Shown here: piece by piece, positions 1 through 64,000 of the stretch
Layout: the number at the start of each line of letters is the position of its first letter
Numbering within the stretch: the stretch's first letter is position 1
Source of the DNA: Candidatus Margulisiibacteriota bacterium
GTDB taxonomy: Bacteria > Desulfobacterota > Binatia > HRBIN30
NCBI GenBank assembly: GCA_035541735.1
Contig: DATKMS010000266.1
Location: 28,834 to 92,833 of the forward strand
DNA length: 64,000 bases
Direction of reading: 5' to 3'
The notes under the pieces: model-generated
Database searches by the model: none
What the model was told of the DNA's origin: nothing
The model's input: the letters and a program-made list of their open reading frames with translations, nothing else
Program-made: the position numbers and the translations under genes

Positions 1-3
1 AGA

Positions 4-1245
4 ATGGCGTTGCGCTTGTTCTGTCCCGTCGGCGTGTGGGTCGTGGCCCTCGCGCTGCTGTCGGCCCTGAGTACCCCGGCGCACGCCTTCATTCCACTCG
101 GTGAAGGCGTCACGCTCGTTCCGGTGCCCGAGATCATCACGGATCCGAACGAGGGGCAGACCGTCGGCGTACTCGCGACTGTGCTGTTCACCGACGAGTC
201 GCAGCGCATCCGCCGCATCATCGCGCCGGACGTGCGCTACAACCAACACACCGGCGTCTACCCCATGTTTCGCTGGTACGAGTACCCCTCGGACCAGGAG
301 CGCTTCAAGCTGCAGGCGGGCAAGGCGACGACGACCGGCGAGTTCTTCGAGGGGATATACAGCGGCGAGCATCTGCGCGCCGGCTGGTTCGACGTGTGGC
401 TGCGTCTCTTCCACGAAAACGATCCGTTCGAGCGCTTCTATGGTTTCGGCAACAACACGACGAGCGCTGACGAAACGAACTACACTTCCGACACCGGCTT
501 GGTGCAGGGCTACATCGGCGTCAATGTATACGACACCGTGCAGGTCGGCACGCAGACGCGCTGGCGGGTCGTGCGGGTGCGAAAGGGGCCACTCGACTCG
601 GTGACCCAACTGGTTACCGATCCCGCCTTCGCTGGAACCCCCGGCATCGACGGCGCCACCATCGTCGGGCAACGCTTCAACCTGCGCTACGACTCACGCG
701 ACGACATCTTTATTTCAACCGAGGGCGCGTTCGCCGACGCCGGCTTCGAGGTTGTCGATAAGGCGCTGGGCAGCTCGGCGTCGTACCTGAGGTACGGGCT
801 CGAAGGGCGGTCATTTCTGCCGCTGCGGCGCGACAAGCGCTTCATTCTCGCCAGCCAGGCAGCGCTCGACTATATGCAGCACGGCGACCAAGCCCCCTTT
901 TACGATCGCAGCCCGTTGGGTGGCGAACACAGCTTGCGCGGCTTCGGCAGCAACCGGTTCATTGACAACGATCGCTTTTTCGCGCGCAGCGAATTGCGCA
1001 TCAATGTGTGGGAGCCACGCTGGATCAACGAGACCTTCAACGTGCGCGGGCACTTGGAGGTGGCGCCCTTTCTCGAGATCGGCCGGGTATTTGCCTCGTC
1101 ACATACCTTCCCGCTCGACAACCCACACGTCGACGGCGGACTTGCATTGCGCGCCGTCATCCCGCCGACGCTCGTCGCCTACCTCGACGTCGCCAGCGCT
1201 GGCGGCAGCGCAACCGTGTTCACCGGAGTGGACTATCCGTTCTGA
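4..1245 (+). CDS. Omp85/BamA-superfamily outer-membrane beta-barrel protein (surface antigen D15-type barrel)
   Basis: 413-aa ORF. Signal peptide ends ...STPAHA. Barrel-type motif LGGEHSLRGFGSNRF...SELR. C-terminal aromatic beta-signal ...GVDYPF. Confidence 0.7.
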   Translation: MALRLFCPVGVWVVALALLSALSTPAHAFIPLGEGVTLVPVPEIITDPNEGQTVGVLATVLFTDESQRIRRIIAPDVRYNQHTGVYPMFRWYEYPSDQERFKLQAGKATTTGEFFEGIYSGEHLRAGWFDVWLRLFHENDPFERFYGFGNNTTSADETNYTSDTGLVQGYIGVNVYDTVQVGTQTRWRVVRVRKGPLDSVTQLVTDPAFAGTPGIDGATIVGQRFNLRYDSRDDIFISTEGAFADAGFEVVDKALGSSASYLRYGLEGRSFLPLRRDKRFILASQAALDYMQHGDQAPFYDRSPLGGEHSLRGFGSNRFIDNDRFFARSELRINVWEPRWINETFNVRGHLEVAPFLEIGRVFASSHTFPLDNPHVDGGLALRAVIPPTLVAYLDVASAGGSATVFTGVDYPF

Positions 1246-1287
1246 GGGTCGGGCTTCCCGCCAACGCGGTCACCGGGGGCACGTCTG

Positions 1288-3978
<2,691 letters not shown>

Positions 3979-4092
3979 CGTGGCGTTCCTCCCGGAGGTT
4001 CGTTGAGCTGCATCATAGGATGGTGACGGCGCATGTCCAGTACGGCCCCAGAAAGATGGACAGCACAGGCGTGGAAATCCTTCGAGATCGTT

Positions 4093-4626
4093 TCAACGCA
4101 TGAGGAACAGTGCCGCGCCACCGCTCAAGAACATGGCGACGAAGCCAGGGGTGGCCGGCAAAGCAACCGCGCGGTTGCCGAACACCCAGAGGAGGGCGCA
4201 CTTGACATCGGCCTCGCTGAGTCGGCGCGCAAACTCATGCAGCGGTTTCTTGATGGAGAGTAACCCGGTCATCACGATGGTGACCGCGACCGCGGTTTGC
4301 GCGGCACCCTGGACCATCGTCACGCCCACGAGGAACGTCAGCAGGCTGACCACCTCGGTCGTCAGACCAGGGTCTTCGCTCTGCCGCACGACGTGTGACA
4401 CGCTCACCAGCACCACCAGGCCGACGAAGGCGATGCCTGTCACCCACCAGCCGAGTTGTTGATTGAGCTGGGTGGCCAGTGCTCCGAGCAAGGCGATCAG
4501 CGTCAGCGTGCGAACGCCGGCGAAGGAGGGGTGGGGCTCCCGCTGGCCGACGAACTCGCGCTGCATACCGATCAAGGCCCCACACTGTATCGCCCCCATC
4601 AATTGCCACGCCGCTTGCAGCGACAT
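4093..4626 (-). CDS. MgtC-family membrane protein that stops at the beginning of the DUF4010 region (short or truncated form)
   Basis: Start taken at MSLQAAWQLMGAIQCGALIGMQREF. The GxxRE...AGxRT signature of MgtC/SapB is present and is followed by 4 hydrophobic helices. Only about 177 aa, whereas MgtC-DUF4010 proteins are normally about 400 aa. Confidence 0.55.
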   Translation of the reverse strand: MSLQAAWQLMGAIQCGALIGMQREFVGQREPHPSFAGVRTLTLIALLGALATQLNQQLGWWVTGIAFVGLVVLVSVSHVVRQSEDPGLTTEVVSLLTFLVGVTMVQGAAQTAVAVTIVMTGLLSIKKPLHEFARRLSEADVKCALLWVFGNRAVALPATPGFVAMFLSGGAALFLMR

Positions 4627-4771
4627 CAGTCCGTTGGTCCTCCCCTGTCTCCAACGGATGTAAGCTGAAACTTGCTGCAGTGCGAGTGCAAGGGCACGCC
4701 CTGCCGCCCGCGTCGGTGCGGTTTGGCATTCGGGCCGCACGGTCGTCTGCCCTGGTTGTGATGATGGACCC

Positions 4772-5011
4772 TTACATGAGTTGCGTGGCGCGGACCGCTT
4801 CGCTCATGCGCTCCATGAAGGCGCACATGCACTGAAGTGCGGCATCCGGCCAGCTGCCGCCTTCAGCGAGGGCACACAAGGCCATGAGCACTGCGCAGCG
4901 GACAACCGCTTCCGCTTGCGGATGATCGAGGGCTGCTTGCAATGCGGGGCCGCTGGCTGCAACGTCAGCTGTGATCCACCCTTGGTCGTCGCTCACAAAC
5001 AATCGCGTCAT
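4772..5011 (-). CDS. Hypothetical 79-aa protein downstream of the sigma region-4 mini-protein
   Basis: ORF lies 47 nt downstream of 5059-5298 on the same strand. No recognisable motif. Confidence 0.35.
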   Translation of the reverse strand: MTRLFVSDDQGWITADVAASGPALQAALDHPQAEAVVRCAVLMALCALAEGGSWPDAALQCMCAFMERMSEAVRATQLM

Positions 5012-5058
5012 ATCGCACCGCCTGTAGTGCAGTCATTGGCGCTGCTCGGTTTACTAGG

Positions 5059-5298
5059 CTACACCTCGTCCCAACCTGGCAATCCCTTGTCCAGCCGCTC
5101 GATTGCGTCCACGCGCAACTTGCGCAGGGCCCGACGCTCGATGCACCCCACCGTGCGACCGGACACGCCAAGGACACGCGCAACCTGGTCGCGGGACTGT
5201 GCGCTCCGCAGGCTACCAAAGCGTAGCCGGAGCACCAACTCTTCTCGAGCATTCAGAAGCGGCTTCATCCTCCTCATCCGTCCTAACCGCGGCCCCAC
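5059..5298 (-). CDS. Stand-alone sigma-70 region 4 (HTH) mini-protein
   Basis: LNAREELVLRLRFG...SRDQVARVLGVSGRTVGCIERRALRKLR matches the region 4.2 pattern (L..RE..VL.LRFG...tl.EiA..lgvSrerVrQie.rAL.KLR). Regions 1-3 are absent. The start may be M8 or M11 (5268). Confidence 0.6.
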   Translation of the reverse strand: MGPRLGRMRRMKPLLNAREELVLRLRFGSLRSAQSRDQVARVLGVSGRTVGCIERRALRKLRVDAIERLDKGLPGWDEV

Positions 5299-5484
5299 AC
5301 TTTGCTGTTGTTGTGCGAGGTGAGCACCTGACAGAACGATAGCAACGAGTGTGCCTACAGACGCTCGCGAGCGCTGTAGTTGCTTTCAGCGACACGGGCG
5401 CTTCGCTGTATTGAGAACTGCACAACCGCGACGGACATTGCACAGCATTTAATACAGTGGGTGCCCGCACAGGGGTAGGGGCGA

Positions 5485-6627
5485 TCACGCCGGCTGCCGG
5501 TCAAGCGCCGCGAGCAAGCGATCAATGTCCTCTTCGTTGTTGTAAAAGTGCGGGGCGACGCGGATACCAGCGCTGCGTACTCTAACGACAAAGCCCTGAC
5601 GGATAAGTTCAGAGCAGAGGCGCTGCGGGTTGTTGCCGAGGCGGAAGACGACGATGCCCGAGCGCGCACCGGCGTCCCACGGGCTGAGGATCTCGGCGCC
5701 GCGGGCCTGCAGGCCGCTCGCCAGCCGGTCGGTCAGTTCGAGCAGACGAGGTTCGATGCGTTCGGGTCCCACGTCAAGCAGCAGATCGATCGCAGCCCCC
5801 AAAGCATAGGTCCCCAAGACCGAGGGGCTTCCGGGCTCGAATTTGGCGGCGTCAGGCCGTGGGGTGAAGTGATAGGGCAGGTATGTGTCGGCGTCGGTGA
5901 CGCTCTTCCAACCGTGCAGGACCGAGGCGACGCGGTCGGCGACGCGGCGGGAGACAAACAGACACCCGTATCCTTCCGGCGCGAGCAACCATTTGTGACC
6001 GCCGACGGCGAGGCAGTCGATTCCGGCGCGCTCCACGTCCAGCTGGACGGCGCCCACACCTTGGATACCGTCGACGCAGAAGATGATTCCGCGTGTGTGG
6101 CAAAACTCGCCGAGAGGCGACAGGTCGGTGCGCGCGCCTGTGCTCCAATCGACGAAACTGACGGCGATTAGGCGCGTGCGTCCGTCGGTGAGCGCTTGAA
6201 CGTCCTCGACCAACACGCGTCCGCGTAGCGGCCGCACCAGTCGCGTCTCCACGTTCCACCGGCGCAATGCGAACCACGGATAGACGTTGGACGGGTACTC
6301 GCCGTCGACCGCGATGACGTTGTCGCCGGGACGCCAGTCGACACCGGCGGCCACCAGCGACAGTCCTTCGGACGTGTTTTTCACGAACGCGATCTCGTCT
6401 GCTTGCGCCCCGACGAGGCGGGCGAAATTGGCGCGCACCTGTTCGCAGCGCTCGCTCCAGCGACGCTGTATGGTGGTGTCAACCCGCGTGGCGTCGGTGA
6501 CGAATTCGGTTACGGCTGCCGCAACGCGGCGCGACACCGGGGAAACGCCGGCGTGGTTGAGGTGCACGAGCCGTTCGGTGATCGGAAACTGGCGGCGCCA
6601 GTCGTTCCAGTCCATGGCGCCTTCCAT
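5485..6627 (-). CDS. Class-V aminotransferase fold PLP enzyme (cysteine desulfurase / selenocysteine lyase-like)
   Basis: MEGAMDWNDWRRQFPI...VHLNHAGVSP N-terminus. PLP-lysine context AVGGHKWLLAPEG. The longer 434-aa ORF would overlap the divergent gene, so the start was moved to 6627 or 6615. Confidence 0.85.
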   Translation of the reverse strand: MEGAMDWNDWRRQFPITERLVHLNHAGVSPVSRRVAAAVTEFVTDATRVDTTIQRRWSERCEQVRANFARLVGAQADEIAFVKNTSEGLSLVAAGVDWRPGDNVIAVDGEYPSNVYPWFALRRWNVETRLVRPLRGRVLVEDVQALTDGRTRLIAVSFVDWSTGARTDLSPLGEFCHTRGIIFCVDGIQGVGAVQLDVERAGIDCLAVGGHKWLLAPEGYGCLFVSRRVADRVASVLHGWKSVTDADTYLPYHFTPRPDAAKFEPGSPSVLGTYALGAAIDLLLDVGPERIEPRLLELTDRLASGLQARGAEILSPWDAGARSGIVVFRLGNNPQRLCSELIRQGFVVRVRSAGIRVAPHFYNNEEDIDRLLAALDRQPA

Positions 6628-6661
6628 ATATGCTAGGGAGTCAGGGTTCCAGGGGCCGCGA

Positions 6662-7624
6662 ATGAGAACGGTGACGGTGCCGGCAGCCGCCAGCGGAATG
6701 CGGCTCGATGCGTTTCTGGCCGGGTACGCGCCACAGTGCTCGCGGCGCACGGCGCGGCGTGTGATCGCGGACGGCGCCGTACGGGTCAACGGCCGACGCG
6801 TCCGGAAGGCGCACGTGGTTGCCGAAGGCGATGCGGTGGAGTTGCCCGACGCACTCTACGAGTCGCCGCAGCTGCAAGCCAATCCACAGATCGTCGTTCC
6901 GGTCCTGTATGAGGATGCTGCACTGATTGCGATCGACAAGCCGGCCGGCATGCCATCGCACGCACTGCGCGCCGATGAAAGCGATACGGCCGCGAACTTT
7001 CTGTTGGCGCGTTACCCGGAGCTAAGCAGCGTTGGAAGGACCGACCGCGAGGCGGGCATCGTCCACCGTCTCGACACCGACACGTCGGGGGTGCTGCTCG
7101 CCGCCCGCACTGTGGCGGCGTACCGGGCGCTGCGCCGACAGTTTTCGGCGCGCCGAGTAGGAAAGGAATACGAGGCCCTGGTGCACGGCGACCTGGCGGT
7201 TGCTGGAGTTGTGCGCAACCCGATCGCGCACGACCGGCACAACCGGCGCAAGATGCGCGTGTGCCGGGGCCCCGTACCGCGCAGTCGCCCCGCGATCACA
7301 CGCTATCGTCCACTCGAACGTTTCGGGGCGTACACCTTGGTAGCAGTCGAGATACCGACCGGCGTCACACATCAGATCCGGGTGCACCTGGCTTGGCTGG
7401 GGCATCCGGTTGTCGGCGATCGGCTCTACGGCGGCGACCGATGTGAGCACGATCCGTCGCGGCACTTGCTGCACGCCCGTCGCCTGACGGTAGTCCATCC
7501 GCTGACGCGGCGGCGGCTCACCCTAGAGAGCCCACGACCGAGTGACTTCGAAGCCTTCGTGCGTCGCCAGCCGGCGAAGCGGCAGGCTGGCACCGGGAGA
7601 ATCCGGGAGACCCGGCATCAATAG
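6662..7624 (+). CDS. RluA-family 23S rRNA pseudouridine synthase with N-terminal S4 domain (RluD-like)
   Basis: ATG at 6662. S4-like MRLDAFLA...RRTARRVIADGAVRVNGR. Catalytic motif GIVHRLDTDTSGVLL. C-terminal HQIRVHL. Confidence 0.85.
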   Translation: MRTVTVPAAASGMRLDAFLAGYAPQCSRRTARRVIADGAVRVNGRRVRKAHVVAEGDAVELPDALYESPQLQANPQIVVPVLYEDAALIAIDKPAGMPSHALRADESDTAANFLLARYPELSSVGRTDREAGIVHRLDTDTSGVLLAARTVAAYRALRRQFSARRVGKEYEALVHGDLAVAGVVRNPIAHDRHNRRKMRVCRGPVPRSRPAITRYRPLERFGAYTLVAVEIPTGVTHQIRVHLAWLGHPVVGDRLYGGDRCEHDPSRHLLHARRLTVVHPLTRRRLTLESPRPSDFEAFVRRQPAKRQAGTGRIRETRHQ

Positions 7625-7666
7625 CGAGAGCAGCCCGTCGCCGCGGGGCGAGACTGTTCCGCTGGC

Positions 7667-8020
7667 TCAGGCAGCCGCTTGCTTGCCTTTGCCCTTCGTC
7701 TTCGAGCAGGCCGCGCACACGTTGCGAACGTTGTTGGGGTCCTCGACGAGGCCCTCGTCCATGTTGTGGCAGACTTTCTTGCATTCGGCGCAGATGAAGT
7801 AGACGCCCTCGATCGTCTTGTTGATGCGTTCGCGGTTGAGGATGCGGCCTTTGAGTTTCTCGACGCGAATGCCCAGGAGATCCTCGTACTGGCGCTTGAT
7901 CTTGCGGCGACCGGCTTCGTCTTTTGGAAGTTCGCCTTCTTCGTCGACCTCACCGCCACCATCATCTTCGAAGATGCGCAGTCCCTTCTTTGCTTTGTCC
8001 TTCTTTGGCGTCCGGCCCAT
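7667..8020 (-). CDS. Hypothetical charged protein with C-terminal CxxC...CxxC zinc ribbon
   Basis: 117 aa. Lys/Glu-rich N-terminus, predicted helical segment, then CAECKKVCH-x18-CAACS. Purine-rich GGGGGA lies upstream of the ATG. It directly follows the 56-aa zinc-ribbon ORF. Confidence 0.5.
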   Translation of the reverse strand: MGRTPKKDKAKKGLRIFEDDGGGEVDEEGELPKDEAGRRKIKRQYEDLLGIRVEKLKGRILNRERINKTIEGVYFICAECKKVCHNMDEGLVEDPNNVRNVCAACSKTKGKGKQAAA

Positions 8021-8037
8021 GGAGTCCCCCTGAATGG

Positions 8038-8208
8038 TCAGTGCGTCCGTTCAACGTATCCGCAGTTCTTGTCGCACACCCAGAAGTACCCCTTGCGGCC
8101 GAACCCGGTGAAGTAGTGCACTCGGCTATCGCTGTTACAGCTCGGGCACAGATGCTTCGTCTGCGCCGCACCCGACTTCTCCGCCGTCTTGGCCTTCTTA
8201 TCAGCCAT
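8038..8208 (-). CDS. 56-aa zinc-ribbon mini-protein (below the ORF-track length cutoff)
   Basis: Hand translation: MADKKAKTAEKSGAAQTKHLCPSCNSDSRVHYFTGFGRKGYFWVCDKNCGYVERTH. AAGGAG Shine-Dalgarno lies 7 nt upstream. CxxC plus CxxxC. Stop at 8038-8040. Confidence 0.5.
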   Translation of the reverse strand: MADKKAKTAEKSGAAQTKHLCPSCNSDSRVHYFTGFGRKGYFWVCDKNCGYVERTH

Positions 8209-8289
8209 GTTACCGTTCTCCTTTGCTCAATCGTGATCTACGTGGTTGCGTGACGTGCCTCCGGCCATGCCCGCTACGCCGCCCCGCCC

Positions 8290-8327
8290 AAAAAAAAACC
8301 GGCCGAGCTAAGGATCTGCTTGACCGG
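8290..8327 (-). terminator. Candidate Rho-independent terminator (minus strand)
   Basis: On the minus strand CCGGUCAAGC-(9 nt loop)-GCUCGGCCGG is followed by U9 (an A9 run at 8290-8298 on the plus strand). The stem has one wobble and one mismatch. Confidence 0.4.
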
Positions 8328-8452
8328 ATCTACGCACCGCACCGGTTAGCGTATAACGGACGCGCATGGCTGTGTCAACGTCCGGTGAAACTCAGTACAA
8401 TTCGTTGACTCGGCCCCCCAAAGCCGCTAGGAGCCGAGGCCACACGGCCAAC

Positions 8453-8525
8453 GGGCAGGTAGCTCAGTCGGTAGAGCAAGGGACTGAAAATCCCTGTGTC
8501 GAGTGTTCAATTCACTCCCTGCCCA
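8453..8525 (+). tRNA. tRNA-Phe (anticodon GAA)
   Basis: Folded by hand into a 73-nt cloverleaf: acceptor GGGCAGG/CCTGCCC, D arm GCTC-AGTCGGTA-GAGC, anticodon arm AGGGA-CTGAAAA-TCCCT, T arm GAGTG-TTCAATT-CACTC, discriminator A. CCA is not encoded. Confidence 0.9.
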
Positions 8526-8584
8526 CTTTCTTTTCTGTCCGGCCGCCGGGGTGATGGCTGTCGACCAGTGACGGCCAGCTACCG

Positions 8585-9331
8585 TCAGGACTTCGGCCGC
8601 GGAATGACTGCGACGGATGGGATGCTGGCGCTGGCACCGCACCGCAGCACGGTCTCCACGACGCGCACGAGCTCGTCGACCTCGAGGAGCGTCCCGCTGA
8701 CGTAGTTGCGTGCAACCCACACGGGCATCACCTCGGCGGCGAGCTCGCCGTCCCAGCCGGCTGTGAACTCGGTCATCGACGGTCCCTCGCCGCCGGCGCA
8801 GTCGCCGACGATCACCCGCGTGAACCCGACCGCCGGGTGCTCCACGCGCCAGGCCTCCACCAGCTTGTCGAGCGCGGCCTTCGTCACGGTGTACGCCGCG
8901 AGGCCGGGCCACGGTGGTGTCAGCGACGCACTGACGGAAGTCAGGTAGGCCGCGGCGCCGCCTGATGCGGTGAGGTGCGGGATCGCCTGTGCCGTGATGA
9001 GCGCCGCTCCTGTCACGTTGGTCTCGAACGTGCGTCGCCAGGTGTCGGCGTCGAGGTCGACGAGGCGCCGAAGGGGACCGACACCGGTGGCGTACACCAG
9101 GGCGTCGATTCCGCCTAGGCTCCTCGCTGCCGCCTCGATGGCGTCACGGCACGACGACGGCCGGGTCACGTCACACGCGATGGCGACCGCCCGCGGACCC
9201 GCCTCCTTCGCTGCCTCGACCAGTCGGTCCTGACGCCGCGCCAGCAGGGCGACCCTCGCGCCCCGTTGGCCGAGGCCGACCCCGATGCAGCGGCCCAGGC
9301 CACTCGACGCTCCGACGACCACGGTTCTCAT
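8585..9331 (-). CDS. Short-chain dehydrogenase/reductase (SDR) family oxidoreductase
   Basis: MRTVVVGASSGLGRCIG (TGxxxGxG-type Rossmann). YxxxK context AYTVTKAAL. AAGGGGGAG RBS precedes the ATG at 9331. Confidence 0.85.
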   Translation of the reverse strand: MRTVVVGASSGLGRCIGVGLGQRGARVALLARRQDRLVEAAKEAGPRAVAIACDVTRPSSCRDAIEAAARSLGGIDALVYATGVGPLRRLVDLDADTWRRTFETNVTGAALITAQAIPHLTASGGAAAYLTSVSASLTPPWPGLAAYTVTKAALDKLVEAWRVEHPAVGFTRVIVGDCAGGEGPSMTEFTAGWDGELAAEVMPVWVARNYVSGTLLEVDELVRVVETVLRCGASASIPSVAVIPRPKS

Positions 9332-9606
9332 CGCTACAACTCCCCCTTCGAGATCTGTCACCGCGCGCTCCGATCAGGACATGACCTTGTCGTCCGGGCA
9401 GCCCAAAGGCGGTGAGGCGGCGGGCGCGAGGCCGTAGAACCGGAGAGCGTTCTCGATCTCGCCGGCGCTTTCCACGGCGACGGGCGCGCCGGGCAGGGTC
9501 TGGGGATCCGTGGCTTCGCTCATCGGCGTGGCGTTGCTAGGGGCTGTGGCCAGCGTCATTTCTATGGCCCGCTCCCGTTGGTCGCTGCAGGCTTCCAAGT
9601 CCGACG

Positions 9607-10809
9607 CTAAAAGACACGGACCGGGAGCCGATGCCATCCGCGGACGGTGCTGGTGCGCACGCGCTCGGCATTTGCCTCATCGACCTCCCAGCGGGGAAAG
9701 CGCGCCAAGACCTCCTCGAGCGCGACACGGCCCTCGAGGCGCGCGAGCGCTGCCCCCAGGCAGAAGTGCAACCCATGCCCGAAGGTGAGATGGTGATCGA
9801 TCTTCCGGCGGACGTCGAAGCGGTCGGGATCCGCGAACCGGCGATCGTCCCGATTTGCCGAGGCAGTCAGCAGCAGCAGGATGGAACCTTCGGGCACCGT
9901 CGTGCCGTGTAGTTCGGCGTCACGCGTGACGAAGCGTGCCTGTACGGGCGACGGCGCCTCGTACCGCAAGATCTCCTCGATGGCGCCCGGAACCAGGCTG
10001 CGATCCTTCACGAGGAGCTCGCGTTGCTCGGGGTGCTTGGCGAGGAGATAGCCGGTCCAGCCGATCAGGCGGGTCGTGGTCTCGTTGCCGGCGGCGGCCA
10101 GAAGCGTTGTGTAGTTCACGATCTCCTCTTCGTCGAGGTGGCGCTCCACGCCGTGCTCGTCGACGAAGGTGATCGTGACGAGGTCCGTCATCAGGTCGTC
10201 CGAGGGGTGCCGTCGGCGGAAGTTGATGTAATCGAGAAACCGCGCATGGTCGGAGAGCACGGCAGTTGCGTCGATCTCGTTGGACCGGCCGTCCTTGTCG
10301 ATGCGCAGGCCCGCGTCGATCCGATCGCGCACCGCTTCCTGGTCGACCTCGGGAATGCCGAGCATCTCGCTGATGACCCGCATCGGCATGTCGGCGCCGA
10401 GATCACGCACAAAGTCGAATCCGCCGTTGCCCACGAGGGGGTCGAGGGCCCGGGCGCAAAACTGTCGAATGCGCCCCTCCAGCGCGGCCACGCGCCGGGG
10501 CGTGAACACGCGGCTCATGAGGCCGCGATGCAGGTCGTGGATGGGTGGGTCCTCGAAGATGAACATGCCGCGGGGAGCGGTGATGCCAGCGCGGATCATT
10601 TCGAGGACCGTTCCCTTGCCGGAGATGAAGGTCTGCCAGTCCCGCGAGCATGCCTCGACGTCAGCGAACCGGCTCACCGCAAAGAAGTCAAAGCGCTCGT
10701 TGCGGTAGAGCGGCATCTCGTCGCGCATGCGTTTCCAGATGGGGTACGGATCGTCGTCGATCTGGAAGTCGTACGGGTCGTAGTAGATCTCACTCGAGCC
10801 ACGAGCCAT
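9607..10809 (-). CDS. Cytochrome P450
   Basis: Heme-thiolate loop FGHGLHFCLGAALAR. ExxR (EEILRYE). I-helix AAGNETT. Start taken at MARGSSEIYYDPYD, which has a GGGGCAGGAA RBS. Confidence 0.9.
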   Translation of the reverse strand: MARGSSEIYYDPYDFQIDDDPYPIWKRMRDEMPLYRNERFDFFAVSRFADVEACSRDWQTFISGKGTVLEMIRAGITAPRGMFIFEDPPIHDLHRGLMSRVFTPRRVAALEGRIRQFCARALDPLVGNGGFDFVRDLGADMPMRVISEMLGIPEVDQEAVRDRIDAGLRIDKDGRSNEIDATAVLSDHARFLDYINFRRRHPSDDLMTDLVTITFVDEHGVERHLDEEEIVNYTTLLAAAGNETTTRLIGWTGYLLAKHPEQRELLVKDRSLVPGAIEEILRYEAPSPVQARFVTRDAELHGTTVPEGSILLLLTASANRDDRRFADPDRFDVRRKIDHHLTFGHGLHFCLGAALARLEGRVALEEVLARFPRWEVDEANAERVRTSTVRGWHRLPVRVF

Positions 10810-11865
10810 TTCCTGCCCCTTTGTTGGCACTTGCAGCGCTCCTCCCAATGAACAGATCGGTACACGAATCGTGGCGCCGCTGCCAACGCCTGCTTACCCT
10901 TCGACAGGCTGAGGATGACCGGGGGCGAAATACGTCGCCATAGTTATGATGCCTATGAGTACAGGCTGTTGCACATTGTCCGTCGCTGGGGTCGGACCCT
11001 TGACCCGCTCAGCGCGGGAGAATATGCCTCTACCAATCAGAGAGTCAAGCTTGCAGACGATCATCGAGCGCGCCGCGCCGCCCCTCAAATGACCGGTCGA
11101 GCGACGATGGACTTTGCGTTCTTCTCCCCAGCCGAGGGGGCGCTCCGCGCGCGTGCGGGCGCGAAGTGCGCCACGGGGGCCTCGGCGTGCAGCCGTGTCC
11201 ATCCACTCCCTCGTCGCCACGCTCGGGTGCGCGGCACCGGGTCCCGTACCGTTTCGATCGCTACGGTCGCGGTGTGTTATGAATGTCGATTTGGTACAAT
11301 ATGATTCTCGTAGGTCGACGGCAGGCTGCCGTCCCCCCACGGAAGAGCACTCCCTACCCACGTTGCTTTTGCCAGCGTCATTGACACCGCCACGGTGCGG
11401 CGGATGGCAAGGCGATCATGCCTTCTCCCGCTTATCGACGCGCACCCAACGCCGGCACGTATCACACCACAAGAAGTTCGCTCGCAGATCGGTTGGCCCT
11501 TTGTGGCCGCATTCAAGATCCATTGTCATTCACCTCACGGGTCGACAGTGCCGAGAGTTCCGTGCAATCCTTCGGCCACACGGGGCATGATGAAAATCTG
11601 GGTGCCGTTTGGAGAACCGCCGCACGGCGTTAACGCACAACGCGTGCGGACAGCCGAATAGATTGGCTGCACCTGGCATGGAGCGCTTGATTTCAGCCAC
11701 TGTGATGCGCGTGCAGTGACTGGTTGTCGTCCCCCCTGACCGGTCTCGCTCGACGACTGGCGAGATGTCGTCGCAGCTGTCACGGCGGCGTCACGGACTT
11801 CTCACCGATAGGAGCGTTCGCTTCTTGGCAGAGTGCCGCCCCCCGGTTTGACGGCTCGGAACGCT

Positions 11866-12376
11866 TAGGCTACAGCCTTGTGCAAAACACCTGGTTTATG
11901 CAGAGACCCTTCCCGCGTTTTCCTCGAAATCGCAGCCACTTCGTCGCAAAACGGCAACATTGGTCGCTGCAGGCAGCCTCAACCCCCTGTGCAAAACGAC
12001 GCGACCTTGGCCGACGGTCGCCATCGATGCGCGCGCGACGGATCAAGTATGAGACACGTTCGGTCGATCCGCGTGGTGCGCCCGGCCGACCGTAGCCTTT
12101 CTGGACGATCGCTCCGGCGCCGGGCTCCGAAACGTCAACACGCGAAACGATGGGAAGAGCTACAGAGGAGCAGAAGAGCCACGCCCAAAGGAAGCACAAG
12201 AGCCAGACGACCTGTTCCACCACCGCAACGCTCCTCGTCTCGCCGACTATACTATCGGATGCTTGCATCACCAAGGGATTTCCGCCTGGCTTTGCTACGA
12301 GAGGTCACCTTTTGCGGTCTGACGGTGTTGAAAACAACGGACGAATGCGACGCGTTTTGCACAAGCCTGTAGGCTA
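11866..12376. repeat. 511-bp segment bounded by 23-nt inverted repeats (possible MITE-like or regulatory element)
   Basis: 11866-11888 TAGGCTACAGCCTTGTGCAAAAC versus the reverse complement of 12354-12376, TAGCCTACAGGCTTGTGCAAAAC. This is 21/23 identity, and the two mismatches are a compensatory G/C swap that keeps the internal palindrome. A partial third copy (AGGCAGCCT...TGTGCAAAAC) lies at 11971-11997. Confidence 0.4.
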
Positions 12377-12439
12377 GGTGCTGCGGGCAAAGACCGACGG
12401 CCTGTTGGTCGAGCTGAGCGCGAGTAAAGCAAAGGTGGA

Positions 12440-14536
12440 GTGGAGGCGAGGTGGATGTGGAAAACCTGCCGCGCATACAACCTGAATCAACGGCTGTTGT
12501 TGCCCCAGGGCGAAAGTTGCGGTGCTCCGCCATCTCCTCAGGCGACGACGGTGACGGGCTGCCGTCAGGCCGCGGAAATTGTGGGAGCGTTGGGTGCGTT
12601 TGAATGGCATCGATCTTACAGATTCGCGCACTGGTTTGTCGCGCTCGGACTCTTCACCGCCGCGATCAGCGCTGCGTTGCCTGCGCCCTGTTGGGCGTTC
12701 GACCTCCTGTTGCGCTGGAAAGTCCCGCCGGAGTCAGGCCTCAGCGGCTACCGCGTTTACGCCGGTGAAGCGTCACGAGTCTACAGCGCGCCGCTAGACG
12801 TTGGGCTCCTCCCAGGTGCTACCACGCTGGATGGCACCGTTTACTACCTCTACCGCAACGTGCAGGCGGGCACCGCCCACTACTTCGCCGTCACAGCGTA
12901 CAATACGGCGGGGCTGGAGAGCGACTACTCGAACGAGAAGCTGATCATGCCTTCCACCGCTACGCCGCCGGTGGTCAACGCCGGCCCCAATCTCACCGGT
13001 ACCGTCGGCCAGGTGTTCAGGCTGGGACCTGCGCCCCAAGCGGGCATCAGCTATGTTTGGCAACAGACGGCTGGTCCACCCGTCACACTCTCCAGCCGCA
13101 CGACCAGTAGCACCCAGTTCACCGCTTCGAGCGCTGGAGCGCTACAATTTGCCTTGACCGCATACGACGCACAGGGAGTAGCGACGCAGCAAGTGATGAG
13201 TGTAGTCGTGAGTGGGTCAGCGATGTTGCCCCCAACATCCGTTGCGACGTCGACCGCGACCGTGACGCCGTCTCCGACAGCGCCCCCGGGGCCCGTCTGC
13301 ATCACCATTCGGCCCAACGGGCTCGGTGCGTTCCCTCCGCAGAACCAAACCGCGGGCTGCAGTGAGGGCTGGCAATGCTTGCAAACCGAGGATGGGGACG
13401 CCTCCTACGTGTTCAGTCAGAGCACGGTGAGCAGCGGGCCGAAGACGGATATCTACGCCCTCGAGGACGTGCCGCCGCGAATGGAACCCATCAGTTTTGT
13501 GATGGTCAACAGTACCAGCCGCTCGGTCAGTTCCGGCGGCGGCAGTACGGTAACACCGCAACTCAAAGTTGGCACGAGCCCGGCTCTGTTCGGCTTCGGC
13601 CCCTTGCGGCTGCCTACGACGCCGAGCTACCAACCGGGTTCCACCGTCTACCTCAACAACCCGGCGACCAATGGTCCGTGGTCCTGGTCGGACATCAACG
13701 CGTTGCAAGCTGGTGTGCGCCTGCAAGTCGCGGCGGGCGACGAGGTCCGCACGACGAGCGTGGCGGTCTCGGTGTGCTTCGTGCCAACCGCTGCTGCGCC
13801 CGCACCGACCACGGCTGCGCTCCCGCCGATTACCAGCACCGCCACACGCACACCGACCGCCACCGCGACTCCGTCGATCACCCGCACCGCCACGGCCACC
13901 CGTACGGTCACCGCCACACTGACCGCCACACCGGGCGCCACCATCACCCCGACTCGCACCGCAGCGCCCTCAAGCACCACAACGCCCACGGCGACAGCGA
14001 CCGCTACGCCGTCGCCGACAGCAGTGCTGGGGCCGGTCTGCATCACCGTTCGGCCCAACGGGCTCGGCGCGTTCCCCCCGCAGAACCAAACCGCGGGCTG
14101 CAGTGAGGGCTGGCAATGCTTGCAAACCGAGGATGGAGACACCTCCTACGTGTTCAGTCAAAGCACGGTGAGCAGCGGGCCGAAGACGGATATCTACGCC
14201 CTCGAGGACGTGCCGCCGCGAATGGAACCCATCAGTTTTGTGATGGTCAGCATTACCAGCCGCTCGGTCAGTTCCGGCGGCGGCAGTACGGTAACACCGC
14301 AGCTCAAAGTTGGCACGAGCCCGGCTCTGTTCGGCTTCGGCCCCTTGCGGCTGCCTACGACGCCGAGCTACCAACCGGGTTCCATCGTCTACCTCAAGAA
14401 CCCGGCGACCAATGGTCCGTGGTCCTGGTCGGACATCAACGCGTTGCAAGCTGGTGTGCGCCTGCAAGTCGCGGCCGGCGACGAGGTCCGCACGACGAGC
14501 GTGGCGGTCTCGGTGTGCTTCAATGCATCCGGGTGA
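12440..14536 (+). CDS. Secreted multidomain protein: FN3-like plus PKD/Ig-like domain plus two copies of an unassigned ~165-aa domain separated by Thr/Ala/Pro linkers
   Basis: Signal-like WFVALGLFTAAISAALPAPCWA. FN3-like LSGYRVYAG...YFAVTAYNTAGLESDYS. PKD-like PPVVNAGPNLTG...YVWQQTAGPPV. Two near-identical blocks start GPVCITxRPNGLGAFPPQNQTAGCSEGWQC and end ...SVAVSVCF. The exact start is uncertain. Confidence 0.75.
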   Translation: MEARWMWKTCRAYNLNQRLLLPQGESCGAPPSPQATTVTGCRQAAEIVGALGAFEWHRSYRFAHWFVALGLFTAAISAALPAPCWAFDLLLRWKVPPESGLSGYRVYAGEASRVYSAPLDVGLLPGATTLDGTVYYLYRNVQAGTAHYFAVTAYNTAGLESDYSNEKLIMPSTATPPVVNAGPNLTGTVGQVFRLGPAPQAGISYVWQQTAGPPVTLSSRTTSSTQFTASSAGALQFALTAYDAQGVATQQVMSVVVSGSAMLPPTSVATSTATVTPSPTAPPGPVCITIRPNGLGAFPPQNQTAGCSEGWQCLQTEDGDASYVFSQSTVSSGPKTDIYALEDVPPRMEPISFVMVNSTSRSVSSGGGSTVTPQLKVGTSPALFGFGPLRLPTTPSYQPGSTVYLNNPATNGPWSWSDINALQAGVRLQVAAGDEVRTTSVAVSVCFVPTAAAPAPTTAALPPITSTATRTPTATATPSITRTATATRTVTATLTATPGATITPTRTAAPSSTTTPTATATATPSPTAVLGPVCITVRPNGLGAFPPQNQTAGCSEGWQCLQTEDGDTSYVFSQSTVSSGPKTDIYALEDVPPRMEPISFVMVSITSRSVSSGGGSTVTPQLKVGTSPALFGFGPLRLPTTPSYQPGSIVYLKNPATNGPWSWSDINALQAGVRLQVAAGDEVRTTSVAVSVCFNASG
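13291..14531 (+). repeat. In-frame tandem duplication with a 741-nt period (247 codons); two ~500-nt cores are nearly identical
   Basis: GTCTGCATCACC occurs at 13295 and at 14036. The cores 13291-13790 and 14032-14531 differ by roughly a dozen substitutions by eye, giving 6 aa changes in ~165 aa. Confidence 0.9.
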
Positions 14537-15806
14537 AGCGCCCCCGGTCGAGTTGAACGGTACTGAGCGGTTGTACCGGGCCGCGGCAACAGCCGCCTTC
14601 GGGCTGCTGTGGATTGGGGCACGTGCGGCCGGCGTCTCCGCAGACAGCCTTCGTTGTCGCCGTGGAACCCTGCCGGCGGCAAACGGTCCGCTGTTGTGGT
14701 TTCATGGCGCGTCAGTCGGGGAATTGGGCGCGGCCTGTGCGCTCGCCACGCTGCTGGCGCAGCGCGGATATCAGTTCACGGCCGCGTACACGGCCAGCAA
14801 CCAGTCGGGGGTTGAATTTGTCGCCCATTCGGGCACTGCAAATTCAGTCGTCGCCCTCGCACCGTGGGATCATCCACGCTGGGTCGCCCGTGCCCTCGAA
14901 CAGTGGCAGCCGCGCGCGCTCTTCCTGGTGGAGACCGAGCTGTGGCCGACGTTGATCTTCGAAGCTTGGCGGCGCAAGGTGCCGGTCTTCTGTGTCAGCG
15001 CCCGCATCTATCCGCGCGACGTCGCCCGCTATCGCCTGATCCGCAGCCTGGTCGTGCCGATGCTCCGCCGTGTCACCGCCGTCCTGGCTCAGAACGATAC
15101 CGAGCGCGCTCGGCTTGTCGCACTCGGTGCCGATCCGGAATGCTGCAGCGTCGCGGGAAACTTGAAATATGTTCTTACCGAAGCCGCCCACATGCGCGAT
15201 AGCTCCTGGCGGTCCGAGCTGGGCTTGCACGGTGCCGAACCGGTCGTGGTCTTCGGGAGCGTCCATGGGGACGAAGTCCCTCTCATCTTTGCCGCATTGG
15301 AACAGTTGCCCATGCGGGTCTTGCGCGTAATTGTCGCACCGCGGCACGCACCGGCCGTGGCTGCGGTTGTGCGTGCGGCGCGGCAGCGCAAATGGCACGT
15401 GCACCGGCGAACAGCGGGGCCGCCCCCACGGGACTGGCAGATTCTGGTTCTCGACCGGATGGGGGAATTATCCTCCGCGTATGCTATGGCATCCGTGGCC
15501 GTCGTCGGAGGCGGCTTTGGGAAGCATGGTGGGCACAATCCGCTGGAGCCGGTCATGGTTGGGGCGCCCGTGATCTTCGGAGAACACTTCGATCATTTTG
15601 CGCAGGAAGTGCAGGCGCTGCAGGTGGTGACGCCGGAGGCCCGCGTCACGGGCGCGGTTCTGGGGCGCCGCCTGGCCGAATGGTTGAACAGGGCGGCGGA
15701 GCGCCAGCGTATCCAGGAGTTGCAGCGCCGCTGCCTTCCGGACGGGGCAGCGATCGCGCAGCGATACCTTACTATTCTGTCGCCGTGGCTTGGGGGTAAC
15801 GCGTGA
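14523..15806 (+). CDS. waaA: 3-deoxy-D-manno-octulosonic acid (Kdo) transferase
   Basis: LLWFHGASVGELGAA signature. GT30 C-terminal half ...SFGKHGGHNPLEP. ATG at 14523 is in frame. The upstream part of the 498-aa track ORF overlaps the previous gene and was rejected. Confidence 0.9.
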   Translation: MHPGEAPPVELNGTERLYRAAATAAFGLLWIGARAAGVSADSLRCRRGTLPAANGPLLWFHGASVGELGAACALATLLAQRGYQFTAAYTASNQSGVEFVAHSGTANSVVALAPWDHPRWVARALEQWQPRALFLVETELWPTLIFEAWRRKVPVFCVSARIYPRDVARYRLIRSLVVPMLRRVTAVLAQNDTERARLVALGADPECCSVAGNLKYVLTEAAHMRDSSWRSELGLHGAEPVVVFGSVHGDEVPLIFAALEQLPMRVLRVIVAPRHAPAVAAVVRAARQRKWHVHRRTAGPPPRDWQILVLDRMGELSSAYAMASVAVVGGGFGKHGGHNPLEPVMVGAPVIFGEHFDHFAQEVQALQVVTPEARVTGAVLGRRLAEWLNRAAERQRIQELQRRCLPDGAAIAQRYLTILSPWLGGNA

Positions 15807-17077
15807 CCTCGAACGGCAGATGCCCGACGATTTGTTTCGTGGCAGCCGATGTGTCCGGCGATCAGAATGCCGCCAGATTGGCGGCTGCGATCCGCGAGCG
15901 CGCGCCCGAGGTGCGTCTACTCGGTGCCGGCGGTGCCGCCATGCGCGCAGCCGGCGTCGAGGTTGTTGTCGAGACCACCGATCTGTCGTTCATCGGCGTG
16001 CTCGGGTCGTTGCGGCTGCTGCGGCAGCTGATCGGGAGATTTCGTCGTGCGCAGCGCAGCATCGCTGCCGCGCGTCCGGACCTGGTGGTCCTGGTCGACG
16101 CCGAGACCGTGAATCTGCCTGCGGCCATGTGGTTCCGGCGCAAACGCGTGCCGGTCGTCTTCTTCTTTCCCCCGCAAGTCTGGTTCTGGGGGCGCTGGCG
16201 CCTGCCGGCGATCGTTCCGCTTGCACGCCGCGTGCTCTCTGCCTTTCGCGACGAAGCCAAGCTGTTCGCTGCCGCCGGCGCGGACACGGTGTGGGTTGGG
16301 CACCCGCTGCGCGACCTGACGCACGTCGCAGAGAGTCCCAAGGCCGCCTTGCAATCGATCGGGCTCGATCCATCACGCCCGCTGATTGCCCTGATGCCCG
16401 GGAGCCGACGCAATGAGATTCGTGCACTGGCGGCACCGATGCTCGGGGCGGCACGATTACTCCAGCAGCGCGATCCGACGCTGCAGTTCGCATTGCCGCT
16501 GGCCAGCGAGGTCCTGCGTGACGAGCTGGAGCACCGGGTGCGCGAGAGTGGCGTGCAAAACGTCGCAATCTACCACCATCCGAAGTCCTACGCAGTCTTG
16601 AGTCAGGCGCGCCTCGTTCTGCAGTGCTCCGGCACCGCAACGCTCGAGGCCGCGCTACTGGGCCTCCCAGCGGTGATCGTCTACCGCTGCCATCCAGTCG
16701 AGTACGTCGTCGCGCGTCACTTGCTGCTCGCGGTGCCGTTCATCGGCATGCCCAACATTCTGCTCGGGGAGATGGTGCAGCCGGAATTCTTCCACAAGAA
16801 CGTTGACGCCGAGCACTTGGCCAAGGAAGCCTGGTCGTTGCTCACCGATCCGCGCCGGCGCTCCGGTATCCAATCACGCCTGGCGACGCTGCGTGAGCTC
16901 CTCGGACCCGCCGGTGTGGTGCCGCGCGCCGCGGAGGCCGTGCTCGATCTGCTGCCACAAGCGGCGCTCGCGAGTTCGCGGGCGGCGGTGTCGTCTAGCG
17001 GCCTTGCTGCAAACCTCCCGCACGGTCCGAGCGTGCCCCTACCGGGCGCGCCAGCACGCGCTCTGCCTGGGCAATGA
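15803..17077 (+). CDS. lpxB: Lipid-A-disaccharide synthase
   Basis: GTGA start/stop overlap with waaA. N-terminus FVAADVSGDQNAARLAAAIRE...VRLLGAGGAAMRAAGVE...DLSFIGVLG parallels E. coli LpxB. LLPGSRRNEI-type motif present (LMPGSRRNEIRAL). Confidence 0.9.
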   Translation: MTSNGRCPTICFVAADVSGDQNAARLAAAIRERAPEVRLLGAGGAAMRAAGVEVVVETTDLSFIGVLGSLRLLRQLIGRFRRAQRSIAAARPDLVVLVDAETVNLPAAMWFRRKRVPVVFFFPPQVWFWGRWRLPAIVPLARRVLSAFRDEAKLFAAAGADTVWVGHPLRDLTHVAESPKAALQSIGLDPSRPLIALMPGSRRNEIRALAAPMLGAARLLQQRDPTLQFALPLASEVLRDELEHRVRESGVQNVAIYHHPKSYAVLSQARLVLQCSGTATLEAALLGLPAVIVYRCHPVEYVVARHLLLAVPFIGMPNILLGEMVQPEFFHKNVDAEHLAKEAWSLLTDPRRRSGIQSRLATLRELLGPAGVVPRAAEAVLDLLPQAALASSRAAVSSSGLAANLPHGPSVPLPGAPARALPGQ

Positions 17078-18086
17078 GCGCGTCGGCCGTCGAAGGCAGA
17101 CACGGCCGCCTCCGCCAGCACCATTGCGGGCAGCCGAGACCACACTGCCCGTCACCGCGCACAACCAGATCCTCGTAGCGGTACGGGGCCTTGCGCCAGG
17201 TTGTGGTTGGGCCGTAGAGGCCGACCACGGGACGACCCAACGCCGCTGCAATGTGTGCCGACCCGGTGTCTGGCGCGATATGGATCGCGCAGCGGTCGAG
17301 CAGGGCGACCAATTCGGGCAGCGTCGTGCGGCCCGTGAGATCGTACACCGCCCGACCGGCGCGGCGGGCGACGTCTGCGTGCACCGCTTTTTGCGCCGAT
17401 CCGCCAACCAGGATGATTGTGCCGGCTGTGCTCAACGCGTTTGCCACGCGTGCCCACTGCTCGACAGGCCAGGTCCTCCACGCTACCGACGCAGATGGAT
17501 TGATGACGATCAGCGGGGGCTCCTCAGGAACGTCGATCTCGGCCAGTTTTTGGTCGATCGACGCCCTGGCTTCCGGCTGGACCGGAAGGGCGAACGACAC
17601 CGGTGTCGGTGCCGCTCCGAGGAACTCCGCACAGCGCAAGTAGTCTTCCGCCACGTGAAGACGTCCGCAGTGGCGCGGCATGGCCCACGAGACGAGCTGT
17701 GCACCTTCGCGTTGCTCGTGCACGCCGATGCGCAGCGGCGCTTCCGAGAGCAGGGCCACGACGGCGCTCTTCAAGAGTCCCTGGAGATCGATGCTGACGT
17801 CGTAGGAGGCGTCCCGCAAGCGCTGCACAGCCCGCCAGTACGACTGCACCCACCTGGGACCGAAGCAGCCCCAGCGCATGGTCGGAAACACCACGATGCG
17901 ATCGATGGCTGGATGACCGTGCAGCAACGGCGCCGTCCACTCTTCCGCAGCCCAGCTGATGTGCGCTTGCGGGTAGCGCCGCCGCAGTGCAACCGCCACT
18001 GGAAGGGCGTGCACGACGTCGCCGATTGAGGACATCTTCACGATCAGCAGGCGTCTCAATCGGGAGGGATCAAAATGGAAGGGCAT
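16995..18086 (-). CDS. GT9 ADP-heptose:LPS heptosyltransferase (WaaC-like)
   Basis: RRLLIVKMSSIGDVVHALPVAVALRRRYPQAHISWAAEE...HPAIDRIVVF resembles the WaaC N-terminus. C-terminal DTGSAHIAAALGRPVVGLYGPT. The start at 18086 abuts the upstream gene end at 18092. Confidence 0.8.
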   Translation of the reverse strand: MPFHFDPSRLRRLLIVKMSSIGDVVHALPVAVALRRRYPQAHISWAAEEWTAPLLHGHPAIDRIVVFPTMRWGCFGPRWVQSYWRAVQRLRDASYDVSIDLQGLLKSAVVALLSEAPLRIGVHEQREGAQLVSWAMPRHCGRLHVAEDYLRCAEFLGAAPTPVSFALPVQPEARASIDQKLAEIDVPEEPPLIVINPSASVAWRTWPVEQWARVANALSTAGTIILVGGSAQKAVHADVARRAGRAVYDLTGRTTLPELVALLDRCAIHIAPDTGSAHIAAALGRPVVGLYGPTTTWRKAPYRYEDLVVRGDGQCGLGCPQWCWRRRPCLPSTADALIAQAERVLARPVGARSDRAGGLQQGR

Positions 18087-18091
18087 CCTGC

Positions 18092-19873
18092 TCACTCTGC
18101 TGAGTCTGCCCGTTCGGTCCACTCGCGCCGCTCGAACAGGCGGAGCCGGGTCCACTGCCCCATCGAATAGTTGAACCCGTTCGCCGACCACACTTCGTGG
18201 ATACCGACGCCCAGCTCTCCCGCTGCCCGCTCGAAAGCTGCGAGCTGATCCTCACTCACCAGCACCAGGCCAGCGCTTCGTTGCCTGAGCAAGGCGACGG
18301 CGGGTCGGGGTTCGATCAGCGCCGTGTTCATTCCGGCAAGGAAAATCAGACTCGGTTCGTGATAGCCGACCGCCGCAAGCGGACGCGAGCCGTTGCCGCG
18401 ACGCGGCCGGTGTGCGATCGCTACGGCTGCGCGGTTGCTCAACCAGAGCGCGCGCAGCTCGGGAAGTACCCAATGCAGGACTGGAGCGAAGAGCAGGACA
18501 CTGCCAATCACGGCGACCCATGATGCGCCGATCAGCTGGGCCCTCCGACACAGCCGGACGCAAACGATGCAGATCAGGCATGCTGCCCACGCCGCACAGA
18601 GCACGGCAACGTCGACGCCATCGCCGAAGCGCCTGGCGCCCGTGATGATGACAACACCGGCAGCGCACGTGACGAGGCTCCAGAGCACACAACCGCCAAG
18701 CAGCAGGCGGTGCGACCTGCGCCAGAGATTCGCCGGCGGGTCGAAGACGGCAGCCGCCACCAACAGCGCCAGAGCAGGGTACGCCGGCAAGACGTAGTGC
18801 GGCAGCTTCGTGGGCATGACTTCGAAGAAGAGCCACGTCGGAACCAGCCACGCCAGACAGAAGCGCTCGGCACACTGCTCGCGCCGCGCGACGCCGCGAA
18901 CAATCCCGAGCCCGGCGGCGAACGATCCCGGCCAGAACGTTGCGGTGAGCAGCAGCAGGTACAAGCCGGGTGGCGCGCCATGGGTTTCCTGCCCGCCCAG
19001 GATCTTGGGCAGGAGGTCGCCGCCAATCCACTCGCGGTAGAACCTCCAATCGGTCGACACGCCGGCCGCAATCATCCACGGCGACAGGAGAACCATCATC
19101 AGCGGAAACCCCCAGCGCGCGTACAGTCCCGCGAGCGTCTGAGTCATGCCGCGACGGTCGAAGAGCACTAGCGCGCCGACCGTCAGGCTGCTGACTAAAG
19201 GCACGATCGGTCCCTTGACCAGAATACCTACGGCCTGCGCGAGCCAGAATCCGACTGCGTATCGCCTGCGGGAGAGGCCCGTGCCGTGCGCGGCAAGGTA
19301 CAGCAACGCAAGACACCCTTGTGCCGCCACGACGCACGCCAGCAGCACCGCGTCCGTCGTGGCGAGATGCGCCTCGACAACCAGCAGCGCGGACGACGCC
19401 AGGAAGGCTGCGCCGAGCAGTGCGGCACGCCGATCGAAGAGCTGAGCACCGATCCCATAGGTCAGAAGCACCGCCACATACGCCCCGAGTAGCGACGGCA
19501 GCCGGTACGCCCAGATCGCCGGACGGCCCTGCTGCTGCGTGACGGAAACGGCAGCCGCCTGCAGCCAGTAGATGCCGATCGGCTTGTTGAAGCGATCGTC
19601 GGTCTGGAAATGCGGCCGGACGAAGTCGCCACTGTCGACCATCTGCTTCGTCGCTTGCGCAAAACGCGGCTCATCCCGATCAACCGGAGGGATTGTGGTG
19701 AGCCCCGGAAGATAGACGGCCAGGCACAGCAAGGTCAGCAACACATACGCCAGCGCGTTTTGACGGCGGCGCGCGGAGCGCACGAACGACAGCGGTCGCA
19801 TCGCCGCCGCAGATTGACACCGCATGCCGGTCTGGGCAACCTTGCGCGAGCGTTTGCGGGCGCTCGCTCGCAC
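18092..19873 (-). CDS. ArnT/PMT-like GT-C membrane glycosyltransferase (GT83/GT39 type), copy 1
   Basis: VDRDEPRFAQATKQMVDSGDFVRPHFQTDDRFNKPIGIYWLQA is the typical ArnT-like first periplasmic loop. It has more than 10 hydrophobic helices. The start is probably internal (M17 or M25) because fabL starts 15 nt from M1. Confidence 0.8.
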   Translation of the reverse strand: MRASARKRSRKVAQTGMRCQSAAAMRPLSFVRSARRRQNALAYVLLTLLCLAVYLPGLTTIPPVDRDEPRFAQATKQMVDSGDFVRPHFQTDDRFNKPIGIYWLQAAAVSVTQQQGRPAIWAYRLPSLLGAYVAVLLTYGIGAQLFDRRAALLGAAFLASSALLVVEAHLATTDAVLLACVVAAQGCLALLYLAAHGTGLSRRRYAVGFWLAQAVGILVKGPIVPLVSSLTVGALVLFDRRGMTQTLAGLYARWGFPLMMVLLSPWMIAAGVSTDWRFYREWIGGDLLPKILGGQETHGAPPGLYLLLLTATFWPGSFAAGLGIVRGVARREQCAERFCLAWLVPTWLFFEVMPTKLPHYVLPAYPALALLVAAAVFDPPANLWRRSHRLLLGGCVLWSLVTCAAGVVIITGARRFGDGVDVAVLCAAWAACLICIVCVRLCRRAQLIGASWVAVIGSVLLFAPVLHWVLPELRALWLSNRAAVAIAHRPRRGNGSRPLAAVGYHEPSLIFLAGMNTALIEPRPAVALLRQRSAGLVLVSEDQLAAFERAAGELGVGIHEVWSANGFNYSMGQWTRLRLFERREWTERADSAE

Positions 19874-19888
19874 AGCAGGAAGGCATGG

Positions 19889-20644
19889 ATGTCAGGCACG
19901 CTTGCCGGCAAAGTCGCACTGGTCACCGGCGCCTCCCGAGGAATCGGTCGAGCCATCGCACACAAGCTCGCCGTGGCCGGCTGCGACGTCGCCGCCAACT
20001 ACTACAACAGCCACGACGAGGCTGCAGCGCTGTGCGCCGAGATCCGTGCCCTCGGTCAGCGGGCGTATGCGATCCAGGGCAACGTCGCCAACCCGGAAAG
20101 CGTCGATGAGATCATCGCCGCGTTTCGTACGCATTTCGACCACCTCGACTTTCTGGTGAGCAACGCCGCCAGCGGTGTGCTCAAGCCCGCGCTGGAGATG
20201 ACGCTCAAGCATTGGCGCTGGTGCCTGGAAACCAACGCCCTGGCCCTGAACCTCCTGGCGCAGCGGACGGTGCCACTGATGCCGCCGGGCAGCCGCATCG
20301 TCGCGATCTCCAGCCTTGGGGCGCACTATGCCATGCCGAGCTACGGCTTCGTCGGTGCCTCGAAGGCGGCGCTGGAATCCTTGGTGCGCACGCTGGCGCA
20401 AGAACTCGGACCGCGCGGCATTCGCGTCAACGCGGTGAGCGCCGGACCAGTCGATACCGATGCGTTGCGCTCCTTCCCGCAGCGTGAACAGCTGCTCGCC
20501 AGCTTTGCACAGCGCGCGCCAGCCGGGCCCGTACTGAGCACTCAGGACGTCGCGGGAGCTGTCTATCTCCTCTGTCTTCCCGAGGCCAGCATGGTGTCGG
20601 GGCATACCTTGGTGGTCGACGGCGGATTTTCCATTGTGAGCTGA
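19889..20644 (+). CDS. fabL: FabL-type enoyl-[ACP] reductase (SDR)
   Basis: KVALVTGASRGIGRAIA. NAASGVLKPALEMTLKHWRWCLETNALAL, ISSLGA...VGASKAALESL and VNAVSAGPVDTDALRSFPQRE closely parallel B. subtilis FabL as recalled from memory. Confidence 0.75.
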   Translation: MSGTLAGKVALVTGASRGIGRAIAHKLAVAGCDVAANYYNSHDEAAALCAEIRALGQRAYAIQGNVANPESVDEIIAAFRTHFDHLDFLVSNAASGVLKPALEMTLKHWRWCLETNALALNLLAQRTVPLMPPGSRIVAISSLGAHYAMPSYGFVGASKAALESLVRTLAQELGPRGIRVNAVSAGPVDTDALRSFPQREQLLASFAQRAPAGPVLSTQDVAGAVYLLCLPEASMVSGHTLVVDGGFSIVS

Positions 20645-20659
20645 CGGCTGACGACACCG

Positions 20660-21430
20660 ATGCCTGCAAGCTTTCTGCACGACTCCGGTCTCGCCAACAA
20701 GGTCGCCATCGTCACCGGTGGCAGCCGCGGGATCGGGCGGGCCATCGTTGAGCTCTTTGCCGCGGAGGGTGCCGAGGTGACCTTCCTCTTTCGGGAAAAC
20801 ACCTCGGCCGCAGCTGACGTCGTCGCTGCGGGACGCGCCGCCGGGCAGCAGATTGCCGCGGAGCAAGTAGACGTGTGCGACGCCGACGCGTGCGCCGCGC
20901 TGGTGGAGCGGGTGGCGGAGCGCTGCGGGCGCATCGACGTGTTGGTCAACAACGCCGGCATCATCCGCGACAATCTGCTCGGCTTTCTTGAAACCGATGA
21001 CGTGCACGCCGTCCTCGACACCAACGTCGGTGGGGTGTTCAACGTCACGCGCGCGGTCGTGCCGCACATGATCGCCCGCCGCGCCGGCACGATCATCAAC
21101 GTCAGCTCCGTGGCCGGCGACAGAGGCGGGCGCGGGCAAACCAACTACGCTGCCAGCAAGGGTGCGATCAACGCCTTCACTCGTGCGCTGGCGGTAGAGC
21201 TGGCACCACGCCGGATCACGGTGAACGCGGTCGCTCCCGGGGTCATCGAAACCGAGATGTCGCGACAGCTGCGCGAGCGTGCCGGCAGTGAGGTGCAGTC
21301 GCGCATTCTGCTGCGCCGGCCGGGGACGCCGCTGGAAGTTGCCTATGCGGTCTGCTTCCTTGCCTCGCGCTATGCCGAATACATTACGGGGCAAGTGCTG
21401 CACGTCGACGGCGGATTCAAGATGGAGTGA
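20660..21430 (+). CDS. fabG: 3-oxoacyl-[ACP] reductase
   Basis: KVAIVTGGSRGIGRAI, NNAGIIRDNLL, SSVAG...NYAASKGAINAFTRALAVELAPRRITVNAVAPGVIETEM, and a C-terminal ITGQVLHVDGGF. Confidence 0.85.
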   Translation: MPASFLHDSGLANKVAIVTGGSRGIGRAIVELFAAEGAEVTFLFRENTSAAADVVAAGRAAGQQIAAEQVDVCDADACAALVERVAERCGRIDVLVNNAGIIRDNLLGFLETDDVHAVLDTNVGGVFNVTRAVVPHMIARRAGTIINVSSVAGDRGGRGQTNYAASKGAINAFTRALAVELAPRRITVNAVAPGVIETEMSRQLRERAGSEVQSRILLRRPGTPLEVAYAVCFLASRYAEYITGQVLHVDGGFKME

Positions 21431-21436
21431 AGCGAA

Positions 21437-21868
21437 GTGATGCCGATGGAGATCAGCAGGGAAGAGGTGCTGGCGGTGCACCCGAAGGTTGCCGAGATCA
21501 TGGCCGATGCGCTGGCATGCGACGTCGAGCAGCTCGGGCTCGACGTGCCGCTCATCGACGGGCTCAATGCCGAATCGATCGACTTCCTCGACATGGTCTT
21601 CCGCCTCGAGCGCGCCTTCAAGGTGAAGATCCCACGCGGCAAAATCGTCGAGGATGCACGCGGCGAGCTGTCGGAAGCCGAGTTCGAACATAAAGGCGTG
21701 CTGACTGACGCGGGTCTGGCGCGGCTACGCGCCTACCTGAGCGAGGTGCCGGCCGAGCGCTTCCAGTCGCCCATGAAGGTGGCCGACGTGCCGCGGCTGT
21801 TCACGGTCGAGACATTTTGCCGGCTCGTCGTGCGCGCCCGGCGCACGGCCGGGCTGGCAACTCCTTGA
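21437..21868 (+). CDS. Acyl carrier protein with ~60-aa C-terminal extension
   Basis: Helix II region LIDGLNAESIDFLDMVFRLERAF corresponds to the DSLD Ser attachment motif. Total length is 143 aa versus about 80-95 for FAS ACPs. Confidence 0.7.
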   Translation: MMPMEISREEVLAVHPKVAEIMADALACDVEQLGLDVPLIDGLNAESIDFLDMVFRLERAFKVKIPRGKIVEDARGELSEAEFEHKGVLTDAGLARLRAYLSEVPAERFQSPMKVADVPRLFTVETFCRLVVRARRTAGLATP

Positions 21869-21894
21869 ACCACCTTGCCGACAGGTTCGGGGAC

Positions 21895-22737
21895 ATGCTG
21901 CCCCAGCAGCTCGGCACCTTCTCATTCGTCGACCGCATCACCGACAGCGAGGCCGACACGCGTGCGCGCGGCTCGTTCGCCATTCCCGCGGCGCTGGCGC
22001 ACTTCTCCCCTTGCCTGGTCGCCGAAGCAGTGGGGCAGCTTGCCGCATGGGTCGTAATGGCGCGGCATGATTTCCGGCGGCGGCCGCTCGCGGCACTGGC
22101 CGGCGAGGCACATCTCCTCGCTGATGCACTGCCGGGCCGGATTCTCGAACTTGGCGTCGAGATCGAAGAGTGGGATGATGACGCCGTGGGGTATGCGGGC
22201 TGGGCATCCATCGGCGACACGCCGGTCATCCAAGTGAGGAACTGTGTGGGAGCGCTGTTGCCGCTGGAGAACTTCGACGACCCGGTGACGGCACGCGATC
22301 GCTTTGCGTTGCTGCGCGGTCCAGGTGCTCAGCCCGGTCGCTTTCCTGGCGTCGCCGATGCCGGCATCCGGTTGATCGAGCGTGAACCGGGCAGGCGGCT
22401 GCGGGCGTTGATGAACGTTCCGGAGTCAGCGCCATTCTTTGCGGAGCACTTTCCACGTCGTCCGCTGTATCCGGCGACGCTCCTTCTCGATGCCCAGATC
22501 CGCCTGGCCATCGACCTGGCGCGCGAGGTGGATCGGCCGGCGGCGTACGTCCGTGTTCGGCCCGTGCGGGTCGCGGACGTCAAGCTGCGATCATTCATCC
22601 TTCCCGGTCAGGCGATAGAGACAACGGCGGAGGTGGCTGCGGGGTCGAGCCATACGGTGCTCATTGCGCTCGCCGCCACAGTGGAGGGAAAGCGGGTGGC
22701 GACAGCGCGTGTGGAAGTGGCCGCGGAGGAAACGTGA
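21895..22737 (+). CDS. Double-hotdog FabA/FabZ-like beta-hydroxyacyl-ACP dehydratase
   Basis: First half FSFVDRITD...AHFSPCLVAEAVGQLAAW. Second half ESAPFFAEHFPRRPLYPATLLLDAQIRL (FabZ-like HF..P..PG pattern). An alternative TTG start at 21865 would overlap the ACP stop. Confidence 0.65.
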   Translation: MLPQQLGTFSFVDRITDSEADTRARGSFAIPAALAHFSPCLVAEAVGQLAAWVVMARHDFRRRPLAALAGEAHLLADALPGRILELGVEIEEWDDDAVGYAGWASIGDTPVIQVRNCVGALLPLENFDDPVTARDRFALLRGPGAQPGRFPGVADAGIRLIEREPGRRLRALMNVPESAPFFAEHFPRRPLYPATLLLDAQIRLAIDLAREVDRPAAYVRVRPVRVADVKLRSFILPGQAIETTAEVAAGSSHTVLIALAATVEGKRVATARVEVAAEET

Positions 22738-24035
22738 GCACGGAACGACGCCGCGTCGCGGTCACCGGGTTGGGTCTCGTCACCCCGCTCGGCAACGATG
22801 TCCGCACGACGTGGGAGGCCTTGCTCGCCGGCCAGAGTGGCGTGGGCCCGATCACGACCTTTGACGCGAGCGGCTTTCCCGTGTGCATCGCCGCCGAGGT
22901 GAAGGAATTCGAGCCGACTCGACACATCGACGACCGCAGACTGCTCAAGTTCGCCAGCCGCTTGCACGCCTTCGCGCTGGTTGCTGCCGACGAAGCGCTG
23001 CACGATGCCGGCATCCGACCGGTTGCGGACACTGCGGAGCGCTGGGGTTGCGTCGTAGGCAGCGGCATCATGGGCAGCGAGTTTCATGAGCTCGCGGCGG
23101 TGCAGCGCGCTTGCGCACCCGATGGCCAGCTGAGTGTGCCGCGTCTCTTTGCCGATGACGCGGCTGCGGATCCCATGGCATTCTGCCGCAGCCAGACGAG
23201 TGCGGGGCTGGGTGTGTTGTTGCGGCGCTTCGGCATTCGCGGCTACGCCAGCACCGTGCATACCGCCTGTGCATCCGGAGGCCAGGCGGTGGGGTTGGCG
23301 ATGAAGTTGATCCGGCGAGGCACTGCCGACTATGTGCTCGCCGGCGGCTGCGACTCGATGATCAATCCCGTCGGGCTGTCGGGCTTCTGTTTGCTCGGCG
23401 CCCTCTCGCCCGACAGCGACGCGCCGCAGCGGGCCAGTCGCCCCTTCGATGCCACGCGCAACGGCTTTGTGCTCGGAGAGGGCGCCGGCTTTCTCGTGCT
23501 CGAAGAGTGGACGGCGGCATGCCGACGCGAGGCGCGCATCTACGCGGAACTCGCCGGGGACGGCAACTCGTTGAGCAGTTACCGCATCACCGACTCCCAT
23601 CCATCCGGCGATGGGCCGATCCAGGCGATGCGCCAGGCTTTGGCGGACGCCGGAGTGCTCCCGGAAGAGGTGGACTACTTGAACGCCCACGGTACATCGA
23701 CACCAATGAACGACCGCAGCGAGTGTGCCGCGGTGCGCGCGGTGTTCGGCGCTCACGTGCCGCAGATTGCCGTGAGCTCGACCAAGAGTCTCATGGGGCA
23801 TCTCATCGCCGGCGCCGGCGCCGTCGAGGCGGCCATCTGCGCCCTGGCTATCCATCACGGCGTCCTGCCGGTGAACGCGAACCTCGAAGAGCCCGATCCG
23901 GAGTGTGCGCTGTCATTCGTTCTTGCCCGGCCCCATCGCCAACATGTGCGCGTGGCCATGTCGAACTCATTCGGCTTCGGCGGCTCGAACAGTTGCGTTG
24001 TCCTACGCAACACCGAAGCGGTGCGCGGGAAGTGA
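22734..24035 (+). CDS. Beta-ketoacyl-ACP synthase (FabF/FabB-like, catalytic triad intact)
   Basis: RRVAVTGLGLVTPLGN. Cys site VHTACASGGQAV. His sites NAHGTSTPMND and KSLMGHLIAGAG. GTGA overlap with the dehydratase stop. Confidence 0.9.
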   Translation: MSTERRRVAVTGLGLVTPLGNDVRTTWEALLAGQSGVGPITTFDASGFPVCIAAEVKEFEPTRHIDDRRLLKFASRLHAFALVAADEALHDAGIRPVADTAERWGCVVGSGIMGSEFHELAAVQRACAPDGQLSVPRLFADDAAADPMAFCRSQTSAGLGVLLRRFGIRGYASTVHTACASGGQAVGLAMKLIRRGTADYVLAGGCDSMINPVGLSGFCLLGALSPDSDAPQRASRPFDATRNGFVLGEGAGFLVLEEWTAACRREARIYAELAGDGNSLSSYRITDSHPSGDGPIQAMRQALADAGVLPEEVDYLNAHGTSTPMNDRSECAAVRAVFGAHVPQIAVSSTKSLMGHLIAGAGAVEAAICALAIHHGVLPVNANLEEPDPECALSFVLARPHRQHVRVAMSNSFGFGGSNSCVVLRNTEAVRGK

Positions 24036-24041
24036 AGACGG

Positions 24042-25319
24042 ATGGGCGCCGACGCAACGCGGGTGACGATCACCGGCGCCGGTGCGATCTGCGGCGCCGG
24101 CAAGGACCCGGACGCAATCTGGGAGGTGGTGCGCGCTGGGCGATCGGCAATTGCACCGATTCGCCAGTGGGAGGCTGCGGGTGTGCCGCTGCCGCCGGCC
24201 GGCGAGGTCGCGGATCTGGACGCGCGCGAGCTGGTCGCGGATCGCAAGGTCCACAAGGTGCTCCGGCGCACGGACTTGCTCGGCTTGTACGCGGCGGGCA
24301 AGGCCATCGAGGACGCGTCTCTCGTCGCGTATCGCGCGACCCTTGATCCCGTCGCTGCCGCAACCTACAGCGATCGTACCGCGGTCTTCGTCGGCTCAGG
24401 CGGCGGCACGTATCAGAGCCAATACGATTTCTTCCCCTTGCTCACGGCAGTGCAGGGGGACCTGCGCGCGTTTGGCGGCGCGCTGAACGCGACAATCAAC
24501 CCGATGTGGTTGTTGCGCACGCTGCCGAACAACGTGCTGTGTCATATCGGGATACGATATGGGTTCAAGGGGGCGAACGCCTGCGTGACGCATCACAGTG
24601 TCAGCGGAACGCTGGCCATCGCCGAAGCCGCCGCGGCGCTGCGTGCAGGCGAGGCGGAGCGTGCCGTCGCCGTCGGACACGACGCGCCGATCGAGCCACA
24701 GACCATCCTCTACTACCAGCGACTCGGGCTCCTCGCGGCGGATGCCATTCGCCCCTTTGATGGTGCGCGTAGCGGCAGCCTGCTCGGCGAGGGTGCAGCG
24801 GCAGTGGTGCTCGAGACGGCAGCGGCCGCCGCCGCACGCGGCGCCAAAGTCCTCGGCGAGTTCCTCGGCAGCGCTTGCACTGCCGAAGCAGAAGGGCTGT
24901 TGGCCATCCGCGCCGACGGCGACGGCCTGGCACGTGCCATCACACTGGCGCTCGACGACGCCGGGCTGCAGCCTGCCGATGTGGGCATGATCGTGGCGCA
25001 TGGCAACGGCACGCGTGCGTCCGATGCGGTGGAAGCCGCCGTGATCCAGCGGCTGTTCGGCCGGACGCCGCCACCAGTCACCGCGTTCAAGTGGGCGTTC
25101 GGCCACCTCCTGGCTGCCTCCGGTGTCGTCGACGCGGTGCTGGCGCTGATGGCCCTACGCCGCGGCATCGTGCCCGGTATCGCGACGCTGTGTCACCGCG
25201 ATCCCGAGTTCGGAGGTTTGCCAGTATCTGCCGGGCCACAGCTGCCGCGCAGCAACGTGGCGCTGGTCATCAGCCGCGGCTTCGCGGGGACTACCGTCGT
25301 GCTGCTCGTCCGAGCGTGA
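24042..25319 (+). CDS. Ketosynthase-like partner subunit with Ser at the active-site Cys position (chain-length-factor-like)
   Basis: Thiolase-fold KS throughout. The active-site region reads NACVTHHSVSGTLAI instead of xTACASG. The His motifs VAHGNGTRASD and FGHLLAASG are retained. Confidence 0.8.
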   Translation: MGADATRVTITGAGAICGAGKDPDAIWEVVRAGRSAIAPIRQWEAAGVPLPPAGEVADLDARELVADRKVHKVLRRTDLLGLYAAGKAIEDASLVAYRATLDPVAAATYSDRTAVFVGSGGGTYQSQYDFFPLLTAVQGDLRAFGGALNATINPMWLLRTLPNNVLCHIGIRYGFKGANACVTHHSVSGTLAIAEAAAALRAGEAERAVAVGHDAPIEPQTILYYQRLGLLAADAIRPFDGARSGSLLGEGAAAVVLETAAAAAARGAKVLGEFLGSACTAEAEGLLAIRADGDGLARAITLALDDAGLQPADVGMIVAHGNGTRASDAVEAAVIQRLFGRTPPPVTAFKWAFGHLLAASGVVDAVLALMALRRGIVPGIATLCHRDPEFGGLPVSAGPQLPRSNVALVISRGFAGTTVVLLVRA

Positions 25320-25327
25320 GGGTGACG

Positions 25328-26536
25328 ATGGCAATGACGGTGCGTTCGGATCCGCTGATGCGCTGTGGTATCGACACCGTGGAGATTGCCCGCGTCGAGC
25401 GCCTGCTCCGCGAGACTCCCGCTGACGATCTCCTCAAGATCTTTTCTCGTGAGGAGTTATTGGAGAGTGGTCACAATGCGGGGCGCGCCGCGAGCCTGGC
25501 GGCGCGGTTTGCGGCGAAGGAAGCGTGCCTCAAGCTCTTCCCGAGCGAAACGGCGCTGGGCGTGATCGGCCCGAGCGACTTTTCCGTCGCCCGTGACGGC
25601 TACGGCGCACCCCAGGTCAGGTGCAGCCACAAGGCTCTGGAGGTCTTGGATCGGTACCGGGTCAAAACCATCGCGCTGTCGTTGACACACGACAAGACCA
25701 GCGCGTCGGCTGTCGCTCTGTCTGAGCCCGCCCACGTCGACGTGCCACGCAGCGGCAAGATCATCTTCTACCTGCTGCCGATTCGCCGACAGGTGATGTT
25801 GGCCAATCTGTATCGCGTCTTCGGCGGGCGGCTCACCAATGCGGATATCAAGCGTCTCGCCCAGGCGCACTACGGGCATCTCGCCCGCGTGTGCATCGAG
25901 TTCTTCACGTCTGCGTGGCGCTCACCGGCCGTCCGCGTGGAGAACATCGACGCCATCCTGCGCGCGCACGCGCAGGGGAAGGGTGTGCTCGTGCTCACCG
26001 GCCATTTCGGGAATTGGGAGGTGGCGACCGTCGGCGGCATCCAGACCTTCCCCGAGTATCGCGGGCAGTTTCACTTCGTCCGGCGGCCGCTGTTCCCGCG
26101 GTGGCTCGAGCGTCTGGTGACGCGACGCTTTCGCCGCAGCGGCCTCGGCGTGTTGCCGAAGCGCGGCGCGCTCGATGCGATTCTCGACCGCCTGGCAGCC
26201 GGCGATGCCGTGGTGTTCGTCTTCGATCAGCATGCGGGCGGCAGAGACGGCATCGCCGTCGACTTCTTCGGGTACGCAGCCGGCACCTTTCGCAGCCTCG
26301 CAGTCATCGCGCTGGCCACCGGTGCGCCGGTCGTGCCGAGCGCGACGTGGCGGGAGGCGGACGGGAGCCACGTGCTGCGGTTCGAGGAAGCGCTACCCGT
26401 CATCGAGGACGAAGATACGAACGCGGCGATCCGCGCCAACACGCGCGCCTACAACGCGGCCATCGAGCGGCTCGTCCTGCGGCACCCCGAGCAGTGGTTC
26501 TGGCTGCATCGGCGGTGGAAGCCGACTTCTCCGTGA
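25328..26536 (+). CDS. Fusion protein: AcpS-type holo-ACP synthase (PPTase) plus lipid A late acyltransferase (LpxL/HtrB family)
   Basis: N-terminal ~125 aa: CGIDTVEIARVERLL, ARFAAKEACLKLF, IALSLTHDKTSASAVAL. The rest: YLLPIRRQVMLANLYRVFG, LTGHFGNWE (HX4E), FDQHAGGRDGIAVDFFG, HPEQWFWLHRRWK. There is no stop or frame change between the halves. GTG at 25322 is an alternative start. Confidence 0.8.
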   Translation: MAMTVRSDPLMRCGIDTVEIARVERLLRETPADDLLKIFSREELLESGHNAGRAASLAARFAAKEACLKLFPSETALGVIGPSDFSVARDGYGAPQVRCSHKALEVLDRYRVKTIALSLTHDKTSASAVALSEPAHVDVPRSGKIIFYLLPIRRQVMLANLYRVFGGRLTNADIKRLAQAHYGHLARVCIEFFTSAWRSPAVRVENIDAILRAHAQGKGVLVLTGHFGNWEVATVGGIQTFPEYRGQFHFVRRPLFPRWLERLVTRRFRRSGLGVLPKRGALDAILDRLAAGDAVVFVFDQHAGGRDGIAVDFFGYAAGTFRSLAVIALATGAPVVPSATWREADGSHVLRFEEALPVIEDEDTNAAIRANTRAYNAAIERLVLRHPEQWFWLHRRWKPTSP

Positions 26537-26612
26537 GCGGGAGGGACTGATGCGGGCTGCGGACAACGGCCTCAGGCGCCATCCACGCGAGCGCCCGATC
26601 GGCAGTTCCCCG

Positions 26613-27296
26613 CTACCCGAGGGCGACAGGCGGCCCCCACCCGCGTGCGGCGGTTGCGAGAAACGCCTCCTGGATTTCCTGTACGCTGTAGGCGGCCCCC
26701 TCAGCCGTCGGAGGCAACAAGCGCAGCTCCGCCTCCACCCGTGCAAACGGCAGAGGCAGGCGGGCACGGTCCCACGACTTGAACGTGACGGCGTGGCTGG
26801 CCGCGGTTCTGGCAACGACCACCGCTGCATGCGCCGCGGACACCGTGCGTGCCACACCGTCCTTGACCACGCCGCGCGGGCCACGCGGTCCATCGACTGC
26901 CAGAACGCCGATGGCACCCGCTTGTATGCGCTGAATGAACTCCTGCGCGCCGTCGACGCCGCGCGTAGCGCTCGGCAGCGCGACGGAATCGACGCCGAAG
27001 TGGTTGAGCGTGGCGGCCATGAGTCTGCCGTCGAGGCTCGGGGTCAACAGCCCGAGCCAGCGGCGTCCGAATGGCTCCCACATGCGGGCCCAGGCCAGCG
27101 ATGGCGGCAGCTCCCCGTGGCATACCACCACGATGACCCGCGGCTGCCGGGCGATTTCCTGCACCGTCGCCTCCGGCAGTTCACGCCGCCGCCAGCTCCA
27201 GACCAACAGGCGAAGCGGAACGATGGCGACGGGCACCACCAGCTTTTCGAGAATCCAGAAGCGCAGCTCCCGCAGCCGTCTGGTCAATGGAGCCAT
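26613..27296 (-). CDS. DUF374 family protein (lysophospholipid-acyltransferase-like, usually Kdo-transferase associated)
   Basis: N-terminal helix followed by ...VVVCHGELPP...LLTPSLDGRLMAATLNHFGVDSV...GAIGVLAVDGPRGPRGVVKDG, which is typical of DUF374 proteins. Confidence 0.7.
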   Translation of the reverse strand: MAPLTRRLRELRFWILEKLVVPVAIVPLRLLVWSWRRRELPEATVQEIARQPRVIVVVCHGELPPSLAWARMWEPFGRRWLGLLTPSLDGRLMAATLNHFGVDSVALPSATRGVDGAQEFIQRIQAGAIGVLAVDGPRGPRGVVKDGVARTVSAAHAAVVVARTAASHAVTFKSWDRARLPLPFARVEAELRLLPPTAEGAAYSVQEIQEAFLATAARGWGPPVALG

Positions 27297-27312
27297 GGGG
27301 GCGCAGCGATCG

Positions 27313-28200
27313 TCAGCGGTGGGCGAGGCGGGCGCCGCACAGCTTCTCCAAGATACTGAGCGGTGCCTTGTCGGGTAGGAGCAGGCTGCGGCGCGGGATG
27401 ATGTAGGTTTGCTCCAAGGCGTAGCGTCCCGACAGCGCCGCGTGCGGCACGAAATCGGTGAACACGATCCAGGTCGAATTCGGCGGAAACTCCCACTCGT
27501 GTTTCTTGCACGTGGCTTGGAACAGGCGATTCGCCTTCAGGTAGTCGTGAAAACGCAGCATGAGATCGTCGTAGAGCGAGGGCTGCCGAACGCGGATGCC
27601 GGCGGCACGGGCTGCTTTGACGATGCGGCGGCGCCACTGCGTCGCCACGGGCAGTGTCAGCGCCGCTGAGCCGGTGAACTGCGAGGCCAAGACGTCGAAG
27701 GCATCGGTGGTCACCCAGCGGCGCGGCTCGCGCGGATTGATATTGCTGAACACCCGCAGAATGCGGTTGCCATTGGTCGGCCGCGAAGGAAAGGCGTCGA
27801 TGTGTAACAGGTCGTTGCGCGCCCGCCGCGGCAGGCTGCGTCCCTCCTCCTCTTGCGGCCGGAAGCTGGCGTAGTCGACCGTCCACGCCCCGGCGTAGAG
27901 CGGCAGCAGTGATGCCAGAAAGTGTGTGACCTGTTGCGAATATCGCCGCATGATGGAACGCAGCGTCTCTGCATCCCCCGAGTGGCGCTCGACGAACCCG
28001 CTGACACGGTCCCGCTGCGGTTCATAGGCGATGTTCTTATGACGCCTATCCAATTGTTGGGCGAGCAGGAACGCGCGCTGGTCAGCGTCGAGGTCGAAGG
28101 GCAGTTGAGGAAACACGAGCAGCTGCCCCTCCTCCAGGCGCCTGCTGTACGCGCGTCCCTGGTCACCATTTCCGTTGTCGTTGGGTTGTGACAAGTTCAT
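27313..28200 (-). CDS. kdoO: Kdo hydroxylase (Fe(II)/2-oxoglutarate Kdo2-lipid A dioxygenase family)
   Basis: LLHIDAFPSRPTNGNRILRVFSNINPREPRRWVT (HxD facial-triad motif) and VFTDFVPHAALSGRYALEQTYIIP (distal His) match my recollection of the Kdo_hydroxy family. The context is waaF, DUF374 and waaA. Confidence 0.7.
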   Translation of the reverse strand: MNLSQPNDNGNGDQGRAYSRRLEEGQLLVFPQLPFDLDADQRAFLLAQQLDRRHKNIAYEPQRDRVSGFVERHSGDAETLRSIMRRYSQQVTHFLASLLPLYAGAWTVDYASFRPQEEEGRSLPRRARNDLLHIDAFPSRPTNGNRILRVFSNINPREPRRWVTTDAFDVLASQFTGSAALTLPVATQWRRRIVKAARAAGIRVRQPSLYDDLMLRFHDYLKANRLFQATCKKHEWEFPPNSTWIVFTDFVPHAALSGRYALEQTYIIPRRSLLLPDKAPLSILEKLCGARLAHR

Positions 28201-28206
28201 GAGGCG

Positions 28207-29250
28207 ATGTTGGCACCGCTACCTGAGCGCGTACTGGTGAAGGAAGTCAACTGGCTGGGCGACGTCGTGATGAGTCTGCCGGCGTTGCGCGCCGTGCGCC
28301 GCGCCTTGCCGCGGGCGCACCTGGCGGTGCTGGTAAAGCGCGAACTCGCCGGGTTCTTCGACGGATCGCGGTGGATCGATGAAGTCCTCCCGTACACGGT
28401 GGCGCGCGGACTGCAGGGGGTTGTCGATCGGTGGCGCATCGTGGCGCAGATCCGGGCGCGCCGCTTCGATCTGGCCGTCCTGTTTCCGAGGAGCTTCGAA
28501 TCCGCGCTCTGGGTGACGCTGGCGCGCGTCCCGCGCCGCGCGGGCGTGGTCGCCGACGCCCGTGGGCTGCTGCTGACACATGGGACCAAGCTCGCCGGTG
28601 ATGCTCTCGAGGGCCACCAGGTTGGGCGGTACCTGTACCTGCTCCGTCAGGTGCTGGACATCGACGGGAGCAGCGGTGACTACGTACCGGATATCCACGA
28701 ACCGCATCGCTTGCACATGCGCGCCTGGCTCACCACTCGCCGCCAGCGCCCACAGGCGAAGCTGGTCGCGCTGGCCGCGGGAGCGGCGTTCGGGCCGGCG
28801 AAGGAGTGGCCGGCGGCACACTACGCTGCGCTCATTGATCTGTTGGCGCAGCGCTATGCGGCGGAGTGTGTCCTGGTGGGGAGCGGCGGCGAGCGGCGTA
28901 AGTGTGAGGAGGTCGTTGCAGCCAGCAAGGCCGGCGCGCTCATCGCTGCGGGCGAGACGAATGTCGGCGAGTTGCTGGCGTTGCTGTCGCTGTGCGACGC
29001 CTTTGCCGGCAACGACTCCGGCGCCATGCACGTCGCCGGGGCGATCGGCATCCCCACCGTCGGGTTGTTCGGGTCGACCAACCCGGAGCACACCGGCCCG
29101 CTCGGCGCGAACGCCAGCGTGCTGTACCATCGGATCGAGTGCAGTCCGTGCCTGCAGCGCACCTGCCGCTTCGGCCACTACCAATGCCTGCAGCAGATCT
29201 CGCCGGAGGAAGTCGTGAAATCCCTCTCCGACCGCGGCGCCTTCGAGTAA
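28207..29250 (+). CDS. waaF: GT9 ADP-heptose:LPS heptosyltransferase II-like
   Basis: RVLVKEVNWLGDVVMSLPALRAVRRALPRAHLAVLV resembles the WaaF N-terminus. C-terminal GNDSGAMHVAGAIGIPTVGLFGSTNP. Confidence 0.8.
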   Translation: MLAPLPERVLVKEVNWLGDVVMSLPALRAVRRALPRAHLAVLVKRELAGFFDGSRWIDEVLPYTVARGLQGVVDRWRIVAQIRARRFDLAVLFPRSFESALWVTLARVPRRAGVVADARGLLLTHGTKLAGDALEGHQVGRYLYLLRQVLDIDGSSGDYVPDIHEPHRLHMRAWLTTRRQRPQAKLVALAAGAAFGPAKEWPAAHYAALIDLLAQRYAAECVLVGSGGERRKCEEVVAASKAGALIAAGETNVGELLALLSLCDAFAGNDSGAMHVAGAIGIPTVGLFGSTNPEHTGPLGANASVLYHRIECSPCLQRTCRFGHYQCLQQISPEEVVKSLSDRGAFE

Positions 29251-29255
29251 GCGCG

Positions 29256-30245
29256 ATGCCGGCGCCGCGGCGCATTCTGTTTGTGGTGTCCGGACGCAAC
29301 GAAGTGAGCTGCCGGTTCCGCGTGCTCCAGTACATCCCGCACCTGCGGCGGGTGGGGATCCACGTGGAGGTTGCGGACCTTCAGGGCGCCGCCGGTGCGC
29401 GCTGGAAGATCCTCCGATCCGCCAGGGATTACGATAGCGTGTGCGTTCACCGGGCCTGCCTCAGTCGGCTCGAACAGCGCTGGCTCCGCCGCGCCGCAGG
29501 CGGCTACGTCTTCGACTTCGATGACGCAATCATGTTCCGCGATTCCTCGCAGCGCCGCTTCGCCTCGTGGCAACGGCGACAGCGCTTTCGCCGAATGGTT
29601 GCGGGTGCACGTACGGTCATCGCCGGCAATGGCTACCTGGCCGAGTGGGCATCGCGGTTCAGCGAGCGGGTCACAGTCATTCCGACGGCCATCGATCCCA
29701 GCGCGTATCCCGAACGGCGTACAGAACCGAGTGGAGAGCTGGTGATCGGCTGGATCGGGACGCGCATCAACCTGATGTATCTCCGCACCATCGTGCCGGC
29801 GCTGACGCGCGTGGCGCGCCAGCGCCCGGACGTCAAGCTGAAGATCGTCTCGGACGGCTTCCTTGACATCGCCGGTGTGCCGGTGGTGAACAAACGCTGG
29901 TCATTGGCGGATGAGGTCGCGGACGTCACCAGCTTTCACGTCGGCATCATGCCGCTCCCCGATGACCCGTGGACGCGCGGCAAGTGTGCCGTCAAGATCC
30001 TGCAGTATTTTGCGGCGGCGCTCCCCGTGGTCTGCTCCCCGGTCGGCGCAAATCTGGACGTCGTGGAGCACGGCCGCAGCGGCTACTTCGCCGCCACAGT
30101 GGCGGAGTGGGTAGCGCGCCTCGACGAGCTCTTGGGCGACGCGCACCGGCGGCGGCAGTTCGGGCAAGCCGGCCGCGATCGCATGCAACGGGAATATTCG
30201 ATCGAATCGACAGCCGATCGATTGGTGAAGGCTCTTGTTGGCTGA
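29256..30245 (+). CDS. GT4-family (GT-B) glycosyltransferase
   Basis: ATG at 29256 (MPAPRRILFVVSG). C-terminal GT1/GT4 pattern ...KILQYFAAALPVVCSPVGANLDVVEHGRSGYFA. Confidence 0.8.
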   Translation: MPAPRRILFVVSGRNEVSCRFRVLQYIPHLRRVGIHVEVADLQGAAGARWKILRSARDYDSVCVHRACLSRLEQRWLRRAAGGYVFDFDDAIMFRDSSQRRFASWQRRQRFRRMVAGARTVIAGNGYLAEWASRFSERVTVIPTAIDPSAYPERRTEPSGELVIGWIGTRINLMYLRTIVPALTRVARQRPDVKLKIVSDGFLDIAGVPVVNKRWSLADEVADVTSFHVGIMPLPDDPWTRGKCAVKILQYFAAALPVVCSPVGANLDVVEHGRSGYFAATVAEWVARLDELLGDAHRRRQFGQAGRDRMQREYSIESTADRLVKALVG

Positions 30246-30441
30246 GACGACCGGGCCGGGCGGGCCGTACGGTACATGCACAAGTCCTCTTCACATGTGA
30301 GACGGAACACGTTACAAACCGGCCGCGGCTGGAGGTCTCGACATCGCTGACGGGCACCGGAGGAAACGTGGCGATGGGCGATGACAGCGCGGCGGCCATG
30401 TGCTGCACTCCGTGATTCTCGGCAACATCGGACAAGTCACC

Positions 30442-33400
30442 ATGAGCGAAACGCGCAAGCTGGCGGCAATCATGTTCACCGACATCGCGGGCTTCACCGC
30501 GTTGATGGGAGCGGACGAGCAGAAGGCGCTGCGTGTGCTCGCGCAGAGCCGCGCCTTGGTGCGGGAGCTGCTCCCGCAGTTCCACGGGGCGGTGATCGAA
30601 GACCTCGGGGACGGGACATTGTGTAGCTTCCAGAGCGCGCTCGAAGCCGTGCAGTGCGCGCGCGTCATTCAGGAGTCATTGGGCAACGATCCTGATCTGC
30701 GTCTGCGCATCGGCATTCACGTCGGCGACGTCATCTTTTCCGCAGACGAGGTCATCGGCGACGGCGTCAACGTCGCCTCGCGGATCCACGCGCTGGCCGA
30801 GCCGGGCGGCATATGTGTCTCCGAGCAGGTCTACGATGCCATTCGCAACCAACCCGACATTCGGGCGACGTCTTTGGGAGAGCGCCGCCTCAAGAACGTG
30901 AATCGCTCGGTGAAGGTGTATCTGCTGAACGCCGCGCCTTTGCTGGCACCCAGCGGCATCAGCGCACCGCAGCCGGTCGAGCCGTTGCCGCCCCCTGAGA
31001 GAGCGCGGCGCCAGCTCACGCTGGTGTGCTGCCGCCTGACGGTGGCCAGCCTCGCAGGCACCGCCGTCGATCTGGAAGAACTCGACCAGGTGCTCCACGC
31101 CGAGCATGCGGTGTGCGCCGAGATCGCCGCCCGCAACAACGGTCAAGTCGCCGGGGTCATGGGGGACCGTGTCCTGCTGGTCTTTGGCTACCCACAGGCG
31201 CAGGAAGATGATGCCAGGCGGGCGGCGCGTACAGCGCTGCAGATTGCGGCGGAAGTGGAACGCGTGAGCGGCCGTCTGCAGCCTGAACGCCATCTGCGGC
31301 TGGACGTGTGCATCGGTGTGCACACGGGCCTCGTGGTCGTGCGTGAGGTGCGACAGGGGGCCGGCTACGCGCTCGGCGCCATCGTCGGCCCGACCCCGCA
31401 GGTGGCGGCCGCGCTGATGGAACGTGCCGGCGCCGGCGAAGTCCTTGTCAGCTCCGCTACGCATGAGCTCCTGCACGGAGAGATCGAGGCGGAGCCTGAG
31501 GGAACCCTCGCCGTCTCCGAGCCGTCGGGAAGCCTTGGCGTCTTTCGGCTGATTTGCGAACAGCCGCGTCGGGTGCGGTTGGAAATGCCGCCGGCCACGC
31601 GCGAGACGCCGCTGGTGGGGCGGGTGCGGCAACTGGGCGATCTGCTCGAGGCGTGGAGCCGTACGCAGGCAGGGCAAGCCGAAGCGGTTTTCATCCGGGG
31701 AGAACCGGGCATCGGCAAATCTCGTCTCGTGCGCGAGCTGCGCCGCCAGGTCCCCAACAACTCCTGGCTGGAGTGCCGCTGTGTCGTGGAGGACCAGGAC
31801 ACCCCACTGCGTCCGGTCGTGGATTTGCTCGGCGCCGTCGAGGCGCCGTTCGAAGAGTTGCTGGCGGGGTACGGCTTTGATCTCGCCGAGACCGTTCCGC
31901 TGTTTGCGGCGTTGCTCTCACGGCCCTTCAACGGCCGCTACCCGCCGTTGGTGCTGTCACCGGAACGGCAGAAGGAGCTGACGCTGAACGCGGTGCTGGC
32001 GTTGCTCCTCAAGATGGCTGAGCGACGCCCGCTGGTGTTTGTGCTGGAAGATTTGCATTGGGCCGATCCGACGACGCTGGAACTGACCGGCCTGCTCCTG
32101 CAGGAAGTGCGCACGGCTCAAATGCTCGGCACGCAGCCGGCGCCGCGCCTCTGTCTGCTGCTCACCGCCCGAACGGAGTTCGACCCGCCGTGGTCGACCG
32201 ACCGGGTGGCGATCATCCAGCTGGCGCCGCTCGGCCGGCAAGAAGTGGAACAGATGATCACCGCCGGGCTGGCGCATGACCAGAGCGTTCCGACCGCGGT
32301 GGTCGAAGCCATCGTCGAGCGGGCCGATGGCATTCCCCTTTTCGTCGAAGAGGTGACCCGAGTGCTGATCGAGTCCGGTGCCTTGCAGAACGGAGAGCGG
32401 CGCCCGGCGGACAGTTTCCCCTTCCCGATTCCGAGCAGCCTGCGCGACCTGCTCACCGCGCGCCTCGACCGCCTGTCACCGGGCGCCAAGGAAACCGCCC
32501 AGCTCGCGGCGCTCCTGGGACGCGAATTTCGTTACGACGTCTTACAGGCGGTGGCGCGCAAGGACGAATGGATCTTGCAGGAGGATCTTGCCGACCTGAC
32601 CACCGCGGGCCTCGTCTTTCACCGCCGCGGCGTGCACAGCGATAGCTACGTCTTCAAGCACACACTGGTGCGCGACACGGCCTACGAATCGATGGTCCGC
32701 TCGACACGTCAGGCCCTGCACCTGCAAGTGGCAAAGGTTCTGCAGCGGCAGTTTCCGGAAACCGACGAGCTGCGTCCGGAGATCCTGGCGCAGCACTTCG
32801 AGCAGGGCGGCGATCTGGCGACCGCCGTCGACTACCGGCATCGGGCTGGAGATCTGGCCTTCAAGCGCGCCGCGTACATCGAAGCGGCGCAGCAACTGGA
32901 ACGTGGACTCGCGCTGTTGCGCGGCTTGCCGGAGTCGCCCACACGCGACCGGCAGGAGATTGAGCTGCTCACGACCCTGGGCACGGTGCTCTTCTCGACG
33001 AGAGGGCACGCTGCGCCCGAAGTTGAGCAGACGTTTTCGCGGGCTCGAAAGCTCTGCGAGCGGCTCGGTGAGGATCTCTCGCTGAAGGTCCTCGCGGGTA
33101 TCGCATCCGTGTACATTGCGCGCAGCGACCGCGAGGCGACCGCGGCGCTGCTGCCGCGCTTTGAACGGTTGACCGCGCGCACTGATGACGTCGTCGCATC
33201 CATTACCGGTCACGCCGTGCTCGGGGGCGCCGCGTTCTGGAGCGGCGACTTCGTCGGCGCACGGCAGCACCTGGCAATCGCCAAGGGCTTCTACGGAACG
33301 GAGGAGTTCAAGCGCTTCTCGCGCGACTATGGCTACGATGGAGGGTTCTTTATCTACCCCTACACGATGTCGATCCTCTGGAACCTGGGATACCCGGACC

Positions 33401-34101
33401 AAGCCGAAGCGCTGCGACAGGAGTCGCTGGCCATCGCCGCAGCGTCCGGGAATCTCTACTCCATTCTGATCGCGTTGGGATTCGCTGCCCCATTGACGAA
33501 CGATCTCGGGCAACCGGATGTCACGCTGGTGCTCGCCGACCGCTTGATCGCGCTGTCCACCGAGCAGCGCCTGTACTTCTGGTCGGCAATCGGCATGCTG
33601 GCACGGGGTGGCGCACTCGCGCAGCAGGGAAACCTCGACGAAGCCATCGCGCTGATCTCCCAGGGCCTCGACGTGTGCCGCAGCGTCGGCATATTTGCCA
33701 GCTACGGCTACTACCTGACGTACCTGGCGGAGGCATACGCGCACGCGGGAAAGGTGGACGAGGGACTGCGGGTCGCAGAGGAAGGCATCGCCCGCTGCCG
33801 GACGGATCTCACGCGCTTCCACGAGTCGGACCTGCATCGTTTGCAGGGTGACTTGTTCGTCCTGCAAGGCAATGCCAGCGCCGCCGAAGCCAGCTATCAG
33901 CAGGCGCTCGAAGTTGCCCGACGACAGAGCGCCAAATCGCTCGAGCTGCGCGCGGCGACCGGCTTGAGCCGTCTGTTGCATGCGCAGGGACGGACGAGTG
34001 AAGCCCGCACGCTGTTGCAAGGCGTCTACGGTTGGTTCACCGAGGGCTTCGAGACGAAGGATCTTCGAGACGCTCGCGGTCAGCTCGCCGAACTGGGCTA
34101 G
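30442..34101 (+). CDS. Class III adenylate/guanylate cyclase, degenerate second cyclase-homology domain, STAND P-loop NTPase and TPR sensor protein
   Basis: LAAIMFTDIAGFTALMG...DLGDGTL...IGIHVGDV...GDGVNVASR. Second domain RRQLTLVCCRLTV...MGDRVLLVFGYP...IGVHTGLVVV. Walker A GEPGIGKSRLV. Walker B-like LVFVLEDLHWAD. The C-terminal ~500 aa is made of TPR-like helices. Confidence 0.85.
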   Translation: MSETRKLAAIMFTDIAGFTALMGADEQKALRVLAQSRALVRELLPQFHGAVIEDLGDGTLCSFQSALEAVQCARVIQESLGNDPDLRLRIGIHVGDVIFSADEVIGDGVNVASRIHALAEPGGICVSEQVYDAIRNQPDIRATSLGERRLKNVNRSVKVYLLNAAPLLAPSGISAPQPVEPLPPPERARRQLTLVCCRLTVASLAGTAVDLEELDQVLHAEHAVCAEIAARNNGQVAGVMGDRVLLVFGYPQAQEDDARRAARTALQIAAEVERVSGRLQPERHLRLDVCIGVHTGLVVVREVRQGAGYALGAIVGPTPQVAAALMERAGAGEVLVSSATHELLHGEIEAEPEGTLAVSEPSGSLGVFRLICEQPRRVRLEMPPATRETPLVGRVRQLGDLLEAWSRTQAGQAEAVFIRGEPGIGKSRLVRELRRQVPNNSWLECRCVVEDQDTPLRPVVDLLGAVEAPFEELLAGYGFDLAETVPLFAALLSRPFNGRYPPLVLSPERQKELTLNAVLALLLKMAERRPLVFVLEDLHWADPTTLELTGLLLQEVRTAQMLGTQPAPRLCLLLTARTEFDPPWSTDRVAIIQLAPLGRQEVEQMITAGLAHDQSVPTAVVEAIVERADGIPLFVEEVTRVLIESGALQNGERRPADSFPFPIPSSLRDLLTARLDRLSPGAKETAQLAALLGREFRYDVLQAVARKDEWILQEDLADLTTAGLVFHRRGVHSDSYVFKHTLVRDTAYESMVRSTRQALHLQVAKVLQRQFPETDELRPEILAQHFEQGGDLATAVDYRHRAGDLAFKRAAYIEAAQQLERGLALLRGLPESPTRDRQEIELLTTLGTVLFSTRGHAAPEVEQTFSRARKLCERLGEDLSLKVLAGIASVYIARSDREATAALLPRFERLTARTDDVVASITGHAVLGGAAFWSGDFVGARQHLAIAKGFYGTEEFKRFSRDYGYDGGFFIYPYTMSILWNLGYPDQAEALRQESLAIAAASGNLYSILIALGFAAPLTNDLGQPDVTLVLADRLIALSTEQRLYFWSAIGMLARGGALAQQGNLDEAIALISQGLDVCRSVGIFASYGYYLTYLAEAYAHAGKVDEGLRVAEEGIARCRTDLTRFHESDLHRLQGDLFVLQGNASAAEASYQQALEVARRQSAKSLELRAATGLSRLLHAQGRTSEARTLLQGVYGWFTEGFETKDLRDARGQLAELG

Positions 34102-34150
34102 TTCGGTCCACCGCCTGCCGCCGATTCTCTTCGCATCACGGGACGTGTGT

Positions 34151-35179
34151 CTACGCCCGCTCCAGTACCCACGTCACCAACTCTTGGATGAACCGCTTGT
34201 CGCGTGAGTCCGGCAAGCCGTCGTAGGCGAGCGAAAACTCGTGCCGGGCGGCACCGGCGAGGGCGTGGGCGACTTGCTGGGCGTGCTCGAGGCAGCCGTA
34301 GGTGTCCATGCGCTCGCGGATCGACATGACGTCCGCCGCCTGCCGTTGCCGGCGCGGCTGCGCGAGAAACTCGGCGATGCGGGCGCGTTCATCCGGCGTC
34401 GCTGCCCGCAGCAGATGGATCAGCATCAGCGTGCGCTTGCCTTCCCAGATGTCGCCGTCCAGTTCCTTACCGTAGCGCAACGGATCTCCGGCGAGATTCA
34501 GCAAATCGTCCTGAATCTGGAACGCCGCACCGAGAAAGAAGCCGAAGCGGATGAAGCGATCCAGGTTGCGCTCATCACGCGTGCCGATGAGGGCACCGAC
34601 GCGGCTCGGGAAGATCGTCGTGTACCAGCAGGTCTTCTTCAAGACCATGTCGAGATAGTCTGCTTCGGAGAGGTTGATGGCATTGTCGCGGCGCCATCCC
34701 AGCTCCATGGCCTGCCCCTCGATGCTCTCGCGAGCCATGCGTTCCGCCTCTTCGAGAATGCGCAGAGTGAGTGACGGGCCAAGCGCCTGCCGATTGTCGA
34801 TCAGTGCGCGCAGCCCGAGGAGGGTGAGGGCATCGCCGACGTTGACCGCGACCGGAACGCCGTGCAGAGCGTGCAGCGTCGGCCGGCCGCGCCGCTCGTC
34901 GCTGTCGTCTTCGACGTCGTCGTGCACGAGAAACGCGTTGTGCAGGAGCTCCAATGCGACGGCCGTGCGCACCGCGTCCTCCGCCGCCGCTCCGAAGGCA
35001 CGCGCCGTCGCGATGCACAAGCTCGGCCGCAACATGCGCCCGCCGCGCCGTGGATAGTCGGCGACCAGGCCGTAGAGATGGCGCTGTGGCTCTCTCGGCC
35101 GCAAGTAGTCACAGAGCGCAACCCGCGTGAGGTCGCCGTACTCCTTCAACACTGCCGGCACCAGGCGGCTGTCGCTCAT
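34151..35179 (-). CDS. Polyprenyl diphosphate synthase (GGPP synthase-like, trans-IPPS)
   Basis: FARM LLHNAFLVHDDVEDDSDERRGRPT. SARM AFQIQDDLLNL. 342 aa. Confidence 0.9.
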   Translation of the reverse strand: MSDSRLVPAVLKEYGDLTRVALCDYLRPREPQRHLYGLVADYPRRGGRMLRPSLCIATARAFGAAAEDAVRTAVALELLHNAFLVHDDVEDDSDERRGRPTLHALHGVPVAVNVGDALTLLGLRALIDNRQALGPSLTLRILEEAERMARESIEGQAMELGWRRDNAINLSEADYLDMVLKKTCWYTTIFPSRVGALIGTRDERNLDRFIRFGFFLGAAFQIQDDLLNLAGDPLRYGKELDGDIWEGKRTLMLIHLLRAATPDERARIAEFLAQPRRQRQAADVMSIRERMDTYGCLEHAQQVAHALAGAARHEFSLAYDGLPDSRDKRFIQELVTWVLERA

Positions 35180-35197
35180 TCGTTTTTGAACAAGCTG

Positions 35198-35998
35198 TCA
35201 GGACTGTGCGGCGATGCGGAGACTGAGCGTGCCCACCGGCCGACTGCTTTGCTGATCAACGATCACGCCGCTGTAGACGCCTGCCGGCTGGCCCGGCGGC
35301 ACCCTGACCCACAGGGTCGCGGGCTCGCCATCCGCCCCGGGCCGAATGCCGACGTCGCTCAAACGCGGCTTGTCCGGGTCCACCGCGCGCAGCGCGTGCA
35401 CGATCAGCTGGCGGTCGGTGGCGTCCGGTCGCAGGTCGAGTGTCACCTCTGTCGGCTGCGCCGCAGCGACCTCGATCTTGACGCGCACCGGCTGCACGTG
35501 CTCGGTCGCTGGACCTGGCGCTGCAGGCGCGCTGTGTTCCCTCGCACCGTCACTGGCGGCCGGCGCTTTGGCACTGTCGGCAGCGGCCTGCGGCCTGAGC
35601 AGCGCACTGTCCGTCGCCGCACGCTGCAGCAGATCGAGCCAGAGGGCCGCGAAATCGGAGGCGTACTGCAACGTCCGCACACCGAGGTCCTGCACGTCGC
35701 CGGTGATCGCCTGCACGTCATACGAGCGCTCGCTGATGCGCCGCGCCGCCTGCTGCCCGCGGCGAATGTACTCGTCGACAACGCGATAGCCGAGGTCGAC
35801 GGAACGCGACACGACGTCGTTCAGCGACCCGCCATGCGCCTGGCGCGCCGCCGGCCCCGGCTTCGAGTCGGCTTGGGTGGTTTCGGCAGCAGGCCCGTCG
35901 AAGAGCGTCGACCAGTTGCGCATCGGCCGGGTCCGCTCGAGCTTGGGTCTTGTGATCCGCTCGCCAGCACTCACGATCGCCTCCTTTATCGCCCCCAT
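35198..35998 (-). CDS. Hypothetical protein (helical N-terminal half, Ala/Pro linker, beta-rich C-terminal domain)
   Basis: Start taken at MGAIKEAIV, with GGAAGG upstream. It sits between the FAD oxidoreductase and the polyprenyl synthase on the same strand. No motif recognised. Confidence 0.5.
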   Translation of the reverse strand: MGAIKEAIVSAGERITRPKLERTRPMRNWSTLFDGPAAETTQADSKPGPAARQAHGGSLNDVVSRSVDLGYRVVDEYIRRGQQAARRISERSYDVQAITGDVQDLGVRTLQYASDFAALWLDLLQRAATDSALLRPQAAADSAKAPAASDGAREHSAPAAPGPATEHVQPVRVKIEVAAAQPTEVTLDLRPDATDRQLIVHALRAVDPDKPRLSDVGIRPGADGEPATLWVRVPPGQPAGVYSGVIVDQQSSRPVGTLSLRIAAQS

Positions 35999-36080
35999 CC
36001 TGGCCTTCCCCGGTTCGCGGAAGTGCTCACAGGGAAGGGACCGATACGCGCAGGGCGGTCGCATTTGTCGATGGTCTCTA

Positions 36081-38258
36081 TCACGGGTGATCGAATCCCA
36101 CGATATCCTCCAGGCGCGGCGACTGAGCAATCGCGTGCGCCGCCAGCCGCCCGGAGATCACCGCCGCCTCGACGCAGCCGGCGTTGAAACCGCAGTCGGT
36201 CCAGTCGCCGGCGATCGTGAGGTTGTCGTACGTCGCATCGAGCGGCGAGATACGATACGCGCTGCTCCCCGGCAAGGACAGCGCGTAGCGGTCGGAGGGG
36301 TTGATGTTCGCGCGCCAGTACTGTGATGCAAACTGCGCATCGGCGTCTCGCGGAGCGGGTCCGTGGGGCGCTTTTGGATCGACGAGCAGATCCCAGCGGA
36401 ACGCGCCGGACGCGCCGACTGCCTGTGGCCAGAGGTTGACAATGTCGCGATTCAAAAAGCGCATCGCGCTGCGTCGCACCTGCTCGTGCAGCAGTGCCGG
36501 ATACTGGGAGTCGGCGCGCTGGCCAGAGCCGTCGGGTTCGGGCAACACGTTGCAGAAATAGGCGAGCGACTGCGGCTGTTGCGGCCAGCGCTCATGAGAA
36601 AGCAGGTGCCGCATGTCGGCCCAGGTGTCGAAGGGGTCTGTAAACCCACAGACGACGATCGGTGCGTCGGTCCACCCTAGGTCCTTCATGTCAGCGCTCA
36701 GCCAGATCTGAAACGCCTGCGTGGCCACCGTCTTCACGTGATCGACCATCGCCCGCCAGCGCGGGTCGCGCGCGACGATCTCTTTGCAAACGTGGGGAAT
36801 GGCGCCGAGGCTCACGCCGAGGACGACGAAATCGAAGTCGTCGGTGACGCGCAACGTCTGCGTGCGCAGCTTACGGCGATCCCAATGCGATTCGAAGTCC
36901 CAGCGCTCACGCTCACAGCGCTCTCCATCAACGAGCTGGCGGTAGTCGGGCGTTGACGGCCAGCACGGCAGTCCTTGGATCTCCACGAGCGGTTCGTACG
37001 CGCCGCCGCCGTTGATCTCCGCTTGGACGTCAAACTCCAGCGCTTCGACATATGGCGACTCACCTTCCGCCAGGCGCGTGGCTAGCTTGACGTTCTCGAG
37101 GCGATGGAAGAACTCGAAGCGCACGCCGCGCCGCCTGAGGACTTCATAGAACGGGGCGAACACGACGTCGCCCATGCCCGCCTGCATCGTCCAGAAGAAG
37201 GCGCCGCGGTACGTGAAGAACGCGCGCACCGTGGCCCGCAGCGCTTGCCCGGCGGCGATGCGTGGCCGTGACGGGTCGCCATCCGCGTAGGAGAACCCGA
37301 GATCGTAGAGCGCCTTCATGAAGCCCGAATTGACCGAGCGCTCCGACGCGCCGTTCAGCAGCAGCCACTCGCGGCAGTCGTACTCGTCGATGGCATCGAA
37401 GCCGCGCGGATCGGTCAGGATGCCGAAGCGGATCTCGCCGCGCAGCGTCGCCAACGTCAGGTCGATGACCTCCCACACGCGGCGCACCGCCGGGTCCCGT
37501 TCGAGACGCGCTTCGAGCAGCGTGCGCGCGCTGTGCGCAATCGCGTCGAGAAAACGGAGAATGACGTTTTCGGGGTAGCGCGCCAGTGATCCGGTCGCCA
37601 ATTCCAGCAGCTCGACTGCTTGAATGAGCCCGGCCAGGCTGGCCAGCTCGCCGTAGCGGAGCAGCCGACTGATGGCGTCGAGAAGTCCAGGCGGGGAGCG
37701 TTCTGCCTCAGCGTTCGGCTCCGGCTGCCCGGCTGCGGCTGGGCCTTGCGTCCCCGCGGCATCGTTACTTTGGATGGTCTGCAGAAGCGCGCGCAGCAAC
37801 TCGAACGAGCGCTTCATGTAGTCGGCAACACTCCAGCGTTTCGCGTCCGCGAATGGATCGCCCGGAAGGCCTTCCGTCGGGGGGAGGTTGGCCTTCCAGA
37901 GTGACCACTGACCGTCTGCGGACTTTTCGGGAATACCGATGAGTTGGAGAGGGGCGAAGGCGTCACGCCAGTCGGCGATCGGGCAGGTGCGCGGATCACG
38001 ATTCAGCTCGGCGTAGCACTCGCGCATGAGCCGGAAGGCATTCTCGTACCAGCCCATCCAGAGGTGCAGTCCGTGCTCTTCGATGCGGTCGGCCACGCCT
38101 CTGCCTGACGCGCCCTTGCCGCCCAGTCGCCAGCCGAGCTGGTAGACGGTGACTTGGTATCTGCCGTGGTGCTCGGGTCGCGTCAGTTCGAATGCGGCAG
38201 TGATCGCGGCGCAGCCTCCGCCGATGATCGCGACTTTGATCGCTTTAGACTCACTCAC
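36081..38258 (-). CDS. Large FAD/NAD(P)-binding amine-oxidase-fold oxidoreductase (COG3349 / CrtU-like family)
   Basis: KVAIIGGGCAAITAAFEL dinucleotide fold. YQLGWRLGGKGASGR...EEHGLHLWMGWYENAFRL. C-terminal LTIAGDWTDCGFNAGCVEAAVISG. 725 aa. Confidence 0.75.
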   Translation of the reverse strand: MSESKAIKVAIIGGGCAAITAAFELTRPEHHGRYQVTVYQLGWRLGGKGASGRGVADRIEEHGLHLWMGWYENAFRLMRECYAELNRDPRTCPIADWRDAFAPLQLIGIPEKSADGQWSLWKANLPPTEGLPGDPFADAKRWSVADYMKRSFELLRALLQTIQSNDAAGTQGPAAAGQPEPNAEAERSPPGLLDAISRLLRYGELASLAGLIQAVELLELATGSLARYPENVILRFLDAIAHSARTLLEARLERDPAVRRVWEVIDLTLATLRGEIRFGILTDPRGFDAIDEYDCREWLLLNGASERSVNSGFMKALYDLGFSYADGDPSRPRIAAGQALRATVRAFFTYRGAFFWTMQAGMGDVVFAPFYEVLRRRGVRFEFFHRLENVKLATRLAEGESPYVEALEFDVQAEINGGGAYEPLVEIQGLPCWPSTPDYRQLVDGERCERERWDFESHWDRRKLRTQTLRVTDDFDFVVLGVSLGAIPHVCKEIVARDPRWRAMVDHVKTVATQAFQIWLSADMKDLGWTDAPIVVCGFTDPFDTWADMRHLLSHERWPQQPQSLAYFCNVLPEPDGSGQRADSQYPALLHEQVRRSAMRFLNRDIVNLWPQAVGASGAFRWDLLVDPKAPHGPAPRDADAQFASQYWRANINPSDRYALSLPGSSAYRISPLDATYDNLTIAGDWTDCGFNAGCVEAAVISGRLAAHAIAQSPRLEDIVGFDHP

Positions 38259-38385
38259 ACGTCAGCTTCGCAGCTCGGAGAGTGACTCGGACTGTGCGTG
38301 CAACGCCAGTCTCCCTCCGGATTCGAGGCGCTCTATCAAACTTCCGGACGCGTGAAAACACGCTGCGCGATCGATGAACGGAGCG

Positions 38386-39441
38386 TCATCCCAGGTCTTC
38401 TCGGTCGACGCCGGCAAACGCCAGGATGAAATCAGGTCCGTAGAGGCGAGCTGGCGTTTGGAATCCCACTTCGAGATCGCCGCGCAGCACGCGCCGTGCG
38501 ATCGCTGCCGCAGTGATGGCGGTGAACGTGTACGCCTCGGGCGTACGCAAGCGTGCGCACACGCGTCGGCCGGCCCCATCGTCGGCCTCGGCCACGATGA
38601 CCATCGCTGAGGCGGCGCGCTCCTCCTCGCTGTGGCCCTCGGGAAGGATATCCGCCCACGTCTTCAGCCATGTCTGCCATAGCCCGGTGCTGAGCATCCC
38701 GCCGAGATAGCGGCTGGCCAGCAACATGACCTGCAGCAGCGGTGTCGCCTCGAAATACACCTCGATGTTGGGAATTCCGGTTGTGTAGTAGGCCGTTGAG
38801 ACGTCGCCCCAGCTGATGTTCAAGCTCGGCCGCGGCCCGGCGCCGTAATCGAATGCGCGCGACAATGCGCCCGGCGGAACGGGGGTGATGACACCGTCTC
38901 GGCGCACGAGGACACCCTGACCCGCGTGCTCAGCCAGTGTCTTCGCCGAGCCACGTGTCGCGAATCGCAGACCGCTGAGCCCGATCGCCAGGCGCGAAGC
39001 GCTGGGCAGCCGGCGGGCGACATGCGCGGCCAGACAATCCGACGGCACCACGTCGAAGCCGGCCGCGGGCATGATCATGATCCGCCGCGCGCGCGCCTCG
39101 GCGTCGCGGCGCACGGCAGCTTCGAGGACCGGAACCTCGCCAGTGATGTCGAGATAGTGCGCTCCGCTGCGCAAACACGCGTCGATCATTGGCCACGACG
39201 TCACCGAGAACGGTCCCGCGGCGTGCAGGACCACGTCGATGCCACACAGAGCGGCCGCCAGACGATCCGGCTCGGTGAGCGCCGCCACCCGGTAGTCGAG
39301 CCCGAGTGGTGCTGCCGAGGCTTCCAGCTTGGCCTGGTTGCGCCCACACAGGACTGGGCGTAGCCCCAACTTCACGGCCGCGGCGGTGATGAGCTTGCCT
39401 GTATAGCCCGTGGCGCCGTAGATCAGTAGCGGATCGGACAC
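38386..39441 (-). CDS. Saccharopine dehydrogenase-like NAD(P)-binding protein
   Basis: GTG start. LLIYGATGYTGKLITAAAV...VLHAAGPF...CLRSGAHYLDITGE is typical of the Sacchrp_dh_NADP family. Confidence 0.8.
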   Translation of the reverse strand: MSDPLLIYGATGYTGKLITAAAVKLGLRPVLCGRNQAKLEASAAPLGLDYRVAALTEPDRLAAALCGIDVVLHAAGPFSVTSWPMIDACLRSGAHYLDITGEVPVLEAAVRRDAEARARRIMIMPAAGFDVVPSDCLAAHVARRLPSASRLAIGLSGLRFATRGSAKTLAEHAGQGVLVRRDGVITPVPPGALSRAFDYGAGPRPSLNISWGDVSTAYYTTGIPNIEVYFEATPLLQVMLLASRYLGGMLSTGLWQTWLKTWADILPEGHSEEERAASAMVIVAEADDGAGRRVCARLRTPEAYTFTAITAAAIARRVLRGDLEVGFQTPARLYGPDFILAFAGVDREDLG

Positions 39442-39488
39442 GGGTTCACTTGCGCACGCTGGCGTGCCAACTATGATGCGGCGCTTCC

Positions 39489-40274
39489 ATGGACGTGTTC
39501 CTCACGAACGCCGCCTTCCCGGGTTCGGTACTCGACGTCAACGCCGCGTCTGTGACCTTCGTCGGCCAGGCACGATTCAACGGCTGCATCGCCTTTTGCA
39601 ACTGGCCGCGGCGGGACGTGGAAGCGTTGCTGCCACCGGAGCTGGAGTTAGCGGCCAACACCTCGGCGGTCCCTGACGTCCACCCGGTGGCATTCATCTT
39701 TGGCGAGCAGACGGAGGGGGCGACGATCTTCGCGGGCATTCCGTTTCCCATGGGCGTGCAATACCACGAGTTCGCCATGGCCATACCGTTCGTCAAGCAC
39801 CGGTGCGGGCGCTACCTGCATATCTACATTCCCCGGATGTACTCGAGCTACTTCCCGGCAATCTGGCACGGCAACACTTACTACGGCTTCGCCAAGGAGA
39901 TGGCCACCATGTGGTGGCAGGGGCCGATCTTCTTGATCACCGCGAAGAACGGTGCCCTCGTGCTACACGCTGCCGTCGAGCCAACCGGACGATGGTCTGC
40001 GGGTAGCACCTGCGAGCTGCGAAATTTCGAGGCGACGCGCGCCATCTTCACGCTGCCGGTCGTCGGCCGCAAGTCCGACGGGACGTACGTCCGCTCCTAT
40101 TTCGGCTGGGACTTCGGCGACGCGCTGGTCAGAGCAGCCGACGCCTGCGTCTCCATCGACGCCCCGCTGATCGACGGCCTCGATCCGCGTCGCTGCCACG
40201 ACGTCGCATCCGGGACGTTCGAAGTGCGGGGCCTGCTTTGGAAACTCAGCTGGCCGTTGGAGTGCCGACTTTAG
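39489..40274 (+). CDS. Acetoacetate-decarboxylase-like (ADC-fold) family protein, tentative
   Basis: 261 aa and beta-rich. GNTYYGFAKE resembles the GRExxGxPK lysine motif of the ADC family. It is divergent from the saccharopine dehydrogenase-like gene with only a 47-nt spacer. Confidence 0.45.
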   Translation: MDVFLTNAAFPGSVLDVNAASVTFVGQARFNGCIAFCNWPRRDVEALLPPELELAANTSAVPDVHPVAFIFGEQTEGATIFAGIPFPMGVQYHEFAMAIPFVKHRCGRYLHIYIPRMYSSYFPAIWHGNTYYGFAKEMATMWWQGPIFLITAKNGALVLHAAVEPTGRWSAGSTCELRNFEATRAIFTLPVVGRKSDGTYVRSYFGWDFGDALVRAADACVSIDAPLIDGLDPRRCHDVASGTFEVRGLLWKLSWPLECRL

Positions 40275-40375
40275 GTGCTGCCGTGCTGCCGATGGTCATG
40301 AAGACTGACTTCGCGGACGACGAGGACCAGACCGACGACCAAGATGGCAAGCGCGATCACTGGTGCCCAGGACAT
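40271..40375 (-). CDS. 34-aa single-TM peptide, hypothetical, translationally coupled to the 75-aa ORF
   Basis: MSWAPVIALAILVVGLVLVVREVSLHDHRQHGST. Its ATG overlaps the upstream stop (TGATG). Confidence 0.25.
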   Translation of the reverse strand: MSWAPVIALAILVVGLVLVVREVSLHDHRQHGST

Positions 40376-40602
40376 CACAACAGCTCCAATTCCCTGATGC
40401 GACGATATGCTAACCGGTTGATCCACACAACCCCGGCGGTGACAATGGCCACGGCGAAGAGGGCGCCCCAAACAAGGACGCGATTGGGACTGCCGAAGTT
40501 CTGCGCAACCCATGCCACAAGCGAAACATCAACGGCAACCAAGACGCCGAAGACGACCTTGAGCCACGCGAGGTCTTCCTTGATGCCCTCAGCCTTTGAC
40601 AT
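40375..40602 (-). CDS. 75-aa two-TM membrane protein, hypothetical
   Basis: Two hydrophobic helices (VVFGVLVAVDVSLVAWVA and VLVWGALFAVAIVTAGVVWI) and a basic C-terminus. An AT-rich region lies upstream at 40603-40720. Confidence 0.4.
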   Translation of the reverse strand: MSKAEGIKEDLAWLKVVFGVLVAVDVSLVAWVAQNFGSPNRVLVWGALFAVAIVTAGVVWINRLAYRRIRELELL

Positions 40603-40752
40603 GAGCTGGCCGCCAGACAGTGAATGATATTACATGTCAACACGCTTGTGATAATGAACTACATACAACAGATATTCTGCATATATTCAAGATGCCGCGG
40701 CATGTCAGGCGGGGATTGGCTGCCACTTCCTTGCTAGGTGAACGCATTGACG

Positions 40753-41328
40753 TCAAGGCCGCCGGGAAAACCGCTCCGCGGGGCTGCCTGCGCTCGCATC
40801 ACATGGTCGGGTTCCCCACCCGCACCAGCAGCTTGCCGCAGCTCCGAACACTAACCCGAACAGCAGTCCCAGTACTGCGCCGCCAAGAACATCTGTCGGG
40901 TAGTGCACGCCAAGGTAAATCCGAGAGTATCCAACCAGCGCGGCGAGAAAAAAGAGCGGTATCGCCAGCCTTCGAAAGTACACGGCAAAGAAAGCCGCCA
41001 GGGCAAAGGCGTTGGTGGCGTGGTTGGAAGGAAAGGAGAACGTGTCGGAGCAGCCAACCAGTAGCCGCACGCCTTGCAATGCCTGACACGGTCGCGGCCG
41101 CTGAAAATGATTCCGCAGGACGGTCGCGCTGGCGTCGGCGCAGATGACTGCAAGGACGGCGCAGAGGACAACAACCCGGCTTCGGCGTCCACCCTTGACA
41201 AGGAGATATATGGCTACCGGCGTTGCGGGCACGACGAAGTTCCACTTGTCGCTCACAAACGGCATCAACACGTCCAACAGGACATGCCGGAGGCCGCTGT
41301 TGATCAGGACGAAGGCGGCCCGATCCAT
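40753..41328 (-). CDS. PAP2-family lipid phosphatase (LpxE/LpxF-like or undecaprenyl-PP phosphatase-like)
   Basis: Acid phosphatase motifs KxxxxxxRP (NHFQRPRP), PSNH (FSFPSNHATNA) and SRxxxxxHxxxD (YSRIYLGVHYPTDV). Start set at MDRAAF (41328). M1 at 41406 would overlap the upstream gene by 52 nt. Confidence 0.8.
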   Translation of the reverse strand: MDRAAFVLINSGLRHVLLDVLMPFVSDKWNFVVPATPVAIYLLVKGGRRSRVVVLCAVLAVICADASATVLRNHFQRPRPCQALQGVRLLVGCSDTFSFPSNHATNAFALAAFFAVYFRRLAIPLFFLAALVGYSRIYLGVHYPTDVLGGAVLGLLFGLVFGAAASCWCGWGTRPCDASAGSPAERFSRRP

Positions 41329-41354
41329 TTGCCCAACCACATCTGCGAAGTGGT

Positions 41355-42941
41355 TCAATATGCCGTCCTGCTTGGCGTGCTCGAAAGGCCTTTGTAGCGC
41401 ACGCATCTGAAGATCGAGAAAGTCTGCCCCGGCTGCCCGAGGTGTGCGGTTTCGACGACCAGCACCTTGTGCAACGCCTCACAGGCCTCTTGCACCGGGC
41501 GCGGCGCACCCCAATCGCCGTACGTAACGAACAAGCCGTTGCGCCCGCGCAGCCGGTCGAGCCCTCCCCAGATGTCGTACTGGTTCATCCGCCTGCCGGC
41601 GTCGACGTTATACACGCGCGGCTCGCCGGGGACATAGAAGGCCAACTCGCTGGCGATCTGGTAGTGATCGCTGAACAGGAAGAGGTTGCCATCGCTCGCC
41701 TGCAGCCGCGCGCCGACCGCCAGCCCCAATGCTCTCCACCCGTCCAAGCGCCGCGTCAGGTCGACGCGCGGCGGAAGGGCGAGCCCGATGTGGCGGGGCA
41801 GTCCCGGAAAATGCGCCAGCGCAAGCATCCCAAACCCCGGAAGCAGGGTAATGACAATCCAGTTTATTGCCGCGCGTGGCGCCCGCGTGAGCTGTTCATC
41901 CCACAACGCCGCCACGGCGACCATCGCCGTGACGTACGCGGGCGCCGCCCAGTTGCCTTCGACCTTCTCGTACACACTCCAGAGCAAGAAGAGCGCGAGC
42001 GGTGGCGCGGCGAGCAGGAACGGGAACAGATACTCGTCCCTCCGTTCCCGGAGACCGCGCTGCCCGAACGTGATCAGTGCCACGACCAATGCGACGAAGA
42101 GGACGGGAGATGCCACGCCCAATTGAGAGCCGAGGAATTCGACGAACGTCTTTGCCGCAAAGTGTGTTTCGTCCTCCGAGCTTGCGGACGTCAGCCCGGC
42201 GAGCGCCCCGACGTGCCGAAACGACACCCACTCGTGCTGCGCGTTCCAGACAACGATCGGTATGCAGAGCACGCAGGCGATGGAGAGCGCGACGTAGGGC
42301 GCTGGTTCTCTCAAGCGGCGGCGTGCCGCGGGCGAAATCAACAGATACGCTCCAATGCACGGGACCATGAGCAGCATCGTGTACTTGCTCAGCATCCCAA
42401 GACCGAGCGCCACGCCGGAGACGCACCACCACACGAGCCGGGTTTGTGCGGCAGGGCTCCGACTTGCCTTCCAGGTGGCGTACGCTGCTAGCGTCCAAAA
42501 GAAGACCATGGGCGCATCGATAGTCATGAGGATGGAACCGGCGGCAAACAGCGGGTTGACGCTGCAGGCGAGGACGGCCAGGAATCCCGCCCGCGTGCTT
42601 GCGAAGAGGTCACGTGCCAGGAGGTACACGAGCAGGCCCACGCCGAACGACAGCAACACCGCCGGAAGACGGACGAAGAAATCCGTCCTTGCACCCCAGT
42701 GGGTAGACGCCGCGATCAGGTAGGCCACCATGGGCCCCTTGCTGTAATAGCTCCAATCGAGCCGGCGCGACCACTCCCAATAGTGCGCTTCGTCCGGAGC
42801 CAGATCGAGAACGCCCGTTGCGATGTAGCACAGGCGAAATGCCGTGGCGGCGATGAGCAGTAGAACCGTCAAAGGCAAGTAGCGCGTCGGCTGCTGCAGG
42901 CCCGGGGCCGGCAGCCGATCCGCCGGCTGGTTCTCAAGCAT
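41355..42941 (-). CDS. ArnT/PMT-like GT-C membrane glycosyltransferase, copy 2
   Basis: Start at MLENQPAD has an 8-nt overlap with the GT4 stop. LDLAPDEAHYWEWSRRLDWSYYSKGPMVAYLI is the typical PMT_2/ArnT-like N-terminus. Many TM helices. Confidence 0.8.
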   Translation of the reverse strand: MLENQPADRLPAPGLQQPTRYLPLTVLLLIAATAFRLCYIATGVLDLAPDEAHYWEWSRRLDWSYYSKGPMVAYLIAASTHWGARTDFFVRLPAVLLSFGVGLLVYLLARDLFASTRAGFLAVLACSVNPLFAAGSILMTIDAPMVFFWTLAAYATWKASRSPAAQTRLVWWCVSGVALGLGMLSKYTMLLMVPCIGAYLLISPAARRRLREPAPYVALSIACVLCIPIVVWNAQHEWVSFRHVGALAGLTSASSEDETHFAAKTFVEFLGSQLGVASPVLFVALVVALITFGQRGLRERRDEYLFPFLLAAPPLALFLLWSVYEKVEGNWAAPAYVTAMVAVAALWDEQLTRAPRAAINWIVITLLPGFGMLALAHFPGLPRHIGLALPPRVDLTRRLDGWRALGLAVGARLQASDGNLFLFSDHYQIASELAFYVPGEPRVYNVDAGRRMNQYDIWGGLDRLRGRNGLFVTYGDWGAPRPVQEACEALHKVLVVETAHLGQPGQTFSIFRCVRYKGLSSTPSRTAY

Positions 42942-44031
42942 GGAGCGCAACGGGTGGCCGCCGTGCGGCGAGCGACAATGCGGCTTCGATGCGCGGCACC
43001 TGCACTTCGGGAGAGAACCGCTGGCGCACTCGCTGCTGAGCCGCTTGCCCGAATCGGTGCCGCAGCGGCGCGTCGCACAACAAGCCAATGAGCGCGTCGG
43101 CCAGAGCAGGGGCGTCCGCCGGCGGCACCAGCATACCCGTTTCACCCGCGCTGACGCATTCTGGTACCCCTCCAACCGCCGTAGCGACCACCGGGAGGCC
43201 GGCTGCCATGGCTTCTGCAACCACCAGCGGGAAGTTCTCTTCGAGCGACGGCAGCACGAAGACGTCCAACGCCTTCATGATGTCCGCAACATCGGTGCGC
43301 TGGCCCGCCCAGATGATCATCGCGGCAACGGCGAGCCGGTCGGCTTCGCGTTCGAGAGCGGCTCGATACGCGGTCGGGCTGCTACCGACGACCAACAGTC
43401 GCGTGGCGGGCAGCGCAGAGCGAATCTTCGGCAAAGCGCGGACCAGGTGGATCAGGCCTTTGTCGGGGATGACGTCTCCGATCGAGCCAATGAGCGGAGA
43501 CGCGGCGGGAATATTGAACGCCACCCGCATGCGCGTAGGCGTGTCTTCGTCCGCTGCGGCGAAGCGTCCATAGTCGACGAAGTTGTGGACGACGTCCAAC
43601 CGCGTCCGCCGCACGAGGTTGCATGTGCGGTGAAAGCGGCCGGTGGCTTCGGAGACGGCGATGACCCGGTCATTGCACATCCAGTGCAACTGGATGTGCC
43701 GGCTGTGCGCGGTTGCCACGCAGGGCACGCCGCTGAGCCAGCGCAGTAGGACACCGAAGAAGTGTGCGCGGCTCATGTGCGTGTGCAGGACATCGATACC
43801 TTGCGCGTGCGCGACGGCGGCGAGCCGCCGCACTTCGTCGGGCGGCCAGCGATGCAGGTCTGACTCGACGATATCGACGGGTGCGCCACGCAGCTGCGTC
43901 GCAATCCACGCGCCGGGGCGGCAGACCAGCGTTACCTGATGCCCGCGCTGCGCCAGTTCGCGCGTCAGCAGCAGGCAATGGACAACGGCACCGTTGACGT
44001 CGGCGCCGGAGACGATCTCCATGATCTTCAT
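42934..44031 (-). CDS. GT4-family glycosyltransferase
   Basis: MKIMEIVSGADVNGAVVHCLLLTRELAQRGHQV. C-terminal SLEENFPLVVAEAMAAGLPVVATAVGGVPE (EX7E region). Confidence 0.85.
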   Translation of the reverse strand: MKIMEIVSGADVNGAVVHCLLLTRELAQRGHQVTLVCRPGAWIATQLRGAPVDIVESDLHRWPPDEVRRLAAVAHAQGIDVLHTHMSRAHFFGVLLRWLSGVPCVATAHSRHIQLHWMCNDRVIAVSEATGRFHRTCNLVRRTRLDVVHNFVDYGRFAAADEDTPTRMRVAFNIPAASPLIGSIGDVIPDKGLIHLVRALPKIRSALPATRLLVVGSSPTAYRAALEREADRLAVAAMIIWAGQRTDVADIMKALDVFVLPSLEENFPLVVAEAMAAGLPVVATAVGGVPECVSAGETGMLVPPADAPALADALIGLLCDAPLRHRFGQAAQQRVRQRFSPEVQVPRIEAALSLAARRPPVALHA

Positions 44032-44086
44032 CGCCGTTCCTGCGGCTGGCCACCCACGCTTCGCTTCGTGCCGATCATATGAAGCA

Positions 44087-44871
44087 TCACTGGTAGGTGG
44101 AGATAGCGGTAGTCGAAGATGAAAGGAAACACCCGCAAGCGGCGAACTTGCGCTTGACCAGGTCGAGCTGATTGACATCACCCATCCGCGTCACCTGATC
44201 GGGCAATGGCGTGGTTCCAGCCGCTTGGCATAGTTGCAAGCGCTGAGGATCGCCACGGTGCTCGCAATCACCAGCAGGAGTCAGCTGGCGACGCGGCTGT
44301 GAACTGTTTCGCATGCGCATGTGATGCTGCACGCTATGGATCCGTGCCATCTCGGTCTTGCGTGAAGTCGTAGATGAAGAAGGTGGCAGTTCGGTCGACG
44401 GGTCGACGCTCACGCAGATATGCCACGGCGTGTCGCTGCGCGTCTGACATTTCGACCCCGTAGGAGGAAGACCAGCAGCAGCCCGTAGCCGACGATCTGC
44501 CGCAGATCTCGGCCGAAGGGTTTGAGCAGCGCCAGGCGCGCGCCGTGCATCCCCCACCGCCGCCTCCGCCGACTAGACGGGTGACCTCCACTGCCAGCCG
44601 GCACAGCGGGCCGTACACCAGACCCGACGCCTTGGCGAGTACCGTGGCCGCGTACCACAGGGTTGGAACACCCACCCGGTGCAGCCAGCTGCGATGACGC
44701 CACCAAGTTGCCGTCGTCGATGAAGTCGAACGGTGTCGTCAGGCTCGGCAGATAGAGGCTGACGAGTACGCATCCCCAGACGCTCGCCCACCACCACGGC
44801 CGCACACCGGTGGCGTTGCGCAGACGATGTTGGTTCGACTTCACCGCGTCGAATCCTCTCCTGGGTTGCAC
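44087..44871 (-). pseudogene. Decayed region: frameshifted fragments resembling the N-terminus of a PMT/ArnT-like membrane glycosyltransferase
   Basis: Four mutually overlapping 110-170-aa ORFs lie in three frames. Frame A reads ...VLVSLYLPSLTTPFDFIDDGNLV, and hydrophobic segments continue in other frames (LWYAATVLAKASGLVYGPL; LKPFGRDLRQIVGYGLLLVFLL). There is also an orphan lipobox-like fragment LLLVIASTVAILSAC with no start codon. Confidence 0.3.
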
Positions 44872-44919
44872 GACGCCGTAGCAGATCCGCGGTCTGCAAT
44901 GATAGAGGCTGCCCTCGAG

Positions 44920-45894
44920 ATGAAGGCCTCGAGAATCGTCGTCCTCGTGGGCGCGCTCCTGATTTCCGGCATGCTGACATGCACGCTGACGCTGGGAGGA
45001 ATTCCCATCGTATCGAGACCACGGACGTGGTCGATTGGTATCTACACGGGGCCGTCGTTTCGCGCGCTGGCTCCATCCAATACCGTCATCAACCCGGTGT
45101 TGTCCGCGGCCGACGTGACCGACGTGCCCGCCAAGTTCGTCGCCGACCCGTTCATGATCAAGAGGGACTCAACCTGGTACATGTTCTTCGAAGTTCTCCA
45201 TGCGCGGACGGGGAAAGGCGTGATCGCCGTTGCGTCGAGCACGGATGGATACCACTGGTTGTATCGCGGGGTCGTGCTCGAGGAGCCGTTCCATTTGTCC
45301 TACCCCTACGTGTTCGCATTTCGCGATGAGTACTACATGATTCCGGAAAGCGGTCAGGCACAATCGGTGCGTCTCTACAAGGCGGCGGAGTTTCCGACGC
45401 GATGGGTAATGGCTGCGACGCTGCTGACTGGAAGAGCCTATGCGGATTCTTCGCTCGTTGAGTATGGCGGCAAGTGGTGGCTTTTCACCGACCCGAACTC
45501 CTTGGCGAATGATAGGCTCAGCCTCTATGTCGCGGACCACCTCGAGGGGCCCTGGAGCGAGCACCCGCGCAGCCCCATCGTCAGCGGCGACCCCCACAGT
45601 GCCCGACCGGCCGGCCGCGTGGTGGTATCTGAGGGGAAGCTCTTCCGATTCGCCCAGGACGACGCCCCGACCTACGGGATCCAGGTCTGGGCGTTCGAGG
45701 TCACGGAGCTTACGACCGTTCGCTACAGCGAACAACGCCTCGGTGAGGCAGCGATACTCGGACCGGGCAGCGCTGTCTGGAACGAGAAGGGGATGCATCA
45801 CCTCGACCCGCACCAGGTCGGTGACGACATATGGATCGCCTGCGTCGATGGCTGGCAGAAACATGTGGCGTTCGGGTTGTACTACTGGCGCTAG
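44920..45894 (+). CDS. Membrane-anchored GH43-like beta-propeller protein (bacterial GINT1 N-terminal-domain-like family), tentative
   Basis: N-terminal TM anchor IVVLVGALLISGMLT. VADPFMIKRDSTWYMFFEV...GVIAVASSTDGYHWLYRGVVL...HLSYPYVFAFRDEYYMIPES...WWLFTD pattern. An alternative ATG lies at 44899. Confidence 0.5.
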   Translation: MKASRIVVLVGALLISGMLTCTLTLGGIPIVSRPRTWSIGIYTGPSFRALAPSNTVINPVLSAADVTDVPAKFVADPFMIKRDSTWYMFFEVLHARTGKGVIAVASSTDGYHWLYRGVVLEEPFHLSYPYVFAFRDEYYMIPESGQAQSVRLYKAAEFPTRWVMAATLLTGRAYADSSLVEYGGKWWLFTDPNSLANDRLSLYVADHLEGPWSEHPRSPIVSGDPHSARPAGRVVVSEGKLFRFAQDDAPTYGIQVWAFEVTELTTVRYSEQRLGEAAILGPGSAVWNEKGMHHLDPHQVGDDIWIACVDGWQKHVAFGLYYWR

Positions 45895-46009
45895 GCGTGC
45901 AGCCGCAGGCGCGCCAAAGGCCGCCACCGCTCCACGTGCTAGCGCGCGCTAGTCCGATCTAGCCCCTGCTCAGCTAAGCCTGCAGCCGTACGCGTGCGCC
46001 AAAGCAGTT

Positions 46010-47503
46010 TCATCGGTTGTCGTCCCGAACGAGCAACGCGTACGGAGCGGCACGCAAGGCAACGGAGAACCCGCGTACGGCCGGTTCCCCGTCCTTCATC
46101 ACAATCGATCGCACATCTGAACCGTCGCGCTGATTGAGGGTCATTTGAACCGGCCGGTCGAGGCTGAATGCCAACATGAGCCCAATGCATTCGGGGACGT
46201 TAACCGCGCGCACCCCGCGTCGATCCCCCCGAATGGCGCCAGCCAGCCGTTCCACCGTGCGCCACTGAGCGTTGCACTCCCGGCCGTGTGGAATGTCCTT
46301 CGCGAGCCAGTAGCCGATCGACACCCCCAGATGTGCGACCAACAAGATGGCAAGCACGGTCAGCCGGCGCTGTTGCAACGGTTCGAGCAGATACCACACG
46401 CTCGCCAGCACCACCGGTACCACCGGTAGCGTGTATCGAGAGCCCCCAGCAAACGCCCAGACGATGTACGCCAGCAGGTAGAAGGGCAGGGTCAGTGCGA
46501 AGACGTCGGGTTGGATGCGGACCAGCTTCCACCAGCCCATGGCAACCATGACGATGAGTGGGATGTAGACCGCCATATTGAAATCGAGCCAAGTTCCCCG
46601 TTTGCCATACGCGTTGAACATGCCCGGGATGAGCAGTTGCCCTGCATCCGTGATGCGCAGCCGTACCCCTTCGATCAACCGGTCCGCCGAGGTCGTCGCG
46701 GGCGGATGCATGAGGCCGTCGACGTGCGTGCCCATCGGCACGGGTGAGGATGCCTTCATCGTCACATCGTGATGCAGGAAAGCGGCAACGGCCAGCGCGG
46801 CGGGTATGGCCACCATGAGCGTCACCACCACGGCGACCGGCCGGCGGATCTCGCTGCTCCGGACGGCAACGAACGCCGCGACTGCGAAGCCGGCGCTACA
46901 GACGAGGCCGACCTCACGGATCAGGCTCAACAGGATCAGCAACGCGCCGGCGATCAGTCCGCGTCTGAACGCGATGAGCGTCGACTCGGACTCCAACACC
47001 GCGTTGAGAGCATGGACGGTCCACACCAGCACGGTCATGAAGGCCAACTCGCTCAACGCGCGCCGGTAGTGAATCCACACACTGACGTTGACCATCACCA
47101 GGCCCGTGAGCAGCACCGCTGCCGCCGGACAGCGTTGCTGGAACCACCGATAGACGCCGGCCATGAGCACGACGGCCATGACCCAATGGATGAACGACAG
47201 AGCAAGGAACGGTCGCTCGCCGAACAGAAACGCCGGGCTGATCAGAAGCGGGTAGCCGGGAGGAAAACCGGTCTGCGGGTTGCCGAGCGCGGCAACGTGG
47301 TGGGCGGCTGCGATGCTACGCGCCATCGACAGGTACAAGACGGTGTCGGGAGTCGGGTACCACCACGGACTGATCTGTATCGCGAACAACGCCGCCAAGG
47401 CCGCCAACCACGGTGCAGGCCGGCGGTTACAATTCGCCAACCAGGTTTCCAGCGCCGGATGCCTGCTCGCTGGATGGTGCACACGGTTGACCGGCGGGCG
47501 CAT
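46010..47503 (-). CDS. Polytopic GT-C-like membrane glycosyltransferase, copy 3 (family assignment tentative)
   Basis: More than 10 predicted TM helices. DTVLYLSMARSIAA...GFPPGYPLLISPAF is an ArnT/PMT-like loop. A soluble C-terminal tail of ~100 aa follows. Start at 47503 (MRPPVNR). Confidence 0.55.
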   Translation of the reverse strand: MRPPVNRVHHPASRHPALETWLANCNRRPAPWLAALAALFAIQISPWWYPTPDTVLYLSMARSIAAAHHVAALGNPQTGFPPGYPLLISPAFLFGERPFLALSFIHWVMAVVLMAGVYRWFQQRCPAAAVLLTGLVMVNVSVWIHYRRALSELAFMTVLVWTVHALNAVLESESTLIAFRRGLIAGALLILLSLIREVGLVCSAGFAVAAFVAVRSSEIRRPVAVVVTLMVAIPAALAVAAFLHHDVTMKASSPVPMGTHVDGLMHPPATTSADRLIEGVRLRITDAGQLLIPGMFNAYGKRGTWLDFNMAVYIPLIVMVAMGWWKLVRIQPDVFALTLPFYLLAYIVWAFAGGSRYTLPVVPVVLASVWYLLEPLQQRRLTVLAILLVAHLGVSIGYWLAKDIPHGRECNAQWRTVERLAGAIRGDRRGVRAVNVPECIGLMLAFSLDRPVQMTLNQRDGSDVRSIVMKDGEPAVRGFSVALRAAPYALLVRDDNR

Positions 47504-47720
47504 GGAGGCATCAGAAGCACGATCCGCGTCGCAGCTGCAAAGTGGGCATCCGAGGGGCAGATGCGTCGGAGTTCTCACGAGGGGCGATCCTCAGTAGCCG
47601 GTGACCACGAAGCGGGCCTCGGTGCCGCTGCACAGCACACAGGCGCGCTCGTTGTGGTGTGCGTCCTCAGCGCAGTCCTGCGAGTGGCTGATCCAGCCTG
47701 CGCTGGCGAACGCTGACCTG

Positions 47721-48914
47721 TCAGCTGCAGTCATCGGTCACCGTGCCACACACACGCTGGTATACGGCCAGCGTTTGCTCGGCCGTGCGCTGCCACGTCA
47801 GATGGGCGGCACGTTCCTGCCCGGCCGCGATCAGACGTGCACGCAGCGCCGGCTGGCGCAAGACCTGGAGGAGCTGCGCCGCGAACTCCGTCGTATCGGT
47901 CGGGTCGGCCAGCAGGGCTGCGTCGCCAAAGACTTCGGGAAGCGAGGAAGTGCGCGATGCGACCACGGGCGTGCCGCATGCCATCGCCTCCAGCACCGGA
48001 AGGCCGAAGCCTTCATACAGCGATGGATACGCAAACGCCAAGGCGCGGCGATAGAACTCCGCGAGGTCCGCGTCAGGGACGTCGCGATAGATGCGCACCC
48101 AGGGGCGCAATGTAGCCGCGTCCGCTTGCAGCCGCGGGTCTCTCCAGCGCCATCCGTCGCGCCCGACAATGACCAGGCCGACTCGCTCCCCGGAGTCATG
48201 GAGGCGACGCAGGGCGGCGATGAGTAGAGCGTGGTTCTTGCGCGGTTCGAGAACGCCGACGTTCAGGATGTAGCGTTCCGGAACGTCGTAGCGATGCTGG
48301 AAGCCGTCCGTTCGCGCACTGCGCGCGAAATCTTGGTTGGTGCCCAACGGTACGACCGTGACCTTGTGCGTGGAGACGACGCCCCGCTGGATGAGATCAG
48401 CGCGGGTGTGCGCGGAGTCGACGATGACGTGATGCGCCCGGCGGAGAGCCGGGCGCAGAAGCAACCGAAATCCCAGCACTCTCCGCCACGGATGCAACCT
48501 CGGAAAGAGGAGCGGCGTCAGATCGTGCAGGGTCACGACACGCTTGAGCTGGGCGGGCAGAAACGTGCCGCCGAATTGGTTGGGGAAGTGGACGATGTCG
48601 AGCCCAAGGTGCGTGAGGGTTCGCCAGGCCGTGATGCCCAGCCTGGTCAGCGGCGATCCGCGCAGAAATACACAGTGGGTCCGCGCATTGCGATAGATAT
48701 CGAGCACGCCGCTGCCGCGGCGGATGAGGAAGTACTCATTGGCGTGGTCGATCAACTGCAGATGCTTGACCAGATTGTAGATGTACACCCCCACGCCACC
48801 GTTGCGAATGTGCGCCGTGCCCGTCGACGTGCCTTCCAGGAGGCCATCGGTGACGATGCCGATACGCAGCGGTTTGCCGAAAGCGTTCGTGGTTTCCAAA
48901 GGATTCTTCACCAA
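47721..48914 (-). CDS. GT4-family glycosyltransferase
   Basis: PSLYEGFGLPVLEAMACGTPVVASRTSSLPEVFGDAALLADP is the canonical GT4 EX7E region. Confidence 0.85.
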   Translation of the reverse strand: MVKNPLETTNAFGKPLRIGIVTDGLLEGTSTGTAHIRNGGVGVYIYNLVKHLQLIDHANEYFLIRRGSGVLDIYRNARTHCVFLRGSPLTRLGITAWRTLTHLGLDIVHFPNQFGGTFLPAQLKRVVTLHDLTPLLFPRLHPWRRVLGFRLLLRPALRRAHHVIVDSAHTRADLIQRGVVSTHKVTVVPLGTNQDFARSARTDGFQHRYDVPERYILNVGVLEPRKNHALLIAALRRLHDSGERVGLVIVGRDGWRWRDPRLQADAATLRPWVRIYRDVPDADLAEFYRRALAFAYPSLYEGFGLPVLEAMACGTPVVASRTSSLPEVFGDAALLADPTDTTEFAAQLLQVLRQPALRARLIAAGQERAAHLTWQRTAEQTLAVYQRVCGTVTDDCS

Positions 48915-49064
48915 TCAATCTCTTCTTCGTTGCCGCAGAGCCTGTGTGTTTCGGCAGCGTAGTACCCAGATTGAGTGCGCGCGTCCACCTGGGCAACCGG
49001 AGCTTCCCTGTTTACATACCGCAGTATATAGGGACCCTTACGAACCGTTGCCGCGGGTGGCACA

Positions 49065-50333
49065 TTGAGGATCCTGCAATTCAGCACGTGGAAGGAGGCT
49101 TGCGGTATCGCTGGCTACACCGAGGACTTGGCCGCCGCATTGCATCAGTTCGGGGTGCGGGTGGAGGTCCACCCGATCAACCGCCGCGCGCGCAAATACC
49201 TGACGAGCCAGGAAGTACTGGCAGATCACCGGGAGTTTGTCAGACAGGCGCGCGCCTTCGACGTCGCGCACCTGCAGCACGAGTTCGGCTTTTTCGGACA
49301 AGGTGAGCTGTCCAAGTCCATAACGGATTTCAGCACAATCCTCCGCTTGTTGGAGAACGCGTCGGTGCCAACGGTTGTGACCTTTCACACGCAGCCCCCC
49401 TTCCATACGTCTGTGTTGCGGGTGCTGCTGGCCGGACGTGGCTTTCCCGAGCCGCTGCGCTCGCTCCTGCTGGGGCGGCAATGGAGGACCAAGATCGGCA
49501 GGCTTTTCAGGGGTGACCGCAGGGCATTCCGCGCGGTCGTCTGTTCCAAGAAAGCCCGAGTCAGTCTTGTGAAATTCGGATTTGATCCGCGCAGTATCGA
49601 GGTCATCCCGATCGGAATGTACGACCGGAGCCAGAGAGCGGTGGGCGTCGATAGTCAGGGTGCCAAGCGCACTCTGGGCTATCCGCAAGATACCGTGTTG
49701 CTGTCGGCGTTCGGTTTTGTGACGGCTTCGAAAGGCCTTCTGACGGCGGTGAATGCGTTGCGCCACCTCCCCGCCAACTATCACCTCGCAATCGTCGGCG
49801 GACCTCATCCGGAGCTGACCGACGATTTGACGTTGGAACACATCCTCAAACAGACGGCACGTGACCGGCGTTTGCACGAGCGCATTCGGGTCACCGGTTT
49901 TGCCGATGTGACGGTCGTCGACCTGTATCACGCCGCCACCGACATCTGTCTGGCTCCGTACCTCGATCCCAGCCAAGCGGCGTCAGCAGGGATCGGCTGG
50001 GCAATCTCGTCGGGCAAACCGATCATCGCCAGCAAGATTCCCGCATTCGTGGAGATCAACGAGAGAGCGGAGAGCTTCCTGACCTTTACGCCTGGCGCCG
50101 CGCACGAGCTGGCCTGGCACATCGAACGGTTGTACGGCGACCGCGGGCTGCAGGATCGCCTGACACGAAACGCTCTCCGCTACGCCGAGGACTGGAGCTG
50201 GGGCACGGTCGCCAAAGCCCATATCGACCTCTATGGCAAGCTCCTCGGCGCGTGCGGCCGCTCGGAACGAACGGCTGAATCGCACGCCGTGACCGAGGAT
50301 GCTGTTGAGCTCGAGCCCGCGGTGCAGAAGTAG
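49065..50333 (+). CDS. GT4-family glycosyltransferase
   Basis: MRILQFSTWKEACGIAGYTEDLAAAL. GT-B two-domain layout. Divergent from 47721-48914 with a 150-nt lower-GC spacer. Confidence 0.75.
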   Translation: MRILQFSTWKEACGIAGYTEDLAAALHQFGVRVEVHPINRRARKYLTSQEVLADHREFVRQARAFDVAHLQHEFGFFGQGELSKSITDFSTILRLLENASVPTVVTFHTQPPFHTSVLRVLLAGRGFPEPLRSLLLGRQWRTKIGRLFRGDRRAFRAVVCSKKARVSLVKFGFDPRSIEVIPIGMYDRSQRAVGVDSQGAKRTLGYPQDTVLLSAFGFVTASKGLLTAVNALRHLPANYHLAIVGGPHPELTDDLTLEHILKQTARDRRLHERIRVTGFADVTVVDLYHAATDICLAPYLDPSQAASAGIGWAISSGKPIIASKIPAFVEINERAESFLTFTPGAAHELAWHIERLYGDRGLQDRLTRNALRYAEDWSWGTVAKAHIDLYGKLLGACGRSERTAESHAVTEDAVELEPAVQK

Positions 50334-50347
50334 GGCGAGCGTGCTTG

Positions 50348-51124
50348 TTAGGCCGCGGCGCCGCGGTTGCCGTGTGCGAACTCGCTATAGGCGGAGATCA
50401 CCTCACGGGCCGGCCCGAGCGCGCGCAGTTGGCCGCGATCCAGCCACACGACCTGATGGCAGAAGCCGGCGAGTGCTGTTAAATCGTGACTCACCATCAG
50501 CACGAGTCGGGCCTTGTTGATCAGGTCTCGCATGCGGGCACGGGCTTTTTCCTGGAACGTGATGTCGCCGGCGCTGAGTACCTCGTCGACCAGGAGAATC
50601 TCCGGCTCGGCCGCCGTGGCGATCGAAAACGCGAGTCTCACCAACATCCCGGTCGAGTAGTAGCGCACCGGCATATCGAGATGCTCACCGAGTTCACTGA
50701 ACTCGGCGATCGGCCGGCGCTTCGCGGCGATGGTCTTGGGCGTCTCGCCTTGCAGGTAGCCGCGGTAGTCGATGTTCTCCCAGCCGGTTGCGTCGAGGTC
50801 GAAGCCGAGAGAAATATCGAACAATGAACTGATGCGCCCGTTGGTGAGGCACTTGCCACTGGTCGGGCGGTAGACACCGGCGATCAGTTTCAGCAGCGAG
50901 CTCTTGCCGGCGCCGTTGTTACCGACGATGCCGATTCGCTGGCCCTCGTTCAGACCCAGACTGAGATGCTGGAGCGCACGCACCTCGATCAGCGGGTTCA
51001 CTGAACGGTGGAACAACTGGCGCACCAGGAGTTCCTTCAGAGTGAGCCTGCCGTGCTGGCGCACTCTGAAGACCAGGCTCGCATCGTCGAGGACAATTCG
51101 CGCCATCGGCTGCCGCACGATCAC
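50348..51124 (-). CDS. Polysaccharide/O-antigen ABC exporter ATP-binding protein (Wzt/TagH-like, no C-terminal CBM)
   Basis: Walker A GIVGNNGAGKSSLLK. Signature YSTGMLVRLAF. Walker B ILLVDEVLSAGD. 4-nt overlap with the permease gene. Confidence 0.9.
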   Translation of the reverse strand: MIVRQPMARIVLDDASLVFRVRQHGRLTLKELLVRQLFHRSVNPLIEVRALQHLSLGLNEGQRIGIVGNNGAGKSSLLKLIAGVYRPTSGKCLTNGRISSLFDISLGFDLDATGWENIDYRGYLQGETPKTIAAKRRPIAEFSELGEHLDMPVRYYSTGMLVRLAFSIATAAEPEILLVDEVLSAGDITFQEKARARMRDLINKARLVLMVSHDLTALAGFCHQVVWLDRGQLRALGPAREVISAYSEFAHGNRGAAA

Positions 51125-51903
51125 AAGTGAAAGATCACACGCTTTTGGAAAACGACGAGCGACGAAATCGCCAGCCCCATGACGACCGCGACGACCACTG
51201 CGGAGGAGACGAACGCGCTGGTCGGTGGAACGCGACCGTCCAGAACGGGCTCACGCAAAAGCTGCAGCAGGTGGACCAGAGGGTTGTACTTCAGAATCCA
51301 GTCGAGTTGCACGCGCTCCAGGATGGCCCTGTCGTACATCACTGGTGTGACGAAGAAGAGAATCTGGAACCCGTCTTCGCAGAGGTGCTGGGTATCGGGA
51401 AAGAAGACGTTCGCCAATCCGGCGAGCGTCGCGGTCGACCACACCAGGAGAAAGTACAGTGTTACGGTGGGTGCGAGGCTGATGAGTGCCCATGGGTTGG
51501 TCACGCCGCTGAAGTGCCACGACAGCAGGAGCGCGACCGGCAGCGAGATCAGAAAGTGAACGGTGCCCGCGAGCGCGTTGCGCAATGGGTAGATCGCCAT
51601 CGGCGCAGGATACTGGCGGATGTAGGCCTCGGCCTGAAACAGACACTGGCACCCAGTGCTCGTCACGCTGACCAAGTAGTTCCAGAAAATCAATCCGGAA
51701 AAAAGAAACGGCACATAGCTCTTCACCGGAACCGCCAGGAGCAGCGGGAGCACAGTGCACAGTACCAGCGTCATCACCACCGGATGGAGCAGCGACCATC
51801 CGATCCCCAATACCGAACGCCTGTACCTGGTGCGCAGATCGTTTCTGGCCAGCGAGAGCCAGAAATAACGGCAACGCCACATCGCTACGAGATATTCGCG
51901 CAT
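51121..51903 (-). CDS. ABC-2 type polysaccharide exporter permease (Wzm-like)
   Basis: MREYLVAMWRCRYFWLSLARNDLRTRYRRSVLGIGWSLLHP is the typical ABC-2 N-terminus. Six hydrophobic helices. The track ORF starts at GTG 51936; I prefer ATG 51903. Confidence 0.85.
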   Translation of the reverse strand: MREYLVAMWRCRYFWLSLARNDLRTRYRRSVLGIGWSLLHPVVMTLVLCTVLPLLLAVPVKSYVPFLFSGLIFWNYLVSVTSTGCQCLFQAEAYIRQYPAPMAIYPLRNALAGTVHFLISLPVALLLSWHFSGVTNPWALISLAPTVTLYFLLVWSTATLAGLANVFFPDTQHLCEDGFQILFFVTPVMYDRAILERVQLDWILKYNPLVHLLQLLREPVLDGRVPPTSAFVSSAVVVAVVMGLAISSLVVFQKRVIFHL

Positions 51904-51974
51904 CGTGAGCTTGCAGCCGGGCGCGAATCCTAGCACAAGCGTGCCACTTCGCGCGAAACCGACGGCGCATTCGC

Positions 51975-52023
51975 GCCGGCGGAACGCCAGAAGATCCTCG
52001 ATTTCTACAAGCGCCGCTACGCA
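51975..52023 (+). pseudogene. Relic of the 3' end of a second HAO-family gene
   Basis: 42 of 49 nt are identical by hand alignment to 53529-53577, the last codons of the intact gene. It translates FAPAERQKILDFYKRRYA versus LAPEERQKILDFYKQRYG. There is no upstream body, since the wzm start lies ~70 nt away. Confidence 0.6.
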
Positions 52024-52203
52024 CTTTGCGGCCCCCCGCGTTTCCTTCCCCCTCGTCGCGCACTACCTCTCGTTTGCGGTGCTCAAGCACTTCAGGAGGC
52101 AAATGCACTTTGTTGGCGCGCGCGCTCCGTGCTAAACCCACCCTTCGTAGCTCGCCCGACAGCGAGTCCGGTGCATGCACCTGCAAGCTCGAGGAGGTGG
52201 AGA

Positions 52204-53583
52204 ATGGCACGCAGCGTTCGTCTCACCATGGTTCTGTTGTTCCTTACCGCAGTGCCCGCCGTTGCCAAGCCGCCCCGGAAACAACAGGTCTCCAAGGGAT
52301 CCAAGGCAGAGATGAGTGCGGAGAGTCGGGCGTGCTACAAATGTCATTCGGAAAAGACGCCGGTCATTGCGCAGCAATGGGCCGAGTCCAAACATGCGAC
52401 GCTGGGCGTCGGCTGCTTCGAATGTCACCACGCCGATGCGGCGGATGCCGATGCGTTTACGCACTACGGCCAGACTATTGCGATCATCGTCACCCCGAAG
52501 GACTGCGGCGTCTGTCACGTCAGCGAGACCGCAGAGTTCACCCAGAGCCACCACGCCCAGGCGGCGCAGTTCATCGGTTCGCTCGACAACGTCCTCGGCG
52601 AAATGGCGGAGGGGTCGTTGGCTGCCGCCAACGGCTGTTGGCAATGCCACGGTTCGACCGTCCGCCTGCTCGCCGGCGCCGACGGTGCGCCGCTGAAGGA
52701 CGAAAACGGCAAGCCGAAGATCGATCCATTGACCTGGCCGAACACCGGCATCGGCCGGGTCAATCTCGACGGTAGTCGCGGCTCATGCTCCGCGTGCCAC
52801 TCGCGGCACATCTTCAGCCGCGCGGTTGGCCGCTATCCTGATACCTGTGGCAAATGCCACATGGGCCCCGATCATCCGCAGATTGAAATCTACAACGAGT
52901 CGAAGCACGGCATCGCCTTTCACGCCCGCGAAGCCGACATGCACCTCGACAAGGAGTCGTGGATCGTCGGCAAGGACTACAGCGCGGCACCGACGTGCGC
53001 GACCTGCCACATGAGCGCGACCGCAACCCAGCCGGTCACGCATGACGTCGGCGCACGGATCAGCTGGACCTTGCGTCCGGTCATTTCCAAGAAGCTCGAG
53101 AATTGGGAGAGCCGCCGCGGCAAGATGCAGGAGGTGTGCACCAACTGCCACGGCCCGGACTTCATCAAGGCGTTCTACGTGCAGTACGACAAGACGGTGG
53201 AACTGTACAACGACAAGTTCGCCAAGCCGGCGCAGCAGATCATGGACGTGCTGCGCGCCAAAAAGAAGATCACCCCGGACCCGTTCGACGACCAGATCGA
53301 ATGGACCTTCTACTTTCTCTGGCATCACGAAGGCCGGCGCGCGCGTATGGGGGTGTCGATGCAGGGCCCCGACTACACGCAATGGCACGGCTTCTTCGAA
53401 GTGGCGCACCGCTTCTACTTCGAGCTGATCCCGCAAGCGCAGGGGCTGGCGGGTGGGGATCCAGACATCACCAAGGTCATCGACGACATCCTGGCGCAGC
53501 CCGACCACGCCTGGCGCAAGGGCCTGGCGCCGGAGGAGCGCCAGAAGATCCTGGATTTCTACAAGCAGCGCTACGGGCAGTGA
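52204..53583 (+). CDS. HAO-family octaheme cytochrome c (hydroxylamine oxidoreductase / epsilon-Hao-like)
   Basis: Signal peptide MARSVRLTMVLLFLTAVPAVA. Eight CxxCH motifs (CYKCH, CFECH, CGVCH, CWQCH, CSACH, CGKCH, CATCH, CTNCH). Family-typical CSACHSRH and CGKCHMGPDHPQIEIYNESKHG. Confidence 0.8.
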   Translation: MARSVRLTMVLLFLTAVPAVAKPPRKQQVSKGSKAEMSAESRACYKCHSEKTPVIAQQWAESKHATLGVGCFECHHADAADADAFTHYGQTIAIIVTPKDCGVCHVSETAEFTQSHHAQAAQFIGSLDNVLGEMAEGSLAAANGCWQCHGSTVRLLAGADGAPLKDENGKPKIDPLTWPNTGIGRVNLDGSRGSCSACHSRHIFSRAVGRYPDTCGKCHMGPDHPQIEIYNESKHGIAFHAREADMHLDKESWIVGKDYSAAPTCATCHMSATATQPVTHDVGARISWTLRPVISKKLENWESRRGKMQEVCTNCHGPDFIKAFYVQYDKTVELYNDKFAKPAQQIMDVLRAKKKITPDPFDDQIEWTFYFLWHHEGRRARMGVSMQGPDYTQWHGFFEVAHRFYFELIPQAQGLAGGDPDITKVIDDILAQPDHAWRKGLAPEERQKILDFYKQRYGQ

Positions 53584-53632
53584 GCGAGCCGCCTGCAGCG
53601 CCGAGTCGTTGGAGCAGCACGCCAGGCTAAGG

Positions 53633-54190
53633 TTAGTATCCGGGGGGCGGGGGCGGCGGGTTCCCGCGTGGCGGCGGCGGCACGCGCGGCGCGGAATCGG
53701 GCGGCGGTGGTGGAGCAGGGTATTGCGCGCCGGGCGAGTGCGCCAGTTGCGACCCGCCTGGCATCGGGATCTGGTTGCCCTTCGCGTACATGCACTGCAT
53801 GTACGCAATGTCGTAGCGCTGTTGCACCGTCCATTGTGCTATCCCGGCCTGGCTGGCGCCCGCAGCCGTACCACCGGCCAACCCCACACCGGAGCCTACG
53901 GCGGCCCCGGCGGCGGCATTCCCAGAGGCGGCGCCAATCGCCGCACCGCTGGCCGCTCCGACAACCGTCCCGATGGCCGCACCGCTGACCGCATTCTGGG
54001 TTCCTGCCTTCGTCGTCGTCGTCCCTGTCTGCTGCAAGGCCCACTGGCGACACATCGCGTCGTCGGCTTGGAATTGTTCAAAGTCCTTGCCGTTGCCGGG
54101 CAGCACCATGACGTTGGGGCCTGTAGGGACCGTCACACATCCTGCCAGCAGCAGTTCAGTGACGAGAGGAAGGAGAAACAATTTCCGCAC
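53633..54190 (-). CDS. Glycine-zipper outer-membrane lipoprotein with Pro-rich C-terminus
   Basis: Lipobox LLLAGC. Gly-zipper GAAIGTVVGAASGAAIGAASGNAAAGAAVGSGVG. YDIAYMQCMYAKGN motif. C-terminal PPPPP tracts. Confidence 0.75.
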   Translation of the reverse strand: MRKLFLLPLVTELLLAGCVTVPTGPNVMVLPGNGKDFEQFQADDAMCRQWALQQTGTTTTKAGTQNAVSGAAIGTVVGAASGAAIGAASGNAAAGAAVGSGVGLAGGTAAGASQAGIAQWTVQQRYDIAYMQCMYAKGNQIPMPGGSQLAHSPGAQYPAPPPPPDSAPRVPPPPRGNPPPPPPGY

Positions 54191-54210
54191 GGTTGTTGCC
54201 CAGGATCAAT

Positions 54211-54648
54211 CTATTCAGGTCTCGGCGGGACCTTGATCCAGCCCTCGGCGCACCTCGAAACTTTCGGATAGTACGCCTTGGCGCTCGCACAGTAGTACCA
54301 ATAGGTCTCAGAAGCCCCTGCGGACGGGGCCGGCGACTGCTGGACGTATACCGACGGCTGCTGGAGAGAAACCGAGGGATATGGGTAGGCGTACGGCGCT
54401 GGATAGTACCAGTAAGGATACGCGTATGGGTACGGATAGCCCCACCACCACGGTCCTCCGACCACCACGGTGCCGTGCCAACCACCACCGTAGTACCCCC
54501 ATCCGCCGCCGTGCCAAGCGCTTCCACTCCAAGTTCCCCCGTGCCAACCACCATGCCACCCGCCGTTCCCGGTCCATGCGAGACCCGGTCCTGCGGAAAG
54601 GACGGACAGTGCGATGGCGAAGAGCAAACCTGCCGCTGACGTTCTCAT
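54211..54648 (-). CDS. Secreted Gly/Trp/Tyr/Pro low-complexity protein with conserved Cys-containing C-terminal motif
   Basis: Start MRTSAAGLLFAIALSVLSAGPGLA (signal peptide). GGWHGGWHGG and YPYPYAYPYWYYP repeats. C-terminal YWYYCASAKAYYPKVSRCAEGWIKVPP. Confidence 0.6.
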   Translation of the reverse strand: MRTSAAGLLFAIALSVLSAGPGLAWTGNGGWHGGWHGGTWSGSAWHGGGWGYYGGGWHGTVVVGGPWWWGYPYPYAYPYWYYPAPYAYPYPSVSLQQPSVYVQQSPAPSAGASETYWYYCASAKAYYPKVSRCAEGWIKVPPRPE

Positions 54649-54803
54649 GGCACCCTCACGGTTTCGACGTATTAATACTAGACCGAATTCACTCCGGCGG
54701 CACGTCAAAAAGAGAATGAGTGTGCGAATAGCCGAAGTTGAGCCCTGCCCCTTCCCCTGCGCTGTGTACATGCGCTAAATGCCGTTGCATTCTCAGGCGG
54801 GCC

Positions 54804-56012
54804 ATGAGGTCGGTGCTCTTGAACTATCCCACCGGGCGAGCAATCACCGACAGCGCCGAGCGCTACGAGGTGTCGGTTGTGTTGCCTTGCTTGAATGAGG
54901 CCGCGACCGTGGGCACCTGCGTTGCCAAGGGCCTCGAGGCGCTGCGCCGCTTGGCAGTGCGCGGCGAGGTCGTCGTCGTCGACAACGGGTCGACGGATGG
55001 TTCCGGTGAGATCGCTGCGCGCGCGGGTGCCCGCGTCGTTGAGGAGCCACGAGGCGGGTACGGCAGTGCTTTGATGCGCGGCATCGCGGCGGCGGGCGCG
55101 CCGTTCATTATCATGGCCGATGCCGACGATTCATACGATCTCACGGATCTCGAGCGCTTCATCACGGCGTTGCGCGCTGGCGCCGACGTGGTCATTGGGT
55201 CACGCCGGCGCGGCACCATCGAGCCTGGTGCGATGCCTACGTTACACCGCTGGATCGGCAATCCGCTGTTTTCCGCGCTGCTGAGCTTCTTGTTCCGCGT
55301 CAATGTGTCCGACAGCCACTGCGGCATGCGCGCCTTCACTCGCCAGGCGTACGACCGCATGCAGTTGCAGACCACCGGAATGGAGTTTGCCTCCGAAATG
55401 GTGATTAAGGCGGCGCTCAGCGACTTGCAGATCGTGGAGATCCCGATCACGCTGCGCCCCGACGGCCGCGGGCGGCGCGCCCATTTGCGGCCGCTGCGCG
55501 ACGGCTGGCGCCACCTGCGCTTCATCCTGCTGTTCTCGCCGACCTACCTCTTCCTCCTGCCGGGGTGTTTGCTCATCGTGCTGGGGTTGCTGCCGCTGAT
55601 CGCCCTGGAAGGTGGACCGCGACGGTTCGCCGGACTCAGCTTCGATGTCCACTACATGGTGCTCGGCAGCCTGCTGACCGTCCTTGGCTTTCAGATCCTC
55701 ACCATGGGCGTGTTCGCCAAGGTTCACTCGCATGCCGCGCGCTTGTCCGCGCCCGACCGCCTGCTCACTCTCTTGCTGCGGCACTTCAATCTCGAACGCG
55801 GCCTGCTCGCCGGCGCGCTGCTCTTCGTCCTCGGCTTCGGCATCGATGCCGCCATCCTCATGCGCTGGCTGGCGAGCCGCATGGGCAGCCTCGATGCCGT
55901 GCGGCCGGCGCTGCAAGCCTCAACGCTGATGATCATCGGCGCGCAAACCGTCTTCTCGTCCTTCTTCCTCAGTATGCTGGCGCTGCCGCGGCGCGATCCA
56001 CCTGCACCCTGA
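54804..56012 (+). CDS. GT2-family glycosyltransferase with C-terminal 4-TM domain (polyprenyl-phosphate sugar synthase type)
   Basis: VSVVLPCLNEAATV, VVVVDNGSTDGS, IIMADADDSYD (DxD), then four hydrophobic helices. This architecture is typical of ArnC/DPM1/GtrB-like enzymes that feed GT-C transferases. Confidence 0.8.
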   Translation: MRSVLLNYPTGRAITDSAERYEVSVVLPCLNEAATVGTCVAKGLEALRRLAVRGEVVVVDNGSTDGSGEIAARAGARVVEEPRGGYGSALMRGIAAAGAPFIIMADADDSYDLTDLERFITALRAGADVVIGSRRRGTIEPGAMPTLHRWIGNPLFSALLSFLFRVNVSDSHCGMRAFTRQAYDRMQLQTTGMEFASEMVIKAALSDLQIVEIPITLRPDGRGRRAHLRPLRDGWRHLRFILLFSPTYLFLLPGCLLIVLGLLPLIALEGGPRRFAGLSFDVHYMVLGSLLTVLGFQILTMGVFAKVHSHAARLSAPDRLLTLLLRHFNLERGLLAGALLFVLGFGIDAAILMRWLASRMGSLDAVRPALQASTLMIIGAQTVFSSFFLSMLALPRRDPPAP

Positions 56013-56037
56013 GCAACCGTCCACGGCTGATGGTAGC

Positions 56038-57210
56038 GTGCGCATCGCGATCGTTTACGACTGTCTGTACCCGCATACGGTCGGTGGTGCCGAACGCTGG
56101 TACCGCAGCCTGGCGGAGCGACTCGCGCGGCGTCATCAGGTCACCTACATCACCCGACGCCAATGGACCGGTGCGACCCCGCCGACCCTGCCGGCCAACG
56201 TCCATGTGGTGGCGGTGTCCCGCGGCACGCCGCTGTACACGAGATCGGGCAGACGCCGCATCATGCCGCCGCTGCGTTTTGGCGCCGCTGTCCTGGTCCA
56301 CTTGCTGCGCCATCGCCGCAGCTATGACGTCGTGCATACCTGCGCGTTTCCGTATTTCCCGCTGCTCGCCGCGCAATGCGCCGGGGCGCACGGGGGACCG
56401 GCGGTGGTGGTGGACTGGCTGGAGACCTGGAGCAACCAATACTGGCGCCGTTACCTGGGCAGCGTCCGCGGTCGCATGGGGGCGGCCGTGCAACGGCTGT
56501 GTATCCGCCTCACTGACCACGCGTGCGTGCCGTCCAAGTTGCAGGCTGCGCACCTGATCGACGGTGGCTATCAGAACGACCCCATCATCTTGAAGAGCCT
56601 CTATGACGGACCGATTGCTTCATTCGATGCGCAAGCCAGTCGCCAGCCTCTCGTCGTCTATGTCGGCCGCCACATTCCCGAAAAGCGCGTCGAGGTCATC
56701 CCAGCCGCCATTGCTGCCGCCCGCCAGCGCATTCCTGCACTCCGGGCGGCCATCTTCGGCGATGGCCCGGCGCGCGCGCGGGTGCTTGCCGAGATCGAGC
56801 GACGCGGGTTGCAGCAGGTGATTCGCTGTCCCGGATTTGTACCGTGGGAGGAAGTGGACGCAACGCTGCGGAGCGCCCTCTGCCTGCTCCTGCCGTCGGA
56901 ACGCGAGGGGTACGGCCTGGTGGTGCTCGAGGCCGCGGCGCGCGGCACGCCATCGATTGTCGTGCGCGCACCGGACAACGCCGCAACGGAGTTGGTCGAT
57001 CACGAGGAAAACGGTCTGGTGGTGGATAGTGCTGCACCGCCCGTGCTCGCCGCTGCGATCGCGGCGGTGCAGGCAGCGGGCGCAGCGCTGGCGCAGCGGA
57101 CGCGCGTATGGTGCGCCAGGAACACGTCGCGCCTCACGATCGACAACACCATCAGCCAGCTGGAAGAGCTCTACAGCTCGATCATCAAGGCGGCTCACGC
57201 TCCCAAGTGA
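56038..57210 (+). CDS. GT4-family glycosyltransferase
   Basis: GTG start. MRIAIVYDCLYPHTVGGAERWY. PSEREGYGLVVLEAAARGTPSIVVRAPDNAATELV. Confidence 0.85.
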   Translation: MRIAIVYDCLYPHTVGGAERWYRSLAERLARRHQVTYITRRQWTGATPPTLPANVHVVAVSRGTPLYTRSGRRRIMPPLRFGAAVLVHLLRHRRSYDVVHTCAFPYFPLLAAQCAGAHGGPAVVVDWLETWSNQYWRRYLGSVRGRMGAAVQRLCIRLTDHACVPSKLQAAHLIDGGYQNDPIILKSLYDGPIASFDAQASRQPLVVYVGRHIPEKRVEVIPAAIAAARQRIPALRAAIFGDGPARARVLAEIERRGLQQVIRCPGFVPWEEVDATLRSALCLLLPSEREGYGLVVLEAAARGTPSIVVRAPDNAATELVDHEENGLVVDSAAPPVLAAAIAAVQAAGAALAQRTRVWCARNTSRLTIDNTISQLEELYSSIIKAAHAPK

Positions 57211-57214
57211 AGCC

Positions 57215-57814
57215 TCAGCGCAGCACACGAGCAGCGCCCGCATCCGCGTGCGGAGACGCCGTCGGCGCCCGCCGCATGATCACCGCGAGCACGACAAGCA
57301 TGCAGGCCGTCTGCGCGCCATAGCCCAGCAGGACGATGTAGCGCGCTCTGCCGAGGAACTCACGGTTGAGCAGCAGCGCCAGCACCACGTAGGCGGCCAT
57401 CGCCGTTGCCGCCGGCGCCCCCAGCTTGCGGATGCCGCGATCCTCGGCGACGATGAGATAGAGCGCCGGCAGCATGAACACCATGTGCTGCACCCAGGTC
57501 GCCGGCGAGAGCAGCAGCGCCAGGATCAGCACCGCGCTGCAGTCGTAGCGCAGGGCCAGGCCCAGGTTCGCATCGATCAAGGCCAACGGGCTGAAGTACA
57601 TGGCGGCGGTCGGCATGTATGGATAGTGCAGCCCTCCGGCGTACAGATCTTCGTGTGCCACGAATCGCCTGCCGAACTCGCGTGACACATCGAAGTCGCC
57701 GAGAGCGGTCGCGCGGCGATGCGCGATCACCACCCACTGCACGGCGACGACGACGAAGCAGGCGGCGATCAGCGTCTGTTGCCTGCGCGTCCGCGAGTGC
57801 CACCAGGCCAGCAT
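57215..57814 (-). CDS. Short GT87/DUF2029-like membrane protein (about half the usual length)
   Basis: GDFDVSREFGRRFVAHEDLYAGGLHYPYMPTAAMYFSPLAL resembles the DUF2029 N-terminal signature. ...LLLSPATWVQHMVFMLPAL resembles the C-terminal part. Only ~199 aa. The upstream part of the 312-aa track ORF was rejected. Confidence 0.45.
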   Translation of the reverse strand: MLAWWHSRTRRQQTLIAACFVVVAVQWVVIAHRRATALGDFDVSREFGRRFVAHEDLYAGGLHYPYMPTAAMYFSPLALIDANLGLALRYDCSAVLILALLLSPATWVQHMVFMLPALYLIVAEDRGIRKLGAPAATAMAAYVVLALLLNREFLGRARYIVLLGYGAQTACMLVVLAVIMRRAPTASPHADAGAARVLR

Positions 57815-60236
57815 GACGACAACCTCTGCAGCCCTATCGTGCAAGTTGCGTCGGCTTGCAAATCGGCCGCCGTTGGGAGATACGGCGCTCGACCGTTGCC
57901 TGCCAGTCGCACCAATGACGACCCGATGTGATCGGATTGACGAAGCGCGCACGTGGGACGAGTGCTTCGACCCGGCGCTGGCTGCGTTCCCCACGCGTCG
58001 TGTTCCAATCGATACGGTCGTCGATTTGCTGCACGTGTCGCATGCGCCGGAGCGCATCGCCGCGTATCGTTGCGCCATGGAGCGTGGGGAACGGTTTCCG
58101 CCGATCTCGGTCGTGCGCATCGCCGGGCGCCTCTTGATCGCCGACGGCCACAAGCGCTTCAGCGCCTATCGCTCGCTCGCAGCGACCGACATTGTGGTCG
58201 AGGTGTGGACCCCTCGTCGCTGGTTCCGTGACCAATGCGGGCAGTTTTTGCGCAAGTCGCGGCAGCAGTGGACCCTCCTCTTGCGTAGCGTGCATGACCG
58301 TGGAGCGCGGGCCCAGGCGAGGCGATTGTTTTGGGACACCATCGGGCATTGGCGGCGTGTCGGGTTGTCGCTCGCGGGGCGCCGCCGCGATGAGGGCGGC
58401 GAAACCGTGAGAACTCTGCAGCAGGCAGCCGTACCCGCATCGCTGAGCGGGACGGCGATCTTCCAGCGGTTGGTCCGCGAGTGCACGTCTTCTCCCGTGC
58501 GCCTCACGCTGGCTGTGATCAGCCTGCTCAGTGTGGCTCTGGGGCAGCTGTACCTGACCTGGCTGGTGAAATTGTGGGCCGAGGGGCCGGTGCTGCGCGG
58601 CGAGCGCGCCCTGCTCGACTCGATGCTCGCCCGTGCCGCCGTGGTCACCGCCGGCATGGTGATCGCCGTCTTCCTGTCGCGCTACGTCCTGAACAGCATC
58701 AATCAGCGCCTGGTTGAGCGCCTGCGTGCGGCTGTGCATGCGCACCTGTTGGCCGTGGGAGTGGCGGAGGTGCGGCAGTGGCCCAACGGCGAATGGCTCT
58801 CGCGCGTGTTCAATGACGCCGGCGCGCTCTCCGGTTTTGTGCGCGATGTCCTCAAGCGACTGATCGGCGAGGGCGTCGTCTTGGTCGGGGCGCTGGCGAT
58901 GATGGTTTATCTGCAATGGCGCTTGGCGTTGATCGGCTGCGTGCTGGTGCCGCTGGTGGGCGTACTGCTCAGTCGCCTCGGCGGTATCATTCGCCGCCGC
59001 GGCGCGGCCGCGCAGCAGAAAGTGGGTGAGCTCAGCGCGACGCTCAGCGAACAGCTGCGCGGCCTGACGACGATCAAGGGGTTTCAGACCGAGAGCGACG
59101 AGCACGAGCGCTTCGTCCGCCAGAACGCCCGCTACCGCCGGGAAGTCCTGCGCAGCGAGTGGTGGACCGCGGTGCTGATGACCATGGTGTGGTTCGTGAC
59201 CGGTATCGGGCTCCTGGCCATTCTGCGCTACGGCACCCTCCAGGTTCTCCGGGGTGCGTGCACGGCCGGGCAGCTCTTCGCGTTTGTGCTCTACGCCGTG
59301 CAGACCGTGGAACCGTTACGGCGGTTGAGCGAGGTTCAGGCCATGCTGCAGCGGGCGCTTGCCGCCGCGGCGCGGGTGTATGAAGTGATCGACGCCCCGT
59401 ACGGAGAAGCGCAGGGCACGCTGCACCTGCCCGAGCCTGCACGCGGCGAGTTGCGCTTCGAACAGCTGTGCTTTCGTTACCGCGCCGACAAGCCCGTGCT
59501 CGACGGCCTGGCGTTGCGCCTGGCGCCCCGAGAGACGGTGGCGCTGGTTGCAGCCAGCGGCGGCGGCAAGAGTACGCTGGCCAGTCTGTTGCTTCGTTTT
59601 GTCGATCCGCAGCGCGGCCGGATCCTTTTGGACGGCATCGACGTTCGCGCCCTGCGGCTTGCTGATCTGCGCCGCGCCGTGTGCGTCGTCGAACAGGATC
59701 CGTTCATCTTCAGCGGACCGTTGATCGAAAACATTCGCTACGGCTCGCCGTACACGTCGGCGGCAACGATTGACGCGGCTGTTACCTGCGCAGGACTGGA
59801 GCTGATGGTACGCGGGCTGCCGGGCGGCCTGCACGCATCGTTGCAGGAAGGCGGCGGGAACCTATCCGGCGGTCAGAAGCAGCGCATCGCGTTGGCCAGA
59901 GCCATCGTCCGTGATCCGACCGTGCTGGTGCTCGACGAAGCCACCAGCGCGTTGGACAGCGACGCCGAAGCACAGATCTTCGCCGACATCGAGGAGTGGC
60001 TGCGACGGCGGACGGTGCTGGTCATGGCGCACCGCTTGGCGACCGTCGCCCGCTTTGACCGCATCATCGTCGTACAAGCTGGCCGCGTCGTCGGCGATGG
60101 CAGCGTTGCCCATCTGCTGCAGAGCTGCCCGACCTTCAGCCAGCTGTTTGCGGAGCAGTTGACGCCGCTCGGCTGGCCGCAGGAGGCGGCAGTGGGTGTG
60201 GATCAAAGACGTGCCGGCAGCCGGTCGGCGGGATGA
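57813..60236 (+). CDS. ParB/sulfiredoxin-like N-terminal domain fused to an MsbA-like ABC exporter (TMD plus NBD)
   Basis: aa ~60-135: VPIDTVVDLLHVSH...ERGERFPPISVVRIAGRLLIADGHKRFSAYRSL..IVVEVW (ParBc-like with GxxR). Then a 6-TM exporter domain. NBD Walker A VAASGGGKSTL, signature LSGGQKQRIALARAI, Walker B VLVLDEATSALD. No in-frame stop between the parts. The start may be ATG 57915. Confidence 0.75.
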   Translation: MTTTSAALSCKLRRLANRPPLGDTALDRCLPVAPMTTRCDRIDEARTWDECFDPALAAFPTRRVPIDTVVDLLHVSHAPERIAAYRCAMERGERFPPISVVRIAGRLLIADGHKRFSAYRSLAATDIVVEVWTPRRWFRDQCGQFLRKSRQQWTLLLRSVHDRGARAQARRLFWDTIGHWRRVGLSLAGRRRDEGGETVRTLQQAAVPASLSGTAIFQRLVRECTSSPVRLTLAVISLLSVALGQLYLTWLVKLWAEGPVLRGERALLDSMLARAAVVTAGMVIAVFLSRYVLNSINQRLVERLRAAVHAHLLAVGVAEVRQWPNGEWLSRVFNDAGALSGFVRDVLKRLIGEGVVLVGALAMMVYLQWRLALIGCVLVPLVGVLLSRLGGIIRRRGAAAQQKVGELSATLSEQLRGLTTIKGFQTESDEHERFVRQNARYRREVLRSEWWTAVLMTMVWFVTGIGLLAILRYGTLQVLRGACTAGQLFAFVLYAVQTVEPLRRLSEVQAMLQRALAAAARVYEVIDAPYGEAQGTLHLPEPARGELRFEQLCFRYRADKPVLDGLALRLAPRETVALVAASGGGKSTLASLLLRFVDPQRGRILLDGIDVRALRLADLRRAVCVVEQDPFIFSGPLIENIRYGSPYTSAATIDAAVTCAGLELMVRGLPGGLHASLQEGGGNLSGGQKQRIALARAIVRDPTVLVLDEATSALDSDAEAQIFADIEEWLRRRTVLVMAHRLATVARFDRIIVVQAGRVVGDGSVAHLLQSCPTFSQLFAEQLTPLGWPQEAAVGVDQRRAGSRSAG

Positions 60237-60372
60237 TGGGCGGTGGTTGGCCGGCGGTTGGCTTGACAACGGACGGCGCCTCGATCCACCCGAACAGGAC
60301 AAGGTTGAACGCAAACTTGGTGAGGGCGTAGGAAAACGCCGTCACGAACCACAGCCGCAAGAATTTCGTCAC
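60136..60372 (-). CDS. Small membrane protein, paralog of 62480-62728 (N-terminal helix conserved, C-terminus divergent)
   Basis: GTG start overlaps the stop of GT4 60369-61502 (GTGA). FLRLWFVTAFSYALTKFAFNLVLFGWI versus FLRLWFVLGFAYFSAKLLFNLAVMGWI. Its 3' part overlaps the ABC exporter 3' end by ~100 nt. Confidence 0.4.
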   Translation of the reverse strand: MTKFLRLWFVTAFSYALTKFAFNLVLFGWIEAPSVVKPTAGQPPPIIPPTGCRHVFDPHPLPPPAASRAASTAPQTAG

Positions 60373-61502
60373 GTCGCATCCCTCCTCGACTGCGTCCGCA
60401 ACGCAGAAAAGAGCTGGTCATAGCGGTCGGCAGCCTGCTGCGCATCGAACAGCGTACGTGCCCGCGACAGCGCCGCAAGCGCCATCCGCTGCGCCGCTGC
60501 AGCGTCGGTGAGCATCTCGATGAGCTGGCGCGACAGATCGTCGACGTCGTCTGCGCGCGCCAGACGTCCCGCCTCACCGTGGTCCCCGATGGCTTCGACA
60601 ATCCCGCCGGTTGCATATCCGAGCGCGGGAGTACCACACGCCATCGCCTCGAGCAGCGTCGCCGGGAGTGCCTCGCTGAGCGCGCTGTGCGTTGCCAGCA
60701 CTACGACGTCAACTGCCGTGAGTGCCAGATCGATGTGCTCGATTTCACCGAGGTGGTGTACGCGGCCTTGCAAGGCGAACGCTCTTTGCAACTCGACAAG
60801 CGACCAGGGTTCCCCGCTGTCGCCTGATCTACCGCACACCAGAAGGTTGGTGGCTCCGAGCTGCACATTGGCGCGGCTGACCGCGGACAGCACATGACGC
60901 AAGCCTTTGGCTCGGGCCAGTCCGCCGAAGAACCCCACCCAGCGGCCGCCCTCAGGAAGCGCCAGCGCTGCTCGGGCGCGCGCCCGCTCGTGTGGTCCAG
61001 GCGGTGTGGTGCGTGGTGAGAACCGCACAGGGTTGTAAATGACGTGGATGCGTTCAGGCCGCACACCGAGGTTCCCGAGGAGGCTTTGCCGAACGGCCTG
61101 ACTGACGGCCACCACGGCATCGGCGCCATTGGCCAGCCAGCGCACCCACGGGTTGAGCGGCAGCGCCATGTGGCGAACCAGAACCAGGCGGCCGTGCTGC
61201 ACCGGCCGGCGCGCCAAGCACGCCCAGACCCACTCATCAGCGGTGGTTACCAGTGCAACGTCGGGCGCGACGTCGTTCAACGCACGGCGGATTGCCGCGA
61301 CGGCTCGAACGTTCAACGAACCGCCGAGCCAGGCCGGATGGGTCATCAGGCCGGCGCACCTCGCGGCGGGCGCGACCGCGCCATCCGGCCGACACAAGGC
61401 CTCCACCGTATGACCTCGTGCGCCGAGTAACGTGGCGAGCTGCAGCGTCACCCGTTCCGCTCCGCCGAGAATCCGGGAACCGCAGATCCACAGGATCTTC
61501 AA
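60369..61502 (-). CDS. GT4-family glycosyltransferase
   Basis: MKILWICGSRILGGAERVTLQLATLLGARGHTV. SEALPATLLEAMACGTPALGYATGGIVEAI. Confidence 0.85.
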   Translation of the reverse strand: MKILWICGSRILGGAERVTLQLATLLGARGHTVEALCRPDGAVAPAARCAGLMTHPAWLGGSLNVRAVAAIRRALNDVAPDVALVTTADEWVWACLARRPVQHGRLVLVRHMALPLNPWVRWLANGADAVVAVSQAVRQSLLGNLGVRPERIHVIYNPVRFSPRTTPPGPHERARARAALALPEGGRWVGFFGGLARAKGLRHVLSAVSRANVQLGATNLLVCGRSGDSGEPWSLVELQRAFALQGRVHHLGEIEHIDLALTAVDVVVLATHSALSEALPATLLEAMACGTPALGYATGGIVEAIGDHGEAGRLARADDVDDLSRQLIEMLTDAAAAQRMALAALSRARTLFDAQQAADRYDQLFSALRTQSRRDAT

Positions 61503-61631
61503 CGTCCTGGCTCCGTCGGACCCAGCGCCGTCTGGCTGCCGGCGCTCCCGCCGCCCCCCCTTTTGTATTGACCGCCGCGGGCCTGGATTGTATACCGCGG
61601 CGTACCAATGGGCTGCTGCTGAGAGGGGAAA

Positions 61632-62465
61632 ATGCTCATGCGCCGACGCGTCGCCGTGATGGCAGTTTTATTTCTCTTGTTGGCCGTTCGCACTTTCGCG
61701 CAACCGACGGACGGCATCTTGGTCTCCGGCCAGCCCGACTTGGCAATCATCGATACCAATGGAGACGGCCCAGACCCCATGGACTGCCACATCAGGGGAA
61801 TGACCGACACCTCCGGCAACCTGCTCATCACGACCATGCAGGACAGTCACTATAGTGGCGGCGTGCAGCTGCGGGCATGCTCGGGTAACTACACGGGGTA
61901 TGTGGACCCCACGTTCCCTACCGACACGAGCATCTTCGGTATGATCACCATGAGTTCGATCATCGGGGGAATCCCGCACGCGCTTTCATTCGACGGCATG
62001 TTTGCTTCTCAGGGGGGTGGCGGTGGAGGCGGAGCCGCAGTCATGGCCTCCGCCCCACGAATAATCACCCAGCTCACACTGACGAATACCGAGTTCATCG
62101 GATCTGGGTTCATCTGTGACTCGGTTGCCAAGGTTAAACTGGCTAACGGTATGCCTATGGGAGTCGGTCTCTTGATGGACACCCCTGGGTACTTGCATGT
62201 GCAGGGTATTCCCTTCCAGACGGCGGATCTGCAAAGCTACGTGATGAAGGATGTCTACATTCCGAAGAGCGATAGCATCTTGAACTTTTCCCTCGCCAGT
62301 GCACCGAGCGACATCCTCCTCCAGATCCTGCTCAACGGCACCTGTAGCCGTGTGCCGACGTTGAGTGAGGGGAATCTCATCCTCCTCGCGCTGATGCTGT
62401 TGGTGGGCGGAGGGTGGCTACTGGGGTATCGGCGCAAGCTCTCCGAAGCCCTGCCGCTTCCGTAG
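61632..62465 (+). CDS. Secreted protein with IPTL-CTERM-type C-terminal sorting signal
   Basis: Signal peptide MLMRRRVAVMAVLFLLLAVRTFAQP. C-terminus VPTLSEGNLILLALMLLVGGGWLLGYRRKL matches the IPTLSEWG-TM-RRR pattern. GC is visibly lower than in the neighbours. Confidence 0.65.
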   Translation: MLMRRRVAVMAVLFLLLAVRTFAQPTDGILVSGQPDLAIIDTNGDGPDPMDCHIRGMTDTSGNLLITTMQDSHYSGGVQLRACSGNYTGYVDPTFPTDTSIFGMITMSSIIGGIPHALSFDGMFASQGGGGGGGAAVMASAPRIITQLTLTNTEFIGSGFICDSVAKVKLANGMPMGVGLLMDTPGYLHVQGIPFQTADLQSYVMKDVYIPKSDSILNFSLASAPSDILLQILLNGTCSRVPTLSEGNLILLALMLLVGGGWLLGYRRKLSEALPLP

Positions 62466-62479
62466 TCGCCTCGAGGACC

Positions 62480-62728
62480 CTAGACCATTGCCGCCCGCCG
62501 GCGCGCGCGGCGCGTGACCATCCAGAACACCACGCTCTGTCCCAGCGGCACGAAAATGATCTCGAGAAGCGCGTCGAGCCGGATGACCCAGATCCAGCCC
62601 ATCACGGCGAGGTTGAACAACAGCTTCGCCGAGAAATAGGCGAAGCCGAGGACAAACCACAGCCGTAGGAATCGTCCCAGGGACGATTGCGGCTGCCTGG
62701 CCCCAGGTTCTGCGGATGTCGCATCCAT
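62480..62728 (-). CDS. 82-aa two-TM membrane protein, paralog of 60136-60372
   Basis: MDATSAEPG...LGRFLRLWFVLGFAYFSAKLLFNLAVMGWIWVIRLDALLEIIFVPLGQSVVFWMVTRRARRR. Lies 48 nt downstream of the quinone oxidoreductase gene. Confidence 0.5.
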   Translation of the reverse strand: MDATSAEPGARQPQSSLGRFLRLWFVLGFAYFSAKLLFNLAVMGWIWVIRLDALLEIIFVPLGQSVVFWMVTRRARRRAAMV

Positions 62729-62775
62729 CCAGATGCGTTGGGCACATAGCAGCCCGGCGCGCGCCCACGCAACTG

Positions 62776-63744
62776 CTACGGCTCGAGTACCACCTTGCCC
62801 ATGCACTTCCGTCCTTCGAGGTAGCGGTGGGCTGCCGCCGCCTCGTGCAACGGGAAGCGCCGGTCGATCGTGACCTGAAAGGTGCCGTTGCTGACGAGTT
62901 GAATGATCTCGCACAAGGCCCGCCAGGCGCCCCCTTCGGTGAACCACGGGACAAGGTACAGACCATGGATCGAGACGCTGTTGCGGATCAACGCCGTCGG
63001 GTCCACGTTCGCCGTCTTGCCGAGCGTGTTGCCGACGCACAGTAACCGGCCGTTGGCTCGCAAGACATCGAGACTCTGCTCGAAGACTTCGCCGCCGACC
63101 GACTCCAGCACGACGTCGACGCCCGCATTGTCCGTGAGCCGCCACGCCGCCTCGACGAAGTCTTGCTCGGCGTAGTTGATACCGGCATCGGCGCCCAGCC
63201 GACCGCCAAACTCCAGCTTGGCTGCCATGCTCGCGGTCGTCAGGACCCGCGCGCCACAATGCTTGGCGATTTGGATGCCCGCCATACCGACGCCGCTTGC
63301 CGCAGCGTGCACGAGCACCCATTCCTGCGGCTGCACCCGTGCGGTGGTGACCAGCCCATACCATGCCGTCAGGAAGACGACCGGAATGGAGGCAGCGACG
63401 GCGTAGTCGAGGCCATGCGGGATCGCAATGGCAGCGGCGTCCAGCGTCACAAAGCGATCGGCGTAGCCGCCACTGGCGGCCAGTGCCACGACTCGTTCGC
63501 CGATGCGCTGCTTGTCGACACCCTCCCCGACGGCGTCGATCTCGCCGGCAACCTCGAACCCGAGGACCAGCGGGAATGCGGCTTCGCCCGGATACGTGCC
63601 GGCACGCCGTGCCAGGTCCCCACGATTGATGGAAGCCGCCTTGACGGCCACGCGCACTTGTCCCAAGCCCGGTTGTGGGTCGTGTATCTCCTCGTACCGC
63701 AGCACGCTCGCGTCACCGAACTGGTGGATACGTACGCTATGCAT
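62776..63744 (-). CDS. NADPH:quinone oxidoreductase / zeta-crystallin-like medium-chain dehydrogenase
   Basis: MHSVRIHQFGDASVLRYEEI...VRVAVKAASINRGD...PLVLGFEVAGEI. AASGVGMAGIQIAK NADPH fold. Strong AAGGAGAG RBS before ATG 63744. Confidence 0.9.
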   Translation of the reverse strand: MHSVRIHQFGDASVLRYEEIHDPQPGLGQVRVAVKAASINRGDLARRAGTYPGEAAFPLVLGFEVAGEIDAVGEGVDKQRIGERVVALAASGGYADRFVTLDAAAIAIPHGLDYAVAASIPVVFLTAWYGLVTTARVQPQEWVLVHAAASGVGMAGIQIAKHCGARVLTTASMAAKLEFGGRLGADAGINYAEQDFVEAAWRLTDNAGVDVVLESVGGEVFEQSLDVLRANGRLLCVGNTLGKTANVDPTALIRNSVSIHGLYLVPWFTEGGAWRALCEIIQLVSNGTFQVTIDRRFPLHEAAAAHRYLEGRKCMGKVVLEP

Positions 63745-64000
63745 GATCGGACTCTCCTTCTGGTCAGCCGCACCGCACCCCAACGTCCGCTTCAGCATCC
63801 TTACTACCCCTTCTGGCCGTGATCGGCTACTGGCCAGCGTTGCAGTGCACTCGATTCTTGCCACCAGCGGCGGATGTGCTAAGCGCAGGCGTGTGCGGAT
63901 GCCTGCTGTACGCTTGGGAATGGTGCTCGGTGCGCTCGTGGTCGCTTGCGGAATGCTGCAGGCGTGTGCGAACAGCATTCTGCGCAACGCAGCCGAAGCC

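Follow-up and report, generated by a model that had tools for sequence, protein, structure and literature searches.

A seven-gene FAS-II cassette with a fused AcpS-acyltransferase, found in several diderm phyla and probably serving an outer-membrane lipid

The 64-kb window (the whole stretch of DNA that was analysed) contains a cassette of seven genes encoding the four reactions of a fatty acid elongation cycle, a dedicated carrier protein (ACP) and a fusion of a carrier-activating enzyme with an acyltransferase. The cassette recurs across phyla and sits here in an LPS locus, and we found no description of it in the literature; thus it probably attaches a special fatty chain to an outer-membrane lipid. 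With slightly better than even confidence, we consider it an orthogonal FAS-II module feeding its own fused late acyltransferase, which most likely acylates lipid A.

The seven genes occupy positions 19889-26536 of the plus strand. All are co-directional, with spacing of at most 26 nt or GTGA overlaps; the successive junctions from the enoyl reductase to the fusion gene are 15, 6 and 26 nt, a GTGA overlap, 6 nt and a second GTGA overlap. The GC content is the same as in the flanks. A single operon-like cassette is the best explanation, and the number, strand, packing, domains and junctions of the genes agree with the original prediction. Its further statement that the block covers every activity holds for the four cycle reactions, carrier activation and transfer, but not for the functions of FabD (malonyl-CoA:ACP transacylase) and FabH, as no homologues of these were found anywhere in the 64 kb. 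No plsX accompanies the cassette in the window.

All seven genes are present in the same order in 56 of the 80 best related genome loci, and a further 16 fit this order but are cut by contig ends, which is far beyond chance. The carriers among these 80 loci belong to NC10, Binatia, Burkholderiales/Casimicrobiaceae and Verrucomicrobiota, every named carrier being from a diderm phylum, and the genes co-travel at 50-79% identity. Catalytic residues show no variation in some 60-70 orthologues, except at the nucleophile position of the second ketosynthase (KS2). The block is thus not peculiar to this locus and lineage, as had been supposed, but is a conserved cassette of at least four phyla, mostly outside LPS loci.

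The first gene (19889-20644, plus strand, 251 aa) encodes a FabL-type enoyl-ACP reductase. It matches the Pfam family adh_short_C2 (E 1e-65), its closest solved structure is FabL of B. subtilis (3OIC, E 6e-58), and its score with the NCBIfam FabL model NF005975 (326.5 bits) is just under the cut-off of 328. Tyr152 and Lys159 occur in each of 57 orthologues. The FabG-type 3-oxoacyl-ACP reductase (20660-21430, plus strand, 256 aa) exceeds the cut-off of the NCBIfam FabG subfamily NF009466 (245.8 against 222), scores 268.9 bits with TIGR01830 and shares 43% identity with E. coli FabG; Tyr163 and Lys167 do not vary across orthologues. The C-terminal half of the 3-hydroxyacyl-ACP dehydratase (21895-22737, plus strand) is FabA/FabZ-like (Pfam FabA, E 1.7e-10; NCBIfam FabZ, 54 bits), with an HFPRRP motif and His185 invariant across orthologues. 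The N-terminal half is a pseudo-hotdog without the catalytic loop. Since the profiles of the two halves match each other (hhalign probability 97%, E 1e-10), the protein is a genuine double hotdog. Its orthologues have precomputed matches to the ApeI-like family PF22818.

The ACP gene (21437-21868, plus strand, 143 aa) was identified by its Pfam PP-binding domain (E 3e-7); an overlapping frame at 21427-21693 was rejected as the ACP gene. Ser47 of the AESIDF motif is found without exception in 59 orthologues. The protein is lengthened by about 50 residues, inserted after helix II and before the last helix, and this insertion is conserved. It is 35% identical to AcpXL of S. meliloti (E 2e-11) and 26% to E. 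coli AcpP, and scores under every ACP equivalog cut-off. The AF2 model (pLDDT 82.6) predicts seven helices, and its longest fold alignments are with the "specialized ACP RPA2022" (3LMO/2KW2), a possible likeness (TMq 0.5, with E weak at about 0.1). Such an atypical ACP, with AcpXL rather than AcpP as its nearer relative, accounts for the need for a dedicated phosphopantetheinyl transferase, ketoreductase, dehydratase and enoyl reductase.

The two ketosynthase genes differ in their active sites. The FabF-like beta-ketoacyl-ACP synthase KS1 (22734-24035, plus strand) scores 433.7 with NF005589 (cut-off 387) and shares 40% identity with E. coli FabF and 38% with FabF1XL. Its Cys179-His319-His356 triad is intact and, together with Lys351, invariant in 64 orthologues. 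In KS2 (24042-25319, plus strand), alignments to FabF structures and to E. coli FabF place Ser186 at the position of the nucleophilic Cys, with His320, His355 and Lys350 kept. These last three residues do not vary across an alignment of 72 sequences, which turned out to include three of KS1. The active-site column across orthologues contains Ser 49 times, Cys 17 times, Gly twice and Thr once, and Cys occurs in all 17 orthologues from Verrucomicrobiota and in no other group. The predicted Cys-to-Ser partner is present in the window, but the substitution is lineage-dependent, and in Verrucomicrobiota KS2 may be a second true ketosynthase.

The fusion gene ends at 26536 on the plus strand and starts at 25328, GTG at 25316 being a possible alternative. 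Its AcpS-type 4'-phosphopantetheinyl transferase domain (25328-25732) exceeds the cut-offs of PF01648 (36.7 against 25) and TIGR00556 (52.1 against 45.35), Asp16 and Glu65 are conserved across orthologues, and the predicted AF2 model superimposes on AcpS structures with TMt 0.85. There also exist split cassettes, where AcpS is a separate 125-aa gene and the acyltransferase has its own gene in the same order. Thus the link between the two activities is functional rather than an accident of fusion.

The acyltransferase domain (25745-26536) belongs to the Lip_A_acyltrans family PF03279 (E 7.5e-39), and the 64-kb LPS/polysaccharide region has no second PF03279 gene. Both residues of its HX4E motif (HFGNWE, His226...Glu231) are invariant in 71 orthologues. 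LpxL models rank first among its NCBIfam matches (119, 95 and 88 bits), with the PatA model behind at 69 bits. However, the top LpxL model, PRK08419, reaches 119 bits where the cut-off is 248, and the domain is under every LpxL equivalog cut-off, which counts against lipid A as the target. In direct comparison the domain matches LpxXL (E 7e-16) and LpxL (E 3e-13), with no detectable similarity to E. coli ApeD. The nearest solved structure by sequence is PatA (E 3e-11, against 1e-6 for LpxM), and the predicted fold likewise matches PatA (E 3e-15, TMt 0.8), then LpxM (5KN7, E 1e-13). PatA is a glycolipid acyltransferase whose substrate is not lipid A: it acylates phosphatidylinositol mannosides. 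E. coli LpxL and LpxXL have a membrane anchor, whereas the fusion domain, like PatA, shows no transmembrane segment or N-terminal membrane helix. In a small tree the domain groups apart from the classical LpxL/M/P, in a clade of its own, with its placement relative to LpxXL and PatA-like proteins unsettled. Being of the PF03279 and not the PlsC type, it favours lipid A as the target. Related PF03279 proteins at 30-32% identity occur in fab operons beside a CDP-alcohol phosphatidyltransferase.

The flanks are those originally described, all with Pfam matches. Upstream are waaA (14310-15806, plus strand; PF04413, E 1.8e-44), lpxB (15803-17077, plus strand; PF02684, E 1.1e-70), a GT9 gene (16995-18191, minus strand; PF01075, E 4e-43) and a PMT_2/ArnT-like gene (18092-19873, minus strand; PMT_2, E 4e-12), the latter scoring 89 bits with the NCBIfam ArnT model, far under the cut-off of 567. 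Downstream are a DUF374 gene (26613-27296, minus strand; PF04028, E 6.8e-12), the Kdo hydroxylase gene kdoO (27313-28200, minus strand; PF11004, E 3e-94), a GT9 heptosyltransferase gene (28207-29250, plus strand; PF01075, E 1.5e-43) and a GT1/GT4 glycosyltransferase gene ending at 30245 (plus strand; Glyco_trans_1_4, E 1.8e-9). The DUF374 family corresponds to LpxJ, the 3' secondary lipid A acyltransferases (PMC6148475). The present protein, with CHGE, VDGPRGP and SWD motifs matched to LpxJ by eye, is a candidate for such an acyltransferase.

The LPS setting, with the adjoining LpxJ-family gene, is restricted to the clade of the window (relatives L085 and L106) and one Binataceae MAG (L050), in which the embedding between waaA-lpxB and KdoO-GT9 recurs. 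In most genomes the cassette lies away from LPS genes, which counts against lipid A. Among Burkholderiales, 24 loci have an LpxO-like gene immediately after the fusion gene, on the same strand; one representative scores 448 bits with the NCBIfam LpxO model (cut-off 500). Further genes, for a PapA5/WS-DGAT-like acyltransferase, an ICMT-family methyltransferase and lipase-motif lipoproteins, accompany the cassette in about 42 loci, and a model with just a secondary acyl chain does not account for them.

The following pathway may be suggested. The AcpS domain of the fusion would convert the dedicated extended ACP into its holo form, and malonyl loading would be provided by an enzyme from outside the cassette, presumably the housekeeping FabD. 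KS1, with its active Cys-His-His, would pair with KS2, and the pair would prime by decarboxylation of malonyl-ACP and then elongate. Full reduction in every round by the ketoreductase, the double-hotdog dehydratase and the FabL-type reductase would yield a saturated acyl-ACP, with chain length set by the KS1/KS2 tunnel. Finally, the PF03279 domain would use HX4E to acylate a hydroxyl group of an envelope glycolipid, with the dedicated ACP as donor. The likeliest target would be lipid A, the chain being a secondary one (an LpxL-equivalent step), and the other such chain would come from the neighbouring DUF374/LpxJ-type enzyme.

Judging from sequence, lipid A is the most likely acceptor given the lead of the LpxL models, the absence of another PF03279 gene in the window, the LpxJ-family neighbour, the LPS context in relatives, the LpxO-like genes and the diderm carriers. 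PatA as the nearest structure, the separate clade and the missing LpxL anchor argue against it, and the lack of an encoded FabD and the Cys kept by KS2 in Verrucomicrobiota count against the proposed pathway as a whole. A less probable alternative, of modest likelihood, is that the biosynthetic core is the same but its fused PF03279 domain acylates a different glycolipid, for instance a glycosyl-lipid or the lipid anchor of a polysaccharide; the surroundings of the cassette in the window would in that case just be a general cell-envelope locus. This would agree with the closeness to PatA in both sequence and fold, the lack of a membrane helix, the position outside LpxL/M/P, the absence of LPS neighbours from most loci, the PapA5-like acyltransferases, lipase-motif lipoproteins or GT2 found in many of them, and the relatives beside CDP-alcohol phosphatidyltransferase genes. 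The family does include enzymes acting on other glycolipids, an example being VexE of the Vi-antigen anchor (PMC9597891). On the other hand, the LpxL models outscore the PatA model, the LPS region with its adjacent LpxJ-family gene has no other LpxL homologue, and the 24 LpxO-like genes and the Binataceae embedding likewise speak against it.

It is improbable that the cassette is an ordinary second housekeeping FAS-II copy, giving redundancy or a condition-specific fatty acid supply with no special chain, beside a normal LpxL using standard C12-C16 acyl-ACP. KS1 and the ketoreductase do pass the cut-offs of NCBIfam FabF and FabG subfamilies, and the GC content is that of the flanks, but the divergent ACP with its conserved insertion, the dedicated phosphopantetheinyl transferase, the nucleophile-less ketosynthase partner and the double-hotdog dehydratase are non-housekeeping features, the seven genes co-travel across phyla, and fabD, fabH and plsX do not accompany them. 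Hardly credible is an aryl-polyene-type or other type II polyketide pigment cluster, with an ApeD-equivalent acyltransferase and the missing genes elsewhere. The PF22818 matches of the dehydratase orthologues and a ketosynthase-partner architecture resembling ApeO/ApeC would fit it. However, direct comparison with the cluster of E. coli CFT073 (L090) detected no similarity of the acyltransferase, ACP and dehydratase to ApeD, ApeE/F and ApeI/P, and both ketosynthases resemble FabF and FabF1XL more than they do ApeO or ApeR, with no match to ApeC. An enoyl reductase is present and conserved with the cassette, and no ApeH ligase, ApeB methyltransferase, ApeK thioesterase, ApeJ or LolA/MMPL exporter was found among the Pfam-scanned ORFs of the window, which cover most of its long ones, or of the related loci. 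These results contradict an aryl-polyene origin, the possibility of which had been raised with the original prediction.

The rhizobial acpXL-lpxXL cluster, originally named as the precedent, is indeed the closest analogue, with similarities in the ACP, the acyltransferase and the ketosynthases, but the cassette is not its orthologue. The degenerate ketosynthase partner, listed as a difference between the two, is in fact shared: FabF1XL and FabF2XL of S. meliloti are an active and degenerate pair like KS1 and KS2, FabF2XL having Glu in place of the Cys and Ser in place of one His. A precedent for KS1/KS2 is the anammox amxFabF heterodimer of a FabF-like ketosynthase and a mutated partner, primed by malonyl-ACP decarboxylation, and by analogy KS1 and KS2 may form a heterodimer. 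Chains B and C of PDB entry 9s5h, which may be the amxFabF structure, both match KS2.

The seven genes of the cassette (window positions 19889-26536) all lie on the + strand and are closely packed, as the original prediction had it; the ORF listing, inspection of the junctions and the family scans agree on this. Gaps of 15, 6 and 26 nt separate the first four genes; the fourth and fifth share a GTGA overlap, as do the sixth and seventh, and 6 nt lie between the fifth and sixth. The last gene may start at GTG 25316 or at ATG 25328, and with ATG 25328 the final junction is 8 nt. No promoters or terminators were found inside the cassette in a scan of positions 19400-27400, which fits an operon and is weak evidence for it.

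The first gene (19889-20644) encodes an enoyl reductase (ER) of the SDR type. Its top NCBIfam model is FabL (326.5 bits against a cut-off of 328), and its closest solved relative is FabL of B. subtilis (3OIC, E 6e-58). The SDR motif Tyr152-x6-Lys159 is invariant among the orthologues. The second gene (20660-21430) encodes a FabG-type ketoreductase (KR) that exceeds the cut-off of the subfamily NF009466 and has 43% identity to E. coli FabG. It is followed by the gene for the carrier protein (ACP, 21437-21868), which has 143 aa and matches the PP-binding family. An overlapping ORF at 21427-21693 has no family match and was rejected as the ACP gene. The dehydratase (DH, 21895-22737) has 280 aa, and its C-terminal half is FabZ/FabA-like with an HFPRRP motif. 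A second hotdog was not detected by Pfam. When the alignment of 58 orthologues was split in two, hhalign matched the N-terminal and C-terminal halves with 97% probability (E 1e-10), and the N-terminal half lacks the ten-residue catalytic loop. Thus the dehydratase consists of a pseudo-hotdog and a catalytic hotdog, and the double-hotdog architecture expected for it is real.

Two FabF-like ketosynthase genes come next. When aligned with FabF structures and with FabF of E. coli, KS1 (22734-24035) shows the triad Cys179/His319/His356. In KS2 (24042-25319) Ser186 replaces the cysteine, and the two histidines and the lysine are kept. The last gene (25328-26536) encodes a 402-aa fusion of an AcpS domain (PF01648) and a lipid A acyltransferase domain (PF03279, Lip_A_acyltrans). 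The cassette had been credited with every activity of an elongation cycle. The four reactions of the cycle, carrier activation and acyl transfer are indeed encoded; however, there are no FabD or FabH homologues anywhere in the 64-kb window.

The AF2 model of the ACP, built from an alignment of close homologues (pLDDT 82.6), contains seven helices, and in the fold search ordinary ACPs cover no more than the first 55-65 residues. Alignments are longest (126 columns, TMq 0.5) with the "specialized acyl carrier protein RPA2022" of R. palustris, which we take to be an AcpXL orthologue with an enlarged acyl cavity. The E-values of this search are weak (0.04-0.13), and the resemblance is a lead only.

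The pair of adjacent FabF-like genes, one of them without the nucleophilic cysteine in the window, resembles the KS/CLF heterodimers of type II PKS, ApeO/ApeC and the anammox pair amxFabF2/amxFabFmut. However, classical CLFs, amxFabFmut and FabF2XL lose histidines also, whereas loss of the whole triad was not found in any KS2 orthologue, both histidines and the lysine being invariant in all of them. Unlike the classical partners, KS2 still has the cysteine in Verrucomicrobiota. In anammox bacteria a FabF-like ketosynthase pairs with a mutated partner, and the heterodimer starts synthesis by decarboxylation of malonyl-ACP (bioRxiv 10.64898/2026.05.19.726425). Priming of this kind would explain a cassette without FabH.

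The AcpS domain of the fusion scores above the cut-offs of PF01648 (36.7 against 25) and TIGR00556 (52.1 against 45.35), and the Mg-binding residues Asp16 and Glu65 are conserved. The acyltransferase domain matches PF03279 with 134 bits (cut-off 22.3) over profile positions 42-294 of 295, and the HX4(D/E) motif, His226 and Glu231, is invariant in 71 orthologues. Coverage of PF03279 nearly from end to end, the HX4E motif and an LpxM-like fold are features shared with LpxL, LpxM and LpxP. A glycerolipid acyltransferase of the PlsC type was ruled out, as PF01553 has no match and PF03279 is covered end to end. However, the domain does not reach the score of any curated LpxL/LpxM equivalog; the best is PRK08419 (119 against 248 bits), and TIGR02207 gives 80 against 298. 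The AF2 model of the fusion (pLDDT 84.3, alignment of close homologues) combines an AcpS fold, with TMt 0.85 to AcpS, and an acyltransferase fold. The latter matches both PatA (E 3e-15, TMt about 0.8) and LpxM of A. baumannii (E 1e-13), and thus the fold search does not tell PatA-like from LpxM-like function.

In the acyltransferase domain the peak of 19-residue Kyte-Doolittle hydropathy is 1.46 and internal; in E. coli LpxL and in LpxXL the peaks are 1.56 and 1.78 and lie at residues 19-22. Thus, unlike LpxL and LpxXL, the fusion has no N-terminal membrane helix, and the AcpS domain stands in the place of the anchor. It also differs from LpxL, LpxM and LpxP in its donor, which is presumably not AcpP but the private ACP.

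A neighbour-joining tree of the acyltransferases was constructed from 11 reference proteins and nine fusion domains with 100 split bootstraps. The fusion domains form a clade with 100% support, and the classical LpxL/M/P proteins (E. coli, Pseudomonas, Neisseria, Acinetobacter) form a separate one (99%). The lowest identity of the fusion domains in this set is to ApeD (16%). No placement of the fusion clade with respect to LpxXL, the PatA-like proteins and other members of PF03279 reaches 50% support, the split uniting it with LpxXL occurring in 6% of bootstraps, and therefore the tree leaves the acceptor undecided. The phylogeny suggested in the original prediction thus places the LpxL-like domain outside the PlsC and ApeD clades, although also outside the classical LpxL/M/P clade.

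The rhizobial cluster acpXL-fabZXL-fabF2XL-fabF1XL-adhA2XL-lpxXL (XL cluster) makes the very-long-chain 27-OH-C28 secondary acyl chain of lipid A. Like the cassette, it is a single block of genes in one direction that unites a dedicated ACP, a FabZ-type dehydratase, an active ketosynthase with a degenerate partner and a PF03279 acyltransferase. The window proteins were compared with the XL cluster of S. meliloti, the aryl-polyene (APE) cluster of E. coli CFT073 and the housekeeping genes of E. coli. The window ACP has 35% identity to AcpXL (E 2e-11), the best of the ACPs compared pairwise, and 26% to AcpP, and does not match ApeE/F. The C-terminal half of the dehydratase has 33% identity to FabZXL and no match to ApeI/P. 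The acyltransferase domain is similar to LpxXL (27%, E 7e-16) and LpxL (28.5%, E 3e-13), and has no match to ApeD even by phmmer at E 10. Thus for these three proteins the XL counterparts match at least as well as the housekeeping or APE proteins do. KS1 has 40% identity to FabF of E. coli, slightly above the 38% to FabF1XL, and 31% to ApeO/R. For KS2 the values are 28% (FabF1XL), 24% (FabF2XL), 28% (FabF), 26% (ApeR) and 30% (ApeO, partial), and ApeC has no match. However, the identities to the XL proteins are in the range 24-38%, and the NCBIfam cut-offs are missed widely both by the ACP (AcpXL equivalog NF005079, 36.7 against 83 bits) and by the acyltransferase domain (LpxXL-type PRK06553/NF005120, 95.3 against 273 bits), which rules out orthology. 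The proposed analogy with acpXL-lpxXL stands in this restricted form: the XL cluster is the nearest analogue of the cassette, not its orthologue.

The degenerate ketosynthase partner was initially listed among the differences from the XL cluster. This was not borne out, as the alignment shows that S. meliloti FabF2XL is itself degenerate, with glutamate in place of the cysteine and serine in place of one histidine. The combination of an active and a nucleophile-less ketosynthase thus appears to be a shared design principle. The actual differences are numerous. The cassette has, in addition, its own ER and KR and a fused PPTase; its dehydratase is a double hotdog; its ACP is about 50 residues longer; its KS2 retains His-His-Lys, and in Verrucomicrobiota the cysteine too; the two ketosynthase genes are in the opposite order; and the acyltransferase has no membrane helix. 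The unusual architecture of the ACP may be the reason why PPTase, KR, DH and ER are encoded in the cassette and not borrowed as in the XL cluster. The adh gene is absent, as originally noted: no AdhA2XL-type Zn-dependent alcohol dehydrogenase lies beside the cassette, and its sole homologue in the window (62785-63735, 30% identity) is 36 kb away.

The cassette also resembles APE clusters, which are type II ACP-based systems with a ketosynthase and its partner, a ketoreductase, hotdog dehydratases and a lipid acyltransferase. The comparison with the Ape proteins of CFT073, proposed together with the original prediction, gave no matches of window proteins to ApeD, ApeE/F or ApeI/P (blastp E <= 0.01; phmmer E <= 10). 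Neither the starter ligase ApeH nor the methyltransferase, the thioesterase ApeK, the glycosyltransferase ApeJ or the LolA/MMPL export genes were found among the Pfam-scanned ORFs of the window and of the flanks of related loci. On the other hand, the cassette has a conserved enoyl reductase, and APE clusters have none. The absence of Ape matches for ACP, DH and acyltransferase and of the starter, thioesterase and export genes, together with the presence of ER, contradicts this reading, and an APE cluster was ruled out.

More than 100 close homologues of the fusion were found (65-88% identity), and both domains are present in all but one of the 120 matches listed. Those named among the matches listed come from NC10/Methylomirabilis, Nitrospira, Burkholderiales and MAGs of Deltaproteobacteria. 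A genome scan with one genome per species yielded at least 552 confirmed relatives, and the window proteins were mapped by tblastn onto the best 80 of these loci. The seven-gene block recurs in related genomes: the exact order ER-KR-ACP-DH-KS1-KS2-fusion is found in 56 of the best 80 loci, a further 16 agree with it and end at a contig edge, and eight deviate. The carriers among the best 80 loci are NC10, Candidatus Binatia, Casimicrobiaceae and other Burkholderiales, and several orders of Verrucomicrobiota. All catalytic residues checked are invariant in 57-72 orthologues: the triad and lysine of KS1, the two histidines and lysine of KS2, Ser47 of the ACP, His185 of DH, Tyr and Lys of ER and KR, and Asp16/Glu65 (AcpS) and His226/Glu231 (acyltransferase) of the fusion. 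The parts of the cassette, with intact active sites, are inherited together. The nucleophile column of KS2 splits cleanly by lineage: cysteine is present in all 17 Verrucomicrobiota loci, and the remaining 52 orthologues lack it (Ser in 49, the window included, Gly in two, Thr in one).

In a distant form of the cassette with the same gene order (L100:2104-8879 and L099:1113-2369), separate adjacent genes encode a 125-aa AcpS and a 292-aa acyltransferase (37-49% identity). Thus the pairing of the PPTase and the acyltransferase is old, and the fusion is derived. Among the deviating loci, L067 contains the fusion alone, and L050 of a Binataceae MAG has no dehydratase gene at all. In the latter (L050:6782-8682) the ACP gene directly abuts KS1, which contains an insertion of about 50 residues. 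The KS1/KS2 junction, 6 nt in the window, is broken in two close relatives. In L085 (5932-8718) it contains a 2.8-kb insert whose opposite strand encodes a 795-aa secreted protein rich in Pro-Thr repeats; an Rfam scan of this insert gave no match to RNA families. The insert in L106 (1493-5582) consists of a PhdYeFM/PIN toxin-antitoxin pair and a gene encoding an 1148-aa adenylate cyclase-AAA_16 protein. A plasmid search revealed no fusion, the best matches being ordinary LpxL genes with at most 29% identity. Plasmid "LPLAT" matches in Chondrinema and Jannaschia were inspected and ruled out as APE/flexirubin contexts.

The flanks of the cassette are as originally described, with waaA, lpxB, GT9 and PMT_2/ArnT-like genes upstream and DUF374, KdoO, GT9 and GT1 genes downstream. 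More glycosyltransferases, a second PMT_2 protein and Wzt-like and MsbA-like ABC proteins are encoded at 40-64 kb of the window. The DUF374 family corresponds to LpxJ, whose members attach 3' secondary acyl chains to lipid A (PMC6148475). Thus there is an LpxJ-type gene beside the fusion, at a distance of 77 nt, and the LPS region of the window contains no PF03279 gene other than the fusion. In its position among waaA, lpxB, KdoO, GT9 and an LpxJ-family gene the fusion resembles the late lipid A acyltransferases. The LPS embedding is common to the window and its close relatives L085 (fusion 87% identical) and L106 (78%), where PMT_2 or KdoO, GT9, GT1 and PAP2 genes surround the cassette, and the Binataceae locus L050 has the arrangement waaA-lpxB-cassette-GT9-KdoO. 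In the majority of the other genomes the cassette adjoins unrelated genes (RsmI, amidohydrolase, peptide ABC transporters, carbonic anhydrase). The LPS embedding is thus lineage-specific. Among named proteins, the best match of the aconitase encoded in the window comes from a Candidatus Binatia MAG (76% identity); other metagenome proteins reach 85-88%.

In L085 (11266-15359), L086 and L106 (8099-12079) the fusion and KdoO are separated by an Acyl_transf_3 (OpgC-like) gene, an SDR gene and a B12-binding radical SAM gene, the last with weak matches to lipid and hopanoid C-methylase-type models. These three genes, absent from the window, hint at further chain tailoring in the sister lineages.

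LpxO hydroxylates secondary acyl chains of lipid A. An LpxO-like gene is located immediately 3' of the fusion on the same strand in 24 Burkholderiales loci (e.g. L058:11106-12182, L030, L023); for one representative the NCBIfam model of LpxO gives 448 bits (cut-off 500) and that of the ornithine-lipid hydroxylase OlsC 101. Many loci of Burkholderiales and Verrucomicrobiota (L026:1492-4522, L058:206-4451 and about 40 more) contain three or four extra genes, tightly packed on the same strand 5' of ER; the window has none of them. One encodes an ICMT/PEMT-family membrane methyltransferase with a weak match (25 bits) to the model of the Leptospira lipid A methyltransferase LmtA. Another encodes a divergent Condensation-fold acyltransferase with weak PapA5 and WS/DGAT matches. 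The remaining one or two encode lipoproteins that match no family and contain the lipase motif GHSQGG. Together with the core, these genes suggest a larger system of 10-11 genes, whose product would be more elaborate than a single acyl chain.

The following mechanism is proposed. The AcpS domain of the fusion would activate the private ACP, and malonyl loading would be performed by the FabD of the cell. KS1 and KS2, as a putative heterodimer, would prime by decarboxylation and set the chain length, and full reduction would yield a saturated chain. It is highly probable that these steps form a dedicated fatty acid synthesis line feeding the fused transferase. The PF03279 domain would then transfer the chain from the private ACP to a hydroxyl of lipid A, most probably in the LpxL-equivalent secondary position, and the LpxJ-type neighbour would serve the other secondary position. 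The entire scheme, with lipid A as the acceptor, seems on balance probable. "Very long" or "unusual" chains are hypotheses, and the length and structure of the chain cannot be read from the sequence. The extra genes upstream of ER are not accounted for by this mechanism.

A rather unlikely alternative leaves the fatty acid synthesis core unchanged and assumes a glycolipid other than lipid A as the acceptor. The nearest solved structure to the acyltransferase domain, both by sequence and by fold, is PatA, the mycobacterial phosphatidylinositol mannoside acyltransferase, a peripheral membrane enzyme without a transmembrane helix. This affinity, the missing membrane anchor, the non-LPS contexts of the cassette and the PapA5-like and lipase-motif accessory genes all agree with such an acceptor. 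PatA differs in its donor, palmitoyl-CoA, and is an enzyme of Actinobacteria, where no dedicated fatty acid synthesis module is known to accompany it; the acyltransferase domain scores 69 bits on the PatA NCBIfam model and 119 on the LpxL model. Two facts of context, the LpxJ-type gene adjacent to the only PF03279 gene and the LpxO-like genes in 24 loci, point to lipid A.

With lipid A as the acceptor, one may tentatively consider the cassette a second counterpart of AcpXL/LpxXL that evolved independently and spread horizontally. It would be a portable plug-in that makes a non-standard chain de novo on an enlarged orthogonal ACP and delivers it to lipid A. Its carriers number hundreds of species, most of them uncultured, from NC10, Binatia, Nitrospira-labelled MAGs, Burkholderiales and Verrucomicrobiota. 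The product of the 10-11-gene form, with PapA5-like and ICMT-family proteins, lipase-motif lipoproteins and LpxO-like protein, might then be a further decorated lipid A not described so far, or a novel glycolipid of the outer membrane.

Acyl chains of lipid A govern the permeability of the outer membrane, stress resistance and innate immune recognition. To our knowledge, the only known dedicated synthesis line for such a chain is AcpXL/LpxXL of Rhizobiales and a few other groups. No description of the cassette or of the AcpS-LpxL fusion was found in openly accessible full-text literature. Given the AcpXL system, a line of ACP, KS and acyltransferase dedicated to lipid A is not new in itself; what stands out here is the completeness of the set, the fused activator, the extended ACP and the gene order conserved across mostly uncultured phyla. 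The cassette is a self-sufficient alternative with its own carrier, activator, condensing pair, three reducing enzymes and transferase, and its order is kept across several such phyla that dominate soils and freshwaters. If the proposed function is correct, unusual lipid A structures are predicted in the carrier groups, the compact seven-gene unit can be tested in E. coli, and the orthogonal ACP/PPTase/FAS set may be of use in lipid engineering. If the acceptor is not lipid A, the cassette marks an unknown, equally widespread envelope lipid.

PF03279 proteins of 585-605 aa with 30-32% identity to the window acyltransferase domain were found at L102:5801-10995, L103 and L104:890-5087. Their genes belong to the housekeeping fab operon, in the order yceD-rpmF-fabD-fabG-acpP-second ACP-acyltransferase, followed in L102 and L103 by a gene for CDP-alcohol phosphatidyltransferase. 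This arrangement links the PF03279 family to a second ACP outside the LPS setting.

Several other genes of the window were observed. Directly after the LPS core glycosyltransferases, at 30400-34101, there is a gene for a 1233-aa adenylate/guanylate cyclase-AAA_16-TPR protein resembling the cyclase of L106. A second PMT_2/ArnT-like membrane glycosyltransferase is encoded at 41355-43274, and an 869-aa MsbA-like ABC exporter with an N-terminal extension of about 290 residues at 57627-60236. Amid the glycosyltransferase and ABC genes lie those for a GINT1_N protein (44698-45894, E 1.5e-62) and a multihaem cytochrome c (51934-53583); GINT1_N is the N-terminal domain of glucosamine inositolphosphorylceramide transferase. 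In the region 34151-40274 the - strand encodes a polyprenyl synthetase, a 319-aa protein without a Pfam match, an amine-oxidase/FAD protein of 726 aa and a saccharopine-dehydrogenase-like protein; next comes an acetoacetate-decarboxylase-like gene on the + strand. This may be an isoprenoid-related block.

Follow-up and report, generated by a model that had tools for sequence, protein, structure and literature searches.

An AcpS-type phosphopantetheinyl transferase fused to an LpxL-type acyltransferase as the last gene product of a type II acyl-elongation operon

Within the window, i.e., the complete stretch of 64,000 nucleotides analyzed in this study, a seven-gene operon on the forward strand is located between kdtA, lpxB, heptosyltransferase and ArnT-like genes on one side and DUF374, kdoO and heptosyltransferase genes on the other. 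It encodes, in this order, a FabL-like enoyl reductase, a FabG protein, an acyl carrier protein (ACP), a double-hotdog dehydratase, two condensing enzymes (KS1 and KS2) and a fusion of an AcpS-type and an LpxL-type domain. This gene order was found in essentially all related loci possessing sufficient flanking sequence. The first gene (19886–20644), likely starting at M93 of an open reading frame (ORF) that opens at 19610, was assigned to FabL-like enoyl-ACP reductases based on its score with the NCBIfam FabL model (326.5 bits vs. a cut-off of 328) and its identical position in related loci. The adjacent gene (20660–21430) encodes a FabG-type 3-oxoacyl-ACP reductase exceeding the cut-off of the NCBIfam FabG subfamily model PRK12826.1-2 (245.8 vs. 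222 bits) and scoring below the equivalog cut-off of TIGR01830 (268.9 vs. 297.75 bits); it is likewise syntenic in related loci.

The third gene (21440–21868) encodes a dedicated ACP of 142 amino acids. An ACP had been proposed for this ORF (21437/21440–21868) in the initial annotation, and a PF00550 match at residues 17–70 as well as the conserved attachment serine, located in an AESID motif, confirmed this assignment. The serine is present in 70 of 70 loci, and the full length of the protein, including an insertion of approximately 45 residues ahead of the last helix, is also conserved. Prediction of the ACP structure from the single sequence by AF2 yielded a pLDDT of 42 and was not usable. 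The ACP is presumed to be the substrate of the AcpS domain described below. Downstream of the ACP gene, a double-hotdog FabZ/FabA-like dehydratase (21895–22737; PF07977 on its C-terminal half) and two FabF-like proteins are encoded. KS1 (22734–24035; TIGR03150, 452 bits) features an intact Cys-His-His triad, and the cysteine of its TACASG motif is retained in 78 of 79 loci. Its partner KS2 (24042–25319), comprising the N- and C-terminal ketoacyl-synt domains of Pfam, carries a serine at the nucleophile position. Across loci this position varies by clade, with serine in 56 loci, cysteine in 18 and one of Ala, Gly, Val or Thr in another 11, and KS2 probably represents a subunit resembling a chain-length factor. 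Genes for loading enzymes of the FabH or FabD type are not encoded in the operon, and scanning it for promoters and terminators provided no informative result.

The last gene of the operon (25328–26536) starts with an ATG 8 nt past the KS2 stop codon (25317–25319), preceded by GAGGGTGACG, and is translated without interruption into 402 amino acids, with a single stop at its end. All motifs on which the initial annotation had based its claim of one polypeptide composed of AcpS and LpxL, namely GIDTVEIARV, ARFAAKEACLKLF, SLTHDKTSASAVAL, YRVFGG, GHFGNWE, FDQHAGG..VDFFG and HPEQWFWLHRRWK, were recovered in the translation. The claim was borne out, since both halves exceeded curated HMM cut-offs, among them the Pfam gathering cut-offs for PF01648 and PF03279, and their folds were recovered by structure search. 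The domains are connected by a linker of fixed length, EPAHVDVPR (residues 134–142; 25727–25753), in a region devoid of gaps across 73 sequences and followed by a conserved GK..Y..LP.RR motif. An AF2 model of the fusion protein reached a pLDDT of 84 and a pTM of 0.75, with pLDDT values of 83–92 over the domain junction. A six-frame search of the window with domain-specific HMMs revealed no AcpS or LpxL gene besides the fusion.

Based on HMM matches, fold and catalytic residues, assignment of the N-terminal half (residues 11–133; 25358–25726) to AcpS-type (group I) phosphopantetheinyl transferases is supported. PF01648 matched residues 13–105 with 37.6 bits (gathering cut-off 25) and the NCBIfam phosphopantetheine-protein transferase domain model TIGR00556 scored 53 bits (cut-off 45.35). 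The equivalog model TIGR00516 remained below its cut-off (45.6 vs. 59.8 bits) and, therefore, the domain was not called an equivalog. The Vibrio cholerae enzyme 3qmn was retrieved by phmmer (E 2e-10) and also by Foldseek with a TM score of 0.85; scores for 3qmn, 5vcb and 2jbz were in the range of 0.80–0.86 (rmsd 2.1–2.9 Å). Putative Mg2+/CoA residues are D16 (25373–25375), E65 (25520–25522), K69 (25532–25534) and H121. The first three fall in invariant columns when aligned with canonical AcpS and correspond to the Mg2+/CoA residues Asp8, Glu58 and Lys62 of the Bacillus subtilis enzyme. Among fusions from four phyla, D16 is conserved in 72 of 73 sequences and E65, K69 and H121 in all of them. 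The domain shares its size, fold, Asp/Glu/Lys residues and (S/T)xTH motif with stand-alone AcpS proteins (Escherichia coli; V. cholerae 3QMN; Streptomyces coelicolor 2JBZ), from which it differs in the attached acyltransferase and in featuring K.FP.ET.L instead of the KA.GTG. loop and DGYGAP instead of D..GKP. AcpS enzymes require trimerization; they are homotrimers with active sites located between subunits.

The C-terminal half (residues 143–398; 25754–26521) constitutes an acyltransferase domain of the LpxL/PatA (LPLAT) type. It matched PF03279 with 135.3 bits (cut-off 22.3; E 3e-39), covering profile positions 42–294 of 295, and contains the HX4E dyad H226-FGNW-E231 (H226, 26003–26005; E231, 26018–26020), both residues of which are invariant in 73 of 73 fusions. 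In its PF03279 fold and HX4(D/E) dyad, the domain agrees with LpxL and LpxM (Acinetobacter baumannii LpxM, 5KN7) and mycobacterial PatA (5F2T). By sequence and modeled structure, the domain is at least as similar to PatA as to LpxM (Foldseek: PatA 7ojt, TM 0.81, E-value for PatA 7e-15; LpxM 5kn7, TM 0.66, E-value 2e-13), and sequence matches in the PDB were AcpS, PatA and LpxM. None of the NCBIfam equivalog cut-offs for LpxL, LpxM, LpxP or PatA was reached, so that the domain is an equivalog of none of these; the best model was PRK08419 (120.6 bits vs. a cut-off of 248), and TIGR02207 scored 81 vs. 297.8 bits. Furthermore, the domain has no counterpart to the transmembrane helix at the N-terminus of LpxL and LpxM, a feature shared with PatA; the maximum hydropathy over 19 residues was 1.46. 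The two halves show median dN/dS values of 0.16 (AcpS) and 0.14 (acyltransferase).

The fusion is not restricted to the analyzed genome. Among the 120 best database homologues, 119 proteins of 381–430 amino acids contain both Pfam domains. Of the 80 best species-representative genome loci, all of which originate from metagenome-assembled genomes (MAGs), 73 encode both halves in one ORF with constant linker length. Carriers belong to Methylomirabilota/NC10, Binatia, Casimicrobiaceae/Burkholderiales and Verrucomicrobiota. Exceptions among the loci are long-read MAGs that are frameshifted in all genes, truncations at contig ends and one short contig without the AcpS part. The 73 unbroken ORFs stem from different studies, assemblers and phyla. 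An internal stop suspected in locus L050 turned out to be only the terminal one, leaving that ORF unbroken; an apparently unfused close homologue (P0102) originated from a frameshifted long-read contig, and three over-long ‘fusions’ (P0148, P0189, P0246) proved to be frameshift garbage.

A split arrangement was found on one metagenomic contig (L081), where a separate acpS gene of 125 codons is located just after KS2 and 3 nt upstream of lpxL. The derived motifs K.FP.ET.L and DGYGAP of the fused domains recur in its product but are absent from canonical AcpS proteins. A search with this AcpS retrieved, as its closest relatives, conventional stand-alone AcpS genes with unrelated genomic surroundings, so that the contig so far represents the single case of a split acpS. 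Related Legionellales-like contigs carry the operon without acpS. Moreover, the nearest unfused acyltransferase relatives likewise lack a membrane helix, and two of them (L082, L089) are encoded directly downstream of lpxB.

An orthologous operon lacking the AcpS domain and the FabG gene is present in Legionella israelensis (CP041668) and L. oakridgensis (CP004006). It encodes an SDR protein, an ACP of 137 amino acids, a double-hotdog dehydratase, two KS proteins and a WaaM-type ‘lipid A biosynthesis acyltransferase’, the shared genes being arranged in the identical order. Identities to the window determined by tblastn are 58–62% for the SDR, 56% for the ACP, 58% for KS1, 41% for KS2, 46% for the acyltransferase and 27–28% for the dehydratase, which is annotated as FabA and ApeI-like in Legionella. 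The Legionella ACP contains the same unusual insertion and the acyltransferase also lacks an N-terminal membrane helix, whereas the nucleophile position of KS2 is occupied by Ala, Gly or Val instead of Ser. In L. pneumophila, lpg0359, lpg0361, lpg0362 and lpg0363 presumably represent this operon (lpg0359–0363); in the literature these genes are mentioned only as FabB-like proteins, ACP and WaaM. All Legionella species studied contain 27-oxo-28:0 and related C27–C30 acids ester-linked in their lipid A (PMC7867332).

[quoted passage not shown] In comparison to the S. meliloti cluster, region 21440–26536 of the window shares its parts list: a dedicated ACP, a FabZ-like dehydratase, two FabF-like proteins, one with and one without the catalytic cysteine, and an LpxL-family acyltransferase in the last position. 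The proteins are homologous, with identities of only 35% (ACP), 33% (dehydratase), 38% (KS1), 24% (KS2) and 27% (acyltransferase); the rhizobial cluster is a distant analogue of the operon. It differs in its shorter ACP (AcpXL, 95 amino acids, no insertion, vs. 142 with insertion), a single- instead of a double-hotdog dehydratase, the absence of reductases, reversed order of the KS genes and an N-terminal hydrophobic helix in S. meliloti LpxXL (hydropathy 1.78 at residue 18). A phosphopantetheinyl transferase is neither encoded in nor fused to the rhizobial cluster. Modules of the AcpXL/LpxXL type yield a C26–C30 acid functionalized at the omega-1 position on lipid A.

Phosphopantetheinyl transferases are normally separate proteins, and covalent integration is known from fungal fatty acid synthase (FAS) and a few polyketide synthases. 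The alpha subunit of fungal type I FAS (PDB 2WAS/2WAT) contains a built-in AcpS-type domain activating the enzyme’s own ACP, and this domain was recovered when the N-terminal half of the fusion was compared by sequence and by fold. The fungal protein is, however, a eukaryotic megasynthase carrying the domain at the C-terminus of a chain of 1,880 amino acids, whereas in the fusion it occupies the N-terminus of a membrane-associated acyltransferase.

Based on sequence interpretation and gene context, the fusion probably represents a bifunctional enzyme that primes the ACP of the operon and later passes the finished chain to lipid A, its gene completing a self-contained type II elongation operon. 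The protein is predicted to be cytoplasmic and peripherally associated with the membrane, the AcpS module occupying the place of the classical LpxL membrane helix. As suggested by its family and conserved residues, the AcpS domain, probably as a homotrimer, would modify the apo-ACP at its serine with 4'-phosphopantetheine derived from CoA. On this ACP, an acyl primer would subsequently be extended by KS1/KS2, ketoreductase, dehydratase and enoyl reductase, giving a saturated chain of defined and probably very great length. A product of this kind is suggested by the orthologous Legionella operon together with the C27–C30 lipid A acids of that genus, and by the shared Rhizobium/Sinorhizobium parts list. 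Finally, on the cytoplasmic side of the inner membrane, the LpxL-type domain would attach the chain as a secondary acyl group to a Kdo-containing precursor of lipid A, a step deduced from its family, the HX4E dyad and the lipopolysaccharide gene context. In this way, the fusion would ensure one-to-one co-expression and co-location of the activator of the ACP with its final consumer. Coupling of ACP activation to product delivery agrees with three observations: the fusion and the ACP always occur together in a shared operon, purifying selection acts on both domains, and the split relative encodes AcpS immediately upstream of LpxL.

We infer lipid A as acceptor from the flanking lpxB, kdtA, kdoO and heptosyltransferase genes. 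It appears unlikely that the acyltransferase half instead acts on another membrane lipid or glycolipid, in a PatA-like, lysophospholipid-type or aryl-polyene-type manner, with the operon producing a specialized lipid rather than modifying lipopolysaccharide. PatA, the top match in the PDB, uses an acyl-CoA donor and acylates phosphatidylinositol mannoside (PIM), not lipid A; moreover, the Legionella relatives are labeled ‘lysophospholipid acyltransferase family protein’ by PGAP, the ApeI-like match of the dehydratase orthologue points to the aryl-polyene family, and the unreached LpxL/LpxM cut-offs also fit such a role. However, lipid A acyltransferase models of NCBIfam (120.6 and 96.5 bits) outscore the PIM acyltransferase model (70.6 bits), and lipid A and core genes surround the operon not only in the window but also in locus L050 (kdtA-lpxB upstream, GT9-kdoO downstream), in addition to the relatives directly following lpxB. 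Typical aryl-polyene clusters encode an adenylating enzyme, a methyltransferase, a LolA-like protein and an MMPL exporter, all of which are absent from the operon. The enoyl reductase and the lipopolysaccharide context were also the reasons for not retaining an aryl-polyene or flexirubin-type cluster as an explanation.

Regarding the N-terminal half, it is improbable that the AcpS domain has lost its transferase function and serves as a module for ACP docking, trimerization or membrane avidity in place of the membrane helix, the ACP being primed by a housekeeping AcpS. Such a role would agree with the position of the domain, which is exactly that of the N-terminal hydrophobic helix of classical LpxL/LpxXL, and with stand-alone AcpS genes in Binatia, a class also carrying the fusion. 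In addition, cultured Legionella use the orthologous operon without a dedicated AcpS, and the special ACP is thus not strictly dependent on its own transferase. On the other hand, pure docking would not need Asp16, Glu65, Lys69 and the SLTH histidine, which are kept in 72–73 of 73 fusions across four phyla, and the AcpS half shows the same dN/dS as the catalytic half, the acyltransferase. Since the nearest unfused relatives also lack the helix, AcpS is not needed as its replacement.

A further role of the AcpS domain, beyond priming of the housekeeping kind, is very doubtful. AcpS-family enzymes can accept acyl-CoAs in vitro and, given the missing FabH/FabD-type loader, it is conceivable that the domain directly loads an acyl-phosphopantetheine starter, e.g., 3-hydroxybutyryl from its CoA ester, onto the apo-ACP, and that it also forms a trimeric hub holding the ACP at the membrane-bound acyltransferase throughout the cycle. 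If so, the operon would constitute a minimal self-priming and self-delivering machine for lipid A tailoring, and the derived motifs K.FP.ET.L and DGYGAP near the active site would reflect altered donor specificity. Erroneous joining of two adjacent genes by assembly or sequencing, e.g., by an indel at 25.70–25.75 kb as considered in the initial annotation, could be suspected from the split arrangement on one contig and the broken versions in several long-read MAGs, but is ruled out by the continuity of homologues (both domains in 119/120 proteins; 73/80 best loci with independent unbroken ORFs and identical linker length) and by the fact that the broken versions are frameshifted in all neighboring genes, too.

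Under the preferred interpretation as priming and delivering enzyme, the fusion can be read as a ‘Rosetta stone’: it assigns the dedicated ACP, the fatty-acid elongation enzymes reserved for it and the late acyltransferase to one pathway. The orthologous operon in Legionella is likely the source of the hallmark C27–C30 lipid A acids of that genus. Several poorly known phyla probably possess a special long acyl chain on their lipid A; the prediction concerns Methylomirabilota, Binatia, Casimicrobiaceae and many Verrucomicrobiota. Such a chain would matter for the rigidity of the outer membrane and for the sensing of lipid A by the innate immune system. A literature search retrieved no relevant publication on long-chain lipid A in the carrier phyla, and no earlier report on a phosphopantetheinyl transferase fused to a lipid A-type acyltransferase was found. 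The initial annotation had not been aware of a description of this architecture; it is, however, present in databases, where hundreds of copies are already annotated by PGAP or JGI, either as ‘4'-phosphopantetheinyl transferase superfamily protein’ or as ‘KDO2-lipid IV(A) lauroyltransferase’.

The 402-residue product encoded at 25328-26536 (+) is best interpreted as a bifunctional enzyme that would combine priming of an acyl carrier protein with acyl transfer to a lipid A precursor. Translation of this interval was uninterrupted and contained all motifs on which the initial annotation had based a fusion of an AcpS-type phosphopantetheinyl transferase with an LpxL-type acyltransferase. The upstream ketosynthase gene has its stop codon 8 nt ahead of the ATG, which is preceded by a GAGGG Shine-Dalgarno-like sequence. 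Family HMMs recognised both halves, as had been anticipated from the motifs: Pfam PF01648 (ACPS) matched residues 13-105 (37.6 bits, gathering cut-off 25) and PF03279 (Lip_A_acyltrans) residues 143-398 (135.3 bits, E 3e-39), the latter match starting only at profile position 42 of 295. Furthermore, the protein exceeded the NCBIfam model TIGR00556 (phosphopantetheine-protein transferase domain; 53 bits, cut-off 45.35), and none of the NCBIfam equivalog cut-offs for LpxL, LpxM, LpxP and PatA was attained. The highest 19-residue Kyte-Doolittle value of the fusion was 1.46, too low for a membrane helix anywhere in the protein.

In a search of 5.8 billion proteins, 119 of the best 120 matches comprised 381-430 aa and carried both Pfam domains; source names were NC10/Methylomirabilis, Nitrospira, Burkholderiales and Deltaproteobacteria MAGs. 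When one genome of each GTDB species was scanned, the best 80 loci belonged to Methylomirabilota, Binatia, Casimicrobiaceae and other Burkholderiales, as well as Verrucomicrobiota (Limisphaerales, Chthoniobacterales and Verrucomicrobiales). The predicted continuity of both halves held in 73 of these 80 loci, each with the same single ORF, and the linker (residues 134-142) was of identical length in all aligned fusions (n=73). All carriers are MAGs; an assembly artefact is ruled out by the two-domain proteins, the continuous loci and the constant linker. The other loci represent long-read MAGs in which every gene is frameshifted, loci truncated by a contig end, and one 3.8-kb Chthoniobacteraceae contig lacking the AcpS part. 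On the latter, an LpxL-type gene without AcpS domain (2694-3539) directly follows the second ketosynthase gene in an otherwise fusion-bearing lineage, which may represent a natural deletion or a misassembly.

Residues of both active sites were highly conserved. In the AcpS half, D16 was kept in 72 of 73 fusions and E65, K69 and H121 in all 73; in the alignment, these columns correspond to the invariant columns of stand-alone AcpS from E. coli, B. subtilis and others. The acyltransferase dyad H226/E231 was likewise retained (73/73). The AcpS half had a median dN/dS of 0.16 and the acyltransferase half one of 0.14 (Nei-Gojobori, 24 pairs at 78-96% amino-acid identity). Both halves thus appear functional from these sequence comparisons. 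An AlphaFold2 model, a check that the initial annotation had proposed, was built on 32 homologues; it reached a mean pLDDT of 84 and a pTM of 0.75 with a confident junction, and Foldseek searches against the PDB recovered the two folds separately. The N-terminal half matched AcpS (3qmn, TM-score 0.85) and also the phosphopantetheinyl transferase domain of fungal fatty acid synthase; the C-terminal half matched PatA (7ojt, TM-score 0.81) and LpxM (5kn7, TM-score 0.66).

The fusion gene is the final one of a tightly packed operon comprising genes for a FabL-like enoyl reductase (19886-20644), FabG (20660-21430), a 142-aa ACP (21440-21868, +), a double-hotdog dehydratase (21895-22737, +), the ketosynthase KS1 with a Cys-His-His triad (22734-24035) and the ketosynthase KS2 with Ser replacing Cys (24042-25319, +). 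This gene order was repeated in essentially all related loci with sufficient flank. The KS1 cysteine was present in 78 of 79 loci. At the KS2 nucleophile position, the residue differed by clade among loci L001-L095 and the window: NC10, betaproteobacterial and Binatia loci have Ser (56 loci), the 18 loci with Cys are exactly those from Verrucomicrobiota, and Legionellales have Ala, Gly or Val. Both KS2 His residues are always retained. From sequence, KS2 looks like a chain-length-factor-like subunit, with clades at different stages of cysteine loss. The ACP serine was conserved in 70/70 loci. Moreover, ~45 inserted residues separate the helix II/III region of the ACP from its last helix (RGKIVEDARGELSEAEFEHKGVLTDAGLARLRAYLSEVPAERFQSPMKVADVPR); this insertion is conserved throughout, across the range from NC10 to Legionella (56% identity). 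The Pfam PP-binding match is confined to aa 17-70 of the ACP, and a single-sequence AF2 model of this protein was unusable (pLDDT 42). The dehydratase (~280 aa) is a tandem hotdog protein of which FabA/FabZ models match the C-terminal half only; its Legionella orthologue additionally matches an aryl-polyene ApeI-like family. L099, a long-read contig closely related to the window locus but frameshifted in many places, carries an AbiEii toxin-like gene (4765-5427) inside the region expected for KS1.

Upstream of the operon, KdtA, LpxB, a heptosyltransferase and an ArnT-like protein are encoded; DUF374, the Kdo hydroxylase KdoO, a second heptosyltransferase and more glycosyltransferases follow downstream. 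A Binataceae operon is likewise embedded (kdtA-lpxB ... GT9-kdoO). Other genes of the window specify an Omp85 protein, yet more glycosyltransferases and an ABC transporter ATPase. The DUF374 (26613-27296, -) and KdoO (27313-28200, -) genes converge with the fusion gene end; DUF374 also lies beside an unfused acyltransferase relative in L089, adjoining an MsbA-like transporter. Directly downstream of the LPS genes, 30400-34101 (+) encodes a 1233-aa protein with an adenylate/guanylate cyclase domain, an AAA_16 ATPase domain and TPR repeats, a neighbour shared with L099. Amid O-antigen-type glycosyltransferases and an ABC transporter ATPase, a multihaem MtrC/MtrF-like cytochrome of ~484 aa is encoded (52129-53583, +).

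When 1.84 billion cluster representatives were searched exhaustively with HMMER, fusions formed a handful of 50%-identity clusters, followed by unfused acyltransferases of 276-303 aa (43-49% identity to fusion residues 142-399), likewise without membrane helix. Their loci read lpxB-KS1-KS2-lpxL (L082, L083) or lpxB-lpxL-?-DUF374-MsbA-like (L089). The sole split state found was a contig of metagenome DRR203897 (L081), in which KS2 is followed by a separate 125-aa acpS (1113-1490), a 3-nt gap and lpxL; uvrA follows lpxL. Relatives of its acyltransferase are Legionella and Tatlockia proteins. By overall identity, ordinary stand-alone AcpS proteins in unrelated contexts were nearest to its AcpS; the derived motifs K.FP.ET.L (instead of KA.GTG.) and DGYGAP are common to it and the fused domains, which suggests one common specialised lineage. 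Another unusual architecture of the acyltransferase family was observed in P0154, P0155, P0185 and P0186, proteins of ~585-617 aa with two tandem LpxL-like stretches.

A counterpart operon in L. israelensis, L. oakridgensis and two Legionellales-like contigs encodes an SDR reductase, ACP (137-142 aa), dehydratase, KS1, KS2 and an LpxL-like protein at 41-62% identity to the window proteins, except for the dehydratase (27-28%); AcpS and FabG are both absent from it. Legionella lipid A contains 28:0(27-OH), 28:0(27-oxo), 30:0(29-oxo) and 27- and 29-dioic acids, 27-oxo-octacosanoic acid occurring in all species studied (PMC7867332). In L. pneumophila, lpg0359 is a putative ACP, lpg0361 and lpg0362 are FabB-like and lpg0363 is WaaM, a 'lipid A biosynthesis acyltransferase' (PMC9112007, PMC13200437); neither paper links these genes to long-chain acids. 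We infer that lpg0359 and lpg0361-lpg0363 represent the operon of the other Legionella species. An analogous cluster, established by experiment, is that of rhizobia, acpXL-fabZXL-fabF-fabF-lpxXL (PMC5613085). The S. meliloti cluster shares the parts list, including one ketosynthase without catalytic cysteine, but identities to the window proteins are only 24-38%. Furthermore, its AcpXL has 95 aa rather than 142, its dehydratase is a single hotdog, its two ketosynthase genes are reversed in order, and LpxXL has an N-terminal hydrophobic helix, which the fusion lacks.

In the proposed bifunctional enzyme, the AcpS domain would prime the operon's own ACP, on which the KS1/KS2-KR-DH-ER set would build a defined saturated, probably very long chain; the LpxL-type domain would then move the finished chain to the lipid A precursor on the cytoplasmic side of the inner membrane. 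As the two activities would both be cytoplasmic, no topological conflict arises. AcpS enzymes form trimers in which active sites are shared, so that the fusion is probably a trimer bearing three acyltransferase domains. An acceptor other than lipid A is less likely, albeit the acyltransferase half is as PatA-like as LpxM-like. Less likely, too, is a non-catalytic AcpS domain serving docking or oligomerisation, with the caveat that Legionella does without a dedicated AcpS; D16, E65, K69 and H121 of the fused domain fall in the invariant columns of stand-alone enzymes.

No description of the AcpS-acyltransferase architecture was found in the literature, in agreement with the initial annotation, but hundreds of copies are already deposited in databases under generic names. 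Components and pathway logic are known, whereas the covalent arrangement is not, and the finding is of moderate interest. The widely distributed seven-gene operon apparently has not been described either, nor has the orthology that links it to the Legionella cluster.
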